A stretch of 38,560 bases of DNA, taken from IMG/VR virus record IMGVR_UViG_2529292890_000001, positions 1 to 38,560 of that record; one strand, given 5' to 3'. This document shows, in pieces, positions 1 through 38,560 of the stretch (positions within the stretch are counted from its first letter, which is position 1; the number at the start of each line of letters is the position of its first letter). This DNA comes from a virus (lineage: Duplodnaviria; Heunggongvirae; Uroviricota; Caudoviricetes). The translations under genes were made by a program, and so were the position numbers. The notes under the pieces are model-generated. The model did no database searches. It had not been told where the DNA came from and saw nothing but the letters and a program-made list of their open reading frames with translations.

Positions 1-26
1 CGACGAGAAATGTCGGCCCGCATTAT

Positions 27-2270
27 TCAGGCACTTTCGCGAATGGGTTCGATTTCATTCAGCGTATCAATTAACGGTTGCGGCTTACCAATAAGATAAC
101 CCTGCATATAATCGATCCCCAAAGAGAGCACCGCCTCGCGGATCTCTTCGTTTTCAACGTACTCTGCCACTACCCGCATTTTCTTCATTCGCGCCAGGTG
201 GCAAATCGACGCCACTATCTGATAATCCAGACTATTTGACACAATATTGCGGATAAAACTGCCGTCAATTTTAAGCAGATCGGCATTCACATTTTTAAGC
301 CGCGCATAGCTGGCGTAGCCGGTGCCGAAATCATCAATCGCAATCTGGCAGCCTAATTCCTGAAGATGCTGCAAGGTGATTTGCGCCTGCTTAACATTGG
401 TCAGAGCATTACTTTCGGTGACTTCAAAAATAAGTTGCCACGCTTCAATCTGATATTTAGCCAGCAGCTGACTGACTTCAACAGGAAAACGAGCCTGACA
501 TACCGAGGTTGGAGACAGATTAATAGCAAAACGGTGAGCGGGCATCTTCGCTCTGTTTTCAGCCATAAATTGCAGCGTATGCTCAATGACCCACATGTCG
601 ATACTCGACGATAAACCAAATTCGTGCGCGACCGGTAAGAAGCTATCGGGGCTGATCAGTTCATCATTCTCACCTTTCATGCGCAGAAGAATTTCATGGT
701 AGACATCACCACGCATACCGGTAATCGGCTGGGCCATCAGGAAAAAATGGTTGTGTTCCAGCGCCCGCTGTAGCCGATTCATCATCGCGACTTTATCTTT
801 CAATTCGCGTTGCAAATACATTGCTCCGCGACGCTGCATATTTTCCGGGGCGTTGGTCACGATAGAAAGTTCGGCCACTGTATTTAGCTCTCCCAGCAGC
901 AGGTAGATATGATTCACTGGCGAGCGCACATAGCAGTAACTGACGCCAATCTGCGGTTGCATCGGCATTCCATCCCAAAAGAAACGAAATTGCTTGAGAT
1001 GGCTATCCAGTGCGGTAATGCGCTCCTGGTGCGATTCTGTATTCAGCCGCAGCGCGAGATCGTTACCCGAAAGCTGATAAACATCTTCACCCGGTTCCAA
1101 CAATGGTGACAGCCAGTGAGAAAGTTTTTGCTTGTATTGAATCCGCAGCATGATGCCATAATTCTTAACCAGCATTTCCATGCCAGGGATGCGTAAATAA
1201 CAAAGCGCAGACCAGGGGGCATCACGTAACGCGCGATTCAGGGCGCGAACATTTGGCAGATGAACCACCGGGTCCACATACGCAAGCCGCTGAATGCGTC
1301 TGACTACCGCTCGCTGACGGGTTGCCAGTACAGCCATATAATTGACAATAAAAGAGAATACCAGATAACTGGAGGAGGTTATGGTGAGCTGCGTGGTATA
1401 GCCAGGATAAATGGGAATGTAATTTTGATAGCTGTGGATGCTGATCATCAACACGACCGCCCAGAGCAATGAAATCAGCTTATAACCATAGCGCATCGCT
1501 CCCCACATCATCAGGGGCAGCAATAATGACAAGGTGTAATTGGTGCTAAAAATCGTGCTTTTTTCATTTAACGGCATGCATAACAGCAATAGTAAAGCAC
1601 CTAATGCCAGTAGCCAGATTGCGAACTCTTTTTTGGTAACTTTGGCATCAACCTGCTGTTTTAATTGCGAATAATAGCTACGTAAATAAAACGGATTTCG
1701 CACCACCCGAATGATGAAGTAGCACAGCGGGACACCAATCAGATTACCCACCAGCAAGGCCTGATAATTGATTAAGGTCCCGAGGTTAAAGGGCATGACG
1801 CCGACCAGATTTTCTCTGCTCGCCAGTAACCCTACAAACGCAGCAAACTGGAAAAGTATCAGAAACAGCGTTGCAGGAAACACAATCTGCCAGAATAGTC
1901 GCTGGGAAATTAAACGGCTATCACCATGTGAAACGTTGTTACGCCGGGGGGTAAAAACCCTGTAACCGCCCCAACAGAGAATGATAATGATAATAAAATT
2001 AGCCGTTAATGAGAGCGTTTCGTAAAAACCCAGCTCTGCATATTTGCGGACAAAAATCCCTAAGGCGATCCCTGGCAATGCCGCCCAGCTGAAAAACATC
2101 ATCATGCTGATCATCAGTGCCAGTGGCAGATAAAAGAGAAAAACTTCACCGGAAGAAATATGCGCGAAAGTATTAATGTGGGCGAAAATGGGCAAGATTA
2201 AAGAAGGCAGGAACAGCGGAAGCCCCCACCATTTATCACGTATTTTTATATAAGTTGCATTCAGTTTCAT
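27..2270 (-). CDS. pdeF: Cyclic di-GMP phosphodiesterase PdeF (YfgF): N-terminal multi-pass membrane (MASE1-like) domain, degenerate GGDEF, C-terminal EAL
   Basis: 747-aa ORF; hydrophobic N-terminal half; C-terminal EAL-type signatures (QPI..., DDFGTGYASYARLK, EYVENEE); length and neighbours match E. coli yfgF-yfgG-yfgH-yfgI. Confidence 0.88.
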   Translation of the reverse strand: MKLNATYIKIRDKWWGLPLFLPSLILPIFAHINTFAHISSGEVFLFYLPLALMISMMMFFSWAALPGIALGIFVRKYAELGFYETLSLTANFIIIIILCWGGYRVFTPRRNNVSHGDSRLISQRLFWQIVFPATLFLILFQFAAFVGLLASRENLVGVMPFNLGTLINYQALLVGNLIGVPLCYFIIRVVRNPFYLRSYYSQLKQQVDAKVTKKEFAIWLLALGALLLLLCMPLNEKSTIFSTNYTLSLLLPLMMWGAMRYGYKLISLLWAVVLMISIHSYQNYIPIYPGYTTQLTITSSSYLVFSFIVNYMAVLATRQRAVVRRIQRLAYVDPVVHLPNVRALNRALRDAPWSALCYLRIPGMEMLVKNYGIMLRIQYKQKLSHWLSPLLEPGEDVYQLSGNDLALRLNTESHQERITALDSHLKQFRFFWDGMPMQPQIGVSYCYVRSPVNHIYLLLGELNTVAELSIVTNAPENMQRRGAMYLQRELKDKVAMMNRLQRALEHNHFFLMAQPITGMRGDVYHEILLRMKGENDELISPDSFLPVAHEFGLSSSIDMWVIEHTLQFMAENRAKMPAHRFAINLSPTSVCQARFPVEVSQLLAKYQIEAWQLIFEVTESNALTNVKQAQITLQHLQELGCQIAIDDFGTGYASYARLKNVNADLLKIDGSFIRNIVSNSLDYQIVASICHLARMKKMRVVAEYVENEEIREAVLSLGIDYMQGYLIGKPQPLIDTLNEIEPIRESA

Positions 2271-2397
2271 AGATGCTCAGCAGAATCCCCCACATCCTGA
2301 AGGAGGTGTATTCAGACAGGCATCCCACCTGACTTCGAATGATGATTATTCATCACTATAGAGAGCAATGATTCTAAGTGTCATATGAAAGTTCCAA

Positions 2398-2411
2398 TTG
2401 ATATATATCAA
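2398..2411. promoter_or_regulatory. FNR/CRP-family box TTGAT-N4-ATCAA in the pdeF upstream region
   Basis: Perfect inverted repeat ttgatatatatcaa about 130 bp upstream of the pdeF start; pdeF is recalled to be anaerobically (FNR) controlled. Confidence 0.5.
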
Positions 2412-2621
2412 ACAAAATAACCCTGATTAATGAATTATTACGTTTATCATGTTAACTCATCATTATTACATCATCATTGTAAATAATTAAATTAACTTTC
2501 ATAACATTAAAATATGTATCAACTGACGCTTTTTTACATAACGAAGAATTGACCATTTTGTCCTGTTGTGCCTTAATGTAAGTACCGTCCACGGCGTGGG
2601 ACATACTTCAAGGAACCTTTT

Positions 2622-2813
2622 GTGAGTCAGGCAACCAGTATGCGAAAACGACACCGATTTAACAGTCGCATGACCCGTATCGTACTGCTCATCAGCTTTA
2701 TCTTCTTCTTTGGCCGTTTTATCTACTCGTCCGTCGGTGCCTGGCAGCACCATCAGAGCAAAAAAGAAGCTCAGCAATCCACACTCTCCGTCGAATCACC
2801 GGTACAACGTTAG
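2622..2813 (+). CDS. yfgG: Small protein YfgG (63 aa)
   Basis: 63-aa ORF in the conserved position between yfgF and yfgH; hydrophobic central segment. Confidence 0.75.
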   Translation: MSQATSMRKRHRFNSRMTRIVLLISFIFFFGRFIYSSVGAWQHHQSKKEAQQSTLSVESPVQR

Positions 2814-3123
2814 CGGTTACCTTCTCCACTCTCACAGAACATAACGGCACCTCGCTGTCGGATGCTTTTGCTCTTTGAGATTATCAAAGCGGCAGATATT
2901 CTTTCATCTTAAATTTTACGTCTTTGTTCTGACTGAAGTTCATCCTGTTCGGCTGCGAAATAAATACATCATTAATACATATGTTGTGATGATGTATTTT
3001 TATAAATTATTTCCCGCATGAATTTTAATAAATTTAATCTATTCCTTTATACGCAATACATTTACTTTCCTCTTTTGATGATCTTAAATGTCTCATTTTT
3101 CGTAATGTGTATAACAAGGAATA

Positions 3124-3642
3124 GTGATGAAATTTAAAAAATGTCTTCTGCCTGTGGCAATGTTAGCGTCATTCACTCTGGCAGGATGCCAGTCAAATGC
3201 TGATGATCATGCCGCCGATGTTTATCAAACCGATCAACTGAATACCAAACAAGAAACTAAAACCGTTAATATTATTTCCATTCTTCCCGCAAAAGTTGCC
3301 GTAGACAACGCCCAAAATAAACGGAACGCACAAGCCTTCGGCGCGCTTATTGGCGCTGTCGCTGGCGGTGTTATCGGCCACAACGTCGGGTCTGGCAGCA
3401 ATTCCGGAACGACGGCAGGTGCAGTTGGCGGCGGAGCTGTAGGCGCGGCAGCGGGTTCGATGGTGAATGATAAAACCTTAGTGGAAGGTGTTTCTTTAAC
3501 ATATAAGGAAGGCACCAAAGTGTATACCTCCACCCAGGTGGGTAAAGAGTGCCAGTTTACGACAGGTTTAGCCGTTGTTATTACCACGACGTATAACGAA
3601 ACGCGTATTCAGCCAAATACCAAATGTCCTGAAAAGAGCTAA
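3124..3642 (+). CDS. yfgH: Outer-membrane lipoprotein YfgH (glycine-zipper)
   Basis: 172-aa ORF; signal peptide with lipobox LAGC; Gly/Ala-rich glycine-zipper segment. Confidence 0.8.
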   Translation: MMKFKKCLLPVAMLASFTLAGCQSNADDHAADVYQTDQLNTKQETKTVNIISILPAKVAVDNAQNKRNAQAFGALIGAVAGGVIGHNVGSGSNSGTTAGAVGGGAVGAAAGSMVNDKTLVEGVSLTYKEGTKVYTSTQVGKECQFTTGLAVVITTTYNETRIQPNTKCPEKS

Positions 3643-3657
3643 TAATCAGGAGGAGTC

Positions 3658-4197
3658 ATGAAGAAAGTTTTTCTTTGCGCCATCTTAGCCTCCTTAAGCT
3701 ATCCGGCTATCGCCTCATCATTGCAGGATCAACTCTCGGCTGTCGCAGAAGCGGAACAGCAAGGTAAAAATGAAGAGCAAAGGCAGCATGACGAATGGGT
3801 CGCGGAGCGCAACAGGGAAATCCAGCAAGAGAAGCAACGTCGCGCAAACGCCCAGGCCGCGGCTAATAAAAGAGCGGCAACGGCAGCAGCGAATAAGAAA
3901 GCTCGTCAGGATAAACTGGACGCCGAAGCCACTGCGGACAAAAAACGCGATCAAAGTTATGAAGATGAGCTACGTAGCTTAGAGATTCAGAAACAAAAAC
4001 TGGCGCTGGCGAAAGAAGAAGCCCGCGTCAAGCGCGAAAACGAATTTATCGATCAGGAACTGAAGCACAAAGCTGCGCAAACCGATGTGGTGCAATCTGA
4101 AGCTGACGCAAACAGAAATATGACTGAAGGCGGTCGCGATCTGATGAAAAGCGTGGGCAAAGCAGAAGAGAACAAATCGGACAGCTGGTTTAATTAA
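3658..4197 (+). CDS. yfgI: Uncharacterised secreted coiled-coil protein YfgI
   Basis: 179-aa ORF with signal peptide and charged K/E/R/A/Q-rich low-complexity body; RBS AGGAGG upstream; conserved position. Confidence 0.8.
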   Translation: MKKVFLCAILASLSYPAIASSLQDQLSAVAEAEQQGKNEEQRQHDEWVAERNREIQQEKQRRANAQAAANKRAATAAANKKARQDKLDAEATADKKRDQSYEDELRSLEIQKQKLALAKEEARVKRENEFIDQELKHKAAQTDVVQSEADANRNMTEGGRDLMKSVGKAEENKSDSWFN

Positions 4198-4235
4198 TCG
4201 ATGTAAGTAACTTCAAGCCTATAATTCTTGAAGAT

Positions 4236-4268
4236 AAAAAACCCTCTGTAGTAACAGAGGGTTTTGTT
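4236..4268. terminator. Bidirectional rho-independent terminator (yfgI / guaA 3' end)
   Basis: A5, stem ccctctgt, loop agta, stem acagaggg, then TTTTGTT; A-tract on one side and T-tract on the other. Confidence 0.7.
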
Positions 4269-4291
4269 CATTCATAGTGCAGGGATCAAAA

Positions 4292-4306
4292 TCATTCCCA
4301 CTCAAT
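4292..4306 (-). other. guaA: Putative guaA 3'-terminal fragment (…I-E-W-E-stop) marking the prophage attL junction
   Basis: Minus strand reads ATT GAG TGG GAA TGA with an in-frame stop directly upstream, so only the last codons of a GMP-synthase-like C terminus are present; phage-like sequence starts at about 4307. Confidence 0.5.
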
Positions 4307-4416
4307 TATTCACGGACACCATAACCAATTGAGTGATAACATTTTTCCAAAGATGAATTTTTCCCATACCGTTTTATATACCGTCACCGGAAATCAGTAC
4401 CATGAAAAATGCCATG

Positions 4417-4899
4417 CTATCTGGTCAGGGTGTCGTACTGTTTTTCGCAGACTCTTCCGGCTTCGGCTGCCCGGTCAGCATACTCTGCCAGTTGTCTGTT
4501 TCTCTCGAGAGATTTGCTGAGCACGTCGGCAAGCAAAACTCCGGTGTCTGCGGCTGACGACCCAGCGCCGACAATGGCGTTATAGTGCCTGAGCTGCTCA
4601 CGGATGGCAACGAGCTGTTGCTGCAACCGGCCAGCGCGAGCGGCAGCATCAAGAGCATCATTGCGCGCCTGGTCGATCCTCTGCTGCGATTCACGTTCAT
4701 TGATCGCTTTCTCCTGTTCGTAGTGCTGACGAACTCTCTCATCTTCAGTTTTGCGGTCTTCTTTCGCCTGAGCATACCCGGCGTCGTACTGACGACTGCC
4801 GTGCACATTCCAGGCAACAACTCCTGATGTGGCAAGAACAGCAAGCATCGCCACGATAATCAAATGTTTCCAGTATGCTTTTACGAATGCCCAGATCAT
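4417..4899 (-). CDS. i-spanin (Rz-like)
   Basis: 160 aa; N-terminal TM helix then charged coiled-coil; start overlaps the endolysin stop (ATGA); contains an embedded +1-frame lipoprotein ORF. Confidence 0.75.
4425..4700 (-). CDS. o-spanin (Rz1-like lipoprotein) embedded in the Rz frame
   Basis: Internal ATG at 4700 preceded by AGGAG; signal peptide with lipobox LALAG-C; Pro-containing mature part; alternative starts at 4661 or 4658. Confidence 0.55.
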   Translation of the reverse strand: MNVNRSRGSTRRAMMLLMLPLALAGCSNSSLPSVSSSGTITPLSALGRQPQTPEFCLPTCSANLSRETDNWQSMLTGQPKPEESAKNSTTP

Positions 4900-5525
4900 A
4901 CAGCCAGCACCTTACTGGCAATGATGTATCGGGCGCGGCGGTCATCAATGCCGTTCCGGCCACCATTGATAATCAGAGTTACACGTGCAATATCGCCGGT
5001 ATACTTCATGCAGCCTTTGCTGGAGAAGAACCAGGCCGCGCTACGGGCCGCGTATTCGTCCTGTGCCAGCAGTTCAGGATTCTCCAGCAGGTCAACTTTC
5101 AGACCGTTTCCGCAGTCACGATAGTTATTCAAGCCGGTAATCTGGATAAGTCCGCGCCCACGGTAGTTCCAGCCATCACCAGGGGCATTGTTCCCCATGC
5201 GTTTGCTGTACACCAGATTGGCGATAGCGCGCTGTCGCTCAAGTGGTAATGCTGCTTCACCAGCACGGCGACCCAGTGCATTAGCCTGCCCCTGGGTGAG
5301 ACGCCCAGCCCGAACGAAGTTAGCCAGTCCGGTGACACTGTAGTTGAAATTTTCCTGCAACCGGGTGAAGCCCCCAGACTCATGCCCGACCTGAGCAATA
5401 AACATTGCCTGATCTTCGGGTTTGCTGATTCCAAACTCTTTCATCGCAGAAGTTATATGCAAGAACCAGCGTTCGGCCAGCGCCTCGCTAATACCAGCAG
5501 CACGCTGGAATTGTTTAATCTCCAT
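4896..5525 (-). CDS. Endolysin, glycoside hydrolase family 19 (chitinase-like)
   Basis: 209 aa; motifs QVGHESGGF and [19 protein letters not shown] typical of GH19 phage endolysins. Confidence 0.8.
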
Positions 5526-5823
5526 GTTTAGACCTCGTTATTTTGAAAATTTGAACGACGTTACCGCGAGTTTTAAGAACCGCAGCAAGCATGACAGCGT
5601 TAATAATGACCTCAGATAAATCCACAGCCATTGGCGTACGTAACCAGATTGCATAGGCGACTCGAACAGGAATACTGGCCGCAGCAACAATCAGGAAATA
5701 AGCAAGCCATCCTCCCCACCTTCGGTGTTGAGAGCCGTTACGCCGGAATGTGACAACGCGAATTGCTATGCCAGTGCAAATAACTGCATTGGTGATAAGC
5801 AAAAAAAACTCATGCGTTACCAT
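5515..5823 (-). CDS. Small multi-pass membrane protein in the lysis cassette (holin partner or antiholin candidate)
   Basis: 102 aa with 3 predicted hydrophobic helices; sits between the holin-like and endolysin genes with overlapping ends. Confidence 0.45.
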
Positions 5824-6214
5824 CGTCTTTTCTCCCCGGAATTAACTCGCGTGGATTATCGGAAAGGTGATAGAGCCATATACCAATACGCACAGCGACA
5901 ATTGCTGACACGAATGCGCCTGCAGAGAAAACAATCCCTTTTTCAAAAGAGTCCTGCGTGATGGTAGGGATCAGGCTAGCTATGCCGATAAGAATTGATG
6001 CTGCTGGTTTGTAAAAGAGAAGGCCGCAAAGAAAGCTGAGCATCGACATGAGCACCCGGCGACGGATGGGGTACTCTACTGCAGAGGTAACAAAAATTAC
6101 CGCCCCAGCCAAAGCCCCTAAAGCAACCTCCGGAGGGACACCTGCAATAACCGCAGCAAGAGAACCAAAACTAAGCAACTGATTTAATTGCTCACTTGTT
6201 ACTTGAGCAGACAT
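5810..6214 (-). CDS. Putative holin
   Basis: 134 aa with 3-4 hydrophobic helices and charged C terminus; strong RBS (AGGAGA); first gene of the cassette upstream of the endolysin. Confidence 0.55.
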   Translation of the reverse strand: MSAQVTSEQLNQLLSFGSLAAVIAGVPPEVALGALAGAVIFVTSAVEYPIRRRVLMSMLSFLCGLLFYKPAASILIGIASLIPTITQDSFEKGIVFSAGAFVSAIVAVRIGIWLYHLSDNPRELIPGRKDDGNA

Positions 6215-6485
6215 ACTTTCTCCTGTTTACTATCTATAAGCCAGTCAATTATTGATGACTAAACCCGCATAGTAAACCATATATGAATCATTATTGTTCC
6301 ATATCATATATCTCAATAAAAGTACTAATTATTTTACAGAACGAGCCAGCAGAGTGGGGGCAGTTGTACAGGAACCATAGACTTAATTTTGTATTTAATA
6401 ATGCTATGGTGTAATAAACCTGAACATGTATTTAAAATACGTACTGATTCATGATAGAATTCAAAGATAACTTTTCACCAACTCC

Positions 6486-6513
6486 GTTTTTGATACCCGC
6501 AAAATATTGCGGG
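6486..6513 (+). terminator. Hairpin plus T8 (plus-strand intrinsic terminator) between tailspike and lysis cassette
   Basis: cccgcaaaatattgcggg followed by cttttttttaa; on the minus strand the same hairpin is preceded, not followed, by the homopolymer. Confidence 0.45.
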
Positions 6514-6520
6514 CTTTTTT

Positions 6521-9500
6521 TTAACGTTCTTCCAGAGACTGAATCCGCTCTTTTATCTTATCCATTTCTCTGCGCTGCCATGCTGCCTCGATATAGAATA
6601 AGAGATCAGGTCTGACCCCCCATCTAGATCCTGCTGGCGTTATTTCAACGCGCTCAATGATGTCTTCCATTACCATCACTGGATTATCATCCTCATCAAC
6701 AATGATGCTCCCGTCATTATCAGTCAGCTGTATTTCCCTTTGGCCAGTAATGACGTCATCATATACTGCGGGATAATCGTCATAGCAAAGAAAGGCATAG
6801 CGGCATGTTGTGCTTTCTTCTTCCATGAGTCCGTGAGAAATAAGAACATCACGAAGTTGCTGCGCGATTACACCATGATGTATCCTCGCCCCTTCTTCTC
6901 CCTTTATAGCGACAGCGTTCAGCCATTTATAAGCGATATACCTGACGTCACCCCAGGCATCCAGCAATGCTTCGTCAGGAGAGACCGGCTCTGTCTTTAA
7001 TGTTCCGTCACTGGTAACCACAGGATTGGAGCCAAGATAAACTGTCGAGAACCTGTTTCCCGGACCACCAAGAGCATTTACATTATCAAGATAAGGTTTA
7101 ACATCTCCGTTCTCAAAAAGATGTTCGAGTGCGTTATATACCGCGCGACGTGGAGTACTGCTTCCGGAACCATGCAACGTTATCATTGCACCATCTGCTG
7201 AAGACGTTGTTTCACCGCCGCTAACGATTAATCTCTGAGCGGTAACATCATCAGACGGTACTTTCTTCGCAATAATGGCGTAATTGCCCTCCAGTTTGAC
7301 TTCCGCGCGAACTTGTCCTGATGTACCTGCATGGACAGTCAGTGACTGGACGGCAACATCATCTGTGAAATCAACGGGTACAGGAACCGTCCTCACGCCG
7401 GACGTCGACATAAAAGTAGGAAGCGTTCTGTTAGGAGTGGCTCCGTAGACAAAATCCCTTGAAACAAATTCTTCCTGTTTAATTTTCACCCTGAAACAAT
7501 ACAAATCAGCCGGGTGACCATCGTGAACATAAGGATATTTTCTGTTGTTATCCCCTATGCTCCATGGGTTTAGAAAGTCTTCCCCACCGAAAATGTAGTA
7601 CAGCCAGTTGTCTTTGATACAAACTGAACCAACACCAACCGCAGAGTTAACTATTCCGCCCTGATAAATCTGATCAGTAACATTAACCCACTCTACATTA
7701 TCCAGACTCCACTCATTGACGTTAACTCTGGTCATAAATGTTCTTGGATAATTTCCTGCATAACGGTTATCAGGTTCTCCTCCTTCCCACTCACCAAATG
7801 CGCGCTCACTGCCAAAAATAATCAGCTCATCGCCAACTTTGGCAAAAGGAAGGTTTGAGTGATGAACATTATTTGGGAAGCGAAGAGAATTCCATGATGC
7901 ACCTAAATCAGAGCTTCTGTGCAATGAACTACCGGGTTGAGTACTTAATGTCCCCCTGGTCGTCAGATACAGAATGCCATCATAATATTTTACACATGGC
8001 TCAGATGCATTCGCCTCATATTCTGCAGGTATGCGTCTGCGAACAAAGCTACCAGGAGAACCGAAAGCATCAGAGAAATAGAGTATCCCAAGCTCGCGTG
8101 GACCAATATCACCATTATGGTAGCCAACAGCAAAACTGTTATCGCTAATCGTCGCAAAACTGTGAATCTCAGTAACAGGAGTGCTTCCGTCAACAAAAGA
8201 AGAAATAGTTCCAAGACTGGTTTTTCTCCATGGTGACGAGTGAAATGATGTACCAAAACTCCAGTATCTACCCTCGTTATTCTGATCCACATCCTGAGTA
8301 TTTTGCGTCGTAACTGTAAAAGTATTTTTATCAATAACAGTAGTCACCGTCATATTCCCGGTAACACCTGTAACACCAGAGTTTGAGAAGTTGACAAAAT
8401 CACCAGCAAATAATCCGTGATCAGTAATGCGAATATAAGCGACTTGCTGATTTGCTGCTTTCGTTATACCACCATAAACGCGAAGGCTGCGACTCATTGG
8501 ACGATCCCACAACTCTGCAACCTGCAGTTTATTTCCGCGCACGGTCCGCGTCTCAATTACAGCAAAAAGGCGATTTCTGACAACCCCCATACTCATGCAG
8601 TGATAGTTAACTGTGGGATAGTTTTCATGTAAATCTGTAAGCCATTCCGGCGTTGTCCAGGTCTTCCCGTCATCTCCTGAGCGAACCCATGCAACATGGA
8701 GGTTATTTACACCATGGCGGTCTCCAGCCATAAAAGGCGCATAGATGACATTGTCATATACAAACGTTTTATCCTGCGTCCAGGCGTTGTACCACGGTGT
8801 ATCTGTAATTTTAAATAACTCTCCCTGGATAAAATCTTCAGAAGCATAAAAAAGAGGCTGACCCGGTATTCTCTCAAATAAAAAACGAGCATTTTTAAAT
8901 CGGCTGACATCCGGAAGAGTTGATACTTTAAAAGTAAGCCCTAATCCGTCAATTTTATAACCTGGAGATGAGGCTTCAAGGCACGCGCTTATTGCAGTGG
9001 AATCGTCATTTATACCATCACCAACAGCTCCAAAATCTTTGGGGCTAATAGCATCACGCATTTTATCCTGGAACGTTCGGTATACTGCCCCAGAACCATA
9101 CTGAATAAACCAACCAAAACCACCAACAACCCCGGCGATTGCAGCATCGACATAATTACGCATTGAGCGATTATTTACAGCGTCCTGTTCAAGTGATGGA
9201 TCTGCAAGGTTAGAAATTCTGTTTTGCTTTGCATCGTAATATTTTGCAAGCAAAGATGGTTTCATCAATGCACGTCTGAACCATCCAAAACATTGCTGGA
9301 TCAGCATCGTCAGGTAGTCAAAGGCATCTTCATGCACTTCGGGGAAAAACTTTCCCTGATTGCGAAGGTCTGTCTCCTGCACTACATCAAGCACACGATC
9401 TATCGTAATTCTCCATCCAGTAGCAAGCGGCGACGGAAGAACCACAGAACCGCCACTATAAGTGCCCGCCCCAGTTACCGTATAACCGGTATCCAGAACC

Positions 9501-9640
9501 AATTCTGTTACGTTCCCGTTCAGGTCAGACACCTGAACAACCAGGTCGGATTTTCTGAAAATTCGAAAAGTATACGGAAACGATGTCGTAACGCCGTTAC
9601 CGGTGTATTCGTTGTGGTCAACTTCGGTTGAGACCGTCAT
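6521..9640 (-). CDS. Tailspike / receptor-binding depolymerase: N-terminal particle-binding domain, central beta-helix and BNR (Asp-box) region, C-terminal self-cleaving chaperone (peptidase S74-like)
   Basis: 1039 aa; DFGAVGDGINDDSTAI (pectate-lyase-like beta-helix start); Asp boxes SGDDGKTWT and SSDLGASW; C-terminal ...VVTS-DGTLK... followed by a helical LE-rich tail. Confidence 0.8.
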   Translation of the reverse strand: MTVSTEVDHNEYTGNGVTTSFPYTFRIFRKSDLVVQVSDLNGNVTELVLDTGYTVTGAGTYSGGSVVLPSPLATGWRITIDRVLDVVQETDLRNQGKFFPEVHEDAFDYLTMLIQQCFGWFRRALMKPSLLAKYYDAKQNRISNLADPSLEQDAVNNRSMRNYVDAAIAGVVGGFGWFIQYGSGAVYRTFQDKMRDAISPKDFGAVGDGINDDSTAISACLEASSPGYKIDGLGLTFKVSTLPDVSRFKNARFLFERIPGQPLFYASEDFIQGELFKITDTPWYNAWTQDKTFVYDNVIYAPFMAGDRHGVNNLHVAWVRSGDDGKTWTTPEWLTDLHENYPTVNYHCMSMGVVRNRLFAVIETRTVRGNKLQVAELWDRPMSRSLRVYGGITKAANQQVAYIRITDHGLFAGDFVNFSNSGVTGVTGNMTVTTVIDKNTFTVTTQNTQDVDQNNEGRYWSFGTSFHSSPWRKTSLGTISSFVDGSTPVTEIHSFATISDNSFAVGYHNGDIGPRELGILYFSDAFGSPGSFVRRRIPAEYEANASEPCVKYYDGILYLTTRGTLSTQPGSSLHRSSDLGASWNSLRFPNNVHHSNLPFAKVGDELIIFGSERAFGEWEGGEPDNRYAGNYPRTFMTRVNVNEWSLDNVEWVNVTDQIYQGGIVNSAVGVGSVCIKDNWLYYIFGGEDFLNPWSIGDNNRKYPYVHDGHPADLYCFRVKIKQEEFVSRDFVYGATPNRTLPTFMSTSGVRTVPVPVDFTDDVAVQSLTVHAGTSGQVRAEVKLEGNYAIIAKKVPSDDVTAQRLIVSGGETTSSADGAMITLHGSGSSTPRRAVYNALEHLFENGDVKPYLDNVNALGGPGNRFSTVYLGSNPVVTSDGTLKTEPVSPDEALLDAWGDVRYIAYKWLNAVAIKGEEGARIHHGVIAQQLRDVLISHGLMEEESTTCRYAFLCYDDYPAVYDDVITGQREIQLTDNDGSIIVDEDDNPVMVMEDIIERVEITPAGSRWGVRPDLLFYIEAAWQRREMDKIKERIQSLEER

Positions 9641-9743
9641 GTTAAATCTCCAGATAGTCGCAGCACCCGTTGCGCCGCATATCTGGTCATTCTATTACCT
9701 AAAAAACCACATATGGATAGAAAGACTGTGAATACGAATAGAT

Positions 9744-9760
9744 ATTACCTTTCGGGTAAT
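9744..9760 (-). promoter_or_regulatory. Dispersed palindrome copy A: ATTACC-TTTCG-GGTAAT
   Basis: 17-bp inverted repeat about 100 bp upstream of the tailspike start; a half-site ATTACC (9694-9699) plus AACCACATATG (9705-9715) lies between. Confidence 0.55.
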
Positions 9761-9798
9761 TTGCAAAACGTGCTGGATAGCAAACAAATTATTTGCTA

Positions 9799-9814
9799 CT
9801 GTATAAATATACAG
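9799..9814. promoter_or_regulatory. LexA (SOS) box CTGT-N8-ACAG
   Basis: 20-mer tactgtataaatatacagtt (9797-9816) matches the LexA consensus taCTGTatatatatACAGta; overlaps a TATAAAT -10-like element about 25 bp upstream of the 9837 ATG. Confidence 0.7.
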
Positions 9815-9836
9815 TTATTGCATGGAGAATATTAAG

Positions 9837-10094
9837 ATGCAGCAGTATCACTATCCACTGGAAGACGGATTTACCGAAAGGATTCACACGCCGGGAGGCG
9901 TCAGGTCACTGGTGGAGGGATCGCACTTGATGAAATTACTCCGGGATCTCGATAAGGATGGATTTAATGTCGATGGCCCACTTGCCGAACTGACTGCACT
10001 GATTAACTACGTCACCAGCTCACAGATGTCTATGCAGGATCTGCAAACACATCTCGACTATTGTGCCGAACAATTACGAAAACAAACCCGGTAA
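9837..10094 (+). CDS. Small SOS-controlled protein, candidate antirepressor (paralog of the C-terminal domain of the BRO-N protein at 11245-11931)
   Basis: 85 aa from the ATG at 9837 (RBS GGAG; the track ORF starts at 9822); about 45 percent identical to the last ~65 residues of the BRO-N protein; LexA box immediately upstream. Confidence 0.6.
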   Translation: MQQYHYPLEDGFTERIHTPGGVRSLVEGSHLMKLLRDLDKDGFNVDGPLAELTALINYVTSSQMSMQDLQTHLDYCAEQLRKQTR

Positions 10095-10116
10095 ATTTAA
10101 AGGCCGCAAGAGCGGC

Positions 10117-10845
10117 CTATCGTTTCGCTTTGTGCTCATCCCAGCACGTTTTGCACCATGCCATTAAGCCGTCCGCATTTTGATTATTAGGGTAAAAGCT
10201 GGTTCGTTTTCTGCGGACATTACAAATTGGGCACCACTTCATATGGCGTGTATTCTTTGGGCCATCGAGACACCTTGCACACCACTTAGTCAATCCATCT
10301 GGATTTTTTGACGATTTCCTGAATTTTTCATATGGAAGGTTTATTCTGCATCGCAAGCACTGCTTGCTACCACTTGAAACTCTGTTAGCTGATTCTTCTT
10401 TTGGCGGCGATACAGAAGGTATTCTTGCTGGCTCTGATACTGCCTGAGGTGCTTTTTTAGATGACTGAGACGATATGTCATCACCAGGGAATCTTCCATG
10501 ATATGCCGGACGCGTTGACACTCCAGGTGGAAGCTCAGCTGTAAACGGCTTTGGCTGAATCAGTTGCCTCTCTTTTGCTAACTCCTGCTGTTTATAATAT
10601 GTCTGGATTACCGCACTATCATAAGCAGGAGGTGCGGAAATATTAGGCGCATTACCTCCAGTTTTTTGAAACTGAGTAGAGGTGTGTTCTATCACCTGTG
10701 TACGATTAATCGTTATCTCCCCATCTTCGGTCTTTATCGTTTTGTTATGATTAACGACCGTACGATCAGAGATCTTAGTCTTGTTCTGGTTGATAACGTA
10801 AATAATCACCGCAACCACACCAACAACTATCCAGAAAACTTCCAT
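10117..10845 (-). CDS. Membrane-anchored protein with C-terminal tandem CxxC zinc-ribbon repeats; function unknown
   Basis: 242 aa; N-terminal TM helix, S/T/P/Q-rich linker, C terminus with CLRC...WCARC...WCPIC...WCKTC; RBS GAGG; two palindromic motif copies upstream. Confidence 0.6.
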   Translation of the reverse strand: MEVFWIVVGVVAVIIYVINQNKTKISDRTVVNHNKTIKTEDGEITINRTQVIEHTSTQFQKTGGNAPNISAPPAYDSAVIQTYYKQQELAKERQLIQPKPFTAELPPGVSTRPAYHGRFPGDDISSQSSKKAPQAVSEPARIPSVSPPKEESANRVSSGSKQCLRCRINLPYEKFRKSSKNPDGLTKWCARCLDGPKNTRHMKWCPICNVRRKRTSFYPNNQNADGLMAWCKTCWDEHKAKR

Positions 10846-10864
10846 TGCTTTTCCTCACAATAAC

Positions 10865-10881
10865 ATTACCTTAAAGGTAAT
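10865..10881 (-). promoter_or_regulatory. Dispersed palindrome copy B: ATTACC-TTAAA-GGTAAT
   Basis: 20 bp upstream of the start of the Zn-ribbon membrane protein gene. Confidence 0.55.
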
Positions 10882-10957
10882 ATCTTGCTTTCAGGTGATC
10901 AAGCGTTAAACGCAATCAACCAAATACGGTTGATTTTTATATTTATCAGCGTTTATC

Positions 10958-10974
10958 ATTACCTTTGCGGTAAA
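10958..10974 (-). promoter_or_regulatory. Dispersed palindrome copy H: ATTACC-TTTGC-GGTAAA
   Basis: Second copy 93 bp from copy B in the same intergenic region. Confidence 0.5.
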
Positions 10975-11063
10975 TTTACATCGCACTCCTCTTGTGCCAT
11001 AGTAATCGAGCACTGGCAAAATCCAGTGCCGGGATTTGCACCCCGGATTACTAAAAGGCGCAT

Positions 11064-11086
11064 ACCACGCCAGACGTGGTTTTTTT
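11064..11086 (+). terminator. Candidate intrinsic terminator in the leader upstream of the BRO-N gene
   Basis: accacg-ccaga-cgtggt followed by T7. Confidence 0.4.
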
Positions 11087-11244
11087 ATGCGTATAGCACA
11101 GTCATGCCAGAATTATGGTGGGACGTGCAGGGGCACCGAAAGGTGCGCCGGGTCCTTTTAGCCGGTAGTGCAAACCCTGTACGTCTCACCACCAACGAGA
11201 TTTGCACCTCAGGTGGTGATTAACCATACTAAAAGGTGATTGCC

Positions 11245-11931
11245 ATGACTGCTAACGTAACCCCATCTGTTTTTCATTTTGAATCAGAAGCAACCATTCG
11301 AGCCATTGTTATTGATGGAAATCCTTGGTTTGTTGCCAAAGACGTTATTAAAGCTCTTCAACTGACAAACCCCACCATGTCAATCAAATCTCTTGATGAT
11401 GATGAAAGGGCTAAATTTAACTTAGGTCGTCAAGGCGAAACCAATATTATCAGCGAGTCAGGCCTCTACACACTGATCCTCCGCTGCCGCGATGCGGTGA
11501 CACCAGGCACTATCCCCTACCGCTTTCGTAAATGGGTTACAGGTGAGGTTCTTCCTCAGATCCGCCGCACCGGAAGTTACATTAAAAACTCGCTCCCGCA
11601 GGAAGAACGCATAAAGATGGTTGCCGACCAGGTAGCCAACGCCACAGCATCAGCAGTGATGCAGGCGATGAAGATAGAGAACAAAACCTACAGTGCCCCA
11701 CTGAAGCCCGGCTACCGCAGCCTGATTCACTCGCCGTCTGGTGTTCTCGGCCTGACGGAGAACTCACTGCTGATGAATCTGTTGAACCAGTTACAGGAAG
11801 ACGGGCACGACGTATCGGGCGCGGCGGCGGAGCTGACCACCATGTTCTGCTACATCGTCGGTGTGAGCAAATGCCTGCGTGATATCCAGACTCACGCGGA
11901 GTACATCAACGACAAAGCAGGATTCTTCTGA
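11245..11931 (+). CDS. BRO-N domain protein (antirepressor-like, two-domain)
   Basis: N-terminal FHFESEATIRAIVIDGNPWFVAKDVIKAL is a BRO-N signature; C-terminal domain paralogous to ORF 9837-10094; ATG at 11245 with RBS AAAGGTGA (track ORF uses GTG at 11236). Confidence 0.65.
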   Translation: MTANVTPSVFHFESEATIRAIVIDGNPWFVAKDVIKALQLTNPTMSIKSLDDDERAKFNLGRQGETNIISESGLYTLILRCRDAVTPGTIPYRFRKWVTGEVLPQIRRTGSYIKNSLPQEERIKMVADQVANATASAVMQAMKIENKTYSAPLKPGYRSLIHSPSGVLGLTENSLLMNLLNQLQEDGHDVSGAAAELTTMFCYIVGVSKCLRDIQTHAEYINDKAGFF

Positions 11932-12002
11932 CGGGCGGCGGCACAGGGATGTGCCTTTAAATAATTCTGTACAGATTGCAGACTGGGGGTGAATAGAGTA
12001 CT

Positions 12003-12019
12003 ATTACCCCAAAGGTAAA
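12003..12019 (+). promoter_or_regulatory. Dispersed palindrome copy K: ATTACC-CCAAA-GGTAAA
   Basis: 26 bp upstream of the plus-strand small membrane protein gene; spacer orientation flipped relative to copies ahead of minus-strand genes. Confidence 0.5.
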
Positions 12020-12044
12020 CCGAGAGTTTACATGAGGGGGAAAC

Positions 12045-12233
12045 ATGGAAATCAACATCATTACATTGCTGAAGGCCATTATTGGCGGAGCGGGCTTAGG
12101 CTTTGCCCTACCAGGCGGATTATCTTTCCTGCTTCCTGCTTTTACTGTTACAGCTGGGATAGCCTATGCATTTGCTGTGGCTGGTGCTGTTGCACTCCCT
12201 GCTATCTATGCCGCAAAGAAGTTAGCCAACTAA
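12045..12233 (+). CDS. Small hydrophobic Gly/Ala-rich membrane protein (62 aa)
   Basis: Two predicted TM segments with GxxxG/AxxxA packing motifs; RBS GAGGGGG; palindromic motif 26 bp upstream. Confidence 0.5.
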   Translation: MEINIITLLKAIIGGAGLGFALPGGLSFLLPAFTVTAGIAYAFAVAGAVALPAIYAAKKLAN

Positions 12234-12234
12234 A

Positions 12235-12567
12235 ATGCCTGATTTATCTTGGCTTGCGCCCAGAGATGCACAGCAATTGACAAGGTTTTATTTCATACTG
12301 TGCATTGCTTATCTTGCTGTTCATCTGATATGGGATGCCGTTTGCAAAGATACGCCTCCTTTTTCTTTGGATAAGTTGCAATACAAGATGAATGAGGTTT
12401 ATTCATCATCTACTTTTGCAACCAGCGCATTCTTCATTGTTATTCTGTTCGATATGAAGAATCCACTGAGAACTTCAGATGCTTTCATATTCCCATTAAT
12501 TATTGCTGCTCTAACTGGCTTTATGATCTCATTATCAGCAATAGTGCCAAAGAAAGTAAATAACTGA
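12235..12567 (+). CDS. Membrane protein (110 aa, 3 predicted TM helices), translationally coupled to the preceding gene
   Basis: Start 1 nt after the upstream stop; hydrophobic helices; followed by an intrinsic terminator. Confidence 0.5.
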   Translation: MPDLSWLAPRDAQQLTRFYFILCIAYLAVHLIWDAVCKDTPPFSLDKLQYKMNEVYSSSTFATSAFFIVILFDMKNPLRTSDAFIFPLIIAALTGFMISLSAIVPKKVNN

Positions 12568-12570
12568 ATA

Positions 12571-12592
12571 AGCCCGCGTTGCGGGCTTTTTT
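12571..12592 (+). terminator. Rho-independent terminator
   Basis: agcccgc-gtt-gcgggct followed by TTTTTT. Confidence 0.7.
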
Positions 12593-12664
12593 ATGGACGA
12601 AACAAAAGTCAGTGCTACACTCATTGACGCCACATCGAGGTGGCTTATAGATGGAAATGTCACA

Positions 12665-12826
12665 ATGAAAAAAGCATTTGCTGCACTGTTCGTTTTGTTG
12701 TCTCTGGTAGCTTCAACTCAGGCCTTTGCCGGTCGTTGTCAGCACGACAGCGACACTGCTGCTGACGGCTCCCGCTGCGGTGGGCGTTCTGCGGATTCCC
12801 GCCCGGGTGGCGGTGGCATTCGTTAA
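12665..12826 (+). CDS. Small secreted or periplasmic Cys-containing peptide (signal peptide plus ~31-aa mature part)
   Basis: Internal ATG at 12665 gives MKKAFAALFVLLSLVASTQAFA followed by GRCQHDSDTAADGSRCGGRSADSRPGGGGIR; the longer track ORF begins inside the upstream terminator. Confidence 0.4.
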   Translation: MKKAFAALFVLLSLVASTQAFAGRCQHDSDTAADGSRCGGRSADSRPGGGGIR

Positions 12827-12848
12827 AAACAAGGCCGCGAAAGCGGCC
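12823..12848 (-). terminator. Rho-independent terminator ending the minus-strand ejection-protein/lipoprotein operon
   Basis: Minus strand: ggccgc-uuuc-gcggcc followed by UUGUUUUU. Confidence 0.6.
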
Positions 12849-12857
12849 TGTGACATG

Positions 12858-13238
12858 TCACGCAACGCAATTATTACCGCGCCATGTAACATTTTTAATA
12901 ATCTTATCAGCACCAAACTCAACGTAAACAGAGCAACTGAAATGGAGTGTATAACCGCCATCAGTTGTTGCGTATGTGTTTGAATATATAGTATTACCAA
13001 TTAGATTAGACGTAGTATTATACGTTGTGGTTTGTGGTACGTTATAACTACCAGAGCTTGAGTAAACATACACTCTGTTTCCATCTGGAGATGTAAGCTC
13101 TCCCTGAGGATACCCCCACTGCTGAACCATTGCGTCTATACTCTGCCCGCGCCACGTAAGCATATTTCTTTCAAACTGTGCAGCTGACTGGCATCCAACG
13201 AGAAGCATAAATCCAAAAATCAAAAATACTTTTCTCAT
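12858..13238 (-). CDS. Prophage lipoprotein (126 aa), possible superinfection-exclusion or envelope factor
   Basis: Start at internal ATG 13238 (RBS AGGGG) gives MRKVFLIFGFMLLVGC lipobox; mature part has a BamE/OmlA-like pattern (…QQWGYPQGELTSPDGNRVYVY…) and is S/T/N/Y rich. Confidence 0.5.
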   Translation of the reverse strand: MRKVFLIFGFMLLVGCQSAAQFERNMLTWRGQSIDAMVQQWGYPQGELTSPDGNRVYVYSSSGSYNVPQTTTYNTTSNLIGNTIYSNTYATTDGGYTLHFSCSVYVEFGADKIIKNVTWRGNNCVA

Positions 13239-13285
13239 AATTACCCCTATCATGGAAAAACAGCACCAATCCACAAATTAACTAG

Positions 13286-13474
13286 TTATTTTATTATTCT
13301 TCCGAACAATACAATTCCGAATACTACAAAGCCGAACCATGCCGCTGCACGCAACAGAGATTCCAATTGAAACCCATTTTTATCAAAATGTATGAATAGC
13401 ATAAAAACGCTGCACATATTAGTACAATAAAAGTTATTTGAACCATCATATCTCCTTTTATTGCGGAGTGACAT
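13286..13474 (-). CDS. Possible small membrane protein (62 aa)
   Basis: ORF with hydrophobic C-terminal segment overlapping the end of the upstream virion gene; weak support. Confidence 0.25.
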   Translation of the reverse strand: MSLRNKRRYDGSNNFYCTNMCSVFMLFIHFDKNGFQLESLLRAAAWFGFVVFGIVLFGRIIK

Positions 13475-15932
13475 CCTGTGGTCGCCACCAGTATGTCTGG
13501 TTAAACTCTTTCTTCGAACGTTGCTCCATTTTACGCAAATAGCCTGGTGAAAAATACTCCTGCATCTGGTTAAAGATCATGTGATCGAGAGCCGCCTTCA
13601 AGTACCAGAGATTCGCACCAGGCATCAAACCTTTCCCCAGCTTCACCAGATCACCACCAGTCTGCTCACTCTTCCCTTCCACAGCATTTAACGGTATGCC
13701 CTGAGCAATCTTCACTACGTCATCAACCAGACCAGCTACCGGGCCAAGCATCGACGCCAGCGCGCCGCTTCCGTACCTAGTGTGATCTGACAATAAAAAG
13801 TCACCGTAAAGGCCAAGACCACCACCTTTCAGTAGAGCACCAAGCCAGAATTTTGCGGCATCTTCTCCTGTCATCTCTCGAGGATTACGACCAGACGCAA
13901 GGTCGTTAAGTTGCTGCGACAAAGCGCCAAGAATGGTCGTACTGGCAATAAACGTCGCAATATATGCCGCACGCCCACCAGCAGACGGCATACCCATAGC
14001 GCGTGACCAGTGACGCATAACAACCGAGATAGGGAACGATTTAAACAGGAAAACACTTCTCGTTAATTCACCTTTCCATGTTCCACGCTGAATACCAGAA
14101 CCGGTTATCAGTTGCTCACGTGCTCCCGGTGTAATAACAGCCATATCAACTTCTTCAGTTACGGCACCGAGCAGTTTACGCATTGCCTCAAATTTCACGC
14201 GTTCAGGCTCACCAAGATGTTTAACTGCTGAATCAGGGATACGCATAATGCTTTCCGGTGTCAGCATCGTATTATTACCGTTCCCCCAGTCCTCCTGTTT
14301 CGCCAGCTTCCATACGCTCCAGTCTGTGTCAGTAATCCCTTTGCTTTTCAGGATACGAAAATCAGAGTCATCGAGGCTACGAAGGTCTGGTGTCCGTGAC
14401 ACTACTTCTCCCAGGCTTCCCATCATGGTTACGCCATAGGCGCGCTTGTGCGCATCTGACCATGCTGTAAGCCCACTGGCACGCATTACCGCCGTTGCCG
14501 CCCAACGAGACACTGACGGCCCCATATTATCCATCGCCCAGCGGTTAACGCTGCCAAGTAGAGATTCCATCGCCAGACCAGCGCGGCGCGCCCGCGCAAG
14601 TTCTGTACGGTTCGTTGGGTCCATAGCTTCAAGCTGGTTGCGGAATAACTGGTTCATTGGAAGGTTGGTAACCTTCGCAGACAGATACATGGTTCCAAGA
14701 TCAGAGAACGATGACAGCAACGCGGATCCGAGTCTGCTGGCAACCAGCCAGTTGCGGATATTGTCAGACCATCGCGCGATGTGCGGATTCGCTACAGGCT
14801 GTGTCTTTCCGGAAATAAAGTTGTACAGATTCTCTGTGTTGTTCGCCAGCCGCTCGACTTTACCGGTTTTACTCGGGTTAGCTGTTGCCGTTTCTGCCTT
14901 CACCTGATCAAGAAGAGAGCGGAAAACATGATCGGGGTTTGGGCCATATGTTTCCACCAGTGCAATATCTTTACTGATACCTTCCAGGTGACCGACCATG
15001 ATTTCCCATAGAGAGCGATCGCCATAAAGTTGCTGATATTGCAGATAGGAATCTGCATCTTTGAAATGTATCTGTCGTGATGCATTACCACGGTTAGCAC
15101 GTGCGCCGGAAATTCGCATTCCGGTATCAGTAAGCTTATTCAGCCCACCAGTAGCGATCGTGTTATAAGCCTCTCCAAGAAATGAAGACAACTCGGCATC
15201 GTTCATCAGTTGTCCATCGGCTCGGATATAATATTTGCGATCCAGCCTACCTATAACATCGCTAACCCACTTATCCTTTGATACTGCCCCAACCTTTTCC
15301 ATAGAATGATGTTGAGGGATCCCCCAGTTTTCGAGATAGCCAATGTCCCCACCAGCATCATTAAACCGGCGGCGCAGCAGCTCTGTAACTTCTCTCCACG
15401 CCTTAGCACCGTTTCTTGCTTTAGCATTGCCAGTAGTTTGCCCCCGCATTTCATATACCAGGTCACGTACGCCCGCTTCATCTTCAAACAGACCAAAAAA
15501 GCGAGGATCAACTGCTTCGAATGCCTCCTGCAATTGACTCAATGCATAATCACGGGTGGCTTTTGTTCTGGATTCAACAGAGAGGAAATTAGATTTACCG
15601 TCTGCATTAAAAGCTATAGTACGGTTAAGAGCGCCAAGTTTCCCATCAGCCCCTTGATAGCTATTGATAAATTTATCCAATCTCTGACGCGCGGCTATAG
15701 TGAGAGCCACACGACGTTTCTTTAATGCCGCTTCTCGCTGTAATTCTTCAGATGCCAATTGTGCTGCTCGATATAGCCGCTCTGATTCGGAAAGTTGTCG
15801 CCACGACATAGGGTCATCACGAGCAATGGAGCGCATATTTCGATAAATGCGGTCTTCAATGTTCTGTATTTCTCGCGCCGTTAACATGCGCTGCGCCGCC
15901 TGCTGAACCGCTTGTATACATTCCTGTCTCAT
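13458..15932 (-). CDS. Large internal virion / DNA-ejection protein
   Basis: 824 aa; last of a run of large genes after the tail genes, where podoviruses encode ejection/core proteins; RBS GAGAGG. Confidence 0.5.
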   Translation of the reverse strand: MRQECIQAVQQAAQRMLTAREIQNIEDRIYRNMRSIARDDPMSWRQLSESERLYRAAQLASEELQREAALKKRRVALTIAARQRLDKFINSYQGADGKLGALNRTIAFNADGKSNFLSVESRTKATRDYALSQLQEAFEAVDPRFFGLFEDEAGVRDLVYEMRGQTTGNAKARNGAKAWREVTELLRRRFNDAGGDIGYLENWGIPQHHSMEKVGAVSKDKWVSDVIGRLDRKYYIRADGQLMNDAELSSFLGEAYNTIATGGLNKLTDTGMRISGARANRGNASRQIHFKDADSYLQYQQLYGDRSLWEIMVGHLEGISKDIALVETYGPNPDHVFRSLLDQVKAETATANPSKTGKVERLANNTENLYNFISGKTQPVANPHIARWSDNIRNWLVASRLGSALLSSFSDLGTMYLSAKVTNLPMNQLFRNQLEAMDPTNRTELARARRAGLAMESLLGSVNRWAMDNMGPSVSRWAATAVMRASGLTAWSDAHKRAYGVTMMGSLGEVVSRTPDLRSLDDSDFRILKSKGITDTDWSVWKLAKQEDWGNGNNTMLTPESIMRIPDSAVKHLGEPERVKFEAMRKLLGAVTEEVDMAVITPGAREQLITGSGIQRGTWKGELTRSVFLFKSFPISVVMRHWSRAMGMPSAGGRAAYIATFIASTTILGALSQQLNDLASGRNPREMTGEDAAKFWLGALLKGGGLGLYGDFLLSDHTRYGSGALASMLGPVAGLVDDVVKIAQGIPLNAVEGKSEQTGGDLVKLGKGLMPGANLWYLKAALDHMIFNQMQEYFSPGYLRKMEQRSKKEFNQTYWWRPQDVTPQ

Positions 15933-15937
15933 TTAAT

Positions 15938-17740
15938 TTAACCTCTCAAGAAACACGCCACAGCGACATCAAACAGGCTGGAATCCTGTATTGCCTGCTC
16001 ACTTTCCCTGTTCGCTTCATCCAGTGCTTCACGCGCACTGCGCGATTGTGGATTACCATCATCATCCAGCACGGTGATTATCATGTCAGGTGATTCAAGC
16101 AGCGAGTCTTCAGCTATGCGCAAATCAATATCTCCTGCCTGATCTGACATCATTTTTTGTTCTGCCTGTTGCAATATTTTATCAGGCTCAAAAGGAGCTA
16201 CTTCGTCTGGCGTCCTGACCTCTGCTGTTTTATAGAATGAAACAGCCTGAGCATTAAGTTCACTTTCTGCCTGCTGTCTCCGAGCCAGTTCTGCTCGAGC
16301 TTCAAAAAACTGACCGCCAGGCTCATGCGGTGCCAACGCGTTACGAGAAAATTCCAGGCGTTCTTGTGCCTGCCGGATTCGTTGGTCAATATCGCGAAGT
16401 CTGGCCTGTTTATCTGATCGAGCACGAGATAAAGCCTTACCGCTACCGGCTGGATCTTCTGCAAGAATTTGTGCGCGCTGTTCAGTGAGATTTTCAATAA
16501 TTCGTTGGCTATTAGCGATTTCAGACTGGTAAACCTGTCTATCGCCACGCGGCAAAAGCTGCGCGGCCTGTTCTTCAAGCAACCGATTTTCTATAGCGCG
16601 CGCCGTTACTCCATCATCTACAGATGACAGAGCCTCATTAACTGCCTGAGACAGCAGACTCTTGCGTCCAGGAATTTCACTGAAAGATGCAGACTCAACA
16701 ATGCTGGCAACGTCTACAGGTCTCCCCTGGCTAACATCAGACATGGCTTTTCGCAGAGCCTGAATGTGCGAATTACGCGAAAGCACGTTGATCGGCACGC
16801 CGGGAGCAATATCAATTTCAGCATGATGAGCGGCATTCGCCGCCAGTGCAGCATCGATATCAACTGGTGAAAAATTTGGTGCGCTTGTAGACTCGCCGCG
16901 AGAGTTAATAAATCTGCCGACACCACCAAACGCCACCCCAAGAACAGCATCAATAGCAATTGCCTGTCGATCCAACACATCATACTGGTTAGCCATTTCG
17001 CTATAGCCACCATCACGAAGCGTTTTTGCAGTAAGCCCACGCTGTGCCATACCGAACGCAATATTTGTACCTGCGGCATAGGCAATATCTGGCGTTGCAC
17101 GTACTGCTGTTGCTGCGGCGCGTCGCACTGAACTTTCACCCGTCCGCGCAAGCTGAGCCGCCACACCTTCCGCCAGCGCACCACCAGCACGTAACCCGAG
17201 GCTCATAGGGATCAGTGTTCCGGCACCAGCAGTAATACCCTGCACTAATCCCGCTTCCTGCGCCGTCCTGAAATCAACACCCTGTGCTGTAAGCCGTTCA
17301 AACTCAGAAAAACCCTGTAGAGAAGTTACCGCCGCAGCACCTCCGACCGGACCACCGAGCGTTGTACCGACAACAGCCTGCCCGCCCATATCGAACAACC
17401 CATAAAGGACCTGCCCGGCGGTTCCGGTTGTCGCGGCATCAGGCGTCAGCCGCTTAACCTGCTGCTCTGCTAGTTTTCTCTGCTCAGCAATGTATGAAAC
17501 TGAAGTGTCATTGATCGAGGTGTTTTCGTTAACAAACTGAGCAATCGGGGATACGATTTTATCCATCCCTGCCCATAGCAACTGATCTGGCTTTGCCACC
17601 AGCCCGGAGTACAAACCAGACAATGCCGCTCCTACAGCATTGTCGAAAAAACCAACATCGCTGTTAAAGCCAGCTGGATTTGATGCTGCTTCGTCAAGCT
17701 GCTGATTCTGGTTTACTGGATTAAGGCCAAAGTAACTCAT
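15938..17740 (-). CDS. Internal virion / ejection protein (Gly/Ala-rich)
   Basis: 600 aa; low-complexity G/A-rich segments; start overlaps the upstream stop. Confidence 0.5.
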   Translation of the reverse strand: MSYFGLNPVNQNQQLDEAASNPAGFNSDVGFFDNAVGAALSGLYSGLVAKPDQLLWAGMDKIVSPIAQFVNENTSINDTSVSYIAEQRKLAEQQVKRLTPDAATTGTAGQVLYGLFDMGGQAVVGTTLGGPVGGAAAVTSLQGFSEFERLTAQGVDFRTAQEAGLVQGITAGAGTLIPMSLGLRAGGALAEGVAAQLARTGESSVRRAAATAVRATPDIAYAAGTNIAFGMAQRGLTAKTLRDGGYSEMANQYDVLDRQAIAIDAVLGVAFGGVGRFINSRGESTSAPNFSPVDIDAALAANAAHHAEIDIAPGVPINVLSRNSHIQALRKAMSDVSQGRPVDVASIVESASFSEIPGRKSLLSQAVNEALSSVDDGVTARAIENRLLEEQAAQLLPRGDRQVYQSEIANSQRIIENLTEQRAQILAEDPAGSGKALSRARSDKQARLRDIDQRIRQAQERLEFSRNALAPHEPGGQFFEARAELARRQQAESELNAQAVSFYKTAEVRTPDEVAPFEPDKILQQAEQKMMSDQAGDIDLRIAEDSLLESPDMIITVLDDDGNPQSRSAREALDEANRESEQAIQDSSLFDVAVACFLRG

Positions 17741-20250
17741 TGCGGAATATCTCCGGAGAATCTCTGACGCTTCTGTGTCAGATTAAGAACAACGGGAGAA
17801 CCATCATCTTTCAGCAGATAACCAGTACCAAGTTTAACCAGGTACTGACTATCGCCGTAACTTTGCAAACCATACTGACCAGGCGGTGTTTTTATCCCGG
17901 AGCCGACAACTTGTTCATTCCAAGCCTGATTAACCTGCTTATCGAATTGCTCTGCAGACATTCCCCACGGCAAAAGGACATTCCCCATTCCGTTATAGTC
18001 ATGCACGCCACCTGTAGCTACGTTAACAGCCTGTTTCCAGACATCATTGTCAATTTCGCCTGATACCACGCCTTTTTTCGCCATCACACCAGCGTAATAA
18101 TCCTTTGCGATCTCGTATGCCATTGATGCGCCCTGAGCGTCACCAGCAAATGCATCCTTCACCATGTCAGAAAACTCAAGGCGAAGATCAGCATCTTTAG
18201 GCATCGGAATACCTTTCGCATCATCAGTACCTTTACGAGCCGCCGCGCCAGCAAGAATTGTCTGCGCAGCGGTTTCAGGAGACACGGAAACATCCGGATT
18301 AAACCAGTTTTTTTCTGCCAAAATACCACCAGGCTTATCCATCAGTATCCCGGCAACGGCAGCAGATGGAGCGTTGGCACTGATCTGCTGTAGTGCTGAC
18401 ATATACACCTGCCCACCACCAGTGCTCTGCCTGATGGTATCGAGATATGCTGCCTGTTGGGAAACTGGAGCATCACGAAAGAAAACACCGATCTGATTGG
18501 CCTCGTCTTTGGAAAAGAACGTCAGTGGAGTGCCATATGACTTAGCAAGGTCACTGACCTGAGCGGCACGCAAGGCAACGCTCTGTCCAAAGTTATCCTT
18601 ATTGCTCATGTCGATAGGCTTTGCCTGTCCGGAGGCAAGAGAGAACTGCACAGGATCCGACTGCCGCTGCTTTATCACCTGATTTGCAGCCGAAACAACG
18701 TTGTCATAAAGAGCTGCGCGTGCCGCATACCCCTCCCCTGTTTCACCAGTATCCGGGCGTAATTGCTCAACATATGCTGTAATGCTGCTTGTCGGCATGT
18801 TGCGGAAAGAGCCGATATACTGTCCGGCGATCTGCGTATTCTTAAACTCGGTATATCGCAGGTTTCCTTCTCTGACTCCATAAGCTGCAATAAAATCATC
18901 CTCACCAGGTGGGTTAGGAAATTCAACGCCACGCATATACGCAGCCGTCGCATCGCGAACCCGGCTGTCGAGCATCGTTTTATATTCAGCCTGCTGTTGT
19001 CTGGCTAGTGCATCAGTCTGTCGCAACACGCTGGCCTGATCTGATTCACTTAAAGCATCGAACCAGGCTACACCGGTATAACGTTTATTTTTTGTCGGTA
19101 GCTGAGAAAGCCCCAGCGCAGCACTAACACCTGCAGTTAACTGCTGATCACTGTATGGCTGGCTACCGTTTTCATGATGGATAATGGCTGCACAAAGCGC
19201 CTTCAGGGTATCAGGATTTGATGCATCGAGAGGCTCATCAGCAGAAACGCCAAGTTGTTCGCACACTGCTTTGATATACGACATAGTGTCATTTTTATCA
19301 GTAGGCGGTGCCCAGCGATTAATTATCTCGCTGACGGTATCAATACCCTGCCGCTGATACGACATCAGGTTCCGCCCTAATGCACGAATACCGTGTTCAG
19401 GGGTTTCGAATTTGGCAAAGCGACCATCATCACCAGTCTGCCCAACCCACGGATTAGTTTTGCTGTATTCAAGATTGCCGGGGTTATTGTTGCGTATACC
19501 GCGGGTACGATCGGAAGAGCCACTATCTGCTACAGCACGGCGAGATCCAGCAGCAGTATCGCTTAACTCGCCGTTTTGCTGTCTTACCTGAAGATAGTTT
19601 GCTCCAATAGCATTTTGAGCAGTTGCTTTTGCTGTTGCTTCTTTAAACTCGATTTTCTTGGCCTGGATTTGCTCGTCACTCCAGCCATGTGCAATGCCGT
19701 AATCCTCAATTTGCTGGAAAGTTTGCTTATTAGCCAATACGTATGCGACGTTGTCGCCATACAATGCTGCGGCATTTTTACCATTGTTCAGCAGCGTAGC
19801 CTGAAACTGGCCTTCTTCGTAGGCATTTATTTGCCCTATCTCGTGCCGCCCTGCCTGCGTAGTGAACTGAATGCGCTGCTGCTGCGCCTGCTGCATGAAA
19901 GCATTACGAGCCTGTTCATCCGGCAGCGACATAGCCAGTTGTTCGACCTGAGCATCAAACTGCTGCGTATACTCCTGACCTTTTCCAATAGCATTTTTCC
20001 CTTTCAGGTTAAGCAATCCTGTTTCAGGATTATTCAGCAGATCACTGCTTATCTGACTGAGGTTAAGAGATGCCTCCTGAGCCAGAGCGATATTGGCACG
20101 CTGTTTTGCCTGACCAAAAACATCAATTGCCTCTGTCCCTGCCCGAACAAAAGCATCACCAATACCTGGCTGAGAAAACGTCTGCAAGCCTGCTGACTGA
20201 ACTCCACGGCTCTGAACCTGACGGCCGGATACTGTTGGTACGACTGGCAT
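17737..20250 (-). CDS. Large internal virion protein with a possible cell-wall-hydrolase-like segment
   Basis: 837 aa from the ATG at 20250 (RBS GGAGG; track ORF starts at 20325); internal segment GIRNNNPGNL...RWAPP...; domain assignment is tentative. Confidence 0.45.
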   Translation of the reverse strand: MPVVPTVSGRQVQSRGVQSAGLQTFSQPGIGDAFVRAGTEAIDVFGQAKQRANIALAQEASLNLSQISSDLLNNPETGLLNLKGKNAIGKGQEYTQQFDAQVEQLAMSLPDEQARNAFMQQAQQQRIQFTTQAGRHEIGQINAYEEGQFQATLLNNGKNAAALYGDNVAYVLANKQTFQQIEDYGIAHGWSDEQIQAKKIEFKEATAKATAQNAIGANYLQVRQQNGELSDTAAGSRRAVADSGSSDRTRGIRNNNPGNLEYSKTNPWVGQTGDDGRFAKFETPEHGIRALGRNLMSYQRQGIDTVSEIINRWAPPTDKNDTMSYIKAVCEQLGVSADEPLDASNPDTLKALCAAIIHHENGSQPYSDQQLTAGVSAALGLSQLPTKNKRYTGVAWFDALSESDQASVLRQTDALARQQQAEYKTMLDSRVRDATAAYMRGVEFPNPPGEDDFIAAYGVREGNLRYTEFKNTQIAGQYIGSFRNMPTSSITAYVEQLRPDTGETGEGYAARAALYDNVVSAANQVIKQRQSDPVQFSLASGQAKPIDMSNKDNFGQSVALRAAQVSDLAKSYGTPLTFFSKDEANQIGVFFRDAPVSQQAAYLDTIRQSTGGGQVYMSALQQISANAPSAAVAGILMDKPGGILAEKNWFNPDVSVSPETAAQTILAGAAARKGTDDAKGIPMPKDADLRLEFSDMVKDAFAGDAQGASMAYEIAKDYYAGVMAKKGVVSGEIDNDVWKQAVNVATGGVHDYNGMGNVLLPWGMSAEQFDKQVNQAWNEQVVGSGIKTPPGQYGLQSYGDSQYLVKLGTGYLLKDDGSPVVLNLTQKRQRFSGDIPQ

Positions 20251-20795
20251 TATAATCCTCCGGGTAATCTGGTTCCTGCTGCTGCCCCGATTGGCGCAGG
20301 GGTGCTTTGAGTAAACGGACTCCACGTCCCACCAAACATCTGGTACGCACCGTATGCCTTCAGAGGCGCAGTGAGCAATGTTGTTGCTGCTCCCACATTC
20401 CCCTGTTTACGGGCTGAACTGGCTTCTGCTTTATAGTTGGCAGCCTGAACCTGATAACCGTAAGCCTCGCGTTGCGCGTTATTCACCGTCGTCAGCGAAT
20501 CAAGAGCGCCAAACTGAGCAGTGTCACCAAATATATCCAGCGCGTTACCTGTAGATAAATCGGCGCCGGTCGCCCCCATTGTCGCCGCCTGTGTACCAAG
20601 CCGCTGTCGGGTCTCTCTGCGCCGTTGCTCAGCTTCAGCGTTACCCCTGTTTATTGCATCATTTGCCTGAGCTGTGGCTATATCTGCGTTCGCTTCTGCA
20701 ACCTTCGAGGCATACCTTACCTGTTGGTACTGGGTGTATGCCTGAATGCCACTCATGGCGAGCATTGCGCCACCAGCAATAACCGGATCGCACAT
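20250..20795 (-). CDS. Small internal virion protein (T7 gp14-like position)
   Basis: 181 aa, Ala/Gln/Gly-rich, between the nozzle-side genes and the large ejection proteins. Confidence 0.4.
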   Translation of the reverse strand: MCDPVIAGGAMLAMSGIQAYTQYQQVRYASKVAEANADIATAQANDAINRGNAEAEQRRRETRQRLGTQAATMGATGADLSTGNALDIFGDTAQFGALDSLTTVNNAQREAYGYQVQAANYKAEASSARKQGNVGAATTLLTAPLKAYGAYQMFGGTWSPFTQSTPAPIGAAAGTRLPGGL

Positions 20796-21259
20796 TATTT
20801 TCTCTCCATGTGAAATCTGTGGAAATTAAGACCAAGAGCACCATAAGGCGCGGCTTCTTCAAGCCTGAATCCAAGCCAGTGCAGCCATGCTTTGGCAACA
20901 TGGTTTCGCTCGTCGACGTAGTTTTCCAGGCGCGGATAAACTGCCAGCATCTGCTGCAATACAGGGCGGCAGTGGCGAAGAAATGTCTTCTGATATTTTT
21001 CAATACGGCTGGTTCCGACCAGCCAGGGCGTACCATTGCCACCGATCATTGACGCCGGAGATACGCCAAACATGGTTACCAGTTCTCCGTTCGCAAATCC
21101 TGACCAAGCCATAGTCGCAGTACGCAGACCAACACGCAGCGCATCTTCGGTAGTCATCAGTGATACCGCATACAGTTCGTCAATATCAGCCTGACGAACA
21201 TCCGGCAAAATCATCTGAAGATGCTCTTCGGTTGCGGGAATAATTTGAACATCGATCAT
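20795..21259 (-). CDS. Virion-associated hypothetical protein
   Basis: 154 aa; translationally coupled at both ends within the tail/ejection operon. Confidence 0.4.
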   Translation of the reverse strand: MIDVQIIPATEEHLQMILPDVRQADIDELYAVSLMTTEDALRVGLRTATMAWSGFANGELVTMFGVSPASMIGGNGTPWLVGTSRIEKYQKTFLRHCRPVLQQMLAVYPRLENYVDERNHVAKAWLHWLGFRLEEAAPYGALGLNFHRFHMERK

Positions 21260-23730
21260 CAGAATCCCCCAACAGTAAGACGAGGAATAACGGCAAGAAC
21301 AGACAGCGGCAACGGATCAAGCTGACGGATTTTTACACGTCCGTTTTTGCCCCAGTTACTGTCTAGTTTCACTTCTACTTTTCCGGTAGCATCATCAACA
21401 GGATCATCGTAGAACTCGAATTCACGCTGTGGATATTCGTACCATTTACCGCCGGGCGTAGTCGCCCAGATGCCGCGACTGGCATTCACAACCAGAGTAA
21501 CGGAGGGGATCACCTGTTTTTTGTCCAGCAGCGTTTCCTGTCCGTTAATGTTGATATCCAGTGTTTCGAATTCAGCAGTTATTGGCAGGCCGATGTGCAC
21601 TACAGCCCCCGGAGATTCCAGCGTGACGGCACCTCCGGAAACCACTTTCTGTGGTTCCACGTTCGCATCAGAGAGAATGTTTACGGTCTGGCCTTCAAGA
21701 TGAGACAGGCCTCCAAATGTCCGGCGCGCCATCTGCCAGTTCGTGGTGGCCACATTCCTGAGGGATGGCGGGACGTTCCTGTTAGCACGAACCACTACAG
21801 CGGTATTGCTGGTTACAGAAATAATGTCGCAACGTAATTCTTTTGACACTTCATCGCCAGTATCAGGATCAGTTCCGGTATAAGGGAACTGTAGTTGCGC
21901 ACCGACATCACTACTGGTGAAGTACGCACCACCAGAAACACTGATTGTATATTCCGCGCGGTAATCCCATTCGCCAGAACCACCAGTGATTGTCATCGTT
22001 CTGTCAGACGTATTTCTTCCATCATAGCTAAGGCCAGAATCAACAAAGAAAGCGTCTTCATCGCTGGTAAATAAACGGCTGGACAGCCGCTCGATGTATC
22101 TCACTGTTTGCCCGTTAACGGTTCGGTTAACGACGAAATACACCGCATCTTCATTGCCTTCGCTGATACTGCATGTGCTTTCATATTTTCCGGTACTGGA
22201 TTGTGGTGCCCATGCAAAAACCTGCTGATCACGCAAATAGGTCATCACCAGTAATTTACCGTCATCACGAATGCAGAAGGCGCTGGAGTAAGGGACAATA
22301 GAGAAGCACCAGTCAACAATGCTGTGCTTCTGAAAAAGATGATTGGCAAGGATAGTAAGGTCGTTCCCCTGATAGCCGTCAACATCGAATGAATAGGCCA
22401 GATCACGGACAACACTGCCTTTCTCCTGGACGAACAGAGCAATATTCGCCACGGCAATTGGTGGGACGTTGCTTGAGCCATTTGATCCCTGAGAGCTGAA
22501 TGCAAATGATGATGGGGTTAACACTTTGTTCTGGTCGCCGGTGATGACGTACTCACCTCCGGAAGTCAGCGCCACCAGCGAACCAACATCAATCAGGTGG
22601 CGGATCTCATTAACCTGACGCCCGGCATAGGTGTAGATAATTCTGTCGTCATCCTGCGTAGGATTGCTTTTGCCAAAATCCTTATAATCCCCGGTACGGC
22701 TGGCCCAGATAGTCTGAGGGAACGCAGTCGATGCGGCGAAGTAAAGACGTTGTTGATAATAAACAACAGTGCCAGGATAACCATTAACACTGTTCCAGGC
22801 ATATTTAGCCCATTTATAGCTGGCATTATCCTCGCCAACGACCTGCGAAGGAATATAGGAAATCACCTCGGCAGTTGCAGTAGTTCCATTTGCAGCAGTG
22901 ATACGGGCAATGCCAAAACCACTGTGCAGATATTCCCACTCAATGCCAGTATCATCATCACCGGATCCACCCCAGCCATCCCATGATGTGCCTTCTGTAT
23001 GCGAAGGGCGCAAAGTACCTGTTTTGCCTGCTGTAACGGCGCGATAGTAGTTACTGTCTGCACGGCGAATATCGCCAATCGACGTACTCTTACTGGTTTC
23101 CCATACCGGCACTGAATCCACTGCAGGCTGTTCCAGATAGAACAATTTGCCTACCTGCTCCGCGCCAAAAATAGAGGCGCTTGCCGTTAACGTAATTGTC
23201 CCGGTGCTGGCGCTGGCATAAACCGTCACTGACTCGTCAATATTGATATCTTCAAATGGCCCGTTCTTCGTTACCACATCAACCAGTTGCCAGTTGTCAT
23301 GAGCATAGCGACGCAACTCTTTCGGCGGGTATGCCGGATGAACAAGCGTAAGCACGTCGGCGCTTTGCGTGAATTTAATTCGGAACAGATCGGCTTCAGT
23401 ATATGGCGTGGCAATTTCATAAATAACATTGCTGCTGTTCAGCACCAACGCACCATCTTTGATAACGCGCATGTACTGGTGTCCGAACTCCAGAGCATAG
23501 GTCTGAACCGTCGAGAACTGGAACGGGATCAGGCGGCATTTCCGATTTGGGTATTTGGCGGCACCGACAAAACGCGTACCTGGTCGATTCTCAACGCCGC
23601 CATACTGCCGCACGATAAAGTTATCGCACTTGCGCAATGCCACCTGGTACTTCGCCATGTCAATACGCCCGTACAACGACGGTCCAATCTCACCACCGGC
23701 AAAGCTGGGCTGGATCCAACTGATAGCCAT
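21259..23730 (-). CDS. Tail nozzle protein (T7 gp12 / tail tubular protein B-like)
   Basis: 823 aa; N terminus MAISWIQPSFAGGEIGPSLY resembles the T7 gp12 N terminus; directly follows the gp11-like gene. Confidence 0.55.
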   Translation of the reverse strand: MAISWIQPSFAGGEIGPSLYGRIDMAKYQVALRKCDNFIVRQYGGVENRPGTRFVGAAKYPNRKCRLIPFQFSTVQTYALEFGHQYMRVIKDGALVLNSSNVIYEIATPYTEADLFRIKFTQSADVLTLVHPAYPPKELRRYAHDNWQLVDVVTKNGPFEDINIDESVTVYASASTGTITLTASASIFGAEQVGKLFYLEQPAVDSVPVWETSKSTSIGDIRRADSNYYRAVTAGKTGTLRPSHTEGTSWDGWGGSGDDDTGIEWEYLHSGFGIARITAANGTTATAEVISYIPSQVVGEDNASYKWAKYAWNSVNGYPGTVVYYQQRLYFAASTAFPQTIWASRTGDYKDFGKSNPTQDDDRIIYTYAGRQVNEIRHLIDVGSLVALTSGGEYVITGDQNKVLTPSSFAFSSQGSNGSSNVPPIAVANIALFVQEKGSVVRDLAYSFDVDGYQGNDLTILANHLFQKHSIVDWCFSIVPYSSAFCIRDDGKLLVMTYLRDQQVFAWAPQSSTGKYESTCSISEGNEDAVYFVVNRTVNGQTVRYIERLSSRLFTSDEDAFFVDSGLSYDGRNTSDRTMTITGGSGEWDYRAEYTISVSGGAYFTSSDVGAQLQFPYTGTDPDTGDEVSKELRCDIISVTSNTAVVVRANRNVPPSLRNVATTNWQMARRTFGGLSHLEGQTVNILSDANVEPQKVVSGGAVTLESPGAVVHIGLPITAEFETLDININGQETLLDKKQVIPSVTLVVNASRGIWATTPGGKWYEYPQREFEFYDDPVDDATGKVEVKLDSNWGKNGRVKIRQLDPLPLSVLAVIPRLTVGGF

Positions 23731-24338
23731 CAGGACAACCTCGCAATGGTAAACTCGTCAACCGGTGGCTGTGGTTCCTGTGATTCATTCTGGCTATGCG
23801 AGCCAGCACTAAGAATCACGCGATTGTACATATTGAGAGCAAATGTACCGAGATCCGCATTCCCAGTCAGCGCCATGTTAATGGCTGCCGCAAGACGCCA
23901 GGCCAGCGCCTCCATAAAAATGGCATCAAACATGTTTACATCTGAAACGCGAGAGACATACTTGAGCCATGCCTGCGGCTGGTCTGTGTAGATCAATTTT
24001 CCTGTTCCGTTGGTGTCTGCACCAACTTCGTACTGAACGCGCATTGCTGCTGTTGGATTGCGTACACCAGGAAGCATAATTTCAGTAATGCGCAGACAAT
24101 CGGACGGGTACTGATACGCATATTCCCAGTCAGGCGGTGGATTGCTCGTATCTGCAAGCGCCACGCGTTTGGTAGCAAAGTTCCAGTCAAAATCAGAAAG
24201 CACAGCATCACGGCAGGCCTCAAAGTGCAGCGAACATTCCCCCGCTTCCTTGCTGGCTTCCGTCAGGCTGTTAATGCTGCGGCTGTTGCCAATATTGGAC
24301 AGCGCACGATTACAGATCTCTACTACAGAGGCCATCAC
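23730..24338 (-). CDS. Tail adaptor protein (T7 gp11 / tail tubular protein A-like)
   Basis: 202 aa; N-terminal region similar in pattern to T7 gp11; position between head and nozzle genes. Confidence 0.5.
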   Translation of the reverse strand: MMASVVEICNRALSNIGNSRSINSLTEASKEAGECSLHFEACRDAVLSDFDWNFATKRVALADTSNPPPDWEYAYQYPSDCLRITEIMLPGVRNPTAAMRVQYEVGADTNGTGKLIYTDQPQAWLKYVSRVSDVNMFDAIFMEALAWRLAAAINMALTGNADLGTFALNMYNRVILSAGSHSQNESQEPQPPVDEFTIARLS

Positions 24339-24664
24339 TCACCTCCGTTACCGTACAGAGTTTCAGCCGCTGATTTTTCTACATCCCCGGAAACAGGAGC
24401 GATTGCCATATCAGTGATCTGCAGATCGGCGCTGCGATTAACACCATCGTCAGTTTCTCTGGCAGACAGGCCTCGAATAACAGCCTTTGCAGTTATCATC
24501 ACTTCTGTTCCGACGCCCTGAGGTTGCGCCTTCAGCTTATTCAATGTGTCGTTATTAAGAGTGATGCACAGCCCCCACGGGTATTCATCGCGAGTTCTGG
24601 TTTCTCCGCTCTCATCCTGGTAGCTGTCAGTGCCGGTTTTGAGGTTTACGAGTTCCATATACAC
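24335..24664 (-). CDS. Head-tail joining / hypothetical virion protein
   Basis: 109 aa; coupled to the downstream adaptor gene. Confidence 0.4.
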   Translation of the reverse strand: MYMELVNLKTGTDSYQDESGETRTRDEYPWGLCITLNNDTLNKLKAQPQGVGTEVMITAKAVIRGLSARETDDGVNRSADLQITDMAIAPVSGDVEKSAAETLYGNGGE

Positions 24665-24708
24665 TCCTGCAATAAAGGGGCCGAAGCCCCTTGTCGGATT
24701 CGCGAGGC

Positions 24709-25053
24709 TTACACGCCCAGTTCTTTACGCTTATCTGCGATCTTCTCGCGGAGCGTTTCGGCTTTAGCGTTATGGTGTGGCTTCTCGTTAAAGAGCAATT
24801 CGTACTCTTCACGGAGCTTATCCAGTTCACCATCATCTGACACATCATTGATGATTTTGGTGCTGGTTGCTGCCATTGACACCTTTCCTGCAACTTTTGC
24901 TTTTGCCTGTCTGGCTGCATCGTTAACAGGTTCCAGTGCGCTACCAGGCTCACCTTCGTATTCGATTTCTGCCCCCTCCGGCCACAGAGTGTTATGGATA
25001 TGAGAGAGGCGCAGAACGAGGTATCTTGGTTTCTCACCTGACATCGATATCAC
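24709..25053 (-). CDS. Hypothetical head-associated protein
   Basis: 114 aa ORF in the head module; start uncertain (possibly the internal Met at 25044). Confidence 0.35.
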   Translation of the reverse strand: MISMSGEKPRYLVLRLSHIHNTLWPEGAEIEYEGEPGSALEPVNDAARQAKAKVAGKVSMAATSTKIINDVSDDGELDKLREEYELLFNEKPHHNAKAETLREKIADKRKELGV

Positions 25054-25054
25054 C

Positions 25055-25492
25055 TTAACCAGTTACTTTTGAGCGGATCGGATACGGCGTATTGGCATCA
25101 ACATCAAGACTGATACCAGCAGTGAATTCGCCAGCCGTTAGTGGGCCAGTTGCGACGGAGTAGTTAACACGCAGATATCGCTGAACACCGGCAGGCACCT
25201 TTGCAGAAACAACTCGTTTACCTGCTGTCAGGGCGGTCTTTGCCAGTGCGCCACTATCATAAATAGTGGTCCATGAGCTGTTATTTTCACTCGTCTGCAA
25301 CTGGATGTTTACAGTTGCATCACCACTTGCCGTGGCGGCTGTGTTAACCAGCGCCCAAAACTCAAGCGGGTAACCAACGCCGATATCACGACGTTTTCCG
25401 TCAATTGGACCGAGATCGATTACGTCAGTAGAAGCCGCGGTATCAGTTACCGCCTGTGCTTCGGAGAACATCAACAGTTTGTCGGTGATCAT
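25055..25492 (-). CDS. Putative capsid accessory (decoration) protein
   Basis: 145 aa, beta-rich composition, immediately downstream of the major capsid gene. Confidence 0.4.
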   Translation of the reverse strand: MITDKLLMFSEAQAVTDTAASTDVIDLGPIDGKRRDIGVGYPLEFWALVNTAATASGDATVNIQLQTSENNSSWTTIYDSGALAKTALTAGKRVVSAKVPAGVQRYLRVNYSVATGPLTAGEFTAGISLDVDANTPYPIRSKVTG

Positions 25493-25543
25493 CTTCTTTC
25501 TCCATTAGTGGGTCTGTTACGACCCACAGGTTAATAACAGGCG

Positions 25544-26530
25544 TTACACCACGCGGGCTTCTGTTTCCAGAAGCGCATCAGTTTCACGGATTGGTACACC
25601 ACGGAATGAAGTCCACCACTCGCCTTCTGTCTCTTTTACGCTGATAGCCAGAGATGTTTTCTCCAGAGACTGCAGATCAAGAGCCTGGCCTACAGTGCGG
25701 TTCATGTAGAACACCGGGCGGCCCATGCCACGGTTTGGAATGCGATGTAGTGCTTTAACCATCAACTTCGCAATATTTGCGGCAGAGGATGGTTCTGAAA
25801 GATTGCTGACATCGATGTTTGCAATGCGAACAACATAACGCCAGTCACGCAGAGCAAGTCCGTTGTCCCATTTGTAATGGGTACGGTAGCCTTCGTACTT
25901 GCCGCCATTAGCATCTTCCAGTGTCACCTGGCCTTTATCTTCCATCTGGATGCCAGCCTTCTGCCCTTTCGGGAAGATGCCATGCACGGTGTTTTCGCCC
26001 CACACCACTAACCAGATTGAGGTGTTATCTGTACCCGTGCCACCAGCATCAATGATGTTCTGAGCATTACCCGCAGACAGGCTGGAATAGCGGGAGGACA
26101 GTCCCATAAACTGCTGAGGGTTAACGCTGGAATCACCATAAAACAGCGTCTGCGCCATCTGCTGATTCATCGCTTCAATAAATGCGCGGTCTTCAGACAG
26201 GCGGAATTCGGCGGTATTGCCGTTCAGATCAGCCAGTGACTTATCGACTTCCGCATAGGTTTCCAGCATGCCAACGGAATCGGTTACCTGCACTGTGGTT
26301 GATTTGCTTGGCTGTACGCCATAGTTCAGCAAACGCCAGGTAGCTGAAGGTAAACCAGAACGAATGGTGGTTCGGTGTCCGGTAGGAAGGTTCCCTTCGA
26401 CAAAAGGCATATCCTGAAGGATCGGGTTAGTTTGACCGAGAAGCTCGATAATCTTATCGACTTTCCCGTTTGGATCGACGCGCTTACCCCAGTCAGCCAG
26501 CGTCAGCGCAGTTAAGCCTTTAACAGCCAT
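25544..26530 (-). CDS. Major capsid protein (HK97-fold type)
   Basis: About 328 aa; position after the scaffold gene; RBS GAGAGGAA favours the ATG at 26530 over 26536. Confidence 0.7.
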   Translation of the reverse strand: MAVKGLTALTLADWGKRVDPNGKVDKIIELLGQTNPILQDMPFVEGNLPTGHRTTIRSGLPSATWRLLNYGVQPSKSTTVQVTDSVGMLETYAEVDKSLADLNGNTAEFRLSEDRAFIEAMNQQMAQTLFYGDSSVNPQQFMGLSSRYSSLSAGNAQNIIDAGGTGTDNTSIWLVVWGENTVHGIFPKGQKAGIQMEDKGQVTLEDANGGKYEGYRTHYKWDNGLALRDWRYVVRIANIDVSNLSEPSSAANIAKLMVKALHRIPNRGMGRPVFYMNRTVGQALDLQSLEKTSLAISVKETEGEWWTSFRGVPIRETDALLETEARVV

Positions 26531-26544
26531 TGTCATTTCCTCTC

Positions 26545-27246
26545 TTATTTGCCATAGAGCACTTCGGCCGCACTACGCTGGCCTTCATTACCACCGGTGA
26601 CCATGCCATCTTCAGACATCGCCTTTCCGATTTTCACGAACGTTTTGACCAGATCAGGGTGATTACCCAGCCCGGTGGTGTTCAGATATTCTTTGAGTTC
26701 AGGTGTCCCGAACTGGTCAAGCGCACGCTGTGCGGCGCTAAGGTTAGAAATCAACTTGTCGCCACCGATTTCTTTGTCGGCTTTTACATCCGCAGCCCAC
26801 TGCTCGGTTGTTTTCTGCCAGGCTTCTGCCTGGCGCTGCTGAACACCTGCCAGAATCTTCGGATAAGCATCAACCAGCTTTTGCGCTTGCTCGTTGGTCA
26901 GGTTTAGTTCTCGCGCCACCGGCTCGAATTCCTTCAACGCTTCTGTATCCAGCTCTACGCCTTCGGCAGCCTGAAACTCGTACTTTTCAGGCGCACCCTC
27001 TGGTTTATCGCCGTCCTTTTTTTCATCCTGCTTATCGTTTTCAGGCTTTTTGTCATCAGCAGGTTTATCGCCATCAGCAACAGGTTGTGGCTTATCACCT
27101 TCCTGTTGTGATGGATCACCAACTGGAGCAGGGTTATCACCTGCAGGCGCTGACGGTTCTGACGCAGCCGGAGCTGCTCCACCATCGACTGGTTGCTCAT
27201 TGCAAATACGGCGATACAGCAAACGCTCAAATAAATTCATGATCAC
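26545..27246 (-). CDS. Scaffolding protein
   Basis: 233 aa, strongly acidic with Pro/Asp/Lys-rich low-complexity N-terminal half; located between portal and capsid genes. Confidence 0.6.
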   Translation of the reverse strand: MIMNLFERLLYRRICNEQPVDGGAAPAASEPSAPAGDNPAPVGDPSQQEGDKPQPVADGDKPADDKKPENDKQDEKKDGDKPEGAPEKYEFQAAEGVELDTEALKEFEPVARELNLTNEQAQKLVDAYPKILAGVQQRQAEAWQKTTEQWAADVKADKEIGGDKLISNLSAAQRALDQFGTPELKEYLNTTGLGNHPDLVKTFVKIGKAMSEDGMVTGGNEGQRSAAEVLYGK

Positions 27247-27539
27247 TCCTGTTCACTGGCCTCTTTGGCCATCTTCAAATACTGTTCAGGGCAATGCGCC
27301 ATAACGCGCTGAAACAGTTCCAGCGCCAGATTGCGTTGCCCCTCATTAAATGCCATTGCCATAGCGTCCATCGGTGAGATAGCGGAAAACACACGGCCTT
27401 TCTCCAGCACCGACCAGACAACGCGACGCCCCTGTTCACTGCTCATGACAAAGCGAATGTCATCAATTTCACGCTGCGCCATGTCACGTTGCTTACGGGC
27501 GTTTTCTTCTTTCAGTTGATCGTCTTCGTAATCTGTCAT
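27243..27539 (-). CDS. Small head-assembly-associated protein
   Basis: 98 aa; ATGA overlaps at both ends. Confidence 0.4.
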   Translation of the reverse strand: MTDYEDDQLKEENARKQRDMAQREIDDIRFVMSSEQGRRVVWSVLEKGRVFSAISPMDAMAMAFNEGQRNLALELFQRVMAHCPEQYLKMAKEASEQE

Positions 27540-29215
27540 TGTGATTGCCCACCCTGACCACTAACTGCATTCGCCATAGCTGACAAAACACTCGGATCCG
27601 AAGTTTTAGCTTCACTTAGCGTCTTGGCACCCTGTGCCGCCGCCATCCCCATCGCCATCATTTGTTGCTGCTGTTGTTGCTGTGCCCGTTGCTGGCGAGC
27701 CTGCTCAACCTGTTCCTGCGGAACAATGACGGTTGGAGACACTCCGGACATATCAGCGAATGCATCGATCGCCTGATCAACGTTGAGTTTGTCGAGAGCT
27801 TCTGGTTTCGCTTGCGCAAGTTGACCAATGAAGTTAACCGTGGACGCCAGACTGGACAGGCCGATAGACTTCTGCGCCTGAGCCATGACGGAAATGTATT
27901 CGACCTTCAGGGGCATGCCTTCCATCGCGTCAGGCGGTGGCGGCAGCATGTTTTTACGCACCATCATCGAGAAAGAGCGATCAATGAGAGGATTAAGACA
28001 TTCGTCGTTCAGGCGCTCCAGAACCGGCCCCAACATCAGAAGTTTTTCTTCTTTCATTTCGATCACCGCTTCCACAGGCATCGAGCGGGTATTGATGTTC
28101 TGCAACATCATGAACAGATCGACAAAGTAGGCGCTGTTAATGATTTGACGAGTGTCCTGAATGTCTGCCACCAAATCTGCTGTACTGGGGTTAACCAGAT
28201 AAGCAGGCCTGAAACCATCCTGACCAGTAATCTGATCGATATACGTGATGTCGCCAGGAAGAAGGGAGGCGCGCTGATTCTTGAGGGAAGTCGGAGCAAC
28301 CATCGGCGGATTGGTGGCTTTATCAATCAACTGCGACTTGCGCTTCTGGAGAAGCTGCAATGCCTTAACAGGTCCAAGCGCCAGCATACCCGGGCATGAT
28401 GATCCATAAACATCTTCGCCGTTAACTTCCCAGCGCGGAGCCATAATTGGAAACTCATCGAATCCGGACTCACGCAACAACTTGTCGTTATCGCCACCAA
28501 CCTCGTAATAAACCGATTTGAATGGCTTGTTCTTGCTATCCAGCTTCGATGTATCGCGGTCAATGTTCGGGTAAACCGAATGCATCACTTCAATCCACTT
28601 CTCGTAGGTGCCGCTTTCCCACATGCTTTTTACGGATTCGCTGACGTTATTTAGCCCGAACTCCTGAACAAGCTGACGAACAGTCATAGAGAACTTGCGA
28701 AAACAGGTGTCCACACTGCCACGAGGTGAGTTAGCCAGGTAGTAACTGCCTATCGGGAATGGCATTGTGCGAATGATGTCCTCGTCATCCTCCAGCACCG
28801 CCATTGCACCAGTGCTGTATGTGCCGAGGCTTCCGTATAACTGCGGAAGAGACTGGTAGAGATTCGACTTATTGAACATATCGTTCATGCGGTTCTGCAC
28901 CGCCTCGAGCCACAACTTAACAGGACCATAATCCATCATTTCAGGATCTGGCGTAGCCAGGCGAAACCACGGACGCGCAGGGCTTGTGATGCCTGACATC
29001 ATGCCGCTGGCGAGAGTGCGCGCCGCCATAGTCCCGGTCGAATCAATAATGCGTGTATTGCGTCGATCGTTACGGTTGACTTCAGAAGTCAGAAAGCGGG
29101 AACCACGCGGGTTGATGTAATCACTCAACTCGCGCCAGTGCGGCTCGAACGACTGACGCTCGCTTTCAAGTTGTGCGAACTGTTTGTTCAATCGCTCTTT
29201 AGTTGTTTCCGCCAT
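27536..29215 (-). CDS. Portal protein
   Basis: 559 aa; typical size; C-terminal poly-Q/Ala/Met tail; follows the packaging genes. Confidence 0.7.
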   Translation of the reverse strand: MAETTKERLNKQFAQLESERQSFEPHWRELSDYINPRGSRFLTSEVNRNDRRNTRIIDSTGTMAARTLASGMMSGITSPARPWFRLATPDPEMMDYGPVKLWLEAVQNRMNDMFNKSNLYQSLPQLYGSLGTYSTGAMAVLEDDEDIIRTMPFPIGSYYLANSPRGSVDTCFRKFSMTVRQLVQEFGLNNVSESVKSMWESGTYEKWIEVMHSVYPNIDRDTSKLDSKNKPFKSVYYEVGGDNDKLLRESGFDEFPIMAPRWEVNGEDVYGSSCPGMLALGPVKALQLLQKRKSQLIDKATNPPMVAPTSLKNQRASLLPGDITYIDQITGQDGFRPAYLVNPSTADLVADIQDTRQIINSAYFVDLFMMLQNINTRSMPVEAVIEMKEEKLLMLGPVLERLNDECLNPLIDRSFSMMVRKNMLPPPPDAMEGMPLKVEYISVMAQAQKSIGLSSLASTVNFIGQLAQAKPEALDKLNVDQAIDAFADMSGVSPTVIVPQEQVEQARQQRAQQQQQQQMMAMGMAAAQGAKTLSEAKTSDPSVLSAMANAVSGQGGQSQ

Positions 29216-29229
29216 TTCAATGACTCCGG

Positions 29230-29436
29230 TTACTGACCAAGCAGCGTTTTACCGCTGGTATTAGCGGTTGATGTGTCGCCCTGAGAACCGGTAAGCAGCG
29301 TAGAACTACGACCAGCAGCAGCGCGACGGCGACGTGTTTCTTCGTCGCGGGCATCAACAACGGCGGCATCCTGCTCCTGTGGTGCTGCCTGAACTTCTGG
29401 TGTTGCAGGCACTGATGGTGAGCTACCCATGCACAT
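29230..29436 (-). CDS. Small acidic low-complexity protein upstream of portal
   Basis: 68 aa; its stop lies 15 nt upstream of the portal ATG with GGAG between; an alternative overlapping frame 29217-29456 also exists. Confidence 0.35.
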   Translation of the reverse strand: MCMGSSPSVPATPEVQAAPQEQDAAVVDARDEETRRRRAAAGRSSTLLTGSQGDTSTANTSGKTLLGQ

Positions 29437-29525
29437 ATCAATGACTCCGTACGCAATTAAATTATTACCAATTTAACCACATATGATTTATTTATCGTAG
29501 AAGGTTGACATTTAACGCGTTAATT

Positions 29526-29542
29526 ATTACCTTTCAGGTAAC
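29526..29542 (-). promoter_or_regulatory. Dispersed palindrome copy C: ATTACC-TTTCA-GGTAAC
   Basis: About 90 bp upstream of the small ORF/portal operon; half-site ATTACC (29464-29469) plus AACCACATATG (29475-29485) nearby; a TTGACA hexamer at 29505-29510. Confidence 0.55.
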
Positions 29543-29863
29543 CAAAGGGCTCATTCTGGTTACTAACCTGACTGGCTTGTCGTTAAATTAAACAGGTGGA
29601 GTGAGCTTTTATTTTGAGCAGTACGGCGTATGGCACATGCGCCGATAGCGGTCTGGATACGTTTAAGGGGCACCCTCCCTTGCTCGGGCAAACGAACCAG
29701 GTAGCCGGAATGTGCAAGTCGAGCGGTTTTATTCCGCGCACGGGGATTCACCATCCCGGCGATTCGGTGTGACGCCTCGGAAGAGACGAGGGTACAACGA
29801 TGAGAGCATTTATGGAGCCGCGACAAAGTGTGGCGCCTTAACAGGCTAAGTGCTCTCAGCGTT

Positions 29864-29940
29864 GTGGCATTAGCTCAGTTGGACAGAGCAACCGCCTTCT
29901 AAGCGGTTGGTCGCAGGTTCGAATCCTGCATGCCACGCCA
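29864..29940 (+). tRNA. tRNA-Arg (anticodon UCU), phage-borne
   Basis: 77 nt; acceptor GTGGCAT/ATGCCAC; D arm GCTC/GAGC; anticodon stem accgc/gcggt with loop CTTCTAA; T arm gcagg-TTCGAAT-cctgc; discriminator G plus CCA. Confidence 0.85.
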
Positions 29941-30103
29941 GAATCACGCCTAAGGACCGTGATGCCAGAAGTTCCAGGTGCTTGGCGGGGATAGTTTCCC
30001 TTGAAGGACTATCACCGCCCTTTTTACAGCAGGACGCCATTGCGATGACTTCATGCTGTAAACCCGTACAGCCACGGAAGGCATAACTCATTGCTTCCAG
30101 TTC

Positions 30104-30127
30104 GCCCGGTTCGCCGGGCATTTTTTT
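30104..30127 (+). terminator. Rho-independent terminator after the tRNA
   Basis: gcccgg-ttcg-ccgggc followed by A then T7. Confidence 0.6.
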
Positions 30128-30138
30128 AAGGTGAGATT

Positions 30139-30513
30139 ATGAACGACCAGCAAATCGAAAAAGAAATCGTTGAGAAAGGCAAAACCGCTCCGCGTGTAAC
30201 ACCCGAGAAAATTGAAGGCCTCATTTGCAGTGAGCATTTTTTCACTGCTGCGCAGGGTGACCACCAGGCTAAAGAAGATGACCTTATTTATAATCCGGAG
30301 CCTTATGTCGAAGCCACCCCTGATGCTCTGCACCTTCTCACTTTCTGCGTATTGGTACTGAAGAATGGCTTCACCGTTACCGGAGAGAGTGCCTGTGCAA
30401 GCCCGGAAAACTTTGATGCAGAAATTGGTCGGAAGATTGCCCGGCAGAATGCTGTAAACAAAATCTGGATGCTCGAAGGTTACTTGCTGAAGCAGAAGTT
30501 AAGCGAGCAATAA
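30139..30513 (+). CDS. Phage Gp49/Gp66-like protein (function unknown)
   Basis: 124 aa; recalled family pattern (KGKTAPRVTPEKIEGLI...TVTGESAC...); RBS AAGGTGAG; plus strand against the minus-strand structural operon. Confidence 0.45.
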   Translation: MNDQQIEKEIVEKGKTAPRVTPEKIEGLICSEHFFTAAQGDHQAKEDDLIYNPEPYVEATPDALHLLTFCVLVLKNGFTVTGESACASPENFDAEIGRKIARQNAVNKIWMLEGYLLKQKLSEQ

Positions 30514-30533
30514 CACCGTGACATGTCACAAAC

Positions 30534-30560
30534 AGCCAGCCGATGAGCTGGCTTTGTTTT
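30534..30560 (+). terminator. Rho-independent terminator
   Basis: agccagc-cgatga-gctggct followed by TTTGTTTT. Confidence 0.65.
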
Positions 30561-30603
30561 ATCCTCACCAGAGGATATCAGCAGTATTATCCCCACCAGC
30601 GGA

Positions 30604-32079
30604 TTAAGCATAAGGGTCATAATCCGTTATGGCCCTTCCCTGCTGGCTTTGCTGTCCAGGTATATTTATGCGTTTCGAGACCGGGAAAGCAAACGTCAGC
30701 AGTAGCGCATCGCCTTTACCAGGAGAACGCCCAAGTCGCTCTTTGATATCTTCCTTCGGTTCGATAACGATTTTACCGTCCACTCGAACTTTGTACTCTG
30801 CCGCCGACAGGTCGTCTGCTGTTTCCTGGTCATCCAGCATGCCGCCCAGCCTCAGCCATGTCTTGCATGAATTGAACATCTCCCCACGCTTGTTGAGCAT
30901 CTGCGGGTCAGTAGACGCGCCACCGAACGGAACAAGTTGCCATGTACGACCCCAGCCGTCACCGATTGACTTCAAACCGGTTCCGTAACCGAAGTCGATG
31001 AACACCGCGTCAGCCTGATACTGGTCTTCAAAGTCAGCGATACGCTTCGCCATAATCAGATCGTCGGTAGTCTTGTTGCCAGTCCACAGCACCTTACTGT
31101 GTAGCCCCTGCCGCAGGTATATCACAGCGTCATCAACGCCGGAGTATGCCGGGTCAACGCCGATTATCACCGGAGCATGTGCAACCTGCGCAGCGGTTAC
31201 CACCCGTTTCATTGCCTCGTCAGTAAGACCGGTAGGGATAAACTGCAATTCAGATGCATCAGGGAATATGCCACGCACACGGATTTTAACGAAGTCGCTG
31301 TCTTCCCCGTAGTCATCAACCCATTTCTGCAACTGCTGTTTGTTAGTGCCTTCCACCGTCCGGCTGTCAATCTGCGCAGTTTTCCAGCGGTGTTTATATT
31401 TGCGGAAACATTCGCGAAAACGCCCGGTGTTACGTGTAGGGTTTCCGAACGCCACCCAGATAATCTCAGTGTCTTCGTCCGTAAGCGCACCCTCGGCAAC
31501 TTCCCACACCAGATCCGCAATGTTCGACGCTTCATCAAACACCACGATGATGCGTTTGCGCTCGTTGTGTAGTCCGGCGAATGCCTCGGTGTTGTGCTCA
31601 GACCAGGGTATTGCGTCAGCCCGCCACCGCTTGTCGTGCCCTAGGTCATTGCTGTACATCGCGGTAGCGGTACAGGTAAACCAGTCTTTCGTGATAGCAA
31701 GGTTCGACCACTTGATAATTTCCGGCCAGGTCTTCGTTCGTAGCTGGTTGTCGGTGTTGGCGGTCACCACGACCTTACAATCCTCGCAAGTGGACATGCC
31801 CCAGTTGATCAGCATTGAGATGAATGCGGATTTACCAATACCGTGACCAGAAGCGCGTGCCAGCATAAGCGGCTGATAGCGCGTCTCTGGATTCTGCAGG
31901 TGATCACGTATCTCTCGGAACGCATCAGCCTGCCACTGACGTGGGCCGGTGGCATGTGCCAGTTCAGTCCCCTCTTCCCCCCATGGGAACGCATAGAGGG
32001 CATAGCCAAGCGGATCGTGAGTGAACCCTGCAATATCCTCGATTAACTGCTCTTCAGGAGATAACGCTGTATCTGTCAC
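30604..32079 (-). CDS. Terminase large subunit
   Basis: 491 aa; Walker A-like SGHGIGKS; acidic catalytic residues in the N-terminal ATPase and C-terminal nuclease parts; follows TerS with overlap. Confidence 0.85.
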   Translation of the reverse strand: MTDTALSPEEQLIEDIAGFTHDPLGYALYAFPWGEEGTELAHATGPRQWQADAFREIRDHLQNPETRYQPLMLARASGHGIGKSAFISMLINWGMSTCEDCKVVVTANTDNQLRTKTWPEIIKWSNLAITKDWFTCTATAMYSNDLGHDKRWRADAIPWSEHNTEAFAGLHNERKRIIVVFDEASNIADLVWEVAEGALTDEDTEIIWVAFGNPTRNTGRFRECFRKYKHRWKTAQIDSRTVEGTNKQQLQKWVDDYGEDSDFVKIRVRGIFPDASELQFIPTGLTDEAMKRVVTAAQVAHAPVIIGVDPAYSGVDDAVIYLRQGLHSKVLWTGNKTTDDLIMAKRIADFEDQYQADAVFIDFGYGTGLKSIGDGWGRTWQLVPFGGASTDPQMLNKRGEMFNSCKTWLRLGGMLDDQETADDLSAAEYKVRVDGKIVIEPKEDIKERLGRSPGKGDALLLTFAFPVSKRINIPGQQSQQGRAITDYDPYA

Positions 32080-32672
32080 TGATTGCCATCCTGACGTTCT
32101 TTCAGTCTCTTCCTGGCTGCCGCTATGCGATCAGCAATTGTCACATTCACATTAACATCCAGGCGTTCTTTGAATGCGTTGACGTCGACGTGCTTACCAA
32201 TCAGTTCGAGGTTCTTCACCTTGTCAGGCCATTTAATTTTTTTGAGGATTGTCTCTATCGAATCCTCGTTCATGTTCATGATGGTCGATGACAGATCAAA
32301 GCCACTAAGCGTAGTGCGCCAGATTTTCGGCCACTCGCGGATTGGCTTAAGGCTCCCATCGTCGTTGAGGATGTCGATCACGTCCATCTGGTCGATCTCC
32401 ACCAGGCGCATGAGAACGTAATCAGCACTGACGCGCATTCGTTTGTTGCGCTCTTCCATCAGCTCGGCAATCCGTTTTTGAATGCGTTCATCGCGCATCA
32501 TGAGACTGGCTTTAACTGCCGCTGTATTTGGGGAGAATCCTGCGTTAATCGCAGCCTGAGTCTGGTTTTCAGGCGTTTGGATGTATGACTGGCAATAAGC
32601 CTCCTGCATTGCTGTTAGTGGCTTAAATTGCGTTGATTTGCGTTTATAGGTTTTAGGTTCAGCAGGCATCAT
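32076..32672 (-). CDS. Terminase small subunit
   Basis: HTH-like KPLTAMQEAYCQSYIQTPENQTQAAINAGFS; directly upstream of and overlapping TerL; start taken at ATG 32672 (track ORF extends on a TTG to 32750). Confidence 0.7.
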   Translation of the reverse strand: MMPAEPKTYKRKSTQFKPLTAMQEAYCQSYIQTPENQTQAAINAGFSPNTAAVKASLMMRDERIQKRIAELMEERNKRMRVSADYVLMRLVEIDQMDVIDILNDDGSLKPIREWPKIWRTTLSGFDLSSTIMNMNEDSIETILKKIKWPDKVKNLELIGKHVDVNAFKERLDVNVNVTIADRIAAARKRLKERQDGNQ

Positions 32673-32681
32673 AACCACCGT

Positions 32682-32711
32682 GGTAATAGTTACCGTTGTG
32701 GTAATAGTACC
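32682..32711. repeat. Tandem direct repeat GGTAATAGT(T)ACC x2 just upstream of terS
   Basis: ggtaatagttacc (32682-32694) and ggtaatagtacc (32700-32711); each is an everted GGTAA/TTACC palindrome sharing the half-site of the dispersed motif. Confidence 0.5.
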
Positions 32712-32746
32712 ATGCAAAATAAAGCCGCCATAGTTGGCGGCAGTAT

Positions 32747-32980
32747 TCAAAGTCCATCAAATTCATCGTAAAAACTCTCGTCAAGATACCCTTCCCATTT
32801 ACCGCGAATGAAAATTACATCCTCGCCGCAAGGGTGCTGACTGTCGATAACTATATCCCTCCTGGCGCAACCATACTTATGCATGAGAAATTTAACCTCT
32901 TTCGGAAAATTTGCTGAGTTATCTCTCATATCTTCAAGGTCGTAGCGTATTTTTGGCATAACACCTTCGTGACATGTCAC
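32747..32980 (-). CDS. Hypothetical protein
   Basis: 77-aa ORF upstream of terS; no recognisable motif. Confidence 0.35.
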   Translation of the reverse strand: MTCHEGVMPKIRYDLEDMRDNSANFPKEVKFLMHKYGCARRDIVIDSQHPCGEDVIFIRGKWEGYLDESFYDEFDGL

Positions 32981-33318
32981 ACTATTAATTTCGTTTCATG
33001 CCAGCCTTTAGTCACCCAGCATTGCGAGTCACCATTACACGGGCATGAATTAACGGGAACTCTCTCGCCGCACTTACCGCAAAGTTTTCTGCTGATCGAT
33101 TTTATACGCCCGCGCACACGTGCATCATCCTGGCGGATCAGCAGCGCGATGTACTCGGCCATTTCATAGGGATCGTGACCAGGGCGCCGGGCGGCGCAGT
33201 TCCGCGCCAGCATTTCCTGCTCCTGCTTATCCAGCACCAGTTCAATTTTGCGCTCACCGGCGGCGGACTGCCGAGCGCGCTGCGCGGCTTTGCGCTCTGC
33301 TGCTGATTTAGCCATCAA
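32977..33318 (-). CDS. Basic protein with C-terminal Cys-rich zinc-finger-like motif (candidate late-gene regulator)
   Basis: 113 aa; Arg/Lys/Ala-rich N terminus and C-terminal CGKCGERVPVNSCPCNGDSQC; lies where lambdoid phages place Q. Confidence 0.4.
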   Translation of the reverse strand: MMAKSAAERKAAQRARQSAAGERKIELVLDKQEQEMLARNCAARRPGHDPYEMAEYIALLIRQDDARVRGRIKSISRKLCGKCGERVPVNSCPCNGDSQCWVTKGWHETKLIV

Positions 33319-33589
33319 TATTCACCTTTATAGCGAACACCTTTACCGGTTTATCGCCGAAGTGCGGATGTGTGATTGTCTTGATTTCATATCCGTCATA
33401 CGGGACGTCAATTCTGCGGCTGGAATCGTCGCGCTTCGGATATCCCTTTGTGATAATCAGGCGGTCATACTCGCGGAACATAATTCGCTTATTCCAGTAG
33501 TCATTACACAGGCGATACTCTTCCGTTTTCTCTCCGCGAATCATGGCATCGAAGTATTCACCTTTAACGGCAAGTTGCAGGTTAGCCAC
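33308..33589 (-). CDS. ASCH/PUA-like small protein
   Basis: 93 aa; pattern LAVKGEYFDAMIRGEKTEEYR ... KVFAIKV resembles the ASCH/DUF3850 fold; tentative. Confidence 0.35.
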   Translation of the reverse strand: MANLQLAVKGEYFDAMIRGEKTEEYRLCNDYWNKRIMFREYDRLIITKGYPKRDDSSRRIDVPYDGYEIKTITHPHFGDKPVKVFAIKVNIDG

Positions 33590-33869
33590 GACCTTCCTCC
33601 TTTGGCTTGTGAATTTGTATCGTCATGCCGCTTTGAGTGGTGACTACAACGACAGAACCAGGCTGAAGACTGTTAAGATTGAATGCTTCGTAAAACGAAG
33701 CCAAGGCCAGCGCTTTTTTATTCTTTCGGTTCCACCAACGCCATCCATTGCTACAGGCTACACTGACAATCCACTGTCCACTCCTGTAAGCCATATAAAA
33801 CCAGATGAGCAAAACCTGAATGAATGCTATCCAGTCAATAATCGTATATTTCGCGAAGGAGACCATCAA
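33582..33869 (-). CDS. Small membrane protein
   Basis: 95 aa with two hydrophobic segments. Confidence 0.35.
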   Translation of the reverse strand: MMVSFAKYTIIDWIAFIQVLLIWFYMAYRSGQWIVSVACSNGWRWWNRKNKKALALASFYEAFNLNSLQPGSVVVVTTQSGMTIQIHKPKEEGRG

Positions 33870-34615
33870 TTAACCTCCTGCGGCGGTTCCGGTAGAGGCA
33901 TCCAGTACAAGGCGTTCCCTAACCACGATAAAGTGCCGTCGCTCAACTCCACGTATTCCCCTTGTACCTGTCCTGCCATATACTCGCCGTGCTTTGAATA
34001 AATTAAAATCCAATCATCTTGAGCGGGCATTCGCTCACTACAGCTTATCCAACCATCCGGAGTTACCGGATAGTTGCCAGCCTGAACAGTAGGCATATCA
34101 GGACCTTTGCGAATCGCCCTGGCAAGATCGATTGGGTCGTCGTACAACCAGTCACCTGTTTGCGGATGATTGGCTTCTGCCAATTGTGCAGCCCACTCCA
34201 GGCCGTCTTTGTGTCCTTGCAGATAGTCCAGCGGTAACTCATCACTATTACTTACAGGTTCGGCCTGAAGCATGGCGGCGCGGCAGGCGTTCCAGCCTCT
34301 CACCTCTGCAATAGCGGCAACAGCATCGACCGCGTACATTTTAAGAGGGTTAGGCATTGGTTTTTCTTCAGGTACTACTGGCACTGGAGGGGCGGCATAA
34401 ACAGGAATAACGTCCGATTGCTCTTTATTGCTTTCATCCGTCAAAGCCCAGAATAATTTCCCGGCCGGATGTTTGAAAATATAAGCAACTGGATCTGCTT
34501 CCAGCGATGCCAGTGCAATTTCATAAGCCCGGCGTTCAATATTGTCTCGAACGTCCAGGCTGCTGATACGCTCTTTGATTTCTTTAATCAGTTCTTTGTC
34601 GGTAAAAGTAGTCAT
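33866..34615 (-). CDS. DUF551-domain phage protein
   Basis: 249 aa; C-terminal GWISCSERMPAQDDWILIY...YWMPLPEPP matches the DUF551 pattern common in enterobacterial prophage early regions. Confidence 0.5.
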   Translation of the reverse strand: MTTFTDKELIKEIKERISSLDVRDNIERRAYEIALASLEADPVAYIFKHPAGKLFWALTDESNKEQSDVIPVYAAPPVPVVPEEKPMPNPLKMYAVDAVAAIAEVRGWNACRAAMLQAEPVSNSDELPLDYLQGHKDGLEWAAQLAEANHPQTGDWLYDDPIDLARAIRKGPDMPTVQAGNYPVTPDGWISCSERMPAQDDWILIYSKHGEYMAGQVQGEYVELSDGTLSWLGNALYWMPLPEPPQEVN

Positions 34616-34618
34616 GTG

Positions 34619-34927
34619 TTAGTCCTCATCCACTTCAACGCCATCTTTCAGCGTGATGCCGTGCCAATCATCAGCCCAACTGGTTAGCCCTGGCGCATCA
34701 ATGCTAGGCATATAAACGCTTGCAGTGTGGTAGCCCTTATCGTTATCAATGCTGGCAACGTGCTCGCCGTTGTATGCGCTCAGCGTGTCCAGGACGCTAT
34801 AAAACTTTCCTCCGGCTGCCCTGAAATCCTTTACAGCCTTCACAAGGCGATTCCACGCTTTTTCCTGTTCTGGCGTCAGGTCGATTAATTCCTGCAAAGT
34901 TGCCATATCACTCTCCTTTGATGCCAA
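34619..34927 (-). CDS. Hypothetical acidic protein
   Basis: 102-aa ORF in the early/nin-like block. Confidence 0.35.
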   Translation of the reverse strand: MASKESDMATLQELIDLTPEQEKAWNRLVKAVKDFRAAGGKFYSVLDTLSAYNGEHVASIDNDKGYHTASVYMPSIDAPGLTSWADDWHGITLKDGVEVDED

Positions 34928-35564
34928 TGTTTACAGCCTGACAAGCCTCTTTGAGCACCCAGTCAACAGCGTCTTTCCATGCTCCGGTTTCGACTGGCGG
35001 ATTTTCACGCTTAACCTGTTCATAGAAGCGCACTGCTTTAACCAGTCCTTCCGGTACTACTGGCGATGGTTGTTTAGCTTCTAAATCAGCAATTCTGTCA
35101 ACCACGACATCTACGGCATCTGAAAAGCCGAACCAGTTACTCCACTCCGGCCTATCCCCGGTTGCTGCAAAGTACATATCAGCTAAAGCAGACTCAGCAT
35201 GGTCACGCTCATCGATGAGTTGCTCTTCGCTTTTCTCCAGTTCAGCAATACGCTTACTCCCATCCGAGATAACACCTTCGTAATACTCACGCTGCTCGTT
35301 GAGTTTTGATTTTGTCTCCTCAAGCTCAACTCTCAGCTTCCCTACCGTTAGCGCAATATCCTCGTTCTCCTGGTCGCGGCGTTTGATGTATTGCTGGTTT
35401 CTTTCCAGTTCATCCAGCAGTGCCAGCGCGATATCTGGCGAAAAGTGCTTCATAAAATCGTTAAGCGCATTAATTCGCTGATCGAAGGGCATTACAGGTG
35501 CTTCACCAGCAATTTTTGTTTTTTCAGCGATTTCACGAAGCTTTTGATAATCAATCTTGCTCAC
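34908..35564 (-). CDS. Ead/Ea22-like coiled-coil protein
   Basis: 218 aa; coiled-coil central region (…KLRVELEETKSKLNEQ…IAELEKSEEQL…) typical of Ea22-like prophage proteins. Confidence 0.4.
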   Translation of the reverse strand: MSKIDYQKLREIAEKTKIAGEAPVMPFDQRINALNDFMKHFSPDIALALLDELERNQQYIKRRDQENEDIALTVGKLRVELEETKSKLNEQREYYEGVISDGSKRIAELEKSEEQLIDERDHAESALADMYFAATGDRPEWSNWFGFSDAVDVVVDRIADLEAKQPSPVVPEGLVKAVRFYEQVKRENPPVETGAWKDAVDWVLKEACQAVNIGIKGE

Positions 35565-36079
35565 TGGTTGCCTCCTTTGCGAAGCTGGGCAGCAAAGTCA
35601 ACTAACCACTCAGTCATTTCAACCTTCCCTACCAGGTCTGAACCAGGGTGCATACAGCAATCACTCTGCGCCGCTTTGAAATCCTTATACTCATATTCTT
35701 GGGCCACCAGATTTTTTGCAGCTTCTATAGCAGCATCCACCCCCTGCGCCCGCACTTCAGACAGGAAAGCATCGGTGGCTGGCATATTTCCTGTTGCCTT
35801 CATTGCCTCCAAAATAACCAGAACGCCATCTCGCCCAATCTCCTCGCAGATAACCTCGGTGCTGTCGCCAACAACATCGCAAAATGCCTGAACTGCTTTA
35901 CGAGCCAGCGCATTCTCCGCAGCCAGCGCATTAGCACGCACCAGTTGCACTTCCAGTTGCGTTGCCAAATAGCTGATCAGCTTTGCCACACTGCGCATAT
36001 CAACGGCACCACATTCTGCTTTCAGTTCCGAAGCCATCTCATGCCCGGCGGCAACTAACCCTTTGATATTACTTTCCAT
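35561..36079 (-). CDS. Hypothetical protein
   Basis: 172-aa ORF, coupled to the downstream gene. Confidence 0.35.
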   Translation of the reverse strand: MESNIKGLVAAGHEMASELKAECGAVDMRSVAKLISYLATQLEVQLVRANALAAENALARKAVQAFCDVVGDSTEVICEEIGRDGVLVILEAMKATGNMPATDAFLSEVRAQGVDAAIEAAKNLVAQEYEYKDFKAAQSDCCMHPGSDLVGKVEMTEWLVDFAAQLRKGGNQ

Positions 36080-36140
36080 CTTTACCCTCGCTTATCCACA
36101 TAACTTATTGATTACATTGATAACTAAAAAGATCGTCGAT

Positions 36141-36488
36141 TCAGAACTCTTCGATGTTCCAGCCACCACCTGCTTTCTTTGGCTTAACCGTTACCCCGAT
36201 GATTCGGAACGGATACTGATCTGCGGCGACTTTGGTTTTCACTCTGGCGTCATCGGTCCAGAATCCCCCTTTCACTTCGTGCAGTTCCATCTCGCCGGTG
36301 GCGAGCATCACAGCAAAATCTGGCGTATAGAACGTGTTGTCAGCTAACCGCAGCTTGATACCCTCAAATCGATACCAGACGATTTCTCCTGCACGTTTAC
36401 GCAGCTCAAGGTGCTGGCAATACGCAGATTCTGTTTTGTTCATCTGGCCTGTTTTGAGTCGACCAAGAGCCTGCATCTGTTTTCTCAT
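36141..36488 (-). CDS. DUF1064-family phage protein (putative nuclease fold)
   Basis: 115 aa; pattern …LELRKRAGEIVWYRFEGIKLRL…YTPDFAV…KTKVAADQYPF… resembles DUF1064; first gene after the replication block. Confidence 0.5.
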   Translation of the reverse strand: MRKQMQALGRLKTGQMNKTESAYCQHLELRKRAGEIVWYRFEGIKLRLADNTFYTPDFAVMLATGEMELHEVKGGFWTDDARVKTKVAADQYPFRIIGVTVKPKKAGGGWNIEEF

Positions 36489-36490
36489 GA

Positions 36491-36507
36491 TTTACCCCTT
36501 AGGTAAT
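36491..36507 (-). promoter_or_regulatory. Dispersed palindrome copy D: TTTACC-CCTTA-GGTAAT
   Basis: Abuts the DUF1064 start codon; followed by ACCACATAAG (36512-36521). Confidence 0.5.
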
Positions 36508-36552
36508 TAAAAACCACATAAGACACGAAATCAATAGATTTTAGAATATTTT

Positions 36553-36569
36553 ATTACCTCTAAGGTAAT
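36553..36569 (-). promoter_or_regulatory. Dispersed palindrome copy E: ATTACC-TCTAA-GGTAAT
   Basis: Between the P-like stop and the DUF1064 start, 46 bp from copy D. Confidence 0.55.
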
Positions 36570-36605
36570 TATCGAGACGTAAAAAAATGCGCTATCGCGC
36601 TGGTA

Positions 36606-37388
36606 TTACTTGATAAATCCTGACGCCTTTCCCCGCCTGTATTCCTCCATCAGCCACTGCGCCGGTGTTATTCCCCCAAGGGTGGCGGCGTTAGGCATGC
36701 ACCCGAAACTTCGCCCTGGTGGATGGTAAACGTCTCTCCCTGTGTCCGGAGGCGTACTCATGGGTTCTGGCTTTGCCTGTATGCTGATCACCGGATCGGG
36801 TATCTGCTGTCCGGAAGCCACCTTTTTCGCCCAATCATCGAGCAGCCTGCGCGCGTGTTTCTCAACCTCAATCTCGCTAAGCTGGCGCTGATACATTGCA
36901 CGGCGGGTATCACATACGACCCAGTACATAACCGGATGTCGCCACGGGAATCTTTCGGGACCACCAGGATATAAACTTTTTTCCTTGCTGTACCGGTGAA
37001 ACTCCGCCATCACATCGTCAATGGTGACGCCAAGAACCATCTTGCTGTCTTTACACCACTTGATGAATTGCCCTGGCGACGGCCAGAACGGAGACTCACT
37101 GGCGCGGGCGTGGCGCATACCAGCGTTAACCTGTTCCATTGTTGTGATCCCATTCTCCAGAAACGCAAGCATCCATTGTTTTCGAAATTCGTTTAGCTTT
37201 CCTTGCTCGCTGATAGCAGCGATGCTGCCTGGAAATGCAGCCTGTAACTGGACAAACATTTCGTTGAAAATTCTTGCAACCTGCTCCTTCTTTGCCCTTT
37301 CATCGTCAGCAGAAGCAACCGCCGTCGAGTGGTCATGCCCACCACGAAAGCGATCGTACTCATTAAGAAGTTCTGGAGTTGATTTCAT
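36606..37388 (-). CDS. Replication protein P-like (helicase loader)
   Basis: Segment …RKQWMLAFLENGITTMEQVNAGMRHARASESPFWPSPGQFIKWC… closely resembles lambda P; ATG at 37388 preceded by GAGGTG. Confidence 0.75.
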   Translation of the reverse strand: MKSTPELLNEYDRFRGGHDHSTAVASADDERAKKEQVARIFNEMFVQLQAAFPGSIAAISEQGKLNEFRKQWMLAFLENGITTMEQVNAGMRHARASESPFWPSPGQFIKWCKDSKMVLGVTIDDVMAEFHRYSKEKSLYPGGPERFPWRHPVMYWVVCDTRRAMYQRQLSEIEVEKHARRLLDDWAKKVASGQQIPDPVISIQAKPEPMSTPPDTGRDVYHPPGRSFGCMPNAATLGGITPAQWLMEEYRRGKASGFIK

Positions 37389-38196
37389 CCCACACCTCAT
37401 CTATCCAGTCAGTGTTATGCCAGTCAAGGCTCTTTCTGACTTCACCTGATTTCTGTCTACAGAACTGGATGCGCCTTGCCAGCTTCTGCTCCCACTGTGC
37501 CTGATGGTATGCCTTACCCTCAGCCATCCAGTAAATTCTGAACTCTGCAAGTTCCTGTGCCGTTGGCAGACTGTCCAGGTAGATTCCCTGCAATGAGCTT
37601 TTCCGAAGAAAGTCATCTGATGGCTGCCATTGTTCATGCATGACAAATTTGCCTAATTGCCCTGGCCCACCAGGAGGAACAAAGTTATTCATCACGGCGT
37701 TGTTTGCGCCGGGGTCATGAGGCACAGAATCCCCGGTTTTTGTCCTGCTCTCCCTCTCTTGGTTAAATGACTGGTTATATGACTGGTTCTGGATCCCGTT
37801 TTTGGGATCATTCAACATCCCGTTTTTGGGATCATTCAACATCCCGTTTTTGGGTATATTCCCGTTTTCGGTAACATTACCGTTTTCGGGTTCATTGCCC
37901 CCCTCCCGGTTGCCTTTAATGTTCCCGTTTTTGGTTATATTAAGAGAGAAAACCCGCACTCTTTTTGTCGCTCCCTTTCTCTCTCCGGTATCTGAAATAA
38001 GCCCCATTTTCATGAGCGATATAAGCCCGGCCTGCACGGTTTTTTTATTCAGGCAAGTGTCTTTAACGAGGCGTTCTATGCTGGGGTAGCAGAGGTTATA
38101 TTCATCGGCTCTGTCAGCCATCGAGAGCAGTATGAGCTTTAATGATGAGCTACCTGGATCTGTCTCCCAGGCCCAATCTGTTGCATGTCTGCTCAT
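37363..38196 (-). CDS. Replication initiator O-like protein (iteron-binding)
   Basis: 277 aa; N-terminal HTH-like domain; NGN/PKNGML peptide repeats encoded by the internal iterons; RBS GGAGA; directly upstream of the P-like gene. Confidence 0.7.
   Translation of the reverse strand: MSRHATDWAWETDPGSSSLKLILLSMADRADEYNLCYPSIERLVKDTCLNKKTVQAGLISLMKMGLISDTGERKGATKRVRVFSLNITKNGNIKGNREGGNEPENGNVTENGNIPKNGMLNDPKNGMLNDPKNGIQNQSYNQSFNQERESRTKTGDSVPHDPGANNAVMNNFVPPGGPGQLGKFVMHEQWQPSDDFLRKSSLQGIYLDSLPTAQELAEFRIYWMAEGKAYHQAQWEQKLARRIQFCRQKSGEVRKSLDWHNTDWIDEVWDEINSRTS
37794..37940. repeat. Origin-like iteron array inside the O-like gene
   Basis: Six direct repeats of TCCCGTTTT(T/C)GG at 37794, 37818, 37842, 37860, 37878 and 37923 (24- and 18-bp periodicity), followed by an A/T-rich stretch, as in lambda ori within O. 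Confidence 0.7.
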
Positions 38197-38211
38197 GATT
38201 AATCTCCGCTA

Positions 38212-38412
38212 TCAGCTTGAGTGTTGTGGGGAGGAATTAATCATGATCTGCTTAATCTCTGCCCTGATGCGACGGTTTGATTCCATGGTGCACTCAACAC
38301 AGTGTCCGTTGTAAACCCAGCGTTCACTGTCATGTCCATGCTTACATGGTTTTCCGGTGTAGTAGCGTTTAAGTCCGCGCTTTGCGGCATCAATACGTGT
38401 AATGATTTCCAT
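38212..38412 (-). CDS. Small Cys-rich (Zn-ribbon-like) protein upstream of the O-like gene
   Basis: About 66 aa from the ATG at 38412 (MEIITRIDAAKRGLKRYYTGKPCKHGH…GHCVEC…); the track ORF extends on a TTG to 38475. Confidence 0.4.
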   Translation of the reverse strand: MEIITRIDAAKRGLKRYYTGKPCKHGHDSERWVYNGHCVECTMESNRRIRAEIKQIMINSSPQHSS

Positions 38413-38491
38413 GGTAAGCCCTGTTATTAGTATTGGGATTACGGTCATTTTGTGCTGACACAAAAAAAAGATCAACCAGATTTGGTTTTTT

Positions 38492-38508
38492 ATTACCTTT
38501 GAGGTACG
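38492..38508 (-). promoter_or_regulatory. Dispersed palindrome copy F: ATTACC-TTTGA-GGTACG
   Basis: Upstream of the small Zn-ribbon gene and O/P replication genes. Confidence 0.5.
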
Positions 38509-38529
38509 AATAGATATGAAAAGAAACCC

Positions 38530-38560
<31 letters not shown>

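Follow-up and report, generated by a model that had tools for sequence, protein, structure and literature searches.

The contig analysed here, a 38,560-nt stretch of DNA referred to throughout as the window, carries at positions 4290-4306 what is almost certainly the left attachment site (attL) of a prophage inserted at the 3' end of guaA, namely a temperate podovirus of the genus Uetakevirus whose nearest isolate is ZX5, followed by phiV10 and, more distantly, epsilon15. This is an already known phage attachment site, which had been correctly recognised in an initial annotation made from the sequence alone, and guaA most probably stays intact. The attachment site, the integrase cluster and a K1-specific member of the genus have been published, and nothing in the feature is new biologically; the sole mildly new point is that the phage carries its own homologue of the guaA terminator, which may already be in print.

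The left junction and its attachment core

The features on both sides of the junction are as follows.

3658-4197, plus strand: yfgI (DUF5384), the last host gene ahead of the junction (Pfam DUF5384, E = 4.1e-62; yfgI in the annotations of K-12 and FDAARGOS_1303)
4238-4265, no strand assigned: intrinsic terminator hairpin of the host, flanked by yfgI and guaA, which are convergent (terminator scan, RNA fold)
4290-4306, no strand assigned: 17-bp att core AATCATTCCCACTCAAT, attL copy, proposed strand-exchange site (pairwise identity and published core)
4292-4306, minus strand: orphan guaA terminus (IEWE-stop) remaining at attL (translation; the same bases end the annotated guaA in K-12)
4310-4312, minus strand: TGA stop of the phage P' arm, in frame with the orphan IEWE and upstream of it by two codons (codon table, translation)
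4417-4899, minus strand: Rz-type i-spanin (DUF2514), the last phage gene before attL (Pfam PF10721, E = 3.5e-42; the phiV10 homologue is an Rz-like spanin)
4425-4700, minus strand: embedded Rz1 o-spanin with lipobox LALAGC (+1 frame translation; position and length match phiV10p30a)

The plus strand at 4292-4306 reads TCATTCCCACTCAAT, and its reverse complement, ATT GAG TGG GAA TGA, translates to I E W E followed by a stop, namely the final four codons and stop codon of guaA at the left junction of the prophage, in agreement with the initial annotation, which had read a guaA-like ending (TIEWE-stop) on the minus strand after the yfgI terminator. The minus-strand codons directly upstream of IEWE are ATA (4307-4309) and TGA (4310-4312), the latter being the stop that had been placed immediately upstream, implying that there is no guaA body on the attL side. 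The sequence then becomes phage, and the Rz stop that had been called at 4417 is indeed the end of the DUF2514 spanin ORF. On the host side, the hairpin at 4238-4265 consists of 12 pairs (AAAACCCTCTGT-TACT-ACAGAGGGTTTT, with a T-run on the minus strand in the terminator scan; RNA fold z = -3.7) and is also found in unoccupied K-12; in the lysogen, it remains at attL, downstream of the phage Rz/Rz1 genes.

A two-base length polymorphism was observed at 4282-4291, directly to the left of the core, where the window and E. coli D8 read gggatcaaaatcatt and K-12 and FDAARGOS_1303 read gggtcaaatcatt. The polymorphism belongs to the host arm, and the core is not evidently affected by it.

The length of the core was determined by extending identity outward from the 15-mer in all pairings of attL (window), attR (E. 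coli FDAARGOS_1303), attB (K-12), and attP (phiV10). Exact identity continues for 2 nt on the left side and for 0 nt on the right, giving the 17-bp core AATCATTCCCACTCAAT at 4290-4306, where at least 15 bp had been predicted; as expected, this limit is exceeded only in pairings whose partners have a flanking arm in common. The core is the exact reverse complement of attgagtgggaatgatt, which has been reported as both the attP core of ZX5 and its attB at the guaA 3' end, with attB, attL, and attR confirmed by PCR and Sanger sequencing and with the same attP sequence in phiV10 and epsilon15 (PMC9782041). Tyrosine integrases of the 'epsilon15 cluster' all target the guaA 3' flank (PMC8138268), and a phiV10-related phage has been found inserted in guaA (PMC3293862), so that the statement in the initial annotation that epsilon15-type phages use guaA as attB agrees with the published core and integrase cluster.

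We compared the junction with unoccupied sites by using window 3000-5200 as a megablast query on 5,426 complete E. coli genomes, 5,421 of which were matched. In the great majority, including K-12 W3110, the alignment extends from the start of the query to its base 1307, which is window position 4306, and then ends, exactly where host homology had been expected to stop (near 4306). In these unoccupied genomes it runs continuously from yfgH/yfgI, and its last 15 bases lie inside the annotated guaA. The alignment carries on into the phage lysis genes in 531 of the 5,426 genomes (545 with window 1-6500 as the query), and a related prophage thus occupies the guaA junction in about 10% of the complete E. 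coli genomes.

Within the window, the 15-mer at 4292-4306 occurs exactly once, and a search for a second core copy with up to 2 mismatches returned only a match at 22930, inside a virion gene and at chance level (0.17 matches predicted by shuffles with 2 mismatches allowed). The real second core copy, attR, lies past the contig end. That the junction is an assembly chimera, or the 15-mer a chance occurrence, appears extremely improbable: although the poly-G run at the window end is of the kind that sequencing artefacts typically produce and marks the assembly as a draft, more than 500 genomes finished independently of one another share exactly this yfgI-core-Rz junction, the core matches an experimentally confirmed att site base for base (PMC9782041), and the low number of matches expected from shuffles speaks against chance.

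Identity and gene content of the prophage

The part of the prophage contained in the window and its main genes, in addition to the Rz/Rz1 pair, are listed below.

4307-38531, no strand assigned: Uetakevirus (ZX5/phiV10-like) prophage, left ~34 kb, integrase end missing (identity to ZX5, phiV10, and FDAARGOS_1303)
4896-5525, minus strand: GH19 endolysin (Pfam Glyco_hydro_19; annotation of relatives)
6521-9640, minus strand: endosialidase tailspike, a K1 polysialic-acid capsule depolymerase (Pfam End_beta_propel, E = 3.6e-232)
29864-29940, plus strand: tRNA-Arg (anticodon TCT) between the portal and terminase regions, also present in the FDAARGOS_1303 annotation

The segment at 4307-38531 comprises lysis genes, the endosialidase tailspike, virion genes, terminase, and, at the window end, replication genes. 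Nucleotide identity over the virion module is 97.3-97.8% to vB_EcoP_ZX5 and ~96% to phiV10, and the module as a whole is 96-98% identical to those of HEMP4, phiv142-3, phiV10, and ZX5, with accessory genes forming a mosaic. From 4307 onward, the window aligns to phiV10 starting at the core of the latter and is collinear with the free-phage attP. The tailspike also contains End_tail_spike, End_N_terminal, and Peptidase_S74 domains (Pfam), and such a complete endosialidase with its C-terminal chaperone domain implies that the prophage is specific for the K1 capsule. The best-matching genomes include APEC/ExPEC strains of serotypes O1:K1 and O2:K1, and the host was probably a K1-encapsulated E. 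coli of the ExPEC/APEC type carrying a ZX5-like endosialidase phage.

Considering that the guaA 3' end is a common hotspot, the junction might instead belong to some other, non-phage element targeting guaA, either of the GIsul2 type or a small decayed island. The insertion site of GIsul2, GAGTGGGA, lies inside the 17-bp core (PMC9376610), and integrase-less islands of 3.3-3.8 kb occupy the same position in E. coli D8 and STS73-1-E. However, what adjoins the core on its right is the P' arm of phiV10/ZX5, followed by Rz/Rz1 and then by ~34 kb of contiguous Uetakevirus genes, and the small islands have shorter, imperfect repeats (common TCCCACTC, GIsul2-type GAGTGGGA) and different arms. A GIsul2-type island is refuted because the element is a phage of ~40 kb whose core measures 17 bp and whose genes include those for capsid, portal, terminase, and lysis, and we give this alternative in general hardly any weight.

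Several other occupants of the same site were observed. The island in D8 (L004, 7291-10625; ~3.3 kb) contains an AAA ATPase, a transposase-type pseudogene, and a response regulator, and that in STS73-1-E (L005, 7289-11122; ~3.8 kb) contains two DUF262 proteins. At their right junctions guaA ends in GAG TAG or GAG TGA, which are synonymous endings, yet the protein accession is the same, indicating that the elements evidently supplied their own gene end. In Klebsiella phage ST11-OXA245phi3.2 (MK416010; L012, 605-1019), the complete guaA of the host stands beside the integrase under the annotation 'GMP synthase domain protein'; this record is a prophage excerpt overrunning attR, implying that related Klebsiella elements use the guaA site.

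The far end of the prophage in a near-identical lysogen

The closest complete genome is that of E. coli FDAARGOS_1303, whose prophage is 100.0% identical over window 13561-38534 (25 kb) and only 99.6% identical to window 1-6500; 100% identity to the host flank and to the window end together was found in none of the 5,426 complete genomes of E. coli. The far end of the window's prophage is inferred here from such relatives and could be rearranged or deleted in the source strain. The gene order in FDAARGOS_1303 begins with yfgI, followed by Rz, endolysin and holins, and the endosialidase tailspike, continues with epsilon15-type virion genes, tRNA-Arg and terminase and with replication genes, recT and a methyltransferase, and ends with a tyrosine integrase (Pfam domains Arm-DNA-bind_3, Phage_int_M, and Phage_integrase), guaA, and guaB. 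A second core copy, separated from the first by 40,763 bp, lies at the stop codon of guaA; it represents attR and adjoins both the integrase and an intact guaA, the arrangement that had been anticipated for the other prophage end. GuaA of this strain has 525 aa, 524 of which are identical to K-12, and the C-terminus is ...PPATIEWE in both.

The window itself is without attR, integrase, and guaA. Beyond the position equivalent to its end, the integrase of FDAARGOS_1303 starts 5,052 and guaA 6,495 bases on; the initial annotation had placed both just beyond the window, whereas in FDAARGOS_1303 the distance is ~5.1 and ~6.5 kb, respectively. The window ends with 29 G's (38532-38560) at a point where relatives continue normally, and its last ~20-26 bases are matched by no relative, which looks like a poly-G artefact of two-colour chemistry at the contig end. 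Because the contig stops at this run, the end of the prophage that would hold the immunity, recombination, and integrase genes is absent from the window.

Since the insertion point lies within the guaA frame and attL retains only an orphan fragment with a stop upstream, one might suspect that the insertion inactivates or truncates guaA and leaves the lysogen reliant on the phage or on guanine salvage. This is very hard to reconcile with the lysogen, in which the core copy at attR completes the frame and the product ends as it does in K-12, and with the finding that ZX5 lysogeny has no significant growth effect (PMC9782041). For annotation purposes, the left boundary of the prophage is fixed exactly at the core (4290-4306), and the guaA-like tail of 15 bases at attL is to be read as a scar of recombination and not as a pseudogene; what the annotator gains is that guaA is most probably intact elsewhere in the genome.

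Proposed integration at guaA

It is proposed that the tyrosine integrase, through its Arm-DNA-binding, central, and catalytic domains, would recombine the 17-bp AATCATTCCCACTCAAT of attP, positioned between Rz/Rz1 and int in the phage, with the identical chromosomal 17 bp, made up of the final four codons of guaA, its stop codon, and two further bases. A core copy would thereby come to lie at either end of the prophage. At attR, outside the window, the guaA body would be joined to a core copy, leaving GuaA unchanged, and the guaA 3' UTR and terminator would now be those of the phage P arm, located between guaA and int; at attL, the orphan 15-base guaA tail and the original host terminator would be left downstream of the phage lysis genes. 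Integration and excision at the guaA core by the integrase of the window prophage itself are assumed by analogy, the experimental confirmation being that of ZX5.

The initial annotation held that the phage restores guaA from its own attP copy. An intact guaA is found at attR of FDAARGOS_1303, as it had predicted for the other junction, but no coding sequence beyond the core is provided: as the core already holds the last four codons and the stop codon, the phage restores nothing coding outside it and would supply only the 3' UTR and terminator.

Repeats in the attP arms

The attP of the window prophage was reconstructed and aligned with those of phiV10, epsilon15, SPN1S, Tyrion, BUCT554, PAT1, and BUCT711, giving eight attP sequences from phages of four host genera (Escherichia, Salmonella, Enterobacter, and Klebsiella). 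Two sets of repeats in the window are relevant here.

4299-4335, no strand assigned: inverted repeat CACTCAATT (4299-4307) / AATTGAGTG (4327-4335), one arm in the core and the other in the P' arm
4366-4388, no strand assigned: repeats of the P' arm, ATACCGT at 4366-4372 and ATACCGTCACC at 4378-4388, which are candidates for arm-type binding sites of the integrase

A 20-base block, atcattcccactcaattatt, is invariant across the eight aligned attP, the block taccgttttatataccgtcac is unchanged in all eight phages, and ATACCGTCAC-type repeats are kept on both attP arms; a scan of the whole window found ATACCGTCAC nowhere else. In phiV10, GGTGACGGTAT/ATACCGTCA occurs three times in attP, on both arms and as one further, inverted copy. 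The GenBank record of epsilon15 annotates terminator, RNase III, IHF, and integrase sites in the attP region, the 'integrase' binding site being placed beside Rz, in the portion of the P' arm where the repeats occur. The P' arm repeats are putative arm sites of the integrase.

There are two inverted repeats in attP, each pairing one half of the core with an arm. The one at 4299-4335 folds with -18.1 kcal/mol (z = -4.1) and is kept, with some changes, in the eight Uetakevirus attP. The hairpin formed by the core and the P-arm repeat folds with -38.1 kcal/mol (z = -8), and among nine distinct sequences its positions that depart from Watson-Crick pairing are G.U in 22 cases vs A.C in 2, an excess that hints at a role at the RNA level and that is weak evidence, since the core strand is G-rich and the sequences are related. 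We also considered whether the inverted repeats (4299-4307/4327-4335 and the P-arm copy) might be core-type integrase sites. Their spacers are 19-22 nt, and the overlap regions of tyrosine recombinases are typically 6-8 bp, far below this, which speaks against such sites; the G.U bias, weak as it is, also suggests an RNA. The inverted repeats may still be core-type sites.

Homology between the phage and host terminators

Terminators are predicted on both sides of the prophage, and that of the P arm is located as follows.

L002 (attR of FDAARGOS_1303) 45869-45892, no strand assigned: phage P-arm terminator, with the same 10+10-base stem as window 4238-4265

This intrinsic terminator, AACCCTCTGT-TTTT-ACAGAGGGTT followed by a T-run, lies 46 bases beyond the guaA stop at attR and is conserved among the attP. 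The order predicted at attR of the window prophage is guaA, core AATCATTCCCACTCAAT, ~46 nt, hairpin AACCCTCTGTTTTTACAGAGGGTT, and an integrase gene pointing away from guaA. As guaA and int point in the same direction with the hairpin between them, the latter would be expected to end guaBA transcripts and keep them out of int. The 10+10-base stems of the host terminator remaining at attL and of the phage terminator are identical, a similarity far too great for coincidence.

A scan of one genome per species for the arrangement 'guaA end, 20-50 nt, stem' yielded 26 loci, a number which, as the exact stem was required, says nothing on how general the hairpin is. These loci form three groups. The first consists of Escherichia species with a host spacer of 25-27 nt. 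The second comprises nine loci with a 46-nt spacer followed by an integrase 82-89% identical to that of the FDAARGOS_1303 type, which are prophages in Klebsiella, Kluyvera, Citrobacter, Scandinavium, and Superficieibacter. In the third, found in Citrobacter, Buttiauxella, and Serratia, the hairpin occurs without an integrase beside ordinary host genes (NapC/NirT cytochrome, MASE1-EAL, and hybrid histidine kinase), and such neighbors favor a native origin of these loci over old insertion scars; two Citrobacter loci, whose spacers are identical to that of the phage at 30-32 of 46 positions, may nevertheless be insertion scars. The presence of the stem after guaA in loci without an integrase, together with the scan as a whole, implies that the core-to-terminator stretch of the phage P arm is homologous to a host guaA 3' flank, and homology of the phage terminator with the host guaA terminator is, as judged from sequence comparison, well supported.

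Escherichia- or enterobacterial-type guaA ends with the terminator were also observed in two assemblies labelled as Gram-positive, namely a 336-nt contig of Brevibacterium sp. UMB10442 (L026; coverage 0.76) and Vagococcus sp. WN89Y (L035). They probably reflect contamination of these assemblies.

A broader interpretation, which we advance only tentatively and hold with rather less than even confidence as a whole, is that integration might amount to a like-for-like swap of RNA 3'-end modules. The ~95 bases of the P arm between the core and the terminator, with the latter included, could be a diverged copy of an enterobacterial guaA 3' UTR and terminator, complete with a hairpin pairing to the region of the guaA stop codon and with the stem AACCCTCTGT/ACAGAGGGTT. 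The displaced host terminator would then end the late operon of the prophage, guaBA would still be terminated, and int would be shielded from read-through. The G.U excess would in that case mean that the hairpin works at the RNA level, one example being the RNase III site predicted for epsilon15.

Comparison with known systems

The closest system is vB_EcoP_ZX5 (MW722083; Uetakevirus; host E. coli O87:H52:K1), which is 97.3-97.8% identical over most of the prophage in the window and shares with it the 17-bp core, integration at the guaA 3' end, and an endosialidase-type tailspike. However, at megablast level ZX5 leaves uncovered ~20% of the prophage over its left 8.5 kb and ~34% over its left 24.7 kb, gaps that imply a mosaic of accessory genes, and the window phage is known only as a prophage on a truncated contig. 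The O157:H7-specific phiV10 (NC_007804) has Rz/Rz1, attP, an annotated terminator, and int in the same order, and its attP region, including arm repeats and terminator, is nearly identical, but it covers only 38% of window 4307-12800 and carries another tail fibre and an O-acetyltransferase (O157 specificity) in place of the endosialidase. In epsilon15 (AY150271), the core, terminator hairpin, inverted repeats, and arm repeats are likewise found in attP, whereas nucleotide identity is only ~76-82%, the host is Salmonella, and the tailspike and serotype-conversion genes differ.

GIsul2 and related guaA islands target the same gene end, but GIsul2 is a non-phage resistance island of ~15 kb with a shorter core. 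The lambdoid phage 21 and e14 likewise insert at the 3' end of a protein-coding housekeeping gene, icd, and make good the lost end by replacing ~50 codons with their own version. At guaA, by contrast, the identical core takes in all of the coding sequence concerned, and nothing but the UTR and terminator is exchanged.

Follow-up and report, generated by a model that had tools for sequence, protein, structure and literature searches.

A probable self-cleaving K1 endosialidase tailspike on a swapped attachment module in a Uetakevirus prophage

The gene at positions 6521..9640 on the minus strand of the window (the whole 38,560-nucleotide stretch analysed here) very probably encodes the tailspike of a Uetakevirus prophage near yfgI in a K1-type E. 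coli, namely a self-cleaving endosialidase of family GH58 mounted on a swapped attachment module. By their sequences, the parts of the gene form a mosaic, in which DFGAxGDG is the joint between a Uetakevirus attachment module and an endosialidase body like that of the prophage CUS-3.

Gene and prophage setting

The 1039-aa open reading frame reported in a first-pass annotation is present and intact, and every motif listed there was found where it had been placed. A PHROG profile search matched the protein over its full length to phrog_1171, 'tail spike protein', and the earlier reading of it as a receptor-binding tailspike holds. The gene and a nearby element are:

6521..9640, minus strand: complete tailspike gene from the open reading frame list, 1039 aa plus stop codon, predicted K1-specific endosialidase pre-protein
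6496..6513, no strand assigned: GC-rich hairpin from a pattern scan, 8 nt 3' of the stop codon

The carrier of the spike is a temperate epsilon15/phiV10-like (Uetakevirus) prophage that adjoins yfgI in the chromosome of a K1-type E. coli. Its lysis cassette, tailspike, antirepressor and structural genes make up a setting that is 95-97% identical to phiV10, phiv142-3 and HEMP4, and the synteny around the spike, which lies between the lysis cassette and the antirepressor region, is kept with phages ZX5 and phiv142-3. The hairpin is a possible transcript end or stabiliser, but its role as a terminator for the tailspike gene is uncertain because the T-run is on the plus strand side, with an A-run before the stem on the strand of the gene. 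An NCBIfam search of the tailspike gave a sub-threshold TolR match and nothing meaningful, and a PADLOC search of the small neighbouring open reading frames gave no match.

The catalytic body

Four endosialidase domains were identified between aa 205 and 876, together with two Asp boxes:

8828..9028, minus strand: endosialidase N-terminal extension, PF12218, aa 205-271 (Pfam E 5.9e-32, full-length model)
7478..8827, minus strand: catalytic six-bladed beta-propeller, PF12217, aa 272-721 (Pfam E 3.6e-232, model positions 1-367 of 367)
8246..8494, minus strand: beta-barrel nested in the propeller, PF12195, aa 383-465 (Pfam E 3.2e-46, model positions 1-83 of 83)
7013..7477, minus strand: stalk, triple beta-helix or prism, PF12219, aa 722-876 (Pfam E 8.5e-78, full-length model), containing R863
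8657-8680, minus strand: Asp box 1, SGDDGKTW, aa 321-328, aligned with SGDDGQTW of the K1F endosialidase
7892-7915, minus strand: Asp box 2, SSDLGASW, aa 576-583, aligned with SRDIGQTW of the K1F endosialidase

All four domains, as well as the C-terminal Peptidase_S74 domain, score above their curated Pfam cut-offs, and with E-values reaching 3.6e-232 these matches do not arise by chance. In a PDB sequence search, aa 205-876 matched the endosialidase NF (endoNF) structures 1v0e and 3gvl with E=0, and the phi92 endosialidase 4hiz was matched with E 3e-271. The catalytic fragment is 66% identical to endoNF over 665 aligned residues, and the region of PF12218 aligns to the first residues of the 1v0e chain. 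The residues H309, R515, E547, R562 and R613 are conserved and correspond to H350, R549, E581, R596 and R647 of endoNF, whose importance for catalysis and substrate binding has been described (PMC12632334). A regular expression (S.D.G..[WF]) found exactly two Asp boxes in the protein, and their alignment with the K1F boxes bears out the earlier suggestion of a sialidase-type glycosidase.

The architecture is that of one canonical endosialidase (GH58, endo-N-acetylneuraminidase), with the extension, the propeller and its nested barrel, the stalk and Peptidase_S74. By homology, the product of the window allele would cleave the alpha-2,8-polysialic acid of the E. coli capsule and would be specific for K1.

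The DFGAVGDG junction and the attachment module

Directly upstream of the first endosialidase domain, and overlapping its start, is a short motif that marks a module boundary, preceded by the N-terminal module itself:

9014..9037, minus strand: DFGAVGDG junction motif, aa 202-209, module boundary
9044..9640, minus strand: N-terminal virion-attachment module of the Uetakevirus (epsilon15-phiV10) type, aa 1-199, recognised by nucleotide and amino acid identity, PHROG and PDB matches

The first-pass annotation had seen in this motif the entry to a beta-helix and had described the spike as carrying mixed depolymerase signatures. Such a hybrid, with a pectate-lyase-like beta-helix domain entered at DFGAVGDG next to a sialidase-like domain and possibly two activities, is extremely improbable. 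The DFGAVGDGINDD motif does give short matches to beta-helix enzymes, with PF12708 aligned to aa 201-221 (E 0.024), and the PDB sequence search extended these to 5m5z, mannuronan epimerases and the Sf6 and CBA120 spikes; however, such matches span only about 20-40 residues, the PF12708 score is 14.9 bits against a cut-off of 27, and the endosialidases 1v0e and 4hiz carry a motif of the DFGAVGDG type themselves. A beta-helix repeat domain beyond the N-cap motif was not found, the PDB matches being confined to aa ~183-231 with E 1e-4 or weaker. Moreover, the four endosialidase domains cover aa 205-876 fully, and this segment can be aligned over its whole length with the endoNF crystal structure, so that no space remains for a beta-helix domain. 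A right-handed beta-helix (pectate-lyase-like) depolymerase was rejected on the same grounds, the Pfam scores and the contiguous coverage by endosialidase domains. The motif, which is also present in beta-helix spikes, begins the endosialidase N-terminal extension and is a site of module swapping.

The N-terminal module is 96.6% identical in nucleotide sequence to the tail fibre gene of phiv142-3 across gene positions 1-596. This near-identity stops at aa 199, directly ahead of DFGAVGDG, and phiv142-3 has RDFGAKGDGITDD at the position of the motif, before an unrelated C-terminal part. Amino acid identity over aa 1-166 is 64-72% to the epsilon15-like Salmonella phages E15, SPN1S and SPC32N, and the module is 68% identical to that of an O157 typing phage. 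About 15 PHROG tail families match aa 1-~166 alone, and the N-terminus of the tailspike 8ck1/28lx in the PDB matches aa 1-210 (E 1.9e-34). The conserved attachment module that had been proposed is therefore real, but it is longer than the suggested 150 aa or so, extending to about aa 166 across the tail families and to aa 199 in the comparison with phiv142-3. From its position and conservation, the module of aa 1-~199 would attach the mature trimer to the virion. The ~100-nt piece at the junction (window 8900-9100) was searched for a possible donor and matched ZX5-type records only.

The authors of the ZX5 study describe the N-terminus of their spike as T7-like (PMC9782041). The T7 tail fibre N-terminal domain PF03906 matched aa 135-161 of the window protein only and with 10.1 bits against a cut-off of 25.2, and membership in this family was rejected; any kinship with the T7 tail fibre appears too remote for a Pfam sequence test.

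The C-terminal chaperone

The stalk is followed by a domain that was assigned as an intramolecular chaperone:

6524..7012, minus strand: intramolecular chaperone and putative autoprotease (Peptidase_S74), aa 877-1039 (S877-R1039, 163 aa), with the S877-K882 dyad and a C-terminal helix

The idea that the last ~160 residues form an S74 chaperone held up well: PF13884 matched aa 877-937 (E 1.7e-10, 41.4 bits against a cut-off of 22 bits), and 3gw6, the pre-cleavage chaperone of endoNF, was matched with E 1.8e-95 and aligned to the last residues. Identity to the endoNF chaperone is 54% across the released part. The sequence VVTSDGTLK is located at aa 874-882, with the S877 codon at positions 7010-7012. 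S877, K882 and R863 align with S911, K916 and R897 of endoNF and have the S-x4-K spacing of the dyad, whereas D878 corresponds to N912. The roles of the S74 dyad and arginine in autocleavage have been described (PMC3742443, PMC8326128), including that of R897 in endoNF (PMC8326128).

Autocleavage of the product of the window allele is expected by homology. The cut had previously been drawn between S877 and D878; S877 is indeed the residue to mutate, but the bond is most likely one residue earlier, T876|S877 rather than S877|D878, as 1v0e and 3gvl, which are mature endoNF chains, stop at the position that corresponds to T876. Which side of S877 is cut was deduced from these chain ends and from the MyRF papers, and the mature spike is accordingly predicted to end with T876.

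Relatives of the spike

The tailspike is already known, with near-identical copies published (ORF7 of ZX5) and annotated at NCBI as endosialidase. The first-pass annotation had not identified it as the classic K1 endosialidase known from earlier characterisation. Identity is 100% to the gene of WP_000218910.1 (RefSeq, E. coli K1 genomes), and identical copies occur in APEC O2:K1:H5 and other genomes, where the PGAP name is endosialidase. The ORF7 tail protein gene of vB_EcoP_ZX5 (MW722083, QTH80017.1; PMC9782041) is 99.2% identical in nucleotide sequence over all 3120 nt, with six amino acid substitutions (R141K, L150F, S480P, A581T, I970M and Q971P, window residue first). ZX5 has a Uetakevirus setting like that of the window, except that the window prophage contains an extra 242-aa open reading frame near the spike that ZX5 is without. 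ZX5 is viable and has been propagated on a host of serotype O87:H52:K1; the study that describes it reports the same three-part architecture (PMC9782041).

The endosialidase gene siaK1 of CUS-3 (ABQ88383.1), a P22-like Lederbergvirus prophage of E. coli K1 RS218, shares the catalytic body, stalk and chaperone, with 99.1% DNA identity across aa 233-1030 (22 mismatches, no gaps). Within this segment the window allele differs from CUS-3 at 13 amino acids, including A581 for T in the second Asp box. Towards both ends (aa 200-240 and the final ~14 aa), DNA identity to CUS-3 is only about 62-68%, and the N-terminal adaptors are wholly different, being of the P22 gp9 head-binding type in CUS-3 and of the epsilon15/phiV10 type in the window spike. 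The siaK1 record, 'endosialidase tailspike protein', carries the GO term for endo-alpha-sialidase activity with evidence code IDA (PMID 16689790). Endosialidase NF of K1F (1v0e, 3gvl, 3ju4; 3gw6) has the same order of folds, two Asp boxes and the Ser-Lys dyad with its arginine, but K1F is a lytic T7-like phage with an N-terminus of the T7 gp17 type, unlike the window spike. The window protein also has a 7-aa insertion relative to endoNF, FVDGSTP, at about aa 481-487.

This insertion, along with differences from endoNF at 34% of positions, could be taken to indicate a substrate other than plain K1, such as O-acetylated K1 or K92 (alternating alpha-2,8/2,9) polysialic acid, and K1 lysogens of CUS-3 O-acetylate their capsule via neuO (PMC8653822). 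We consider a different substrate improbable: the CUS-3 enzyme, annotated with endo-alpha-sialidase activity, has a body 99% identical to that of the window spike, the insertion is common to CUS-3, and the host of ZX5 is K1.

Even less probable is that the gene belongs to a decaying prophage, whether because the protein is catalytically dead or binds polysialic acid only, or because the prophage is defective. Endosialidase genes of the CUS-3 type are pseudogenes in FDAARGOS_1303 and CE10, so that decay of such prophage genes does occur, and among the copies compared the window allele has the most differences from the other ten. However, its frame is intact, none of the five catalytic residues or of the two dyad residues for autocleavage is altered, the spike of ZX5, a viable phage, differs at only 6 amino acids, and the allele is intact in several independent genomes.

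The spikes of phiV10, phiv142-3 and epsilon15 have the N-terminal ~166-199 aa and the genome position in common with the window spike, the first ~166 aa being shared by the spikes of the genus as a Uetakevirus adaptor, but their receptor-binding parts are unrelated. The spike of the epsilon15-like VB_ST_E15, for example, is annotated as a right-handed beta-helix repeat protein. The difference in the catalytic part that had been suggested for phiV10 and epsilon15 goes as far as unrelatedness, with an endosialidase in its place, so the host receptor would also differ and would be the K1 capsule; phages of the phiV10, phiv142-3 and epsilon15 type infect O157 E. coli or Salmonella, whereas the window spike is a K1 endosialidase by homology.

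The Uetakevirus-type prophage is located at the yfgI/guaA site and CUS-3 is a P22-like prophage of an unrelated type. In the O7:K1 strain CE10, which has a copy of the endosialidase body that is 99.3% identical to that of the window, the two endosialidase copies have three variants in common that are absent from the other copies compared. About 69 complete genomes contain at least two endosialidase copies. Tentatively, and with rather limited confidence, we suggest that repeated gene conversion in K1 strains with both prophages may keep the two bodies about 99% identical. Gene conversion would explain the near-identical core with homologous but diverged edges, the three variants common to the copies in CE10, and the occasional pairing of a pseudogene with an intact copy.

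Discussion

K1 endosialidases and their self-cleaving chaperone are a textbook example of modular tailspike evolution. Going by homology, the C-terminal chaperone domain of the window spike would help three pre-protein chains to fold and trimerise. When the triple beta-helix stalk has formed properly, the dyad of S877 and K882, with help from R863, would cut between T876 and S877 and release the last 163 residues, and the N-terminal module of ~199 aa would hold the mature trimer on the virion.

The spike gene is of modest practical use as a sign that the host is probably a K1 strain and that the prophage would be specific for K1. In addition, it provides a clean case of one catalytic body carried by yet another kind of virion adaptor, the third or fourth, with the swap at DFGAxGDG.

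A canonical endosialidase pre-protein

The tailspike gene was found where the first-pass annotation had placed it, and each of the motifs named there was present at its coordinates.

Tailspike ORF (from the ORF list) and motifs (by position check)
6521..9640, minus strand: tailspike ORF, 1039 aa
nt 9014-9037, minus strand: DFGAVGDG, aa 202-209
nt 8657-8680, minus strand: SGDDGKTW (first Asp box), aa 321-328
nt 7892-7915, minus strand: SSDLGASW (second Asp box), aa 576-583
nt 7010-7012, minus strand: S877 of VVTSDGTLK, aa 874-882

The two Asp boxes were the sole matches in a scan of the protein for S.D.G..[WF]. The second box differs at codon 581 (nt 7898-7900), being SSDLGASW in the window allele and SSDLGTSW in both prophage CUS-3 and Escherichia phage vB_EcoP_ZX5 (ZX5). 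Pfam domains extend throughout aa 205-937 without any unexplained stretch, and all five score above their curated cut-offs.

Pfam domains of the tailspike
aa 205-271: End_N_terminal, E 5.9e-32
aa 272-721: End_beta_propel, E 3.6e-232
aa 383-465: End_beta_barrel, nested, E 3.2e-46
aa 722-876: End_tail_spike, E 8.5e-78
aa 877-937: Peptidase_S74, E 1.7e-10

In a search of PDB sequences, structures 1v0e and 3gvl of endoNF, the endosialidase of coliphage K1F, matched aa 205-876 (E=0), the phi92 endosialidase 4hiz matched at 3e-271, and 3gw6, the pre-cleavage endoNF chaperone, matched aa 757-1038 at 1.8e-95. Of 665 residues aligned with endoNF, 66% were identical; across the released chaperone part, identity was 54%. 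A deep mutational scan and earlier work identified H350, R549, E581, R596 and R647 as critical in endoNF (PMC12632334), and all five are conserved in the alignment, as are the autocleavage residues.

Conserved residues (endoNF to tailspike, from the alignment)
H350 to H309
R549 to R515
E581 to E547
R596 to R562
R647 to R613
S911, K916 and R897 (autocleavage) to S877, K882 and R863
G956 (also autocleavage) to G923

Judged by its sequence, the tailspike is a canonical endosialidase pre-protein and not a mixture of depolymerase types, since the Pfam coverage, the structure matches and the conserved catalytic and autocleavage residues all describe one architecture. The proposed sialidase signature is borne out, as the Asp boxes sit in an endosialidase with conserved catalytic residues, while the "mixed signatures" are not.

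DFGAVGDG had been taken as a beta-helix entry motif, and we rejected it as a sign of a second catalytic domain. The only Pfam match of beta-helix type was PF12708 at aa 201-221 (14.9 bits; cut-off 27), and PDB beta-helix matches were weak, limited to about aa 183-231 and to a stretch that the endosialidases 1v0e and 4hiz match as well. The tail fibre of the Uetakevirus (epsilon15/phiV10-like) phage phiv142-3 has the N-terminal module in common with the tailspike and carries RDFGAKGDGITDD at the same position, followed by an unrelated C-terminal part. Because endosialidases and this fibre also carry it, we read DFGAVGDG as a short element common to the starts of many receptor-binding bodies, which in the tailspike coincides with a module boundary.

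Mosaic origin and distribution

Counted from the start codon, the first 596 nt of the gene (aa 1-199) match phiv142-3 at 96.6% identity. Gene nt 699-3091 (aa 233-1030) match siaK1, the endosialidase tailspike of the P22-like E. coli K1 prophage CUS-3, at 99.1% identity in a gap-free alignment with 22 mismatches. At either edge, in aa 200-240 and the final ~14 aa, CUS-3 is homologous, but DNA identity is only about 62-68%; the junction piece was found in ZX5-type records only. Epsilon15-like Salmonella phages have the N-terminal ~166 aa too (64-72% aa identity); more distant relatives of this segment occur in podophages of Pseudomonas, Xanthomonas, Pelagibacter, Bordetella and others, and it also recurs in many PHROG tail families. 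The conserved attachment module of the first-pass annotation holds, and a putative role in virion attachment would fit the presence of this segment in so many phage tail proteins. The suggested change in host specificity likewise stands. Modular exchange of endosialidases among K1F, CUS-3 and other phages has been reviewed (PMC5380687).

ORF7 of ZX5 is 99.2% identical to the whole gene, with 6 aa differences, and its published description comprises a tail-fibre domain at the N-terminus followed by an endosialidase with its intramolecular chaperone; the ZX5 host is O87:H52:K1 and integration is at the guaA 3' end (PMC9782041). Copies with 100% identity are present in APEC O2:K1:H5 E19035, FDAARGOS_1303 and other genomes, under the PGAP name 'endosialidase catalytic beta-propeller domain-containing protein'. 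The gene is already published and annotated, and therefore of low interest.

Among 5426 complete E. coli genomes, 71 contained the full-length gene and 193 the endosialidase body, the latter at 262 places, and many K1 genomes had Uetakevirus-type and CUS-3-type genes together. We took both copies from four of these genomes and set them against those of the window, ZX5 and CUS-3, a small sample (n=11). The common core (gene nt 720-3070) differed by only 0-23 nt, the window allele having more differences than any other copy, and three variants (gene nt 1320, 1389 and 1819) occurred in both CE10 copies and in no other. The CUS-3-type copy is an annotated pseudogene in FDAARGOS_1303 (internal stop; 768-3713 of extracted locus L005) and CE10 (frameshift; 445-3391 of L007), with the Uetakevirus-type copy intact. 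The sequences suggest gene conversion between co-resident prophages, an idea not established in so small a sample.

Prophage context

Window positions 1 to about 4290 are E. coli chromosome, with pdeF (27-2270) followed by yfgG, yfgH and yfgI up to 4197. The first phage homology is at about 4290, which puts the prophage end somewhere from 4198 to about 4416; the Uetakevirus-type prophage continues to the window end, which falls inside it. Outside the spike body, phiV10, phiv142-3 and HEMP4 share 95-97% identity with it. The gene order is a spanin-like DUF2514 gene, a GH19 endolysin, two holins, the tailspike, a BRO-N antirepressor region and structural genes.

Other features of the prophage
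6215-6520: AT-rich gap of 306 nt between the tailspike stop and a holin-like gene
6496-6513: GC-rich hairpin directly after the tailspike stop codon, T-run on the opposite strand (pattern scan)
10117-10845, minus strand: 242-aa ORF
11010-11086, plus strand: isrK (Rfam, 67.4 bits)
11111-11196, plus strand: C4 antisense RNA (Rfam, 77.8 bits)
11236-11931: BRO-N antirepressor ORF, directly downstream of both RNAs
29864-29940, plus strand: tRNA-Arg (anticodon TCT), between the portal/terminase region and early genes

The ORF list had no ORF of at least 60 aa in the gap; phiv142-3 contains an additional ORF of 99 aa at this place. The 242-aa product begins with a hydrophobic segment and carries a pair of CxxC...WCxxC repeats towards its C-terminus; it gave no match beyond a weak, sub-threshold one to Stc1, and none in PADLOC. 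ZX5 lacks this ORF, whereas the E19035 prophage has it as hypothetical protein WP_000451759.1; this could be an accessory gene ('moron') adjoining the tailspike. The RNA pair before the antirepressor looks like P1/P7-style control of that gene by antisense RNA. The tRNA-Arg (TCT) is also annotated in the E19035 prophage.

Cleavage site and proposed mechanism

The S74 chaperone proposed in the first-pass annotation was recovered as both the Peptidase_S74 and the 3gw6 matches. In PDB, the last residue of the mature endoNF chains aligns with T876. In MyRF, the counterparts of endoNF S911 and K916 are S587 and K592, and the cut was located at P586/S587 by mass spectrometry (PMC8326128; also PMC3742443). 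By homology, the scissile bond would be T876-S877, one residue ahead of the cut first proposed; S877A is still the right mutant.

A four-step mechanism, modelled on these homologs, very probably applies as a whole. Three chains would fold and trimerise with the aid of the chaperone domain, and a correctly formed triple beta-helix stalk would position R863, S877 and K882. The T876-S877 bond would then be cut and the last 163 residues released. The mature spike, held by its N-terminal module, would bind and cleave the alpha-2,8-polysialic-acid K1 capsule.

Follow-up and report, generated by a model that had tools for sequence, protein, structure and literature searches.

The locus described here is a 196-bp intergenic region of an E. 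coli prophage from which two genes diverge, one encoding a K1 endosialidase tailspike and the other, ant, encoding an 85-aa protein, with a predicted LexA (SOS) box between them (Table 1). On its other side, ant is followed by ejection and structural genes, which is the position that the corresponding gene has in Salmonella phage SPC32H. From its sequence, the window (the whole stretch of DNA analysed, 38,560 nucleotides) is a Uetakevirus prophage of the epsilon15/phiV10 type whose tailspike is a K1 endosialidase, and the region matched phiV10, TL-2011b, ZX5, the epsilon15-like Salmonella phages and Enterobacter phage Tyrion, all of which fall in or near Uetakevirus. A host MASE1-EAL gene lies at the left end of the window, while at the right end the replication genes are followed by about 29 G (38532-38560), a run that is absent from the reference genome and is a sequencing or assembly artefact at the contig end. 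Because the contig end falls just short of the cro-like and repressor genes of the prophage, these two genes, the recombination genes and the integrase gene lie outside the window, and we read them from NZ_CP070045.1, which is a 100% match to the window over 9600-10120 and in which the whole 45-kb prophage adjoins guaA. Of 5426 complete E. coli genomes, 532 carried the ant locus, and the copies identical to the window came from human and poultry isolates with an endosialidase tailspike.

Table 1. Features of the ant locus and of its surroundings (window coordinates unless L008 is given).
Feature	Position	Strand	Remarks
Tailspike, K1 endosialidase	6521..9640	-	Pfam End_beta_propel, End_tail_spike, Peptidase_S74; divergent from ant
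TTACC-N5-GGTAA palindrome	9745..9759	.	Between the divergent tailspike and ant genes; LexA box 38 bp downstream
Candidate ant promoter	9774..9802	+	-35-like TGGATA 9774-9779, 17-bp spacer, -10-like TACTGT 9797-9802 (left end of the box)
Predicted LexA (SOS) box TACTGTATAAATATACAGTT	9797..9816	.	2 mismatches to the 20-bp E. coli consensus TACTGTATATATATACAGTA
Shine-Dalgarno GGAG	9824..9827	+	9 nt before the ATG; TTGCATGGAGA invariant in the 8-sequence alignment
ant, 85-aa antirepressor	9837..10094	+	Ortholog of SPC32H Ant / epsilon15 gp19 / phiV10p24; PHROG 450
G+C-rich hairpin GGCCGC-aaga-GCGGCC	10101..10118		Between the convergent ant and 242-aa ORF; terminator-like in the scan
242-aa ORF	10117-10845	-	Repeated CxxC zinc-ribbon-like motifs; PHROG 6762; weak endonuclease VII / Lar-like matches
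c4 a1/b1 target sites	10997-11049	+	Rfam c4-a1b1, 36 bits
isrK	11010-11086	+	Rfam, 67.4 bits (gathering 50)
C4 antisense RNA	11111-11196	+	Rfam, 77.8 bits (gathering 45)
BRO-N antirepressor	11236..11931	+	Bro-N Pfam match; C-terminal domain a paralog of the small Ant
Exact palindromes in the window	9745-9759, 10866-10880, 10959-10973, 12004-12018, 29527-29541, 32690-32704, 36492-36506, 36554-36568
Palindrome with 1 mismatch	38493-38507
Exact palindromes around the repressor gene, beyond the window	L008 4262-4276, 4973-4987, 5035-5049

An earlier note on this DNA, made from the letters alone, had placed the 85-aa gene at 9837-10094, and our alignment with seven relatives bore this out. The ORF finder had chosen an ATG at 9822 (90 aa), which is in frame in this window alone, by way of a 1-bp insertion that is absent from the seven relatives; we therefore rejected this start and took the gene to be 9837-10094. 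A Pfam search of the 85-aa protein returned no family above threshold, DinI included, and no BRO-N, ANT or KilA-type N-terminal domain, and PHROGs assigned the protein to a family of "unknown function". By BLASTP, the protein was 88% identical over 83 aa to the annotated ant product of Salmonella phage SPC32H, and phmmer matched it to the "Anti-repressor protein" of PDB entry 5D50 (5D50_E, E=4e-47). A Foldseek search with an AlphaFold2 model (15 sequences, pLDDT 68, moderate confidence) led, at 88-90% identity, to the same entry, [quoted passage not shown], a match that may reflect sequence identity more than fold and that is confirmed by the phmmer and BLASTP results. The Ant of phage ZX5 was 100% identical to that of the window.

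The note had also described the product as a stand-alone homolog of the C-terminal domain of the BRO-N protein encoded nearby, in agreement with our finding that the product aligns with residues 147-223 of that protein at 42% identity over 77 aa (E=3e-16). With a sensitive profile search, the family came to 53 clusters (50% identity) among 1.8 billion representatives. The Ant domain was seen as a C-terminal module behind BRO-N N-terminal domains in two proteins (P0131 and P0163), and also C-terminal to a Rha-like (P0130) and an AntA-like (P0133) N-terminal region, both of which were assigned by reading the sequences. Its fusion to several N-terminal domains suggests a portable repressor-binding module.

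The near-consensus LexA box that the note had reported at 9797-9816 stood up well, since 100 dinucleotide-preserving shuffles of the window yielded no match to the consensus within 3 mismatches. CTGT-N8-ACAG occurs three times in the window, and the two other copies have G+C-rich spacers. We also scored the site with a LexA weight matrix, as the note had proposed: the box reached 26.4 bits, with training sites at 15.5-28.0 bits and the next best 20-mer in the 45-kb prophage at 12.7 bits. This matrix was built on 20 E. coli LexA sites and served as a supporting check; the conclusion is independent of it because the consensus comparison and the shuffle test agree. Thus 9797-9816 is the sole strong predicted LexA box in the prophage, and it ends 20 bp before the ant ATG at 9837 and lies 157 bp from the tailspike start codon.

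In eight aligned phage sequences from E. coli, Salmonella and Enterobacter, the arms TACTGT and ATACAGT were invariant, while the central spacer varied (ATAAAT, ATATTT, GTATTT, ATAAAC, ATGTTT and ATAAGC), and invariant arms around a variable spacer are the pattern expected of a LexA site. The four complete genomes (this prophage, phiV10, Tyrion and 65FD) each had one strong box, in all four cases 5′ of ant, which scored 22.3-26.4 bits, with every other site at or below 12.7. In single-species genomes of other genera, the box stood at -55 in Buttiauxella, and Citrobacter, Pseudocitrobacter and Scandinavium shared a position of -45, whereas prophages of Superficieibacter, Kluyvera and Klebsiella and one metagenomic contig had a left arm ATGT, not CTGT (L091, L094, L095 and L104; 14.6-19.1 bits, at about -39 to -47 relative to the start codon). 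Among distant stand-alone homologs placed on contigs, three had a box at -36 to -40 (25.7, 22.3 and 16.2 bits, the first two 5′ of P0150 and P0146, respectively), and three had no recognisable box (L101, L107 and L108, of which L101 has the arms with a 7-bp spacer); a divergent tailspike-like gene usually still adjoins ant in these distant members. For the prophages of Citrobacter, Pseudocitrobacter, Scandinavium and Buttiauxella, the distance from box to start codon was 36-55 bp. In 80 near-identical viral contigs, the box was readable at the expected position in 75, with both arms intact in 74 of these; as these loci are 99-100% identical, they are uninformative on conservation over evolutionary distance and are used here for the count of intact boxes.

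The note had further seen the box overlap a -10-like TATAAAT. Overlap with the predicted promoter held, whereas the choice of hexamer did not: TATAAAT (9802-9808) is unconserved in relatives (TATGTTT in SPC32H) and has no -35 partner. The TGGATA/TACTGT pair listed in Table 1 is put forward as the candidate ant promoter because GTGCTGGATAG was invariant in the 8-sequence alignment and because the box-opening TACTGT is the annotated -10 hexamer of p95, the promoter upstream of tum in phage 186. This candidate matches the consensus at 7 of 12 positions, and it was not among the predictions of a generic sigma-70 scan of the window. On this evidence TACTGT is more likely than TATAAAT to be the ant -10, and with either choice the LexA box would overlap the ant promoter. 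The conserved CTGGATAG / CTGGCAC element was also weighed as a sigma-54 site and rejected, as the GG-N10-GC spacing does not occur there in the window.

The prophage repressor, Rep, is a 194-aa protein encoded just beyond the window (L008 4332-4916), beside the replication genes and about 29 kb from ant. Pfam identified two HTH domains, one of them HTH_3 and the other YdaS-like, and found no peptidase S24 match at E<=0.01 in the 194-aa protein, so that Rep lacks the mark of lambda CI-type self-cleavage. Rep matched the "Repressor" chain of 5D50 over its full length (E=3.5e-42) and was 43% identical over its full length to SPC32H Rep; in the phiV10 record this protein is entered as a putative repressor bearing two HTH motifs, and the ZX5 repressor has the same sequence as the phiV10 repressor (PMC9782041). 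Because Rep is just 43% identical to its SPC32H counterpart, the match between Ant and Rep in this prophage is drawn by analogy, and we infer that Ant, at 88% identity, acts on a Rep that retains 43%. Relative to SPC32H, Ant (9837-10094) is thus far more conserved than Rep, and the greater conservation of Ant than of its target hints at cross-reactivity between heteroimmune Uetakeviruses.

The prophage contains 11 exact copies of the palindrome TTACC-N5-GGTAA (0.035 expected), and phiV10, Tyrion and 65FD contain 8-10 each. The copies mark nearly every transcription unit. In phiV10, Tyrion, 65FD and SPC32H, the palindrome recurs at syntenic intergenic positions, among them the two flanks of the repressor gene (for SPC32H, at the same places in the parts checked). 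Other syntenic sites are the start of the small terminase gene, the region upstream of the portal region and the surroundings of the BRO-N ant gene, and one pair lies 62 bp apart after the replication gene; the 62-bp and 48-bp pair spacings are conserved. Of 8 genomes from other genera, 6 had the copy upstream of ant at a fixed -95 to -97. TTACC-N5-GGTAA, which none of the genomes checked lacked, is probably the Rep operator, and the palindrome is unchanged across the genus although Rep is conserved at 43%. The copy upstream of the LexA box could provide a second layer of control on ant.

These elements can be joined in a simple mechanism. In a lysogen, host LexA would occupy the box at 9797-9816, which overlaps the ant promoter, and Ant would not be made. 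Upon DNA damage, activated RecA would cause LexA to cleave itself, ant would be transcribed and Ant would accumulate; Ant would then bind Rep, with its two HTH motifs and no self-cleavage domain, and remove it from its operators, which would derepress the lytic genes. We consider it highly probable that the locus is such an SOS-sensing LexA/Ant/Rep induction switch of a Uetakevirus prophage. The non-cleavable type of Rep, the DNA-damage inducibility of relatives and the single LexA box together fit induction by way of Ant. As to inducibility, phage ZX5, which integrates at guaA, gave 1e7 PFU/mL spontaneously and 1e9 PFU/mL after mitomycin C (PMC9782041), and a DNA-damaging microcin raised induction of phiV10-species prophages in gut isolates 21- and 47-fold. 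The study of lysogeny control in ZX5 covers the BRO-N protein only, and mentions neither LexA nor the small gene (PMC9782041).

The closest known system is that of SPC32H (species Uetakevirus SPN1S). Its LexA box has the same position as that of the window and aligns with it column for column, its ant is likewise divergent from the tailspike gene with ejection genes on the other side, and its homologous two-HTH Rep is also without S24, with TTACC-N5-GGTAA flanking rep. In contrast to SPC32H, the window comes from a prophage of an E. coli K1 host, encodes an endosialidase tailspike, is served by the diverged Rep described above, and carries an extra BRO-N fusion antirepressor behind a C4/IsrK RNA together with a 242-aa moron. 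In 2013, Kim and Ryu (J Virol 87:11775) reportedly found that SPC32H Rep stays uncleaved in the SOS response and that a small, LexA-repressed Ant inactivates it; a point mutation in the LexA site is said, from the same work, to give constitutive Ant in SPC32N. When we compared the intergenic regions of SPC32H and SPC32N, they differed at a single base, which changes the right arm of the box from ACAG to AAAG (TACTGTATGTTTATACAGTG versus TACTGTATGTTTATAAAGTG). The SPC32H system is represented by PDB entries 5D50, the solved Ant-Rep complex, and 5D4Z (Kim et al. 2016). Other papers describe Rep as a tetramer on palindromic sites, and tetrameric Ant as binding Rep and breaking up its DNA-binding form, and PMC7380047 has antirepressors produced after LexA self-cleavage, citing Kim and Ryu (2013).

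The earlier note had proposed that a small, SOS-controlled antirepressor induces this prophage without self-cleavage of the repressor. This is the published function of the SPC32H ortholog, and the identity of Ant, the shared position of the box and the absence of S24 from Rep all agree with it. Since the orthologous system has been dissected both genetically and structurally, the finding is already known: the switch is the E. coli copy of the SPC32H switch, which was published in 2013 and whose complex was solved in 2016, and the idea was correct without being new. It would explain how a common E. coli prophage whose repressor cannot cleave itself responds to DNA damage, and its value lies in correct annotation, as the gene is still a "hypothetical protein" in the RefSeq records and in most of the E. 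coli phage records that we examined.

The note had likened the arrangement to 186 Tum and to the Gifsy antirepressors, and this proved right as to function. Phage 186 has a non-cleavable repressor that is inactivated by a small protein from a LexA-blocked promoter (p95), to whose annotated layout that of the window is analogous by sequence, and the 186 LexA box, TACTGTATGTTTATACAGTA, differs from the SPC32H box at the last base only. By BLASTP, however, the window Ant showed no significant similarity to 186 Tum (16.5 bits, E=0.061), and with no DinI domain found by Pfam we rejected membership in the Tum family. Tum, unlike Ant, is 146 aa long with a DinI-like second half (PMC3121763), and 186 belongs to the Peduoviridae and has another repressor. 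GfoA, GftA and GfhA of the Gifsy phages and AntC of N15 resemble the window Ant in being small, LexA-controlled antirepressors encoded outside the immunity region and acting on uncleaved repressors (PMC3121763), whereas the Gifsy genes lie in a dinI-homolog operon and their repressors are of the DicA/RacR type, not of the SPC32H Rep type. The likeness to Tum and the Gifsy proteins is functional and not one of family because the window protein belongs to the SPC32H Ant family.

A second antirepressor module, consisting of C4/IsrK and the BRO-N ant gene, lies downstream of ant and is outside the SOS switch. As in ZX5, translation of BRO-N ant probably begins at the ATG at 11245; the product shares 83% identity with ZX5 ORF4, from which it does not differ in the last 160 residues, and overexpression of ORF4 lowered prophage titres (PMC9782041). 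The palindromes at 10866, 10959 and 12004 flank the gene, and the first two overlap promoter-like sites. Upstream of the gene, the C4, isrK and a1/b1 antisense elements recall the immI operon of P1 and P7 (c4-icd-ant) and IsrK of Gifsy-1, a likeness that applies to this second, fused Ant and not to the LexA-controlled ant. The E. coli Uetakeviruses may possibly hold two antirepressors with the same Rep-binding domain and separate inputs, the free Ant by way of LexA and the BRO-N fusion by way of C4/IsrK, a proposal that we put forward tentatively and regard as less probable than its opposite. Should both proteins target Rep, the Ant made upon the LexA trigger would in turn derepress the fused one, giving positive feedback to lysis, and the fused Ant could double as an anti-immunity factor on superinfection.

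The presence of this module also raises an improbable alternative for the small protein, namely that it modulates the neighbouring BRO-N Ant, as competitor or partner, and does not act on Rep, in which case the LexA box would tune anti-immunity and not induction. The 42% identity between the two proteins is compatible with this reading, as are the divergence of Rep from SPC32H while Ant stayed at 88% and the fact that the ZX5 protein shown to lower prophage titres, ORF4, is the BRO-N form (PMC9782041). However, the Salmonella relatives SPC32H and 65FD have the small gene and its box with no BRO-N ant beside it, so that the genus needs no ant gene besides the small one, whose ancestral role would be independent of BRO-N ant. 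Moreover, the small Ant is bound to Rep in crystal structure 5D50, and E. coli relatives with a phiV10-type Rep respond to DNA damage although this Rep has no cleavage domain. We therefore retain Rep as the probable target of the small Ant.

That LexA acts through the box on the divergent tailspike gene, alone or together with ant, and not on ant specifically, seems more improbable still. Although the box does lie in a divergent region common to the tailspike gene, it is much nearer to the start codon of ant (20 bp versus 157 bp), a conserved sigma-70-like pair for the tailspike gene, as read from the sequences, lies about 100 bp away from it, and the box change in SPC32N has reportedly been tied to ant expression. 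Equally slight is the chance that the switch is a relic of a defective prophage in which box and gene persist without function, an idea to which the poly-G contig end and the absence of integrase and repressor from the window lend some colour, but against which stand the intact structural, lysis and replication ORFs of the window, the integrase, rep and recombination genes of the prophage in NZ_CP070045.1, the intact box arms in nearly all of the viral contigs and the existence of near-identical phages, such as ZX5, that form plaques and are inducible (PMC9782041).

Apart from the switch, we noted three further features of the region. The 242-aa ORF sits between ant and the BRO-N module and is missing from this place in phiV10 and ZX5, and we therefore regard it as a moron. 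The hairpin at its convergent border with ant is a probable terminator. Finally, on the tailspike side, a candidate promoter was seen at 9689-9717 on the minus strand, with TAGAAT (9694-9689) invariant across genera and TCCATA 17 bp upstream of it; the candidate -35 reads TTCATA in other genera, and a half palindrome, TATTACC, abuts this promoter.

Follow-up and report, generated by a model that had tools for sequence, protein, structure and literature searches.

The region 10958-11931 of the window, i.e., of the whole 38,560-nt stretch of DNA analysed here, is most likely an immI module of the P1/P7 type, in which a C4 antisense RNA, derived from the leader of the antirepressor gene itself, would control translation of that gene. 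Since the loops of two described RNAs are expected to pair with the ribosome-binding site of a BRO-N gene, we regard the region as an ordinary, unannotated copy of a known module. It is not a new kind of system; both IsrK and P1 C4 have already been described. For annotation, this means that a stretch of approximately 400 bp, left blank in RefSeq for this K1-associated E. coli prophage, probably harbours two working RNA genes along with the sequences that control a putative antirepressor gene. The features of the region, together with a small paralogous gene, are as follows.

9837-10094, plus strand: small SOS-controlled antirepressor gene, 85 aa, product a paralogue of the BRO-N protein's C-terminal domain
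10958-10974, no strand assigned: 17-bp palindrome ATTACCTTTGCGGTAAA adjoining the -35 hexamer, putative operator for the prophage repressor (Rep/Cro type)
10975-11003, plus strand: predicted sigma-70 promoter of the leader, -35 TTTACA, 17-nt spacer, TG-extended -10 CATAGT
11010-11086, plus strand: IsrK-type small RNA, counterpart of the a1/b1 leader segment in P1 immI, with an intrinsic terminator after two 5′ hairpins
11035-11041, plus strand: a1, UUUGCAC, loop of IsrK hairpin 2, exact 7-nt complement of C4 a′
11051-11058, plus strand: b1, CUAAAAGG, single-stranded linker of IsrK, exact 8-nt complement of C4 b′
11111-11196, plus strand: C4 antisense RNA, predicted mature form 11117-11193 (77 nt)
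11154-11161, plus strand: b′, CCUUUUAG, loop of C4 hairpin 2
11168-11174, plus strand: a′, GUGCAAA, single-stranded C4 junction
11201-11207, plus strand: a2, UUUGCAC, target of a′, between short complementary flanks (GAG...CUC)
11229-11236, plus strand: b2, CUAAAAGG, target of b′, overlapping the BRO-N Shine-Dalgarno sequence AAGGUGA (11233-11239)
11245-11931, plus strand: two-domain antirepressor-like gene, 228 aa, BRO-N at aa 18-104 and C-terminal domain at aa 144-226

Promoter, small RNAs and pairing sites of the leader

A promoter scan predicted that transcription of the leader starts near 11010, and the Rfam isrK model begins 7 nt past the -10 element. The leader promoter can be aligned to P1c4 (P51b) of P1, and its -10 region shows no variation across 43 related leaders. 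In APEC O2:K1:H5 E19035 and in strain EC21Z-151 the leader is identical to that of the window. The palindrome next to it is present also in TL-2011b. Perfect copies of TTACC-N5-GGTAA occur eight times in the window vs. 0.67 expected, and phiV10 has three sites of this type in the interval that separates its cro-like gene from its HTH repressor gene. The promoters of the two antirepressor genes (that of the small ant placed from hexamers read by eye) each have such a palindrome centred approximately 44 bp 5′ of the predicted start, and this position of the putative operator would fit activation no less than repression.

An Rfam/Infernal scan of the leader gave two matches above the curated cut-offs: isrK (RF01394) at 11010-11086 with 67.4 bits (cut-off 50, E = 1.8e-12), and C4 (RF01695) at 11111-11196 with 77.8 bits (cut-off 45, E = 1e-13), the latter full-length over model positions 1-87. 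The IsrK region is matched also by c4-a1b1 (RF03163) with 36 bits. The IsrK segment folds with z = -2.3, and for C4 the minimum free energy is -49 kcal/mol (z = -5.9). The ends of the mature C4 were predicted by homology with the 77-nt C4 of P1, with the P1 c4 coordinates taken from the GenBank annotation. An earlier, sequence-only reading of this DNA had noticed a hairpin followed by T7 at 11064-11086, and an independent terminator scan found it there: a stem ACCACG/CGTGGT (11064-11080) is followed by a T run to 11086, and the whole corresponds to the hairpin that serves as terminator in the isrK model of Rfam. A second hairpin, placed by the same reading near 11141-11170, falls on the internal hairpins of C4 (11133-11146 and 11147-11166), which are enclosed by a long closing stem.

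The a′ and b′ words of C4 are exact 7- and 8-nt complements of both site pairs, a1/b1 and a2/b2. The combination TTTGCAC-N(5-30)-CTAAAAGG was found at three places in the 38.5-kb window (a1b1, a2b2 and, as the complement, in C4), with none expected by chance. The Shine-Dalgarno sequence overlapped by b2 ends 5 nt 5′ of the BRO-N ATG.

The leader had been said to hold no credible ORF, and we agree. ORFs do exist in it mechanically, a 112-aa one (10885-11223) or a shorter one of 39 aa, and the phiV10 record notes a part similar to a Shigella 'hypothetical protein', which would speak for a protein-coding leader. However, the 112-aa ORF begins with a TTG that has no Shine-Dalgarno sequence and spans the promoter, the terminator and both Rfam RNAs. 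Moreover, among close relatives its frame is broken by 1-6-nt indels in loops and linkers, while the base pairing is kept. A coding leader is thus very improbable.

Covariation of the pairing words among related cassettes

We compared 132 distinct related cassettes, in which the first gene encodes mostly a full-size antirepressor-type protein and, in a minority, a 75-77-aa ORF. Loop extraction from minimum-free-energy folds misparsed approximately one fifth of the cassettes; position-based segments and a matrix of cognate and non-cognate helices were used instead. An a′-a2 helix of at least 7 nt was present in all 132 cassettes vs. 1.7% of non-cognate pairs, and an a′-a1 helix of at least 6 nt in 129 of the 132. 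The b-b2 helix had a mean length of 9.9 nt for cognate vs. 6.3 nt for non-cognate combinations. The a′ word of the window, GUGCAAA, is rare in this set (4/132).

When 61 representatives were examined, the a1-a′ helix was found to be 98.3% paired, with six of its seven pairs changed on both sides. The C4 closing stem is 100% paired and shows six compensatory pairs; for hairpin 1 the count is 5/5. The observed covariation was reached by none of 500 shuffles, and slid controls collapsed. Among relatives, b1 varies in step with b′. The b′-b1 and b′-b2 helices were 53-58% paired in the MAFFT alignment, which captures them poorly because the loop lengths differ, and the ungapped helix search is the better measure for these. 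Judged from the cassette sequences, the a′, a1 and a2 words change together. The key set is large and combinatorial, with at least 17 different a′ words and at least 54 b segments (lower bounds, as the sample is small), and suggests that selection has diversified the words for a heteroimmunity specified by RNA.

These results bear on a simpler reading, plain attenuation, in which the T7 terminator at 11064-11086 would do no more than restrict read-through, the hairpins 3′ of it playing no part in RNA-RNA interactions. Although the leader does contain the canonical intrinsic terminator that this requires, attenuation leaves unexplained the C4 match (78 bits), the exact bipartite complementarity and the three-way compensatory change over 17 a′ words, and we consider it highly unlikely.

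The BRO-N protein, its small paralogue and the P22 analogy

The product of 11245-11931, the ATG of which is also the start in the RefSeq annotation, is a BRO-N protein as previously proposed: Pfam Bro-N (PF02498) matches residues 18-104 with E = 1.5e-19. The protein matches PHROGs 130, 245 and 1760 ('anti-repressor') and, with its C-terminal domain, PHROG 450. For this Ant-like domain neither Pfam nor NCBIfam gave any family, even at E = 10. Its duplication in the small LexA-boxed gene, claimed at approximately 45% identity, was recovered by pairwise BLASTP at 42% (32/77 identities, E = 4e-20, residues 144-220 vs. residues 4-80 of the 9822-10094 product).

A perfect LexA box of the form CTGT-N8-ACAG (CTGTATAAATATACAG, 9799-9814) lies just 5′ of the small gene and is kept in SPC32H and phiV10, and a repressor-type palindrome (9744-9760) adjoins a candidate -35 hexamer TTGCAA, read by eye. 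Box and palindrome are both kept upstream of the SPC32H ant gene. The small gene product is 88% identical to that of the SPC32H gene annotated 'ant: anti-repressor protein', and the BRO-N protein is therefore very probably a second antirepressor, which would have its effector domain in common with the small Ant and be checked by RNA rather than by LexA. The presumed target of the BRO-N protein, the repressor gene, lies outside the window.

A LexA-Ant-Rep antirepression system was reportedly described by Kim and Ryu in 2013 for SPC32H, an epsilon15-like phage. Besides the near identity of the small gene, SPC32H resembles the phage studied here in that the BRO-N C-terminal domain belongs to the same family (PHROG 450). 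In contrast, SPC32H is without the isrK-C4-BRO-N block, and its ant directly precedes membrane protein and virion protein genes. Relative to SPC32H a second, putatively RNA-controlled antirepressor has been added in the window. The phage thus appears to own two antirepressors with one effector domain, one wired to SOS and one locked by RNA with a phage-specific key.

The BRO-N gene is flanked on one side by the tailspike gene (endosialidase, 6521-9640) and on the other by genes for large virion/injection-type proteins (13458-20325; PHROGs 684, 1145 and 992, of which 992 includes a transglycosylase segment), which may be called 'ejection proteins' from the names of their families only. This is the map position of immI in P22, as the sequence-only reading had pointed out, and an arrangement of the P22 type had been proposed. 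The antirepressor would in that case be under Mnt and Arc and under a sar-like antisense RNA that is read from the other strand and covers the beginning of ant. Apart from the position, this is favoured by TL-2011b, a relative in which an Arc-like repressor and an Ant of the P22 type are encoded at other places in the same region. However, no Arc/Mnt ribbon-helix-helix family was found among the five neighbouring ORFs with Pfam and PHROGs, and a consensus scan, which is a weak test, revealed no minus-strand promoter-like site near 11245-11330. Whereas P22 Ant carries both P22_AR_N and P22_AR_C, Pfam found neither in the BRO-N protein, only Bro-N, and BLASTP gave no significant similarity between the two proteins (E = 0.04). 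The sar RNA of P22 is antisense to ant and spans the start of that gene on the opposite strand; the RNAs in the window are on the same strand as the BRO-N gene and 5′ of it. With these differences the analogy breaks down, and a P22-type immI is almost certainly not what the window contains.

What is left of the analogy is the map position next to the tailspike and an antirepressor under small-RNA control at the ribosome-binding site; the proteins and the RNA are unrelated, and P22 has the protein repressors Mnt and Arc. The earlier suggestion of small-RNA control of the BRO-N gene holds insofar as the leader encodes a small regulatory RNA and an internal terminator, but sar of P22 has to be given up as its model. 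Similarly, the gene is very probably an antirepressor gene by homology, yet not by any relation to P22 Ant. The correct homologues are immI of P1/P7, with C4 and the site pairs a1/b1 and a2/b2, and the isrK locus of the Salmonella prophage Gifsy-1.

Proposed mechanism and comparison with P1/P7, Gifsy-1 and APSE

In the P1/P7-type module that we propose, the predicted sigma-70 promoter (10975-11003), abutted by the repressor-type palindrome, would start transcription near 11010, and the first 77 nt would give an IsrK-type RNA with a1 and b1 that ends at the intrinsic terminator. Read-through transcripts would include C4 (11111-11196), folded into a long stem around two hairpins, the unpaired b′ and a′ of which could pair with b2, lying over the BRO-N Shine-Dalgarno sequence, and with a2. 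By analogy with P1 and Gifsy-1, C4 would be cut from the leader to approximately 77 nt (11117-11193), with RNase P acting at the 5′ end, and would be stable and active in cis as well as in trans. Occlusion of the ribosome-binding site by C4 would mean that no antirepressor is made. From the same two precedents, C4 of a resident prophage may also silence the ant of an incoming phage if the a and b words are the same, which would amount to immunity specified by RNA. The target sites are present once more in the terminated IsrK, which may compete for C4, and a rise of IsrK relative to C4 would therefore release translation. The BRO-N protein would bind and inactivate the prophage repressor via its C-terminal domain, homologous to SPC32H-type Ant. 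The window has no coupled ORF like icd of P1, and Rho polarity, a step of the mechanism in P1, is therefore not a necessary part of the scheme here. The promoter, the terminator efficiency, the processing of C4 and the abundance of the RNAs are predictions for this prophage.

A different, positive switch was derived for Gifsy-1 by mutagenesis, structure probing and toeprinting (PMC4825925). Taken as the main mechanism here, it would have a read-through leader folded into a translationally inert structure by cis pairing of its IsrK segment with the C4 region. The short IsrK RNA would open this structure in trans, and translation of a leader ORF through C4 would then turn on the antirepressor by translational coupling. 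The locus is homologous to isrK-orf45-anrP of Gifsy-1, and in the window one frame with an ATG start (11105-11223) runs through C4 without a stop. However, the conserved AUG in UUAUGGUGGG (11115) meets a TAG inside C4 (11166-68), and the other frame ends 21 nt short of the ATG of the BRO-N gene vs. an overlapping AUGA in Gifsy-1. The leader ORFs vary in start, frame and end among the 132 cassettes, in 96 of which the GC-rich stems are open in at least two frames by composition alone. Such a switch also leaves the covariation of a2 and b2 with the C4 loops unexplained. We therefore consider it rather unlikely as the main mechanism, although it is compatible with C4 gating and does not exclude it.

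Within the C4-gated module, IsrK could represent the a1/b1 half of a three-site RNA lock, a co-evolving mimic that titrates C4, with the IsrK/C4 ratio deciding on antirepressor production; we put this forward tentatively, with confidence a little short of even. IsrK in trans raises AnrP translation approximately 140-fold in Gifsy-1, and G28A, a mutation of a1 in cis, raised basal expression 23-fold (PMC4825925); the latter is not predicted by a pure decoy role of a1/b1. If true, the three-site lock would merge P1 C4, an antisense repressor, with Gifsy-1 IsrK, a translational activator, the literatures and Rfam families of which are now treated as unrelated. It would also explain the a1/b1 sites of P1, which have long been unexplained. 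Scored against the Rfam models, the leader of P1 also reaches 35 bits (E = 8.5e-6) with isrK and 51 bits with c4-a1b1. Our data indicate that IsrK and the a1/b1 sites of P1 are one element, and the Gifsy-1 experiments are open to reinterpretation.

Compared with immI of P1/P7, the order of elements is the same and the spacing nearly so: operator, promoter, a1, b1, terminator-like hairpin, C4, a2, b2 and start codon. The fold of C4 is the same, as is its length of 77 nt (here predicted), and the specificity words vary from one phage to the next, as is already the case for P1 and P7. The target in P1/P7 is an antirepressor operon, and here, by homology, probably an antirepressor. In P1, icd lies between b2 and ant, whereas no small icd ORF was found between b2 and the antirepressor gene in the window; ATG 11245 opens the 228-aa BRO-N protein directly, and b2 covers the antirepressor's own Shine-Dalgarno sequence. 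P1 Ant is a KilAC (ANT) protein, in contrast to the BRO-N protein with its SPC32H-Ant-like domain, which has no similarity to P1 Ant1. Furthermore, P1 is a plasmid prophage with asymmetric C1 operators, as opposed to an integrated epsilon15-like podovirus with a palindrome as putative operator.

Gifsy-1 isrK-orf45-anrP shares with the window the succession of IsrK with its terminator, a C4-type structure (there called orf45) and an antirepressor gene. The published compensatory pairs G28-C162 and G31-C159 of Gifsy-1 (PMC4825925) map onto a1 and a′. STnc1160, a species of approximately 80 nt, is reported to be a processing product of the orf45 region (PMC4825925), which is the region containing C4; both IsrK and STnc1160 are abundant in Gifsy-1 lysogens. 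The two loci differ in the a and b words, in the protein (AnrP is of the ORF6N type, the window protein BRO-N) and in the end of the leader ORF, which overlaps anrP as AUGA in Gifsy-1 with no such overlap in the window. In the APSE phages of Hamiltonella, a different phage group, isrK and c4 adjoin a BRO-N gene as well, and the C4 a′/b′ words were noted to match the region 5′ of that gene, in an annotation remark without an analysis of a1/b1 (bioRxiv 10.1101/2020.03.17.996009).

RNAs in the leader of the BRO-N gene

The whole window was scanned against Rfam at gathering thresholds, which placed isrK (RF01394) at 11010-11086 with 67.4 bits and the C4 antisense RNA (RF01695) at 11111-11196 with 77.8 bits. 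A more permissive scan also gave, overlapping isrK, a c4-a1b1 match (RF03163, 'a1, b1 targets of C4') at 10997-11049. The leader hairpins described in the sequence-only reading were recovered, one followed by T7 (11064-11086) and a strong structure around 11133-11166. The C4 fold has a 17-bp closing stem around two hairpins (-49 kcal/mol, z = -5.9), and its two unpaired segments each have exact complements on both sides, inside IsrK and 3′ of C4. The elements are as follows:

10975-11003, + strand: predicted sigma-70 promoter (TTTACA, 17-nt spacer, TG-extended CATAGT), with the IsrK start 7 nt further on
11035-41: a1, hairpin 2 loop, inside IsrK
11051-58: b1, inside IsrK
11154-61: b′, CCUUUUAG, C4 hairpin 2 loop
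11168-74: a′, GUGCAAA, C4 junction
11201-07: a2, 3′ of C4
11229-36: b2, 3′ of C4
11245-11931, + strand: BRO-N gene, 228-aa product

The b2 site extends into the Shine-Dalgarno sequence AAGGUGA, and 5 nt separate the end of this sequence from the ATG at 11245. No further copies of the bipartite motif were found in the 38.5-kb window, and none are expected by chance. Small-RNA control of the antirepressor, proposed before any database search, is thus borne out by the two Rfam matches and by the complementarity of the C4 segments to the Shine-Dalgarno region; the regulatory module is real, functional-looking and of an already known kind. The mature C4 RNA, predicted from the annotated ends of P1 C4, would span 11117-11193 (77 nt).

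Shortly after a2, the segment GGTGGTGATTAA (11212-11223) is near-invariant in 61 diverse cassettes, with TCACCACC being fixed by the sampling pattern. The segment looks like an extended Shine-Dalgarno sequence and also provides stops in two reading frames. Because the 5′ strand of the C4 closing stem has the same sequence, pairing of the segment with UCACCACC (11186-93) is possible and would form an alternative structure that places a2 in its loop.

Probable antirepressor genes, promoter and palindromes

Residues 18-104 of the BRO-N protein match Pfam Bro-N (E 1.5e-19), in agreement with the sequence-only reading, and several PHROG antirepressor families match the whole protein. Duplication of its C-terminal domain in a small LexA-boxed gene was likewise confirmed by pairwise alignment, the small product being 42% identical to residues 144-220 over 77 residues (E 4e-20). 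That gene is best read, as in RefSeq, at 9837-10094 (+ strand), has a perfect LexA box CTGTATAAATATACAG upstream at 9799-9814, and is 88% identical to a gene of the epsilon15-like phage SPC32H annotated 'ant: anti-repressor protein'. Kim and Ryu are said to have shown experimentally in 2013 that SPC32H ant is under LexA control and that Ant binds the repressor Rep.

The BRO-N gene does lie where it had been placed, with the endosialidase tailspike gene (6521-9640) on one side and large virion/injection-type proteins (13458-20325) on the other. All the observed elements of the sequence-only reading were thereby confirmed. Unlike the window, SPC32H is without the isrK-C4-BRO-N block, which makes 10117-13274 an accessory insertion, located relative to SPC32H between ant and the gene of the 824-aa virion protein. 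Judged by sequence, the insertion brings in a second, putative antirepressor, in which the same effector domain is joined to a BRO-N domain. The contents of the block are:

a 242-aa membrane-anchored protein with Zn-finger/endonuclease VII-like repeats
the RNA cassette and the BRO-N gene
two small membrane proteins and a 138-aa ORF (PHROG 3716, no function assigned)

The leader promoter at 10975-11003 is kept in relatives and is abutted, at about -44, by the palindrome ATTACCTTTGCGGTAAA (10958-74), a position at which binding could either repress or activate. Its core, TTACC-N5-GGTAA, occurs in 8 perfect copies in the window vs. 0.67 expected, with 3 more carrying one mismatch, and most sites are intergenic:

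9745-9759, 10866-10880, 10959-10973, 12004-12018, 29527-29541, 32672-32704, 36492-36506, 36554-36568, 38493-38507: (A)TTACC-N5-GGTAA(T), 15-17 bp

Upstream of the small ant gene, a palindrome is placed in the same way with respect to a candidate -35 hexamer, TTGCAA, that was read by eye. In phiV10 such sites separate the cro-like gene from the HTH repressor gene, and here the repressor gene is just beyond the window end. The palindrome is most likely the Rep/Cro operator of the phage repressor; as with the C1 operators of P1, these sites are probably scattered over many promoters. Within the phage, a tRNA gene (29864-29937, 73 bits) follows a TTGACA promoter-like site; the palindrome at 29527-29541 overlaps the -10 region of this site.

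Specificity words across relatives

Relatives were collected with the BRO-N protein (79 IMG/VR loci) and with a pattern on the conserved C4 stem ends (120 loci). The leaders that precede 100%-identical BRO-N proteins are sharply different from the one in the window, an indication that recombination exchanges the leader. The 132 distinct cassettes comprise 17 a′ words and 54 different b segments. A cognate a′-a2 helix of at least 7 nt is present in all 132 and an a′-a1 helix of at least 6 nt in 129, while about 2% of non-cognate combinations reach 7 nt. In a 61-sequence alignment, pairing is 100% in the C4 closing stem and 98.3% in the a1-a′ helix, which has two-sided changes in 6 of 7 pairs; the covariation was reached by none of 500 shuffles and was lost when the partners were slid. 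These pairing patterns show that both target pairs, a1/b1 as well as a2/b2, are selected to match C4. The logic is that of P1/P7 heteroimmunity, extended to a much larger scale.

The first gene of related cassettes is of BRO-N, Rha or ORF6N type (the last as in AnrP) or a 75-77-aa small ORF, which makes the RNA cassette a portable controller for different antirepressor types. Three tandem cassettes, 656 nt apart, are present in IMGVR_UViG_2671181028_000005 (9652-11210); their a′ words (CTGCGAA, ACGCCAA, GTTCCAA) each precede a nearly identical Rha-like ORF of ~120 aa, so that the same effector stands behind three different RNA locks. The window has one isrK-C4 cassette only. About ten epsilon15-like relatives (L012, L015, L026, L027, L028, L036, L043, L051, L064) have a second one on the opposite strand, of different specificity and ahead of another antirepressor-type gene; in L026 its a1 no longer matches a′ (recombinant).

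Sixteen complete E. coli genomes have the exact leader, and 489 of 5426 have a related one. At 3001-3400 of a locus from NZ_CP126926.1, which holds the 400-bp leader, RefSeq/PGAP shows no RNA gene, although both RNAs score above the Rfam gathering thresholds. The tailspike has the full set of endosialidase parts (N-terminal extension, beta-propeller, beta-barrel, stalk and S74 chaperone), and avian pathogenic E. coli O2:K1:H5 carries an identical leader; both mark the window as a K1-capsule-specific epsilon15-like prophage.

Comparison with P1 immI and Gifsy-1 isrK

The annotated P1 record gives immI as operator Oc4, the promoters P2c4 and P1c4, a1, b1, c4 (77 nt), a2, b2, icd and ant1/ant2. 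The element order is the same in the window, at nearly the same distances:

Spacing of elements in the window and P1
a1 to b1 gap: window 9 nt, P1 7 nt
a2 after C4 end: window 7 nt, P1 3 nt
a2 to b2 gap: window 21 nt, P1 22 nt
b2 to start codon: window 8 nt, P1 10 nt

In contrast to P1, the window is without icd, and its antirepressor differs, the BRO-N protein being unrelated to P1 Ant1 (KilAC) in protein comparison. The two leaders can be aligned throughout, including the P1c4 -10 hexamer, and the isrK model matches the P1 leader together with its terminator-like hairpin (35 bits, E 8.5e-6), which identifies IsrK as the a1/b1 segment of an immI leader. The same DNA, in the window (10997-11086) and at 28218-28312 of the P1 locus, is matched by both isrK (RF01394, no clan) and c4-a1b1 (RF03163, clan CL00128); the two families are two names for a single element. 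In a 2025 review, IsrK and C4 still figure as unrelated systems.

The same cassette lies in Gifsy-1 between the Q gene and STM2616 (AnrP), at 34076-34349 on the minus strand of our Gifsy-1 locus. Numbered from the IsrK start, G28 and G31 fall within a1 (UUGGCGU, +26 to +32) and C159 and C162 within a C4-type a′ (ACGCCAA, +158 to +164), so that the a1-a′ helix is what Hershko-Shalev et al. (PMC4825925) tested with the pairs G28-C162 and G31-C159. In their paper, which makes no mention of P1, the C4 region goes by the name 'orf45'; this 'orf45' is a C4-type RNA. Its start codon is the AUG within the conserved C4 stem UUAUGGUGGG. The same study reported a ~80-nt processed species, STnc1160, and an increase in AnrP translation of about 140-fold with IsrK in trans; STnc1160 and IsrK are abundant in lysogens. 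Derepression by C159U and C162U fits loss of a′-a2 pairing. A simple decoy role of a1/b1 does not predict the 23-fold derepression by G28A in cis (PMC4825925). The leader-ORF coupling of Gifsy-1 cannot operate the same way in the window, because the frame of the conserved AUG in UUAUGGUGGG meets a stop codon within C4 and the second open frame ends 21 nt short of the BRO-N ATG.

Two by-products are of more interest, namely that IsrK and a1/b1 are identical and that the specificity repertoire is broad. The P22 mnt-arc-ant-sar region, to which the sequence-only reading had likened the locus, does not hold as the analogue, the BRO-N protein being unrelated to P22 Ant (P22_AR domains) in protein comparison; the right analogues are P1/P7 immI and Gifsy-1 isrK.

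Follow-up and report, generated by a model that had tools for sequence, protein, structure and literature searches.

An exchangeable two-gene membrane-protein cassette in a Uetakevirus-type prophage, tentatively read as a toxin/partner conflict module

The window, that is, the whole stretch of DNA analysed (38,560 nt), is a K1 prophage resembling epsilon15 and phiV10 (Uetakevirus type) that is inserted at guaA, the 3' end of which is the attB for Uetakevirus-type phages of this group (PMC9782041). This prophage is harboured by K1 ExPEC/APEC lineages, and its relatives are very common in Klebsiella pneumoniae. Three small genes, here named A, B and C, lie on the plus strand and run against the minus-strand structural/injection operon. 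Genes A and B occupy a slot between the antirepressor and the minus-strand injection-protein operon, directly downstream of a P1-type immI unit with a1/b1 targets, C4 RNA and the Bro-N antirepressor. The following features were distinguished:

11976..12004, plus strand: promoter-like element (TTGCAG, 17-nt spacer, TACTAT) in the conserved backbone, inferred from sequence
12004..12018, no strand assigned: palindrome TTACCCCAAAGGTAA (TTACC-N5-GGTAA), probable operator of a CI-like repressor
12019..12568, plus strand: exchangeable cargo (the A-B cassette), delimited by blastn breakpoints and AT-rich relative to its flanks
12045..12233, plus strand: gene A, 62 aa, glycine-zipper protein with about two transmembrane segments, residues 1 to 58 hydrophobic
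12235..12567, plus strand: gene B, 110 aa, three-helix membrane protein with no Shine-Dalgarno sequence of its own
12570..12596, plus strand: intrinsic terminator, a hairpin at 12570-12588 (8-bp stem, 6 GC pairs) followed by a T-run
12665..12826, plus strand: gene C, 53-aa precursor consisting of a Sec-type signal peptide and a 31-aa mature peptide
12832..12849, no strand assigned: GC-rich hairpin between the convergent gene C (plus strand) and a lipoprotein gene (minus strand)

An earlier, sequence-only reading of this region had already proposed the three open reading frames, the 1-nt gap coupling A and B, the terminator after B, the copy of a dispersed palindrome 5' of the genes and their opposition to the late operon, all of which are borne out at the positions given above. 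It had also grouped all three genes into one cassette, which has to be given up, as only A-B (12019-12568) is exchangeable and gene C belongs to the backbone.

Gene A is preceded by a strong Shine-Dalgarno sequence (GAGGGGG, 4 nt upstream) and its product has the conserved core K10...G15-A-G-x-G-F-A-x-x-G-G-L-S-x-x-x-P-x-x-T-V-T36 and a basic C-terminus (KK), ending in the tail KKLAN. The start codon of B follows the stop codon of A after 1 nt (stop at 12233, start at 12235), and since this stop-N-start arrangement is found nearly always, B is translated by re-initiation once A is completed. B is a gene that automated gene calling often overlooks. An AlphaFold2 model of B built on an alignment of 33 sequences (pLDDT 86, pTM 0.75), which superseded a model from a shallow alignment (pLDDT 65), predicts helices at residues 12-36, 45-72 and 82-101, and the near-invariant polar residues of the protein are W33-D34, K51, S58, T60 and S64.

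Regarding conservation, neither A nor B was disrupted in any of the about 30 related loci inspected, which come from Escherichia, Klebsiella, Cronobacter, Kosakonia, Serratia, Yersinia and further genera; the loss of intact reading frames in related prophages, named beforehand as an outcome that would tell against the cassette, was observed neither in these prophages nor well beyond them. Where measurable, dN/dS was 0.04-0.27 for A and 0.04-0.2 for B, with synonymous sites saturated and pN at 0.05-0.10; judged by these sequence comparisons, A and B are genuine genes under strong purifying selection. The two genes are adjacent in all loci, mostly with the 1-nt gap and elsewhere with a gap of 6-12 nt or an 8-nt overlap. 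A profile search with B recovered 83 cluster representatives at E<=1e-3, and an HMM of the A family picks out the open reading frame directly 5' of distant B homologs (E=3.5e-12 to 4e-6). Divergence of A follows that of B (Mantel r=0.88, a value reached by 0 of 5,000 permutations), and the pairing predates the Enterobacterales.

Beyond this phage, the A-B pair was found in other enterobacterial prophages and in remnants adjoining guaA, with prophage copies also in Klebsiella, Cronobacter and metagenomic prophages, and none of the sequenced phage isolates in INPHARED carries B. Its distribution in the Enterobacterales is very patchy, and most E. coli lack the pair. Of 5,426 E. coli genomes, 18 have A-B and about 484-504 have the flanking backbone. 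In eight Yersinia species and in Sodalis, A-B sits at a syntenic chromosomal locus between a corA/zntB-like gene and an mppA-like gene (dN/dS 0.04-0.15); in Yersinia it is inherited vertically with no phage present, and its activity must therefore be independent of phage functions. The 3' end of guaA carries A-B in Serratia and Providencia, the Providencia copy adjoining hipBA, and the pair is widely conserved in Providencia. Further contexts include an island with a restriction-modification (R-M) system and ImmA/HTH genes, a neighbourhood with an integrase and IS, a 4.9-kb qnrS2 plasmid of Aeromonas (pHN21SC2322-1 type), and marine contigs that contain homologs. As a side observation, an ABM-domain gene lies 5' of A-B in Serratia and in marine contigs, probably by coincidence.

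Searches for known families gave no assignment for A, B or C, as had been anticipated from the sequence. None of the three proteins had a match in Pfam or NCBIfam at E<=1, and neither they nor the neighbouring lipoprotein matched PADLOC-DB v2 at E<=1; PDB sequence profile searches with A, B and C returned noise only, and fold searches gave generic matches and no known family. The PHROG matches of A (phrog_13406) and B (phrog_36716) are to groups of unassigned function, and a literature search found nothing on the A, B or C genes. Rfam matches inside the cassette (MicC, Trp/Thr leaders, mir-6132) were far under their gathering scores and reflect merely the terminator hairpin, and were rejected. 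A-B is a family that is previously undescribed, yet widely conserved.

The boundaries of the cargo were located by blastn against five relatives carrying other cargos, with breakpoints at 12018-12023 and 12566-12570, which place the swap boundaries at 12018/12019, directly after the last base of the palindrome, and at 12568/12569. GC content across B is 0.375-0.405 vs 0.55-0.59 in the flanks. The terminator at 12570 belongs to the backbone, is shared whichever cargo is present and delimits the slot on the right, and the promoter segment is kept 5' of every cargo type in the E. coli relatives. In relatives, the slot holds at least six other cargos, including a YafO pair, a DUF2335 pair, DUF4760, a 210-aa protein, and pairs of 72+125 aa and of 55+52 aa; the YafO toxin pair is the most frequent occupant, and Pfam and PADLOC searches on the alternative cargos were mostly uninformative except for YafO_toxin and DUF2335. 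In phiV10, the slot is deleted together with gene C. These operator/cargo and cargo/terminator boundaries show how this phage group swaps accessory genes, and the alternative cargos provide a ready list of candidates for testing.

Only 7 of the 12 sigma-70 consensus positions are matched by the promoter-like element, which a consensus scan did not call. The palindrome at 12004-12018 abuts its -10 element and covers the expected transcription start. Eight exact copies and three copies with one mismatch, 11 in total, are present in the window vs 0.67 expected by chance, and because three of the copies lie in the intergenic region between the cI-like and cro-like genes of this same prophage and two lie after cI, the palindrome is probably the operator of a CI-like repressor, the HTH protein WP_000836293.1. 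It is also present 5' of A in the Klebsiella, Cronobacter and metagenomic prophages and absent from the chromosomal copies. The distance of 26 nt from the palindrome to the ATG of A leaves no room for a private promoter. Since the only promoter that could drive A-B has the putative operator lying across its start site, the cassette is more likely silent in the lysogen, and we expect that it is probably switched off in a stable lysogen and on at induction or infection. The boundaries also suggest that accessory cargo can be under direct control of the prophage repressor, which is unusual for 'lysogenic conversion' genes.

Among the moron or cargo hot-spots of temperate phages is the immI/sieA region of P22, between the ejection-protein genes and the tailspike gene. 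Compared with hot-spots of this P22 immI/sieA type (PMC10883804), A-B is a moron or accessory cargo by its variable presence, its transcription signals and its deviating base composition: it is an extra transcription unit between backbone genes with a deviating GC content, a promoter-like element and a terminator, is present in some and absent from other close relatives, and has alternative cargos at the same site. Unlike in usual morons, the promoter, operator and terminator of the slot are backbone and only the A-B coding cargo is swapped, with base precision; the putative prophage-repressor operator carried by the promoter likewise sets A-B apart and makes expression in the lysogen doubtful.

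Regarding function, our preferred reading, with a probability of about 0.42, is that A-B is a self-contained two-protein inner-membrane conflict or addiction module of the toxin/partner type, carried as slot cargo and controlled by the repressor. In such a module A would be the 'toxic' or effector component, associating via its small-residue faces into an oligomer that perturbs the membrane or resembles a channel, and B would bind A and neutralise or gate it, with coupled translation setting the A:B ratio. The pair would be turned on along with the antirepressor, when the prophage is induced or soon after infection, and as a selfish conflict element it could act through addiction or by fending off competing phages or elements in an abortive or exclusion-like manner. 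As in the TA/immunity class, A and B are adjacent, co-transcribed genes that are inherited together, and we infer that a toxicity of A would be neutralised by B. The slot is shared with YafO, a bona fide TA toxin family, and A-B also occurs in hipBA and R-M neighbourhoods. A selfish role would explain why the pair has spread to prophage slots, islands flanked by integrases, R-M/TA neighbourhoods and a small plasmid, and why it was retained after prophage decay at guaA. Against this reading, the vertical copies in Yersinia and Sodalis would also fit an ordinary physiological membrane function, and a putative toxin gene in first position is atypical for type II TA systems.

Comparable are small membrane toxins with a neutralising partner, and two-gene prophage membrane defences such as the one reported for mycobacteriophage Sbash gp30/gp31 (PMC6426596). 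Like that pair and like lambda RexAB, A-B is a prophage-borne two-gene unit with a membrane or channel-like component; as a difference, its two members are both small integral membrane proteins. A-B is not homologous to RexA/B, matches no PADLOC model and has no sequence relationship to exclusion proteins of the SieA/SieB (P22), Imm/Sp (T4) or HK97 gp15 type; SieA, SieB, Imm and other exclusion proteins showed no sequence similarity, and the only PHROG matches were those to the unassigned groups 13406 and 36716. The suggestion of a superinfection-exclusion or toxin/immunity-type module made from the sequence therefore survives in part: strict pairing, co-evolution, the slot shared with YafO, the islands and the plasmid keep it the best reading, and its form as classical, lysogen-expressed superinfection exclusion is weakened by the position of the operator. 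If the operator represses the promoter fully, A-B cannot protect a resting lysogen.

The same position of the putative CI-type operator, over the start site of the only available promoter, would suit a membrane function in the lytic cycle, in which A is a viroporin- or pinholin-like channel and B its regulator, made early after induction or infection and tuning membrane potential, lysis timing or the exclusion of secondary phages. The timing would be comparable to that of T4 Imm/Sp or of P1 icd in the immI operon, and the slot lies directly 3' of a P1-type immI unit. S21-68 of phage 21 is an example of a pinholin or class II holin, and HCV p7 of a viroporin. Like pinholins, class II holins and viroporins, A is about 60-70 aa long and has two hydrophobic stretches, a helix face with a glycine zipper, and a basic C-terminus; its size, the two stretches and the zipper are typical of small channel formers. 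Unlike holins, A lies outside the lysis cassette, has a C-terminal tail of just 5 residues and is conserved in non-phage loci, and A-B has no match to holin families in Pfam or PHROG. A complete lysis cassette, with two holins, a GH19 endolysin and DUF2514, lies at 4417-6214, about 6 kb from A-B; the slot can be dispensed with and varies in content, being absent from phiV10 and holding A-B in only 18 of about 484 E. coli prophages; and the pair is under purifying selection at phage-free chromosomal sites and is also found on a plasmid. We consider this explanation unlikely.

An ordinary, non-conflict membrane function that is occasionally captured by phages, such as a two-subunit channel or transporter or a complex for stress or envelope homeostasis, would account for the syntenic, vertically inherited copies in the eight Yersinia species and Sodalis with their low dN/dS, for the wide conservation in Providencia and for the near-invariant polar residues of B. 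It fits poorly with the very patchy distribution in the Enterobacterales, where most E. coli lack the pair, and with the recurrent mobile contexts (prophage slot, integrases, IS, R-M, hipBA, small plasmid), and A-B has no similarity to any transporter family; we regard it as quite unlikely. If A-B were such a small membrane complex, the finding would be of modest interest.

In their order and sizes, the two genes recall many class II bacteriocin or microcin operons with their immunity proteins: first a gene for a small hydrophobic peptide rich in Gly and Ala, then, coupled to it, one for a multi-TM protein of about 100-110 aa. Such operons also occur on mobile elements, including, as for A-B, a small plasmid. 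A would then be a secreted peptide of the class II bacteriocin or microcin kind whose 15-aa double-glycine leader ends in G14-G15, the sequence reading MEINIITLLKAIIGG followed by AG..., and B its membrane immunity protein. The double glycine is not conserved, being AG in Sodalis, the L017/L037 group and marine homologs; the 'leader' is hydrophobic, is missing the acidic residue conserved in such leaders and varies no more than the remainder of A; no gene for a C39-peptidase ABC exporter or MFP was found in more than 12 neighbourhoods (prophage, chromosomal, island and plasmid); and no match to Bacteriocin_IIc, microcin or immunity families was obtained in Pfam or NCBIfam at E<=1. Unlike class II bacteriocins, A thus has no conserved double-glycine leader, dedicated exporter or family similarity, and the microcin idea was rejected on leader non-conservation and exporter absence as very improbable; most likely the peptide stays in the producer's own membrane. 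Lysogenic conversion through inhibition of a host envelope enzyme by A-B, for which the model would be the small hydrophobic proteins with which epsilon15 blocks the host O-antigen polymerase, is hardly credible. The phage group is the same, and A and B are small hydrophobic proteins encoded near tailspike/injection genes; but the pair also accompanies tailspikes or depolymerases of unrelated kinds in Klebsiella and Cronobacter prophages and lies in phage-free loci in Yersinia, and the putative operator position argues against expression in the lysogen.

The reading of A-B as a toxin/partner conflict module is preferred because the genes are strictly paired and co-evolving, because the slot is most often occupied by the YafO toxin pair, and because A-B also occurs in islands and on a small plasmid. 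If it is correct, an unannotated family without a Pfam, NCBIfam or PADLOC entry joins the phage-borne conflict systems. A bolder version, which we consider rather doubtful, would make A-B the founding example of a new, widespread two-component membrane toxin/immunity (abortive-infection/addiction) family of Gammaproteobacteria and marine bacteria, mobile between prophage slots, integrative islands and small plasmids, with the Uetakevirus slot as a 'plug-in' expression site (operator, cargo, terminator) that swaps conflict cassettes base-precisely and is fired only on induction or infection.

Gene C is a separate moron of the conserved backbone and lies outside the exchangeable A-B module, since it is present whatever the cargo type and is also found in a different phage type in Pectobacterium. 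As had been recognised from the sequence, its product combines a signal peptide with a 31-aa mature part containing two cysteines. The predicted signal peptide MKKAFAALFVLLSLVASTQAFA (12665-12730) has MKK followed by a hydrophobic core, with cleavage predicted between AFA and G, and the mature peptide (12731-12823) contains a loop between Cys25 and Cys38 and the near-invariant tail GGRSADSRPGG. Among 19 homologs of C the signal region is variable and the mature C..C..GGRSADSRPGG part near-invariant. C has an n-h-c signal, a cleavage motif of the AxA type and a mature part that is conserved, features by which small Sec-exported peptides are recognised, and is a putative Sec-exported 31-aa disulfide-loop peptide; its PHROG match is phrog_14503. 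The loop DSDTAADGSRC, which we took to resemble Excalibur/EF-hand-like Ca-binding, had no Pfam support for such a reading at E<=1, and this interpretation was dropped. The GC-rich hairpin at 12832..12849 appears to serve mainly as the terminator of the lipoprotein gene, because its T-run is on the minus strand.

Two coupled small membrane-protein genes, A and B (together A-B), form an ancient, co-evolving pair that is carried as plug-in cargo between a putative repressor operator and a shared terminator. The individual features described by the sequence-only reading are all present:

12004-12018: copy of the dispersed palindrome TTACC-N5-GGTAA (TTACCCCAAAGGTAA)
12045-12233, plus strand: gene A, 62 aa, with a strong SD (GAGGGGG) 4 nt 5' of the start
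12235-12567, plus strand: gene B, 110 aa, starting one base past the A stop and without an SD of its own
12570-12596: terminator, an 8-bp GC-rich hairpin followed by a T-run
12665-12826, plus strand: gene C, 53 aa, with a signal peptide ending in AFA (next residue G), then a mature peptide of 31 aa that contains two Cys

This region is flanked by a Bro-N antirepressor gene (11236-11931, plus strand) and a minus-strand operon of injection proteins (13458-15932 onward).

Intact homologs of A (61-98% identity) were detected in Klebsiella, Enterobacter, Cronobacter, Obesumbacterium and Serratia, and homologs of B in Salmonella diarizonae, Enterobacter, Raoultella, Yersinia and Citrobacter; A is followed by B in every locus fetched, including loci where gene callers overlooked B. 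A scripted survey of ~30 loci found both reading frames kept, contrary to the loss of intact frames that would have refuted the sequence-only reading; the gap is mostly 1 nt and in a few cases 6-12 nt, and in Providencia the two overlap by 8 nt. Copies from E. coli, Klebsiella and Cronobacter have pN of 0.05-0.10 and pS of 0.6-0.89, with synonymous sites saturated, and where dS was measurable dN/dS was 0.04-0.27 for A and 0.04-0.2 for B. Judged by this conservation A and B are real genes, and spurious ORFs are excluded.

Regarding the proteins, A is hydrophobic over residues 1-58 (Kyte-Doolittle window means 1.2-1.8), with KKLAN as the C-terminal end; its conserved core comprises K10, G15-A-G-x-G-F-A, G24-G-L-S, P31 and T34-V-T36, and its second hydrophobic half is variable. 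A double-glycine leader in A was rejected, as several lineages have A-G in place of G14-G15 and conservation of the N-terminus matches that of the core. The AF2 model of B (33-sequence alignment) was confident (pLDDT 86, pTM 0.75), with three long predicted helices (12-36, 45-72 and 82-101). Searches of Pfam, NCBIfam and PADLOC gave no match for A, B or C, and PDB sequence profiles and fold searches gave nothing specific, in agreement with the earlier view that no known family is assignable; the PHROGs families are 13406 (A) and 36716 (B), both of unknown function, and 14503 (C, 'membrane associated protein').

An exhaustive search with a B profile returned 83 cluster representatives at E<=1e-3, 52 of them at <=1e-10, from Erwinia, Providencia, and marine (TARA/JGI) and other metagenomes, all of ~100-150 aa, aligned over their full length and with the family signature FY...(H/N)xxWD...TPxF...K...SxxTFxSS...PhhhAGxxG...SP. 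A small hydrophobic ORF bearing a K-x-h-h-(G/A)-G-x-G-x-G motif precedes B at all the distant loci examined. Among all 490 ORF segments of the distant-B loci, an HMM built on A proteins from enterobacteria placed first exactly the ORF 5' of B, with E-values of 3.5e-12 for marine contigs, 1.6e-8 for Providencia and ~2-4e-6 for TARA contigs; the HMM matched weakly at one locus (L019) and not at another (L023). Pairwise distances of A and B were correlated (Mantel r=0.88; 0 of 5,000 permutations as high). By these results A and B have been travelling companions for a long time, and no other evidence for joint action is as strong as this.

A-B occupies an exchangeable slot (12019-12568). It was detected in 18 of 5,426 complete E. 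coli genomes, always at a minimum of 99% identity, and the flanking backbone in ~484-504 of these genomes. Homology to relatives with other cargo ends at 12018-12023, right after the palindrome, and resumes at 12566-12570, precisely at the terminator stem. The backbone segment 5' of the slot, with hairpin GGCACAGGGATGTGCC, TTGCAG-17-TACTAT and the palindrome, is kept regardless of cargo. The A-B cargo is AT-rich (GC 0.375-0.405 vs 0.55-0.59 in the flanks), and in phiV10 the entire slot and C are deleted. The alternative cargos are mostly unannotated small cassettes of one or two genes, including a DUF4760 gene and the following:

L038, 1219-1805: overlapping pair of 72 and 125 aa
L039, 937-1569: 210-aa protein
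L040, 901-1702: 108-aa partner and DUF2335 membrane protein
L041, 1876-2352: pair of 55 and 52 aa
L002, 3626-4325: small ORF (59 aa) and YafO-family toxin, the commonest alternative in an even sample of 60 records

These cargos provide a compact candidate list of conflict genes.

Gene C accompanies all cargos and is missing from chromosomal A-B loci; by this distribution it lies outside the swapped unit, and its proposed membership of one cassette with A-B does not hold. The family (NCBI record name 'transmembrane anchored protein') occurs in Escherichia, Shigella, Klebsiella, Cronobacter, Salmonella, Citrobacter, Pectobacterium and Dickeya, and in Pectobacterium C is on the opposite strand amid structural genes of a different phage type. 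The mature C25-x12-C38-GGRSADSRPGG is almost invariant and the signal-peptide region variable, a pattern consistent with export of a peptide closed by a disulfide, the mature part of which would be the functional entity. Convergent with C is a gene for a 126-aa lipoprotein (12858-13238, minus strand; lipobox LLVGC, phrog_3716), the position of which is filled in Cronobacter by a Rap1a-like protein (T6SS immunity family) and in Klebsiella by unrelated proteins; it looks like a second accessory slot beside the injection genes.

Regarding regulation, almost all transcription units of the prophage, whichever their strand and with the late operons included, carry the palindrome at their 5' end, with eight exact and three one-mismatch copies in the window (85, 9745, 10866, 10959, 12004, 29527, 32672, 32690, 36492, 36554 and 38493) against 0.67 expected, and copies at 6714, 6762, 7473 and 7535 of L046, the prophage part beyond the window. 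Beyond the window, three palindromes lie within a 154-bp region between divergent HTH (CI-like) and cro-like genes and two further ones directly 3' of the CI-like repressor gene, an arrangement expected for repressor operators, and the palindrome is therefore regarded as the putative operator of the prophage repressor. This is apparently a case of a single repressor with genome-wide dispersed operators in a Uetakevirus, a logic like that of P1 C1. The slot palindrome begins at the last base of a -10-like hexamer and would overlie the transcription start, a geometry shared with the antirepressor promoter (10930-10959); since only 26 nt separate it from the A ATG, A-B has no space for a promoter of its own. 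Directly 5' of the Bro-N gene, Rfam models identified c4-a1b1 targets (10997-11049, plus strand), isrK (11010-11086, plus strand; 67 bits vs gathering score 50) and C4 antisense RNA (11111-11196, plus strand; 77.8 bits vs 45); this is a P1/P7-type immI antisense control unit in a podovirus-type prophage. Most economically, A-B would share the control of the antirepressor, with repression in the stable lysogen and expression upon induction or immediately after infection, which tempers the earlier suggestion of superinfection exclusion, as expression in the lysogen becomes doubtful. A channel or lysis-timing role for the phage in the lytic cycle is rather unlikely. Chromosomal and plasmid copies of A-B lack the palindrome and must be under other regulation.

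A-B is found in the slot of Uetakevirus-like prophages (order antirepressor, A-B, injection genes) of E. coli, Klebsiella pneumoniae (very common), Cronobacter and Kosakonia and in metagenomic prophages; B was not detected among the sequenced phage isolates of the INPHARED set. In Serratia fonticola A-B lies directly at the guaA 3' end, with or without an integrase fragment, and in Providencia near guaA, adjoining hipBA; the simplest interpretation of these loci is that the prophages decayed and left A-B behind. Eight Yersinia species and Sodalis share a syntenic chromosomal copy, flanked by a CorA-family gene and an SBP_bac_5 gene. Further contexts are an island that also encodes an ImmA/HTH pair and an Eco57I-like R-M system, marine contigs, where A-B adjoins a truncated integrase and an IS element, and, in Aeromonas veronii, a 4.9-kb plasmid with qnrS2. 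That phages captured a pair with an ordinary membrane function is slightly less likely than a lytic-cycle role. No C39-type exporter adjoins A-B in any context examined, and a secreted microcin-like peptide with its immunity protein is improbable; inhibition of a host envelope enzyme is the least probable alternative. Directly 5' of A-B, both Serratia fonticola (L004-L007, 5324-5620) and unrelated marine contigs (L042, 2700-2993) have a gene with an ABM domain (antibiotic biosynthesis monooxygenase-like), possibly by coincidence or loose association.

The preferred reading, tentative as a whole (probability about 0.4), is that A would oligomerise via its glycine-zipper face into a membrane-perturbing assembly, that B, made by coupled re-initiation, would neutralise or gate A, and that the module may act in inter-element conflict, as addiction, abortive-type defence or exclusion. 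This reading draws support from the preference of the slot for small two-gene cassettes, a bona fide toxin family among them, from the neighbourhoods of mobile and defence type, and from the occurrence on a small plasmid and the persistence at guaA. The toxin/immunity-like part of the sequence-only reading thus stays plausible, without C. A-B is rated as belonging with phage accessory cargo and two-gene membrane modules, and the function we infer for it is directly testable.

The prophage belongs to the Uetakevirus (epsilon15/phiV10) type, carries an endosialidase tailspike and is integrated adjoining guaA, the 3' end of which is the attB of such phages (PMC9782041). E. coli FDAARGOS_1303 matches the window at 100%; host chromosome with pdeF, yfgG, yfgH and yfgI makes up the left ~4.4 kb, the prophage begins at the lysis cassette (~4417), and the integrase and guaA lie past the right end. 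The final ~40 bases (38517-38560, …atgaaaagaaacccccggggggg…) are unlike NZ_CP070045 (…atgaaaagaccgccgggtggcggtc…), to which the window is identical elsewhere; this homopolymer stretch is apparently padding or an artefact. The portal and terminase genes are separated by a second counter-oriented plus-strand unit (29503-30513), which contains a TTGACA -35 without mismatch, a palindrome copy at 29527, a tRNA-Arg(tct) gene (29864-29940) and an ORF of 124 aa (30139-30513). Between the tailspike and antirepressor genes, a 242-aa protein (10117-10845, minus strand; phrog_6762), with a palindrome 20 nt 5' of its ATG, combines an N-terminal TM segment with two Cys-rich zinc-ribbon-like repeats in its C-terminal part; the repeats weakly match the Stc1 domain and endonuclease VII/Lar-like PHROGs.

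Follow-up and report, generated by a model that had tools for sequence, protein, structure and literature searches.

Background

In P22-like phages the sieA gene is located between the last ejection gene (16) and the tailspike gene (9), near the antirepressor region. The gene is sporadic, being present in 22 of 66 phages, and SieA blocks DNA delivery via the ejection-protein conduit (PMC10883804). Llp and Rtp45 are lipoproteins from structural gene clusters that bind their receptors, FhuA and LptDE respectively, from the periplasm (PMC12685063) and keep phages from adsorbing productively to infected cells and debris (PMC12685063, PMC9586334, PMC11893012). The lipoprotein genes known as mEpimmI Lpp are also found inside structural clusters and exclude mEpimmI phages (PMC11893012).

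The present analysis concerns a lipoprotein gene in a viral DNA of 38,560 nucleotides (Caudoviricetes; IMG/VR record IMGVR_UViG_2529292890_000001), the whole of which is referred to as the window. The gene resembles sieA in that it is located in the interval from the last ejection gene to the tailspike gene, is sporadic and encodes an envelope protein. However, SieA is a polytopic inner-membrane protein that has its own promoter, PsieA, and is expressed in lysogens, whereas the lipoprotein in the window is predicted to be an outer-membrane protein without transmembrane helices, has no sequence similarity to SieA and has no evident promoter. The gene thus shares the location of the SieA-type genes but not homology to the polytopic inner-membrane SieA types A-C.

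Llp, Rtp45, Cor and mEpimmI Lpp are likewise small phage outer-membrane lipoproteins encoded within or beside structural or receptor-binding genes. They have masses of about 6-8 kDa and are found in siphophages that use protein receptors, whereas the lipoprotein described here is 12 kDa with a predicted BLIP/BamE-like fold and comes from podophages with a glycan primary receptor. Lambda Bor and TraT are similar as prophage- or plasmid-encoded outer-membrane lipoproteins, but Bor is expressed in the prophage from its own promoter while the gene in the window is wired into the late operon.

Results

The prophage and its late operon

This region of an epsilon15-like E. coli prophage matches the temperate coliphage vB_EcoP_ZX5 and Phi05_1387 B at 99.7-99.8% identity, and it is syntenic with phiV10 and epsilon15 of the genus Uetakevirus. 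Host genes of yfgF/H/I-like type (MASE1-EAL, a Gly-zipper lipoprotein and DUF5384) occupy the left end of the window, which shows that this is an integrated prophage and agrees with an earlier interpretation of the same DNA made without database searches (the sequence-only reading), where the gene was regarded as a prophage gene. The tailspike of ZX5 has been reported as an endosialidase (PMC9782041), and the tailspike gene in the window is of the same kind (Table 1).

Homologues of the internal virion (ejection) proteins gp13-gp17 of epsilon15 are encoded on the same strand upstream of the lipoprotein gene, and the annotation note for epsilon15 gp15 cites a lytic transglycosylase. The gene order is gp17-like, lipoprotein, Bro-N and tailspike; the convergent genes downstream encode small membrane or secreted proteins and the Bro-N antirepressor, followed by the tailspike. 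Both the ORF map and the synteny with the annotated phiV10 and epsilon15 confirm the proposal that the minus-strand late operon ends with the lipoprotein gene. Because it is co-oriented with the ejection-protein operon and terminal to it, the lipoprotein should be made at least late in lytic growth.

Between the gp17-like gene and the lipoprotein gene there is an unannotated ORF of 41 codons, the strong Shine-Dalgarno sequence of which comes directly after the gp17-like stop codon. This ORF occupies the position of epsilon15 gp18 and phiV10 p21, both small membrane proteins, and it is uncertain whether it is a real gene. Matches at this stretch were found neither in PHROG and Pfam, searched with the overlapping frame 13286-13474, nor in PADLOC, searched with the ORF itself.

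Table 1. Position of the lipoprotein gene and of neighbouring features in the window
Feature	Position	Strand	Description
Tailspike gene	6521-9640		K1 endosialidase
Intrinsic terminator	12825-12849	(-)	AGGCCGC-TTTC-GCGGCCT followed by TGTTTTT
Perfect palindrome of 12 bp, GTGACATGTCAC	12850-12861		Contains the stop codon of the lipoprotein gene
Lipoprotein gene	12858-13238	(-)	ATG start, 126 codons, precursor of 126 aa
Lipidated Cys16 (predicted)	13191-13193	(-)	Last residue of the lipobox LVGC
Signal peptide	13194-13238	(-)	Residues 1-15: MRK, VFLIFGFMLLV, G
Shine-Dalgarno-like AGGGGTAA	13241-13248	(-)	AGGGG 5 nt upstream of the lipoprotein ATG
41-codon ORF, MMVQITFIVLICAAFLCYSYILIKMGFNWNLCCVQRHGSAL	13324-13449	(-)	Unannotated; one hydrophobic helix; Shine-Dalgarno AAGGAGA
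gp17-like large internal virion (ejection) protein	13458-15932	(-)	PHROG 684, virion structural; synteny with phiV10 p20 and epsilon15 gp17
gp16-like internal virion protein	15938-17740	(-)	PHROG 1145; phiV10 p19, epsilon15 gp16
gp15-like internal virion protein with transglycosylase-like region	17737-20250	(-)	PHROG 992, 1044 and 7182, 'tail injection transglycosylase'

The lipoprotein and its conservation

The precursor starts with MRKVFLIFGFMLLVGC, and the same ORF with the same start is annotated as 'hypothetical protein' both in RefSeq/PGAP (WP_157905739.1) and in GenBank (phage ZX5, QTH80062.1). The signal is that of a canonical lipoprotein (Sec/Lsp type), with an n-region charged by Arg2 and Lys3 and a hydrophobic core of 11 residues ahead of the lipobox. 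The lipobox cysteine is found in all 22 aligned homologues and the regular expression matches 21 of them (P0032 has TAGC), which bears out the description of the product as a lipobox-containing protein. Matches to LPAM_1 in profile scans of the lipoprotein and of family members were weak. The mature lipoprotein has 111 amino acids, a mass of 12.3 kDa and a pI of 5.6.

In Enterobacteriaceae, an aspartate in position +2 after the lipidated cysteine retains a lipoprotein in the inner membrane, and lipoproteins that lack it are sorted to the outer membrane by the Lol system. The residue after Cys16 is Gln, and all homologues checked have Gln or Ala in this position and no Asp, so that Lol-dependent anchoring in the inner leaflet of the outer membrane is predicted for the mature lipoprotein, which would face the periplasm.

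The residues invariant in close homologues are Cys16, W29, G31, GYP 42-44, GN 53-54, VY 56-57, Y59, P68, G95, Cys102 and GNNC 121-124. The lipobox cysteine, C102 and C124 vary little or not at all across the family, and the same is true of the motifs WxG, WGYP, GNxVYVY, GG and GNxC. We infer that C102 and C124 would form a disulfide in the periplasm. The protein was earlier said to have a tail rich in S/T/N/Y. The richness is real, as these residues make up 63% of residues 60-100, but this is a central segment modelled as ordered beta-hairpins (pLDDT 86-88) and not a tail; the C-terminus is a conserved strand that contains a cysteine.

Comparisons with homologues that are 59-79% identical gave dN/dS values of 0.05-0.14, which, as synonymous divergence is saturated, support purifying selection only. 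The gene is a real, selected coding sequence with a folded product.

Predicted fold

An AlphaFold2 model built with a 22-sequence alignment has a mean pLDDT of 84, with values above 86 for residues 21-120. The mature domain of 111 residues is predicted to consist of two helices packed on an extended antiparallel sheet in a BLIP/BamE-like arrangement; the model is a soluble alpha/beta domain with no transmembrane segment after the signal peptide. Structural matches were obtained (score in brackets) with YjgB/DUF4309 (7.5), the putative BLIP 3d4e (7.5), BamE (6.7), OsmE (6.6), the T6SS immunity lipoprotein BtiO (6.6), YfeY (5.4), the AtaA-binding domain of TpgA (5.3), BLP (5.3) and BLIP (5.0). 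Searches in BFVD rendered one uncharacterised viral match and weak SmpA/OmlA phage lipoproteins, and the sequence-profile search against PDB gave only a marginal match (4h0a, E 0.017). The matches to BLIP-like domains are all below curated thresholds.

The sequence-only reading noticed a BamE/OmlA-like pattern in the mature part and suggested structure prediction with Foldseek as a check. In that search E. coli BamE had the top rank with an E of only 0.2-1, and there was no match to Llp, Rtp45, Cor or Bor. Together with the structural matches this is compatible with the pattern as a type of predicted fold but not as a sequence family: no SmpA_OmlA (PF04355) match was found for the lipoprotein at E<=10 or for 66 family members at E<=1, and an hhalign comparison of the family profile with E. 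coli BamE (the BamE sequence being entered by hand) gave a probability of 4.9% and aligned the lipobox only. Compared with BamE/SmpA_OmlA proteins, including OsmE and the N-domain of TpgA, the lipoprotein has a larger sheet and the Cys102/Cys124 pair, and it is encoded on a mobile element. The BLIP-like domains (CAP_assoc_N 4ifa/4h0a, DUF4309 YjgB and 3d4e) differ in that they are secreted proteins of Gram-positive bacteria or domains of larger proteins.

Two other roles were considered and rejected. A virion component is incompatible with an exported lipoprotein because virions are assembled in the cytoplasm, and clear homology to a virion structural component, named beforehand as the result that would speak against the lipoprotein, was looked for and not found. 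An o-spanin does not fit since the lysis cassette already has a pair of Rz/Rz1 type and the fold of the lipoprotein is globular.

Expression signals and the boundary palindrome

An intrinsic terminator had been placed at 12823-12848, and a hairpin followed by a T-run was found in agreement with these coordinates (Table 1). The stem (12849-12832) has 7 bp, six of them G-C, and the loop is TTTC. The terminator of the late operon also serves the convergent plus-strand genes, and the annotated phiV10 and epsilon15 carry a terminator at the same place. No convincing sigma-70 promoter was found directly upstream of the gene (13239-13323) by consensus scan and reading by eye. There is thus no support for expression in the lysogen, on which classical prophage exclusion depends.

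The translation-initiation region had been described as closely resembling that of the DUF1064 gene at 36488. This likeness is exact: AGGGGTAA followed by 2-3 nt and ATGAGAAAA is found twice in the window (13230-13248 and 36480-36499) and 0 times by chance expectation, for a pattern selected post hoc, and the gene at the second site is DUF1064, as described. The pattern is absent upstream of the lipoprotein homologues in other phages. Since it is post hoc and not shared by the homologues, no functional meaning is given to the likeness, and a regulatory link with the DUF1064 gene via the initiation region is rejected as unsupported by the upstream sequences of the homologues.

The palindrome is the conserved right-hand boundary of a variable gene slot in Uetakeviruses, whatever gene is inside. 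The window has three exact copies of GTGACATGTCAC compared with 0.11 expected. There are also three exact copies at equivalent places in epsilon15, all of which are located where a transcription unit has its 3' end, and two of which come just ahead of an annotated terminator. The palindrome may be the site of a regulator or a recombination boundary.

Linkage to the ejection-protein genes

In epsilon15-like phages, close relatives of the lipoprotein gene are always neighbours of the genes for large ejection proteins. The homologue immediately follows the last of these genes in Escherichia, Salmonella, Klebsiella, Raoultella, Morganella and two enterobacterial metagenome contigs (L011 and L012), either with a gap of 0-9 bp or with a 4-bp overlap with a gene for a two-helix membrane protein of 99-109 aa, and a terminator comes next. 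A single variant was found in 593 contigs of Salmonella, and the Klebsiella copies include a prophage on plasmid pKPN-498.

The Klebsiella lipoprotein is 79% identical to the one in the window while the gp17-like proteins are 28% identical. The corresponding values are 60% and 28% for Raoultella and 48% and 27% for L011. The lipoprotein of Morganella is 53% identical, with a marginal local match between the gp17-like proteins (26% over 231 residues, E 2e-6), and in Salmonella the lipoprotein is 68% and the gp17-like protein 93% identical. The identity of the lipoprotein is thus decoupled from that of its neighbours, and the linkage survives extreme divergence of the neighbouring genes. In two GC-rich phage contigs from IMG/VR the gene is found between the gp16-like and gp17-like genes (the second and third) on the same strand, and Burkholderia phage vB_E332 has a homologue in the same slot on the opposite strand.

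The accompanying tailspikes differ and include endosialidase, P22-type and GDSL-lipase types. This independence speaks against the glycan receptor as the target. A function specific to the K1 capsule is also rejected, because homologues accompany unrelated tailspikes.

The lipoprotein gene fits an accessory slot of Uetakeviruses that extends from the gp17 homologue to the palindrome and terminator on the same strand. This slot always holds envelope proteins, namely the lipoprotein, the two-helix proteins of 99-109 aa or, in phages without the lipoprotein, small membrane proteins such as epsilon15 gp18, phiV10 p21 and phiv142-3 Orf12. The terminator and palindrome are shared by 521 of 5426 complete E. 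coli genomes, 33 of which (33/521) have the lipoprotein gene. It is absent from epsilon15, phiV10 and most E. coli relatives, and the lipoprotein is therefore dispensable.

ColE1-type plasmids of 3.1-6.4 kb carry homologues at 36% identity as their principal cargo. The gene is thus exchanged without its neighbours and can persist by itself on plasmids. A copy on a Vibrio plasmid is located directly after the gene for an Imm_superinfect+SHOCT protein, and no further Imm_superinfect neighbour was found among 82 loci.

Family and occurrence

Scans of Pfam, NCBIfam and PADLOC gave no family match for the lipoprotein, and a Pfam scan of 66 diverse family members rendered no family. There is a full-length match to PHROG 3716, of unknown function (E 5e-64, residues 11-126 against positions 1-116 of the 116 in the profile). 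The lipoprotein belongs to PHROG 3716 and to an unnamed lipoprotein family and, by the tests applied, lies outside the BamE/SmpA_OmlA, Bor, Cor/Llp/Rtp45 and SieA families.

A word-indexed search found 37 close relatives, and all of those with a source name are from Enterobacteriaceae. An exhaustive profile search resulted in 3705 clusters at 50% identity with E<=1e-3 and 1089 with E<=1e-10. Nearly all of the clusters are lipoproteins of 105-150 residues and a few are fused to SHOCT, MORN or SH3 domains. Genome scans detected distant members in taxa that include Glaciecola, Planctomycetota, Nitrospirota, Campylobacterota and gut Alphaproteobacteria; the surroundings of some of these genes are those of a mobile element or prophage, and others have conserved chromosomal neighbourhoods. 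The source names of cluster members are only 'lipoprotein' or 'hypothetical', apart from 'BamE' and 'lipoprotein-sorting protein' assigned automatically by JGI. The lipoprotein thus belongs to a large uncurated family of bacterial lipoproteins from which mobile elements have recruited one branch. Because many distant members are chromosomal in free-living bacteria, the ancestral role of the fold was probably a housekeeping function in the envelope.

Nothing on the lipoprotein was found in a literature search, and the ZX5 genome paper does not mention it. What is new here is the size of the unannotated family and the conserved linkage of the lipoprotein gene with the ejection module.

Discussion

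The lipoprotein is tentatively regarded as a superinfection-exclusion factor that would act at the outer-membrane/periplasm step of genome delivery, an interpretation given somewhat less than an even chance. It is the best hypothesis because of the linkage to ejection genes in divergent phages, the positional parallel with sieA, the plasmid cargo and the single Imm_superinfect neighbour, none of which was available to the sequence-only reading. No sequence or fold likeness to any proven exclusion protein was found, and no PADLOC model matched.

The lipoprotein would act from the periplasmic face of the outer membrane, where it could dock on a conserved component of the host envelope used in DNA delivery (a secondary outer-membrane receptor or a channel partner). 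Alternatively, it could bind the incoming ejection-protein conduit in its outer-membrane/periplasmic part. In either case related podophages would still adsorb, but delivery of their DNA would fail. Exclusion of this kind would also protect infected cells and spare the progeny a wasteful ejection into debris. Such a lipoprotein might be the functional outer-membrane counterpart of P22 SieA, working like T5 Llp, Rtp45 or Cor without homology to them. The high conservation of the lipoprotein compared with the very divergent ejection proteins suggests a conserved host partner over a fast-evolving phage protein; the partner may also be a conserved part of the ejection conduit. Among the structural relatives, BamE docks on BAM and TpgA on AtaA, both at the periplasmic face, and BtiO and BLIP are immunity or inhibitor proteins. 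Relatives that dock on outer-membrane barrels or inhibit are counted in favour of exclusion, and the proposed mechanism as a whole is plausible.

A BLIP-like domain could also serve as a periplasmic inhibitor or immunity protein that neutralises an enzyme acting in the periplasm, such as the gp15-like transglycosylase, from incoming virions or those of the phage itself, or an effector of bacterial origin, for example a T6SS toxin or a bacteriocin. This interpretation overlaps with exclusion, the target being an enzyme instead of a receptor or conduit. It is unlikely, given that no cognate toxin gene adjoins the plasmid or phage copies, that the identity of the lipoprotein does not track that of the ejection proteins, and that the fold matches are generic. 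If the lipoprotein instead mimics BamE, it would bind BamA/BamD, LptD or another machine and alter the assembly of outer-membrane proteins late in infection, which could ease lysis and release or remodel the surface. This is quite improbable, and it would merge with exclusion if BamA is the secondary receptor.

A role without any part in conflicts between phages, as a Bor/TraT-like lipoprotein of host fitness or lysogenic conversion (serum resistance, stress tolerance or adhesion), is likewise unlikely. The lipoprotein does occur on prophages, on a large plasmid-borne prophage of Klebsiella and on small plasmids of clinical isolates; its structural relatives OsmE and YfeY are stress-regulon lipoproteins, and the gene adjoins a region rich in accessory genes (morons) between the tailspike and virion genes. 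However, coupling to late structural genes, at the level of translation or transcription, is seen for most copies, which have no promoter of their own, and two copies are embedded inside the ejection operon. The tight coupling in most relatives (0-9 bp gaps or 4-bp overlaps) argues against a prophage-expressed gene of the Bor type, and the gene is kept in ZX5, which was isolated as free virions. The Cor- or Bor-like role put forward in the sequence-only reading is not established: Pfam scan, PDB profile and structure searches gave neither sequence nor fold matches to Cor, Llp, Rtp45 or Bor, and Lambda_Bor (PF06291) and TraT were not matched at E<=10. That the gene is a functionless, decaying ORF hitch-hiking in a recombination hot spot is extremely improbable. 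It is sporadic in the Uetakevirus prophages of E. coli that have the slot boundary, and it is 'hypothetical' in all databases. Against this stand the low dN/dS with saturated synonymous divergence, a lipobox and two cysteines that are invariant across hundreds of clusters, the confident structure prediction, and a position conserved across phages with neighbours less than 30% identical. The data on selection and conservation effectively refute a decaying ORF.

Conclusions

To our knowledge, the passage of podophage ejection proteins across the outer membrane and periplasm, and its blocking, are poorly understood, and we know of no well-studied block of these proteins other than SieA, which acts at the inner membrane. 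The lipoprotein is small and easily cloned, and phages of E. coli K1, Salmonella, Klebsiella and Morganella carry its gene in genetic linkage with the ejection module; this would make it a handle on DNA delivery from the outer-membrane side. It could explain the resistance of lysogens to therapeutic podophages, as K1- and Klebsiella-specific phages are candidates for therapy. If it is an ordinary accessory gene of the envelope, the gain is confined to better annotation. As Pfam, NCBIfam and PADLOC have no model for this large family, an established function would annotate thousands of genes.

A wider proposal, doubtful but not far-fetched, is that the lipoprotein founds a widespread and hitherto unrecognised class of anti-phage lipoproteins of mobile elements (>1000 clusters at 50% identity). 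Anchored in the inner leaflet of the outer membrane, they would block podophage genome delivery either by intercepting the conduit or by locking a conserved outer-membrane machine required by the conduit, such as BamA, and would thus be the counterpart of SieA on the periplasmic side of the outer membrane. If this is true, the linkage to the ejection genes, from Enterobacteriaceae to Burkholderia-type phages, would represent an old system for distinguishing self from non-self that is built into the ejectosome module.

Conservation of the end of the late operon

The sequence GTGACATGTCAC is a perfect 12-bp palindrome found in three exact copies in the window, where 0.11 would be expected, and in three copies at equivalent positions in epsilon15 (L083). 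Each copy sits at the 3' terminus of a transcription unit: one follows the large terminase gene, one lies where the late operon ends and one precedes the small terminase region. The stop codon of the last gene falls within the palindrome or directly beside it, and the palindrome is kept regardless of which gene occupies the variable slot between the gp17-like gene and the terminator. An annotated rho-independent terminator follows just after two of the three epsilon15 copies, and a G+C-rich hairpin adjoins the late-operon and post-terminase copies in the window. The palindrome could be a binding site for a regulator or a boundary for mosaic recombination.

The sequence-only reading had pointed out that the translation-initiation region of the lipoprotein gene closely resembles that of the DUF1064 gene. 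This was borne out, as both minus-strand genes have exactly AGGGGTAA, 2-3 nucleotides and ATGAGAAAA in common, with no occurrence expected by chance. The pattern is not conserved 5' of the lipoprotein homologues elsewhere.

Neighbouring genes

An unannotated ORF of 41 codons, encoding one hydrophobic helix, lies where epsilon15 has gp18 and phiV10 has p21, both of them small membrane proteins. Its strong Shine-Dalgarno sequence (AAGGAGA) comes immediately after the gp17-like stop, and the product may work jointly with the lipoprotein. An alternative reading of the region is an overlapping ORF of 62 codons in another frame (13286-13474).

Three small plus-strand genes (12045-12826) converge on the lipoprotein terminator. 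The segment carrying them (positions 1-263 of the query 12600-13500) is 97-99% identical to phiv142-3, HEMP4, TL-2011b and EC.W1-9, and the match of phiV10 to the same query is limited to the terminator and the gp17-like end. Closer to the tailspike is a 242-amino-acid protein in which a transmembrane helix at the N-terminus is joined by a Pro/Ser-rich linker to two Cys-rich, zinc-finger-like repeats at the C-terminus, an architecture that is unusual for a gene flanked by tailspike and antirepressor.

Coordinates of features in the window and in compared loci
Feature	Location	Strand	Remarks
Palindrome, window	12850-12861, 30518-30529, 32969-32980
Palindrome, epsilon15 (L083)	2142-2153, 19517-19528, 39612-39623
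AGGGGTAA/ATGAGAAAA, lipoprotein gene	13230-13248	-
AGGGGTAA/ATGAGAAAA, DUF1064 gene	36480-36499	-
41-codon ORF	13324-13449	-
62-aa hydrophobic protein	within 12045-12826	+	PHROG 13406
110-aa multi-helix membrane protein	within 12045-12826	+	PHROG 36716
53-77-aa secreted Gly/Arg/Asp-rich peptide	within 12045-12826	+	signal peptide; MKKAFAALFVLLSLVASTQAFA; PHROG 3117/14503 'membrane associated protein'
242-aa protein	10117-10845	-	PHROG 6762; weak matches to endonuclease VII, Lar-like and Stc1 models
Endosialidase tailspike	6521-9640	-	End_N_terminal, beta-propeller, beta-barrel, tail-spike and Peptidase_S74 chaperone domains
MASE1-EAL phosphodiesterase (host)	27-2270	-
Gly-zipper/TraT-like lipoprotein (host)	3124-3642	+
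DUF5384 protein (host)	3658-4197	+
Family members, small plasmids	L005 (p64EVA-1) 385-777; L006 3465-3800		also plasmid matches H27-H30
Imm_superinfect + SHOCT protein, Vibrio breoganii plasmid L082	4067-4879
Lipoprotein homologue, L082	5001-5384

Relatives on plasmids

A family member with 36% identity is practically the sole cargo of non-mobilizable ColE1/Rop-type plasmids of 3.1-6.4 kb in E. coli and Klebsiella, and the gene lacks annotation in two records. The nearest relatives of these copies are found inside GC-rich phage ejection operons (WGPPQQ subtype). On the Vibrio breoganii plasmid, a homologue with 37% identity is located immediately 3' of a gene whose product combines an Imm_superinfect domain, which is T4 Imm-like, with a SHOCT domain. 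Separately from this case, the family representative P0040 consists of the lipoprotein domain fused to a SHOCT domain. The 244-kb conjugative IncF plasmid pKPN-498 of Klebsiella pneumoniae (L007, 169514-181891) contains a complete epsilon15-like prophage module with ejection proteins, lipoprotein, Bro-N, tailspike and lysis cassette, in a gene order identical to that of Klebsiella phage ST11-OXA245phi3.2.

Integration site and phage type

The left end of the window (27-4197) consists of host genes, and the prophage junction therefore lies within approximately 4200-4416, adjoining the Rz-type gene. The same three host neighbours are found in the Morganella locus L010, thus the integration site is common to both. 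The N-terminus of the tailspike is an epsilon15-type adaptor placed ahead of the endosialidase domains. Phage ZX5 has previously been described as a K1 capsule-specific temperate Uetakevirus (PMC9782041). The phage in the window is a temperate Uetakevirus specific for the K1 (polysialic acid) capsule.

Follow-up and report, generated by a model that had tools for sequence, protein, structure and literature searches.

What purpose do the repeated GGTAAT half-sites serve in the short gap upstream of terS in the viral DNA analysed here, a stretch of 38,560 nucleotides (hereafter the window)? The initial annotation had described them as a pair of tandem everted repeats that reuse the half-site of a dispersed palindrome in the opposite arrangement. 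Several functions had been offered for them: recognition by a regulator, recognition by TerS as a pac-like site, or control of packaging-gene expression.

Identity of the window and gene context

Sequence matches to phiV10, epsilon15, SPC32H, TL-2011b, ZX5 and others identified the window as a phiV10/epsilon15-like prophage contig of the genus Uetakevirus, a group of temperate podoviruses of E. coli and Salmonella. By comparison with phiV10, the phage part extends from ~4290, in the attachment-site region, to ~38524. In phiV10 coordinates the latter position is ~33095, and the repressor gene rep lies roughly 0.4 kb further on. Because the contig stops there, rep is absent from the window, and a tblastn search of the window with three Rep proteins returned no Rep homologue; the gene would sit about 0.4-1 kb past the window end. 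Positions 38526-38560 consist of CCCCC and a run of 29 G in place of the ordinary terminator hairpin of phiV10, and look like a poly-G sequencing or assembly artefact at the contig end. At the opposite end, positions 1-4290 are unlike phiV10 beyond the attachment-site region and match the right end (41-44.8 kb) of the TL-2011b record. This segment encodes a 747-aa ORF (27-2270) and two ORFs of ~175 aa, and is probably chromosomal flank included in the prophage-derived TL-2011b record.

The minus strand carries all genes around the terS leader:

30604-32079, minus strand: terL, downstream of terS
32076-32669, minus strand: terS, 197 aa, Terminase_2 (Pfam PF03592, E = 1.3e-29)
32747-32980, minus strand: 77-aa ORF of unknown function (phrog_1541), between the 113-aa regulator gene and the terminator
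32977-33318, minus strand: 113-aa 'transcriptional regulator' (phrog_536), last gene of the early-right operon, before the late genes

The 77-aa ORF is present in phage PH444 and deleted in phiV10, TL-2011b and typing phages 9 and 10, where its last codons (...DEFDGF and the stop) are the sole remnant.

Organization of the terS leader

Both sequences reported initially were found in place (GGTAATAGTTACC at 32682-32694 and GGTAATAGTACC at 32700-32711). As had been stated, they lie in the gap before terS, which is bounded by the stop of the 77-aa ORF (32747) and by the first ATG of terS (32672-32670, minus strand). The following elements were recognized in this gap:

32716-32741, minus strand: Rho-independent terminator from a terminator scan, GCCGCC-aactat-GGCGGC (32741-32724) followed by TTTATTTT (32723-32716)
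32704-32712, minus strand: candidate extended -10, TGgTACTAT, sharing its final two bases with the beginning of operator site 1
32689-32705: operator site 1, ATTACC-acaac-GGTAAc on the minus strand, gTTACC-gttgt-GGTAAT on the plus strand
32671-32687: operator-like site 2, ATTACC-acggt-GGTtAT on the minus strand, overlapping the SD-like GGTGGT and the first ATG
32674-32679, minus strand: SD-like GGTGGT for terS, nearly invariant in an alignment of 12 sequences and 4-5 nt before the annotated ATG

On the minus strand the leader thus runs from the terminator through gca, TGgTACT, site 1, a single t, site 2 and a single g to the ATG. The terminator, missing from the initial annotation, takes up about half of the terS gap. 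It is a GC-rich hairpin followed by a T-run, and the hairpin alone is predicted at -16.2 kcal/mol (z = -5.2). It is conserved in most relatives, bears a terminator annotation in the records of epsilon15 and phiV10, and ends the rightward early operon.

The true start of terS is probably the second ATG (32669-32667), since relatives are annotated from there and one natural IMG/VR variant has ACG in place of the first ATG. The RefSeq record of phiV10 (NC_007804.2, 41..715) instead starts terS from an upstream TTG and gives a protein of 224 aa. The corresponding long ORF in the window, from a TTG at 32750, would translate the terminator and both operators (…TITTTVTITTVV…), and other records use the second ATG; the long phiV10 form is probably a mis-annotation.

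A search for ATTACC-N5-GGTAAT with at most two mismatches returned 12 matches in the window against 0.99 expected. Two of them lie in the terS gap, at 32671-32687 and 32689-32705, with one mismatch each. A repeat search returned a single exact direct repeat of 11 nt, GTGGTAATAGT, whose copies (32680-32690 and 32698-32708) are offset by 18 bp. The description as everted repeats is therefore literally true of the half-sites, but the recurring unit is the inverted palindrome TTACC-N5-GGTAA, present here twice with one mismatch per copy. The first everted repeat (32682-32694) was rejected as a unit of its own; it spans the junction where site 2 meets site 1. In the second (32700-32711), the left half of site 1 is joined to GGTACT, which is no conserved half-site: at this place (32711-32706, minus strand) relatives read GTTACT, GATACT, GATAGT or GTTAGT, and GGTACT was dismissed as a third half-site. 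As its GG is not conserved while TG-N-TA-N-TAT is, it is better read as part of a -10 element.

The proposal of a distinct everted arrangement was not supported by a comparison of five complete genomes. Each of these has 8-11 occurrences of the core half-sites in the form TTACC-N5-GGTAA; among the other TTACC/GGTAA spacings from 0 to 14 bp, none was found except one N11 pair each in epsilon15 and SPC32H. Everted half-sites occur in the same genomes as singletons only, at 2, 3, 6 or 13 bp. The junction in the terS leader also varies among relatives, in which the tandem sites have a pitch of 17, 18, 19 or 20 bp and hence an everted junction of 0, 1, 2 or 3 bp.

The GGTAAT hexamer as such occurs 38 times in the whole window (14.1 +/- 3.6 expected). 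About 14 copies belong to operator-like sites. The other ~24 still exceed expectation somewhat and fall mainly on the minus (coding) strand, which may reflect a codon or dipeptide effect.

Strength and conservation of the two sites

For a position weight matrix, 33 distinct sites were used, all of them from the flanks of rep in relatives. Conservation per position amounts to 89-98% in its TTACC and GGTAA cores and to only 65% at the outer A/T; its spacer is rich in A/T and otherwise free. With the immunity-region matrix, site 1 scored 20.4 bits, the fifth best site in the window, where 0.005 are expected per 38.5 kb; its single mismatch falls on the least constrained, outer position. Site 2 reached only 9.9 bits (0.54 expected per window), as its mismatch affects a core base that is highly conserved. 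Only its placement, exactly one operator length from site 1, makes it noteworthy. The sequence suggests a weak auxiliary site 18 bp from site 1, which is not significant genome-wide. With a pitch of 18 bp, sites 1 and 2 do not share one face of the helix, as cooperatively bound sites usually do.

Site 1 was present in all relatives examined, 36-38 bp before the terS ATG and with 17-26 bits. Across 12 distinct leaders the TATTACC block is invariant and the right core reads GGTAA in all but an Erwinia prophage (AGTAA); the outer base is T or C, and the spacers vary freely (acaac, acaat, aaaac, ataac, aaaat, tgcat, ttcat, taaaa). Site 2 scored 3.9-15.2 bits in relatives; in three of these the pitch is 19 or 20 bp, and the Klebsiella phage ST512-KPC3phi13.3 lacks the site.

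The same pattern appears among close relatives. In 79 IMG/VR loci with TerS at least 99% identical, which present 10 leader variants, the half-sites of site 1 are unchanged. Changes affect the N of TGN, with G replaced by T or A (9 loci), the hexamer TACTAT, which becomes TATTAT (5 loci), the base between the two sites (10), the spacer of site 2 (1), its right half (1) and the first ATG, which becomes ACG (1). Two further changes touch the terminator surroundings, namely the G of TTTTGCA after the T-run (1) and the base before the stem (2).

Site 1 is therefore a copy of the dispersed motif, held at a conserved position and with the pattern of conservation expected of a protein-binding site. 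A chance similarity or a non-functional relic would be compatible with site 2 taken alone, which is no better than the best random match in 38 kb. For site 1, however, only 0.005 matches are expected, and its position and half-sites are conserved across genera while spacer and flanks diverge. We regard the chance explanation as negligible overall and, for site 1, as effectively refuted.

Dispersed operators and the pac hypothesis

Scanning the window yielded ~10 high-scoring copies of the palindrome, a number similar to that in relatives. Besides the terS leader, operators were located at the following positions (symmetric sites, given without strand):

9744-9760: perfect operator between the tailspike gene and ant, 24.5 bits, ortholog of the annotated epsilon15 repressor site 19895-19911
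10865-10881: perfect operator in the moron/Bro-N region, 25.4 bits
10958-10974: operator with one mismatch in the moron/Bro-N region, 18.2 bits
12003-12019: further operator near the Bro-N region, 17.6 bits
29526-29542: operator before the head-gene operon, 21.3 bits, orthologous to the annotated repressor site 2931-2947 of epsilon15
36491-36507 and 36553-36569: operator pair, 62 bp apart, upstream of a DUF1064 gene (matrix and palindrome search)
38492-38508: operator just after the terminator position near the contig end, 17.3 bits, corresponding to phiV10 33111-33127

In a sigma-70 scan, the operator at 36553 fell in the spacer of a promoter-like site. Clusters of the palindrome flank rep on either side in epsilon15, SPC32H, phiV10, TL-2011b-type loci and six distant prophages (from Pseudocitrobacter, two Citrobacter species, 'Ca. 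Erwinia dacicola', Klebsiella and Scandinavium). Further copies stand ahead of terS, of the head operon, of the ant/tailspike region and of an internal early operon in epsilon15, SPC32H, phiV10 and the six prophages.

The rightward region of phiV10 shows a layout of terminator followed by operator three times, with terminators at 33078-33100, 35038-35057 and 39104 and following sites at 33111, 35069/35131 and 86/104. This threefold recurrence points to transcription units that are repressed separately. An operator pitch of 61-62 bp, about six helical turns, recurs in every relative before the gene at the DUF1064/RuvC position (phiV10 35069/35131 and 31952/32014, epsilon15 35906/35968, loci L016-L021), and some relatives have such a pair to one side of rep as well. 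These pairs could form short DNA loops held by a Rep tetramer.

This distribution bears directly on the suggestion that the repeats form a pac site, at which the small terminase would bind repeated half-sites to start headful packaging. A position just upstream of terS is typical of pac in some phages, as for pacL of SPP1, and the terS leader has this location. The terminase is moreover of the headful type according to record notes, with a TerL similar to Sf6 gp2 and P1 PacB. We know of no mapped pac site in the phiV10/epsilon15 group, and a literature search on packaging in this group found nothing useful. The pac sites of P22, Sf6, SPP1 and P1 lie in or beside terS and may contain short repeats. 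A headful pac is, however, unique per genome, whereas the motif studied here is found at ~10 intergenic places per genome, densest around rep on both sides. Its dispersal and its link with the immunity region make a role as pac or TerS site less likely. In addition, the conserved unit is a spaced palindrome with freely varying spacer, as is typical of dimeric HTH proteins, and neither site 2 nor the spacing of the junction is conserved. Taken together, a pac function of these repeats appears very improbable.

Probable identity of the binding protein

The alternative of a regulator site is supported by the epsilon15 record (NC_004775.2/AY150271.2), which carries seven features of the type 'protein_bind: repressor, lysogeny', all of them predictions and all perfect copies of the palindrome. 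One of these (12..27) lies directly upstream of terS and aligns column for column with site 1. It belongs to a phage of the same genus, has the same 17-bp ATTACC-N5-GGTAAT, stands at -36 from the terS ATG and follows the same terminator, and site 1 of the window is its direct ortholog with one outer mismatch (GGTAAc). The record annotates perfect copies only; the weak second site (29-45) and the overlap with an extended -10 are unannotated. Consequently, the terS site was already known and is not a new element. A text search of the literature found nothing specific on the motif or on the operators of epsilon15/Uetakevirus. The initial option of a regulator site thus takes a concrete form, as two tandem copies of the dispersed operator whose position is conserved in all relatives. 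The option of a control site for packaging-gene expression is likewise supported by operators at a conserved position before terS, with an epsilon15 ortholog that is a predicted repressor site.

The preferred candidate for the binding protein is Rep, an N-terminal HTH protein. SPC32H-type Rep, the repressor of these phages, is represented by the crystal structures 5D50 and 5D4Z. According to a later summary of the work (PMC9638917), SPC32H Rep binds palindromic DNA as a tetramer in which DNA-binding domains of different dimers pair up, and a single tetramer is enough for repression. The tetrameric antirepressor Ant is reported to dismantle the Rep tetramer (PMC9638917, PMC9986798). In phage ZX5, whose leader is 98% identical to that of the window, overexpression of the repressor lowers holin and endolysin mRNA by >99.9% (PMC9782041).

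The Rep proteins of epsilon15, SPC32H, phiV10 and the six distant prophages diverge to 41-46% identity and retain the helix segment NLVNRW. Between the phiV10-type Rep and SPC32H Rep, identity is 42% over the full length and NLVNRW is identical. All 51 IMG/VR loci with a detected Rep homolog carry the phiV10-type Rep (98-100% identity). No relative with a different repressor was found among the six distant prophages, TL-2011b and the 51 IMG/VR loci, which share the same Rep family and the same operator. A further 29 IMG/VR loci gave no Rep match, and four of these have 8-9 kb of upstream sequence. Three mosaics (L038, L063 and L099) have the terS leader and the head-operon operator as in the window. 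Upstream they carry a lambdoid-type replication/nin region (DnaC-like, DUF1627, QueH, DUF968-RusA, IS element), and neither rep nor further operators were found within their flank of 8-9 kb.

The antirepressor side of the switch is present in the window itself:

9797-9816, plus strand: LexA box TACTGTATAAATATACAGTT, with 2 mismatches to the consensus and 0 expected by chance
9837-10094, plus strand: ant, small antirepressor gene, its product 88% identical to SPC32H Ant (annotated ant in the SPC32H record)

The LexA box lies ~20 nt upstream of ant, which probably starts at the second ATG, at 9837. A Bro-N domain protein is encoded further along (11236-11931, plus strand) in a variable moron region bracketed by the operators at 10865, 10958 and 12003. 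Its C-terminal part (11683-11904) is 40% identical to the small Ant, and it may be a second antirepressor-like gene.

Another regulator could be the main binder, either a Cro-like product encoded beside rep or the 113-aa regulator (32977-33318) acting as activator of the late genes. The 113-aa product belongs to phrog_536, 'transcriptional regulator', its gene occupies the position of a late regulator, and copies of the palindrome precede every late operon. Cro-type proteins usually share their operators with the repressor; a Cro at these sites would, however, add to the explanation by Rep and not replace it. Against a binder other than Rep, the copies are densest on both sides of rep, like a classical OL/OR, and the annotators of epsilon15 assigned the sites to the repressor. 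A position that reaches from the -10 into the transcribed leader furthermore suits repression and not activation. We consider a different main binder unlikely. Binding of Rep at site 1 is very likely, and co-occupation of site 2 by the same Rep tetramer is plausible.

Candidate promoter and fold of the leader transcript

Given that a strong terminator precedes terS, the gene needs either a promoter of its own or antitermination. A canonical -35/-10 promoter was rejected, as a sigma-70 scan of the terS leader detected no -35/-10 pair. The candidate extended -10 has TG one base upstream of the hexamer, A at position 2 and T at position 6. TG-N-TA-[C/G]-TAT is kept in 11 of the 12 distinct leaders, the exception being phiv142-3 (TGgTGCTAT), with G instead of A as the key second base of its -10. 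The element is kept even in BUCT554, Erwinia and Pseudocitrobacter, where the upstream sequence is unrelated and lacks the terminator, and the variants in the population hit the free N of the extended -10 or give TATTAT, closer to the consensus. The odds that the extended -10 is the promoter element of terS-terL are roughly even. Transcription from it would start near 32696-32699. Site 1 would then extend from the last bases of the -10 to about +9, with site 2 occupying about +10 to +27, a geometry suited to repression.

The leader could also act at the level of RNA, with a hairpin that hides the SD and AUG of terS in read-through transcripts and leaves transcripts from the local promoter open. 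A leader transcript from 32715 is predicted to form a hairpin of -20.7 kcal/mol (z = -3.5) that covers GGUGGU and both AUGs, while a transcript from near 32698 lacks this hairpin (-9.3 kcal/mol, z = -0.95). Such folding potential follows, however, from the tandem palindromes and comes automatically with any such pair. For 12 relatives, alifold gave a weak consensus structure (-8.06 kcal/mol, with a covariation term of -0.46 and only one compensatory pair), and its paired columns are the invariant half-sites. Control at the RNA level is improbable. A structured RNA leader or riboswitch was discarded as well, with no Rfam match to the terS leader at E <= 1 and essentially no covariation.

A proposed model for repression of the packaging genes

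In our judgement there is a high probability that the terS leader carries two tandem operators for a Rep of the SPC32H/epsilon15 type, which would silence the packaging genes in the lysogen. The operators overlap the only plausible promoter element of terS-terL and would stretch from the -10 to the ribosome-binding site. In the lysogen, we infer that one Rep tetramer, with its two pairs of DNA-binding domains, would occupy both palindromes; the bound Rep would exclude RNA polymerase from the presumed extended -10 promoter and block read-through, and terS-terL would stay silent. Upon DNA damage, cleavage of LexA would allow Ant to be made from the LexA-controlled ant gene. Ant would then dismantle the Rep tetramer and free the terS operator together with about 10 others genome-wide.

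A wider scheme may be drawn from the same features, although we hold it to be rather doubtful. Rep would directly gate every transcription unit, the packaging operon included, by means of terminator-operator-promoter modules and without a cascade of late activators; a single tetramer would sit on the two nearly abutting terS palindromes (17-20 bp pitch), and read-through mRNA would fold over the terS ribosome-binding site. If this were true, the packaging genes would be silenced both transcriptionally and translationally unless transcripts start at the derepressed local promoter.

Comparison with known systems

A close parallel is the Rep/Ant lytic switch of SPC32H (Kim and Ryu 2013; Kim et al. 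2016). The window shares its Ant behind a LexA box, and SPC32H has the same set of palindromes, with a perfect copy upstream of terS. Unlike SPC32H, relatives of the window with the same terS carry the phiV10 subtype of Rep and not the crystallised protein.

Adjacent strong and weak palindromes that overlap a promoter also recall OR1-OR2-OR3 of lambda with its cooperative CI, and as in lambda an oligomeric repressor could fill the weak site via the strong one. Yet the pitch is 17-20 bp here, so that the sites almost abut, and 23-24 bp in lambda. A preformed tetramer is inactivated by an antirepressor instead of RecA-stimulated cleavage. Operators are found here in every transcription unit, late and packaging genes included, whereas those of lambda are confined to the immunity region.

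Repressor sites dispersed over the genome, late regions included, are likewise found in the gp71 stoperators of mycobacteriophage L5. The L5 stoperators are asymmetric 13-mers that depend on orientation and lie inside transcribed DNA. The sites studied here are, in contrast, symmetric 17-mers, intergenic and proximal to promoters.

Significance

For the terS leader, the outcome is mostly a correction, in which the 'everted repeat' becomes the seam between two copies of a known operator. It is accompanied by several refinements, namely an operator core TTACC-N5-GGTAA with loose outer bases, a weak second site, a candidate extended -10 and a terS that probably starts at the second ATG. The resulting map of promoters and operators may be of use for engineering, phiV10 being a reporter phage, or for studies of the geometry of the Rep tetramer. 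For phiV10/epsilon15-like prophages, often found in pathogenic E. coli and Salmonella, it indicates repressor sites before each operon, the packaging operon included.

Follow-up and report, generated by a model that had tools for sequence, protein, structure and literature searches.

A portable ribbon-helix-helix-like protein encoded upstream of terS in a Q-less Uetakevirus prophage is probably not the late-gene switch

The DNA analysed here in its entirety, referred to as the window (38,560 nt), is a prophage of the phiV10/epsilon15 type (Uetakevirus) with its late genes on the minus strand (Table 1). In megablast comparisons, phiV10-like podophages (PAS61, ZX5, the O157 typing phages and phiV10 itself) match positions 32000-37500 at 93-95% identity, and the layout of the window's ORFs agrees with that of phiV10 gene for gene. 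The same prophage is carried by E. coli FDAARGOS_1303, where it adjoins guaA. After the O-like and P-like genes, the nin-like operon runs from a DUF1064 gene through Eae-like, Ea22-like, DUF551, DUF4752 and ASCH-like genes to an ORF of 112 aa and another of 77 aa. The late genes are ordered terS, terL, portal, other structural genes, tail spike and lysis genes. The lytic genome is split into terminator-bounded units, the late ones being terS-terL, portal and head, tail spike, and lysis. An earlier interpretation made from the sequence alone (the sequence-only reading) had described this order, with the holins, endolysin and spanin placed after the tail spike, and the description is accurate. 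The layout is not peculiar to this element. It is the standard phiV10/epsilon15 arrangement: the Q-less, lysis-last order is genuine, but it is a known design shared by the genus.

Table 1. Positions of genes and putative control elements in the window
Feature	Position	Strand	Remarks
O-like gene	38196-37363	-	
P-like gene	37400-36606	-	
Control region of the DUF1064 operon	36491..36569	.	putative Rep operators 36553-36569 and 36491-36507, 62 bp apart
CATAT box, DUF1064 control region	36512-36522		CTTATGTGGTT
DUF1064 gene	36141..36488	-	Holliday-junction-resolvase-like; first in nin-like operon
ASCH-like gene, 93 aa	33308..33589	-	phrog_625; just upstream of the 112-aa gene; phiV10 p54 annotated as ASCH domain protein
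112-aa basic protein gene (predicted RHH fold, cysteine cluster)	32977..33315 (ATG start)	-	alternative TTG start at 33318
77-aa ORF (from GTG; PGAP: 70 aa)	32747..32980	-	phrog_1541; hypothetical protein in the FDAARGOS_1303 prophage
Intrinsic terminator closing the DUF1064-to-p55 operon	32724..32741	-	7-bp stem, 6 G-C pairs, tail TTTATTTT
Candidate extended -10 of terS promoter	32704..32712	-	TGGTACTAT; read from sequence
Two tandem 17-bp putative Rep operators (1 and 2)	32689-32705 and 32671-32687	.	equivalent epsilon15 site annotated as repressor-binding
terS (Terminase_2)	32076..32672	-	ATG 32672 start as in epsilon15 and Tyrion annotation
Putative Rep operator before portal (head) unit	29526..29542	.	
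CATAT box, portal unit	29475-29485		CATATGTGGTT
Portal gene	29215-27536	-	
Putative Rep operator before tail-spike gene	9744..9760	.	epsilon15 equivalent annotated as repressor-binding
CATAT box, tail-spike unit	9705-9715		CATATGTGGTT
Tail-spike gene	9640-6521	-	
CATAT box, lysis cassette	6275..6285	-	CATATATGGTT
Lysis cassette	4417..6214	-	two holins, endolysin, Rz-like spanin; distal end of late region
Host MASE1/EAL gene	27-2270		

The 112-aa protein, counted from its ATG, is basic (pI 9.47; 22 K+R against 14 D+E) and has cysteines at positions 40, 79, 82, 91, 93 and 99. Its gene shares the first 8 nt, ATG included, with the end of the ASCH-like gene that precedes it, and the two genes are probably translationally coupled. 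This is a real gene and not a chance ORF, since it has 775 homologues at E<=1e-3, with hundreds of members in some clusters, and the family comprises 146 clusters at 50% identity. The family extends across enterobacterial and Vibrio phages, and all 775 homologues are unnamed or 'hypothetical'. The match to PHROG 536 covers almost the whole protein (E 2.6e-53; residues 1-111 against profile positions 2-114 of 115) and brings in phiV10 p55, epsilon15 gp49 and N15 gp46, which are 86.6%, 80.4% and 35% identical to it over their full length and share its cysteine pattern. The two Uetakevirus orthologues also occupy the same genomic position. The label 'transcriptional regulator' attached to PHROG 536 is an annotation only, and PGAP names the same protein hypothetical. 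We found no published experiment on any member of PHROG 536, and a literature search on the function of N15 gp46 returned nothing. Across an alignment of 53 diverse family members, R13, C79, C82 and C99 are invariant and a fourth cysteine always lies between C82 and C99 (the 91/93 region), which gives a pattern C-x2-C...C...C that is compatible with one zinc site. A basic N-terminal arm (ERKAAQRARQ) is conserved as well.

An AlphaFold2 model built with a diverse alignment (pLDDT 89.9) begins with a helix (5-18) and an extended segment (22-28), continues with helices 30-42 and 52-74 and a cysteine-rich loop, and ends in a helix at 100-108. The predicted architecture is a ribbon-helix-helix (RHH) fold, preceded by a basic N-terminal arm and followed at the C-terminus by a cysteine cluster (C79, C82, C91/C93 and C99) that probably binds zinc. 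The modelled beta-strand followed by two helices can be superposed on known RHH domains. At the level of curated families there was no match, to RHH or to any other family, in Pfam (E<=0.1) or NCBIfam (0.01), and Foldseek searches of the PDB and BFVD returned one RHH-like match and a fragment from the same family, but nothing more. In known RHH proteins the subunits pair and a two-stranded beta-ribbon reads the DNA major groove. The outward-facing residues of the modelled strand include a conserved glutamate, E25, which is unusual for a base-reading ribbon, so that any DNA reading might rely on the basic N-terminal helix instead. No candidate operator travels with the gene across its loci. The sequence-only reading had also suggested a comparison with Ogr/Delta-type activators (PF04606); no Pfam match was obtained, and hhalign against verified Ogr_Delta gave a probability of 0.25%. 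Likewise, the Q families PF06530, PF06323 and PF03589 gave no Pfam match to the protein at E<=0.1.

The junction with terS is more elaborate than the sequence-only reading had supposed. The protein it placed directly upstream of terS is indeed basic and does carry the cysteine cluster, but it is not adjacent: the 77-aa ORF, a terminator and two palindromes intervene. PhiV10 has no gene at the position of the 77-aa ORF, which looks like a moron-type insert, and the junction takes other inserts elsewhere, namely a 109-aa ORF in BUCT711 and a reverse transcriptase gene plus a 109-aa ORF in a Klebsiella prophage. The terminator is also kept in phiV10, SPN1S, epsilon15 and Tyrion. We consider it most likely that terS starts at ATG 32672 and not at TTG 32750; an ORF from the TTG would traverse the terminator and both operators. 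Before terS, the motif TGnTAYTAT is conserved in eight genomes from four host genera and in each overlaps operator 1, the final two bases of the extended -10 being the first two of the operator in the window. The terS promoter is thus probably of the extended -10 sigma-70 type and overlaps operator 1, and operator 2 overlaps the terS Shine-Dalgarno sequence and ATG. In the Q-type arrangement a promoter is followed by a terminator that is overridden, whereas here the terminator precedes the candidate promoter.

The claim that no Q-like antiterminator is present has held up. There was no match to a Q family among the window ORFs between P and terS or among the small early ORFs of phiV10, and no antiterminator is annotated in the complete prophage of E. 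coli FDAARGOS_1303, which beyond the window adds only Rep, Cro-like, RecT, YqaJ, AlpA-like, PerC-like, methylase and integrase genes. The 112-aa protein is probably not the missing switch, because close copies of it occur in phages that have a late-gene switch of their own. In Salmonella lambdoid prophages a copy with 82.1% identity sits midway through the nin region, and a PF06530 Q gene follows 1.3 kb downstream of it (order: repressor, cro, O, DnaB, ..., homologue, Rem, DUF1367, YbcO, Q, holin, endolysin, terS). A Q-type protein would be expected to act as sole late regulator, whereas these close homologues share their operon with a distinct Q gene that lies downstream of them. The lambda-like phage Chlobot has an intact, 77.7%-identical copy between exo and xis, together with N-like and Q (PF06530) genes; in N15, gp46 is encoded downstream of the Q protein gp40 (PF06323, E 1e-110); and in a Yersinia P2-like phage the homologue gp13 follows gpA while an Ogr_Delta gene (E 4e-21) is at its usual place after gpD. 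The same kind of search detected the true Q proteins (N15, 1e-110; Chlobot, 3.5e-53; Salmonella prophage, 1.3e-8), but returned nothing for the homologues of the 112-aa protein. Members of the family are thus found together with dedicated late regulators of three classes.

From these habitats, which comprise nin regions, the exo-xis region, the right arm of N15 and a P2 early operon, the family behaves as portable accessory cargo of early operons that is mobile among unrelated temperate phages. The Salmonella lambdoid copy is nearer to the 112-aa protein than is epsilon15 gp49. In every Uetakevirus examined the gene is the last or nearly the last early gene, among neighbours that are mosaic. 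Such conserved placement would also fit an important phage-specific role.

We turn now to the palindrome ATTACC-N5-GGTAAT, which the sequence-only reading had correctly identified as dispersed: the window holds nine copies at no more than one mismatch, against 0.04 expected. There are nine copies in phiV10, eight perfect ones in SPN1S and five in Tyrion. In five genomes (phiV10, SPN1S, epsilon15, Tyrion and the FDAARGOS_1303 prophage) it is found on both sides of rep, with two or three sites downstream, ahead of the early-left operon, and a further one to four in the interval from rep to the cro-like gene; the window's own lineage has its sites at 14278, 14989 and 15051 around rep at 14349-14933 (L026 coordinates). 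The epsilon15 RefSeq record labels the same sequences 'protein_bind: repressor', at terS, gp3, the tail fibre, OL (three sites) and the resolvase gene. Rep itself is only 42% identical between phiV10 and SPN1S or epsilon15, but the putative recognition helix of its N-terminal helix-turn-helix (NLVNRW) is identical, which fits an unchanged operator. The palindrome, this helix and the beta-strand of p55 are all invariant across the genus. Operator pairs with 62-bp spacing recur in seven genomes, a distance that fits a tetrameric repressor, and the Rep of SPC32H has been reported to be a tetramer (PMC9986798). Loci obtained in two single-protein scans of viral contigs served for motif scanning alone. 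Neither this palindrome nor the second box described below is present in the whole of Chlobot or within 6-9 kb on either side of the other non-Uetakevirus homologues, which indicates that the palindrome travels with Rep and not with the 112-aa protein. Taken together, the palindrome is best regarded as the putative operator of the prophage repressor Rep, as previously annotated in epsilon15, and we presume that Rep occupies the copies in the window.

A second conserved element, CATATRNGGTT, accompanies these operators. Its strict form (CATAT[AG]NGG[TA]T) occurs three to nine times in five of the six Uetakevirus genomes and once in BUCT711, compared with 0.1-0.3 matches in shuffled sequence. 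Every match falls between genes and points the same way as the gene that follows. The box stands 30-42 bp past an operator, in most cases with 4-7 bp between it and a half-site. The box precedes the portal, tail-spike, lysis, p42-O-P and DUF1064 units, and OL in Tyrion; it is absent before terS. At the lysis unit a good -10 (TATAAT or TATGAT) is found 7 nt past the box, with no conserved -35. Readings of the box as an IHF, CRP or sigma-54 site gave poor matches by eye.

It is conceivable that the 112-aa protein was co-opted in the Uetakeviruses as an activator that binds this box in the place of a -35 element, in promoters with no conserved -35, before the portal, tail-spike and lysis genes. 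The enrichment of the box, its intergenic and co-directional placement and the arrangement at the lysis unit would all be in keeping with such a role, for which the right arm offers no other activator candidate. The palindromic core of the box, CATATATG, would suit one RHH dimer, the site for which is an 8-10 bp palindrome (as in MetJ and Arc-type operators). However, the box also stands before early units (p42-O-P, OL in Tyrion and the protein's own DUF1064 operon) and so is not late-specific, and terS does without it. Moreover, the box was not carried along with the protein into lambdoid phages, and box and protein are both invariant across the genus. Weighing these points, we regard co-option at the box as improbable. 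A fuller scheme is a shade less probable again: Uetakeviruses, which have no Q, Ogr or Mor-type regulator, would have recruited the protein as late activator at the portal, tail-spike and lysis boxes (in the -35 place), while Rep tetramers bridging the 62-bp-spaced operators shut the same promoters in the lysogen.

A different possibility is that a TraR/DksA-like module, made up of the C-terminal helix, the zinc finger and the final helix, acts on host RNA polymerase. Such an action would need no specific DNA site, and would therefore explain the free movement of the gene between unrelated phages. A profile search of PDB sequences gave weak matches to YbiI (E 0.029) and TraR (E 0.038) over residues 50-111; they cover the long helix, a finger of the shared form C-x2-C-G-x2-[IL]-P and the last helix, and hhalign against TraR returned a probability of 46% over 57 columns. 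TraR-like genes are moreover typical cargo of exo-xis or nin regions, and Chlobot has one 1.5 kb away from its copy of the 112-aa gene. Against this, there is no match to Pfam zf-dskA_traR (PF01258) and no structural support. The finger is also differently built (CxxC-x8-CxC-x5-C, compared with CxxC-x17-CxxC in DksA/TraR, the difference being in the spacing of the second cysteine pair). The acidic DxxDxA tip of DksA/TraR is missing; the aligned segment, HDPYEMAEY, lies in the RHH loop and second helix. We judge it quite unlikely that the protein works in this way.

The proposal made by the sequence-only reading, that the 112-aa protein is a late regulator which switches late transcription through the dispersed ATTACC-N5-GGTAAT sites, is very unlikely. 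It draws on the position of the gene, since in all the Uetakeviruses examined no conserved early gene separates it from the late region, on the predicted DNA-binding fold and on the palindromes ahead of late units. Yet the same palindromes make up OL and OR on either side of rep and stand ahead of the early-left, replication and nin-like units, the epsilon15 record marks them as repressor sites, and homologues with 78-82% identity reside in Q-bearing lambdoid phages that do not have the palindrome. One part of the proposal does survive. Because the late units are preceded by a protein-binding palindrome, control at the promoter level by a sequence-specific protein is plausible, as opposed to Q-type antitermination; what falls is the 112-aa protein as that regulator or as the palindrome binder, given homologues that lie beside Q or Ogr and away from any palindrome. 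Least probable is that the arginine-rich N-terminus (AERKAAQRARQ, with R8 nearly invariant and R13 invariant) is a lambda N-like RNA-binding motif of a processive antiterminator, which would be loaded at candidate leaders that carry the conserved box and would let transcription pass the terminators between the units: close homologues occur in phages already equipped with N and Q, Rfam turned up no antitermination RNA of the nut or put kind, the box is not followed by any conserved hairpin, and the protein's own operon, which has to be transcribed before the protein can be made, has the same box.

We favour a model, with a probability of roughly 0.6, in which the 112-aa protein is an accessory DNA-binding RHH protein and the late genes are gated by Rep. 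According to this model the protein would be a small product of the lytic phase, made from the last place in a delayed-early nin-like operon (DUF1064 to p55) which would have its own Rep-controlled promoter region. It would most likely be an accessory regulator that binds DNA as a dimer, with a target independent of the promoters of its own phage; a host target is possible, given the cassette-like movement of the gene between unrelated temperate phages. Each late unit lies behind its own terminator, and in the window every unit except lysis begins with one or two putative Rep operators at no more than one mismatch. For the lysis unit the window has no operator within that limit, whereas in relatives ATCACC-N5-GGTAAT is present some 36 nt ahead of the box. 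Late expression would be gated by direct, multi-site repression from a tetrameric Rep of the SPC32H type and released on Rep inactivation. With operators before late units, direct repression by Rep would be the simplest gate, and a dedicated late antiterminator would be unneeded. In the close relative ZX5, overexpression of Rep cuts holin and endolysin mRNA by 99.97-99.99% (PMC9782041), a result which fits direct Rep control but does not prove it. Canonical -35/-10 elements can be fitted around the operators of the DUF1064 unit, where a sigma-70-like promoter (TCGATA-16-TAAAAT) encloses the first operator, and at terS in the form of the extended -10. No consistent canonical fit was found at the portal, tail-spike and lysis units.

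For annotation, these considerations mean that no late regulator should be deduced from a position as 'last early gene before terS'. The label of the 112-aa gene should stay 'RHH/zinc-cluster protein, function unknown', as portable cargo of the nin/exo-xis type, and 'Rep operator' is the appropriate annotation for the 17-bp palindrome. Two questions are raised by our results. The first is how late-gene timing is set in a Q-less temperate podophage with a shared repressor operator and a second box, and the second is what role is played by a widespread family that combines an RHH fold with a cysteine cluster and coexists with three late-regulator classes.

The resemblance of the 112-aa protein to lambda Q and P2 Ogr/Delta extends only to its being a small, cysteine-containing protein encoded by the last early gene before the late genes; the finger of Ogr/Delta is C-x2-C-x22-C-x4-C, whereas that of the 112-aa protein is C-x2-C-x8-C-x-C-x5-C. 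Compared with RHH regulators such as P22 Arc, Mnt, AmrZ, CopG and the N-domain of TraM, it has an extra, conserved N-terminal helix and a C-terminal cysteine-cluster module, both absent from those proteins, and, unlike them, it places a conserved glutamate on the presumed DNA-facing strand. With TraR, DksA and YbiI it has in common the succession of a helix, C-x2-C-G-x2-[IL]-P, a cysteine and a helix, and genes of both kinds are common cargo of phage accessory regions. The window's palindrome, on the other hand, corresponds to the Rep system of SPC32H and epsilon15: it is the same sequence as the annotated sites of epsilon15, flanks rep and precedes distant units too. Dispersed repressor sites are known from mycobacteriophage L5 (stoperators) and from phiC31 (conserved inverted repeats). 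In contrast to the stoperators of L5, which lie within transcribed regions, the putative Rep operators of the window are found at the starts of units, next to terminators.

Paired copies of the Rep operator, the 17-bp palindrome ATTACC-N5-GGTAAT, are separated by exactly 62 bp, start to start, in seven genomes, and this constant spacing suggests that the tetrameric repressor bridges or loops between the two sites. A second conserved box, CATAT[AG]NGG[TA]T, whose palindromic core is CATATATG, is also found between genes: strict matches number three to nine per genome in five of six Uetakevirus genomes and one in phage BUCT711, with 0.1-0.3 expected. Without exception, this box stands 5' of the first gene in a terminator-bounded transcription unit, and it is not confined to late units. 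The distance from Rep operator to box is 30-42 bp, and a half-site usually lies 4-7 bp from the box.

The longest terS ORF begins at TTG 32750 and spans the terminator as well as both operators. PGAP and the phiV10 record both place the start at this codon; the annotations of epsilon15 and Tyrion use the ATG equivalent to 32672, which is likely to be the terS start and has GGTGG just before it. Between the homolog of p55 (the phiV10 ortholog of the basic cysteine-rich protein) and terS, a related Klebsiella prophage (L029) carries an inserted reverse transcriptase which may be a defence-type cargo gene. The same junction also has an insert in the window, an ORF of 77 aa, and in BUCT711, one of 109 aa.

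Features of the window and of compared genomes
Feature	Genome	Position	Strand	Remarks
62-bp Rep operator pair	window	36553/36491
62-bp Rep operator pair	L026 (the window's own lineage)	14989/15051
62-bp Rep operator pair	phiV10	31952/32014
62-bp Rep operator pairs (two)	SPN1S	33629/33691, 35995/36057
62-bp Rep operator pairs (two)	epsilon15	32554/32616, 35906/35968
62-bp Rep operator pair	BUCT711	4209/4271
62-bp Rep operator pair	L025	3903/3965
CATAT[AG]NGG[TA]T box	window	29475-29485, 9705-9715, 6275-6285	minus	motif match
Variants of this box	window	36512-36522, 36094-36104
Reverse transcriptase	L029	6436-7920	opposite	494 aa, RVT_1
tRNA-Arg	window	29864-29940	+ (opposite late genes)	anticodon TCT; between terL and portal unit
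Gp49/Sf6 gp66-family gene	window	30139-30513	+	adjoins tRNA-Arg
Terminator-like hairpin	window	38527-38544	minus	run of 13 C, 5 G, then TTTCTTTT
242-aa ORF, phrog_6762	window	10117-10845	minus	between antirepressor module and tail spike
DNA methyltransferase gene (phrog_1277) and phrog_1094 gene	window	3124-4197	both +
LexA box, near-perfect	window	9797-9816		TACTGTATAAATATACAGTT; immediately 5' of ORF 9822-10094 (+)
isrK Hfq-binding RNA	window	11010-11086	+	Rfam, 67 bits
C4 antisense RNA	window	11111-11196	+	Rfam, 78 bits
Bro-N antirepressor gene	window	11236-11931	+	isrK and C4 RNAs immediately 5'

The terminator-like hairpin sits 3' of the position expected for a cro-like gene and contains a homopolymer run that could be prone to slippage, whereas relatives have an ordinary GC hairpin at the equivalent place. 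The phrog_6762 ORF, which phiV10 lacks, shows weak similarity in its C-terminal part to endonuclease VII and to Lar-type zinc ribbons. The phrog_1277/phrog_1094 pair has the host MASE1/EAL gene on one side and the prophage's spanin-side terminus on the other; it may be left over from some other element, or may represent cargo located at the end with the attachment site.

SPC32H reportedly encodes a small antirepressor under LexA control, and the LexA-box-preceded 90-aa gene of the window, which is divergent from the tail spike, occupies the same position. If this gene matches the SPC32H antirepressor, the prophage would have two such modules. The other comprises the isrK and C4 RNAs together with the Bro-N gene and is flanked by Rep operators at 10865, 10958 and 12003; a 112-aa ORF that overlaps both RNAs (10885-11223) is probably not a real gene. 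In its arrangement of RNAs and Bro-N gene, this module is like the immI-type antirepressor module of P1/P7.
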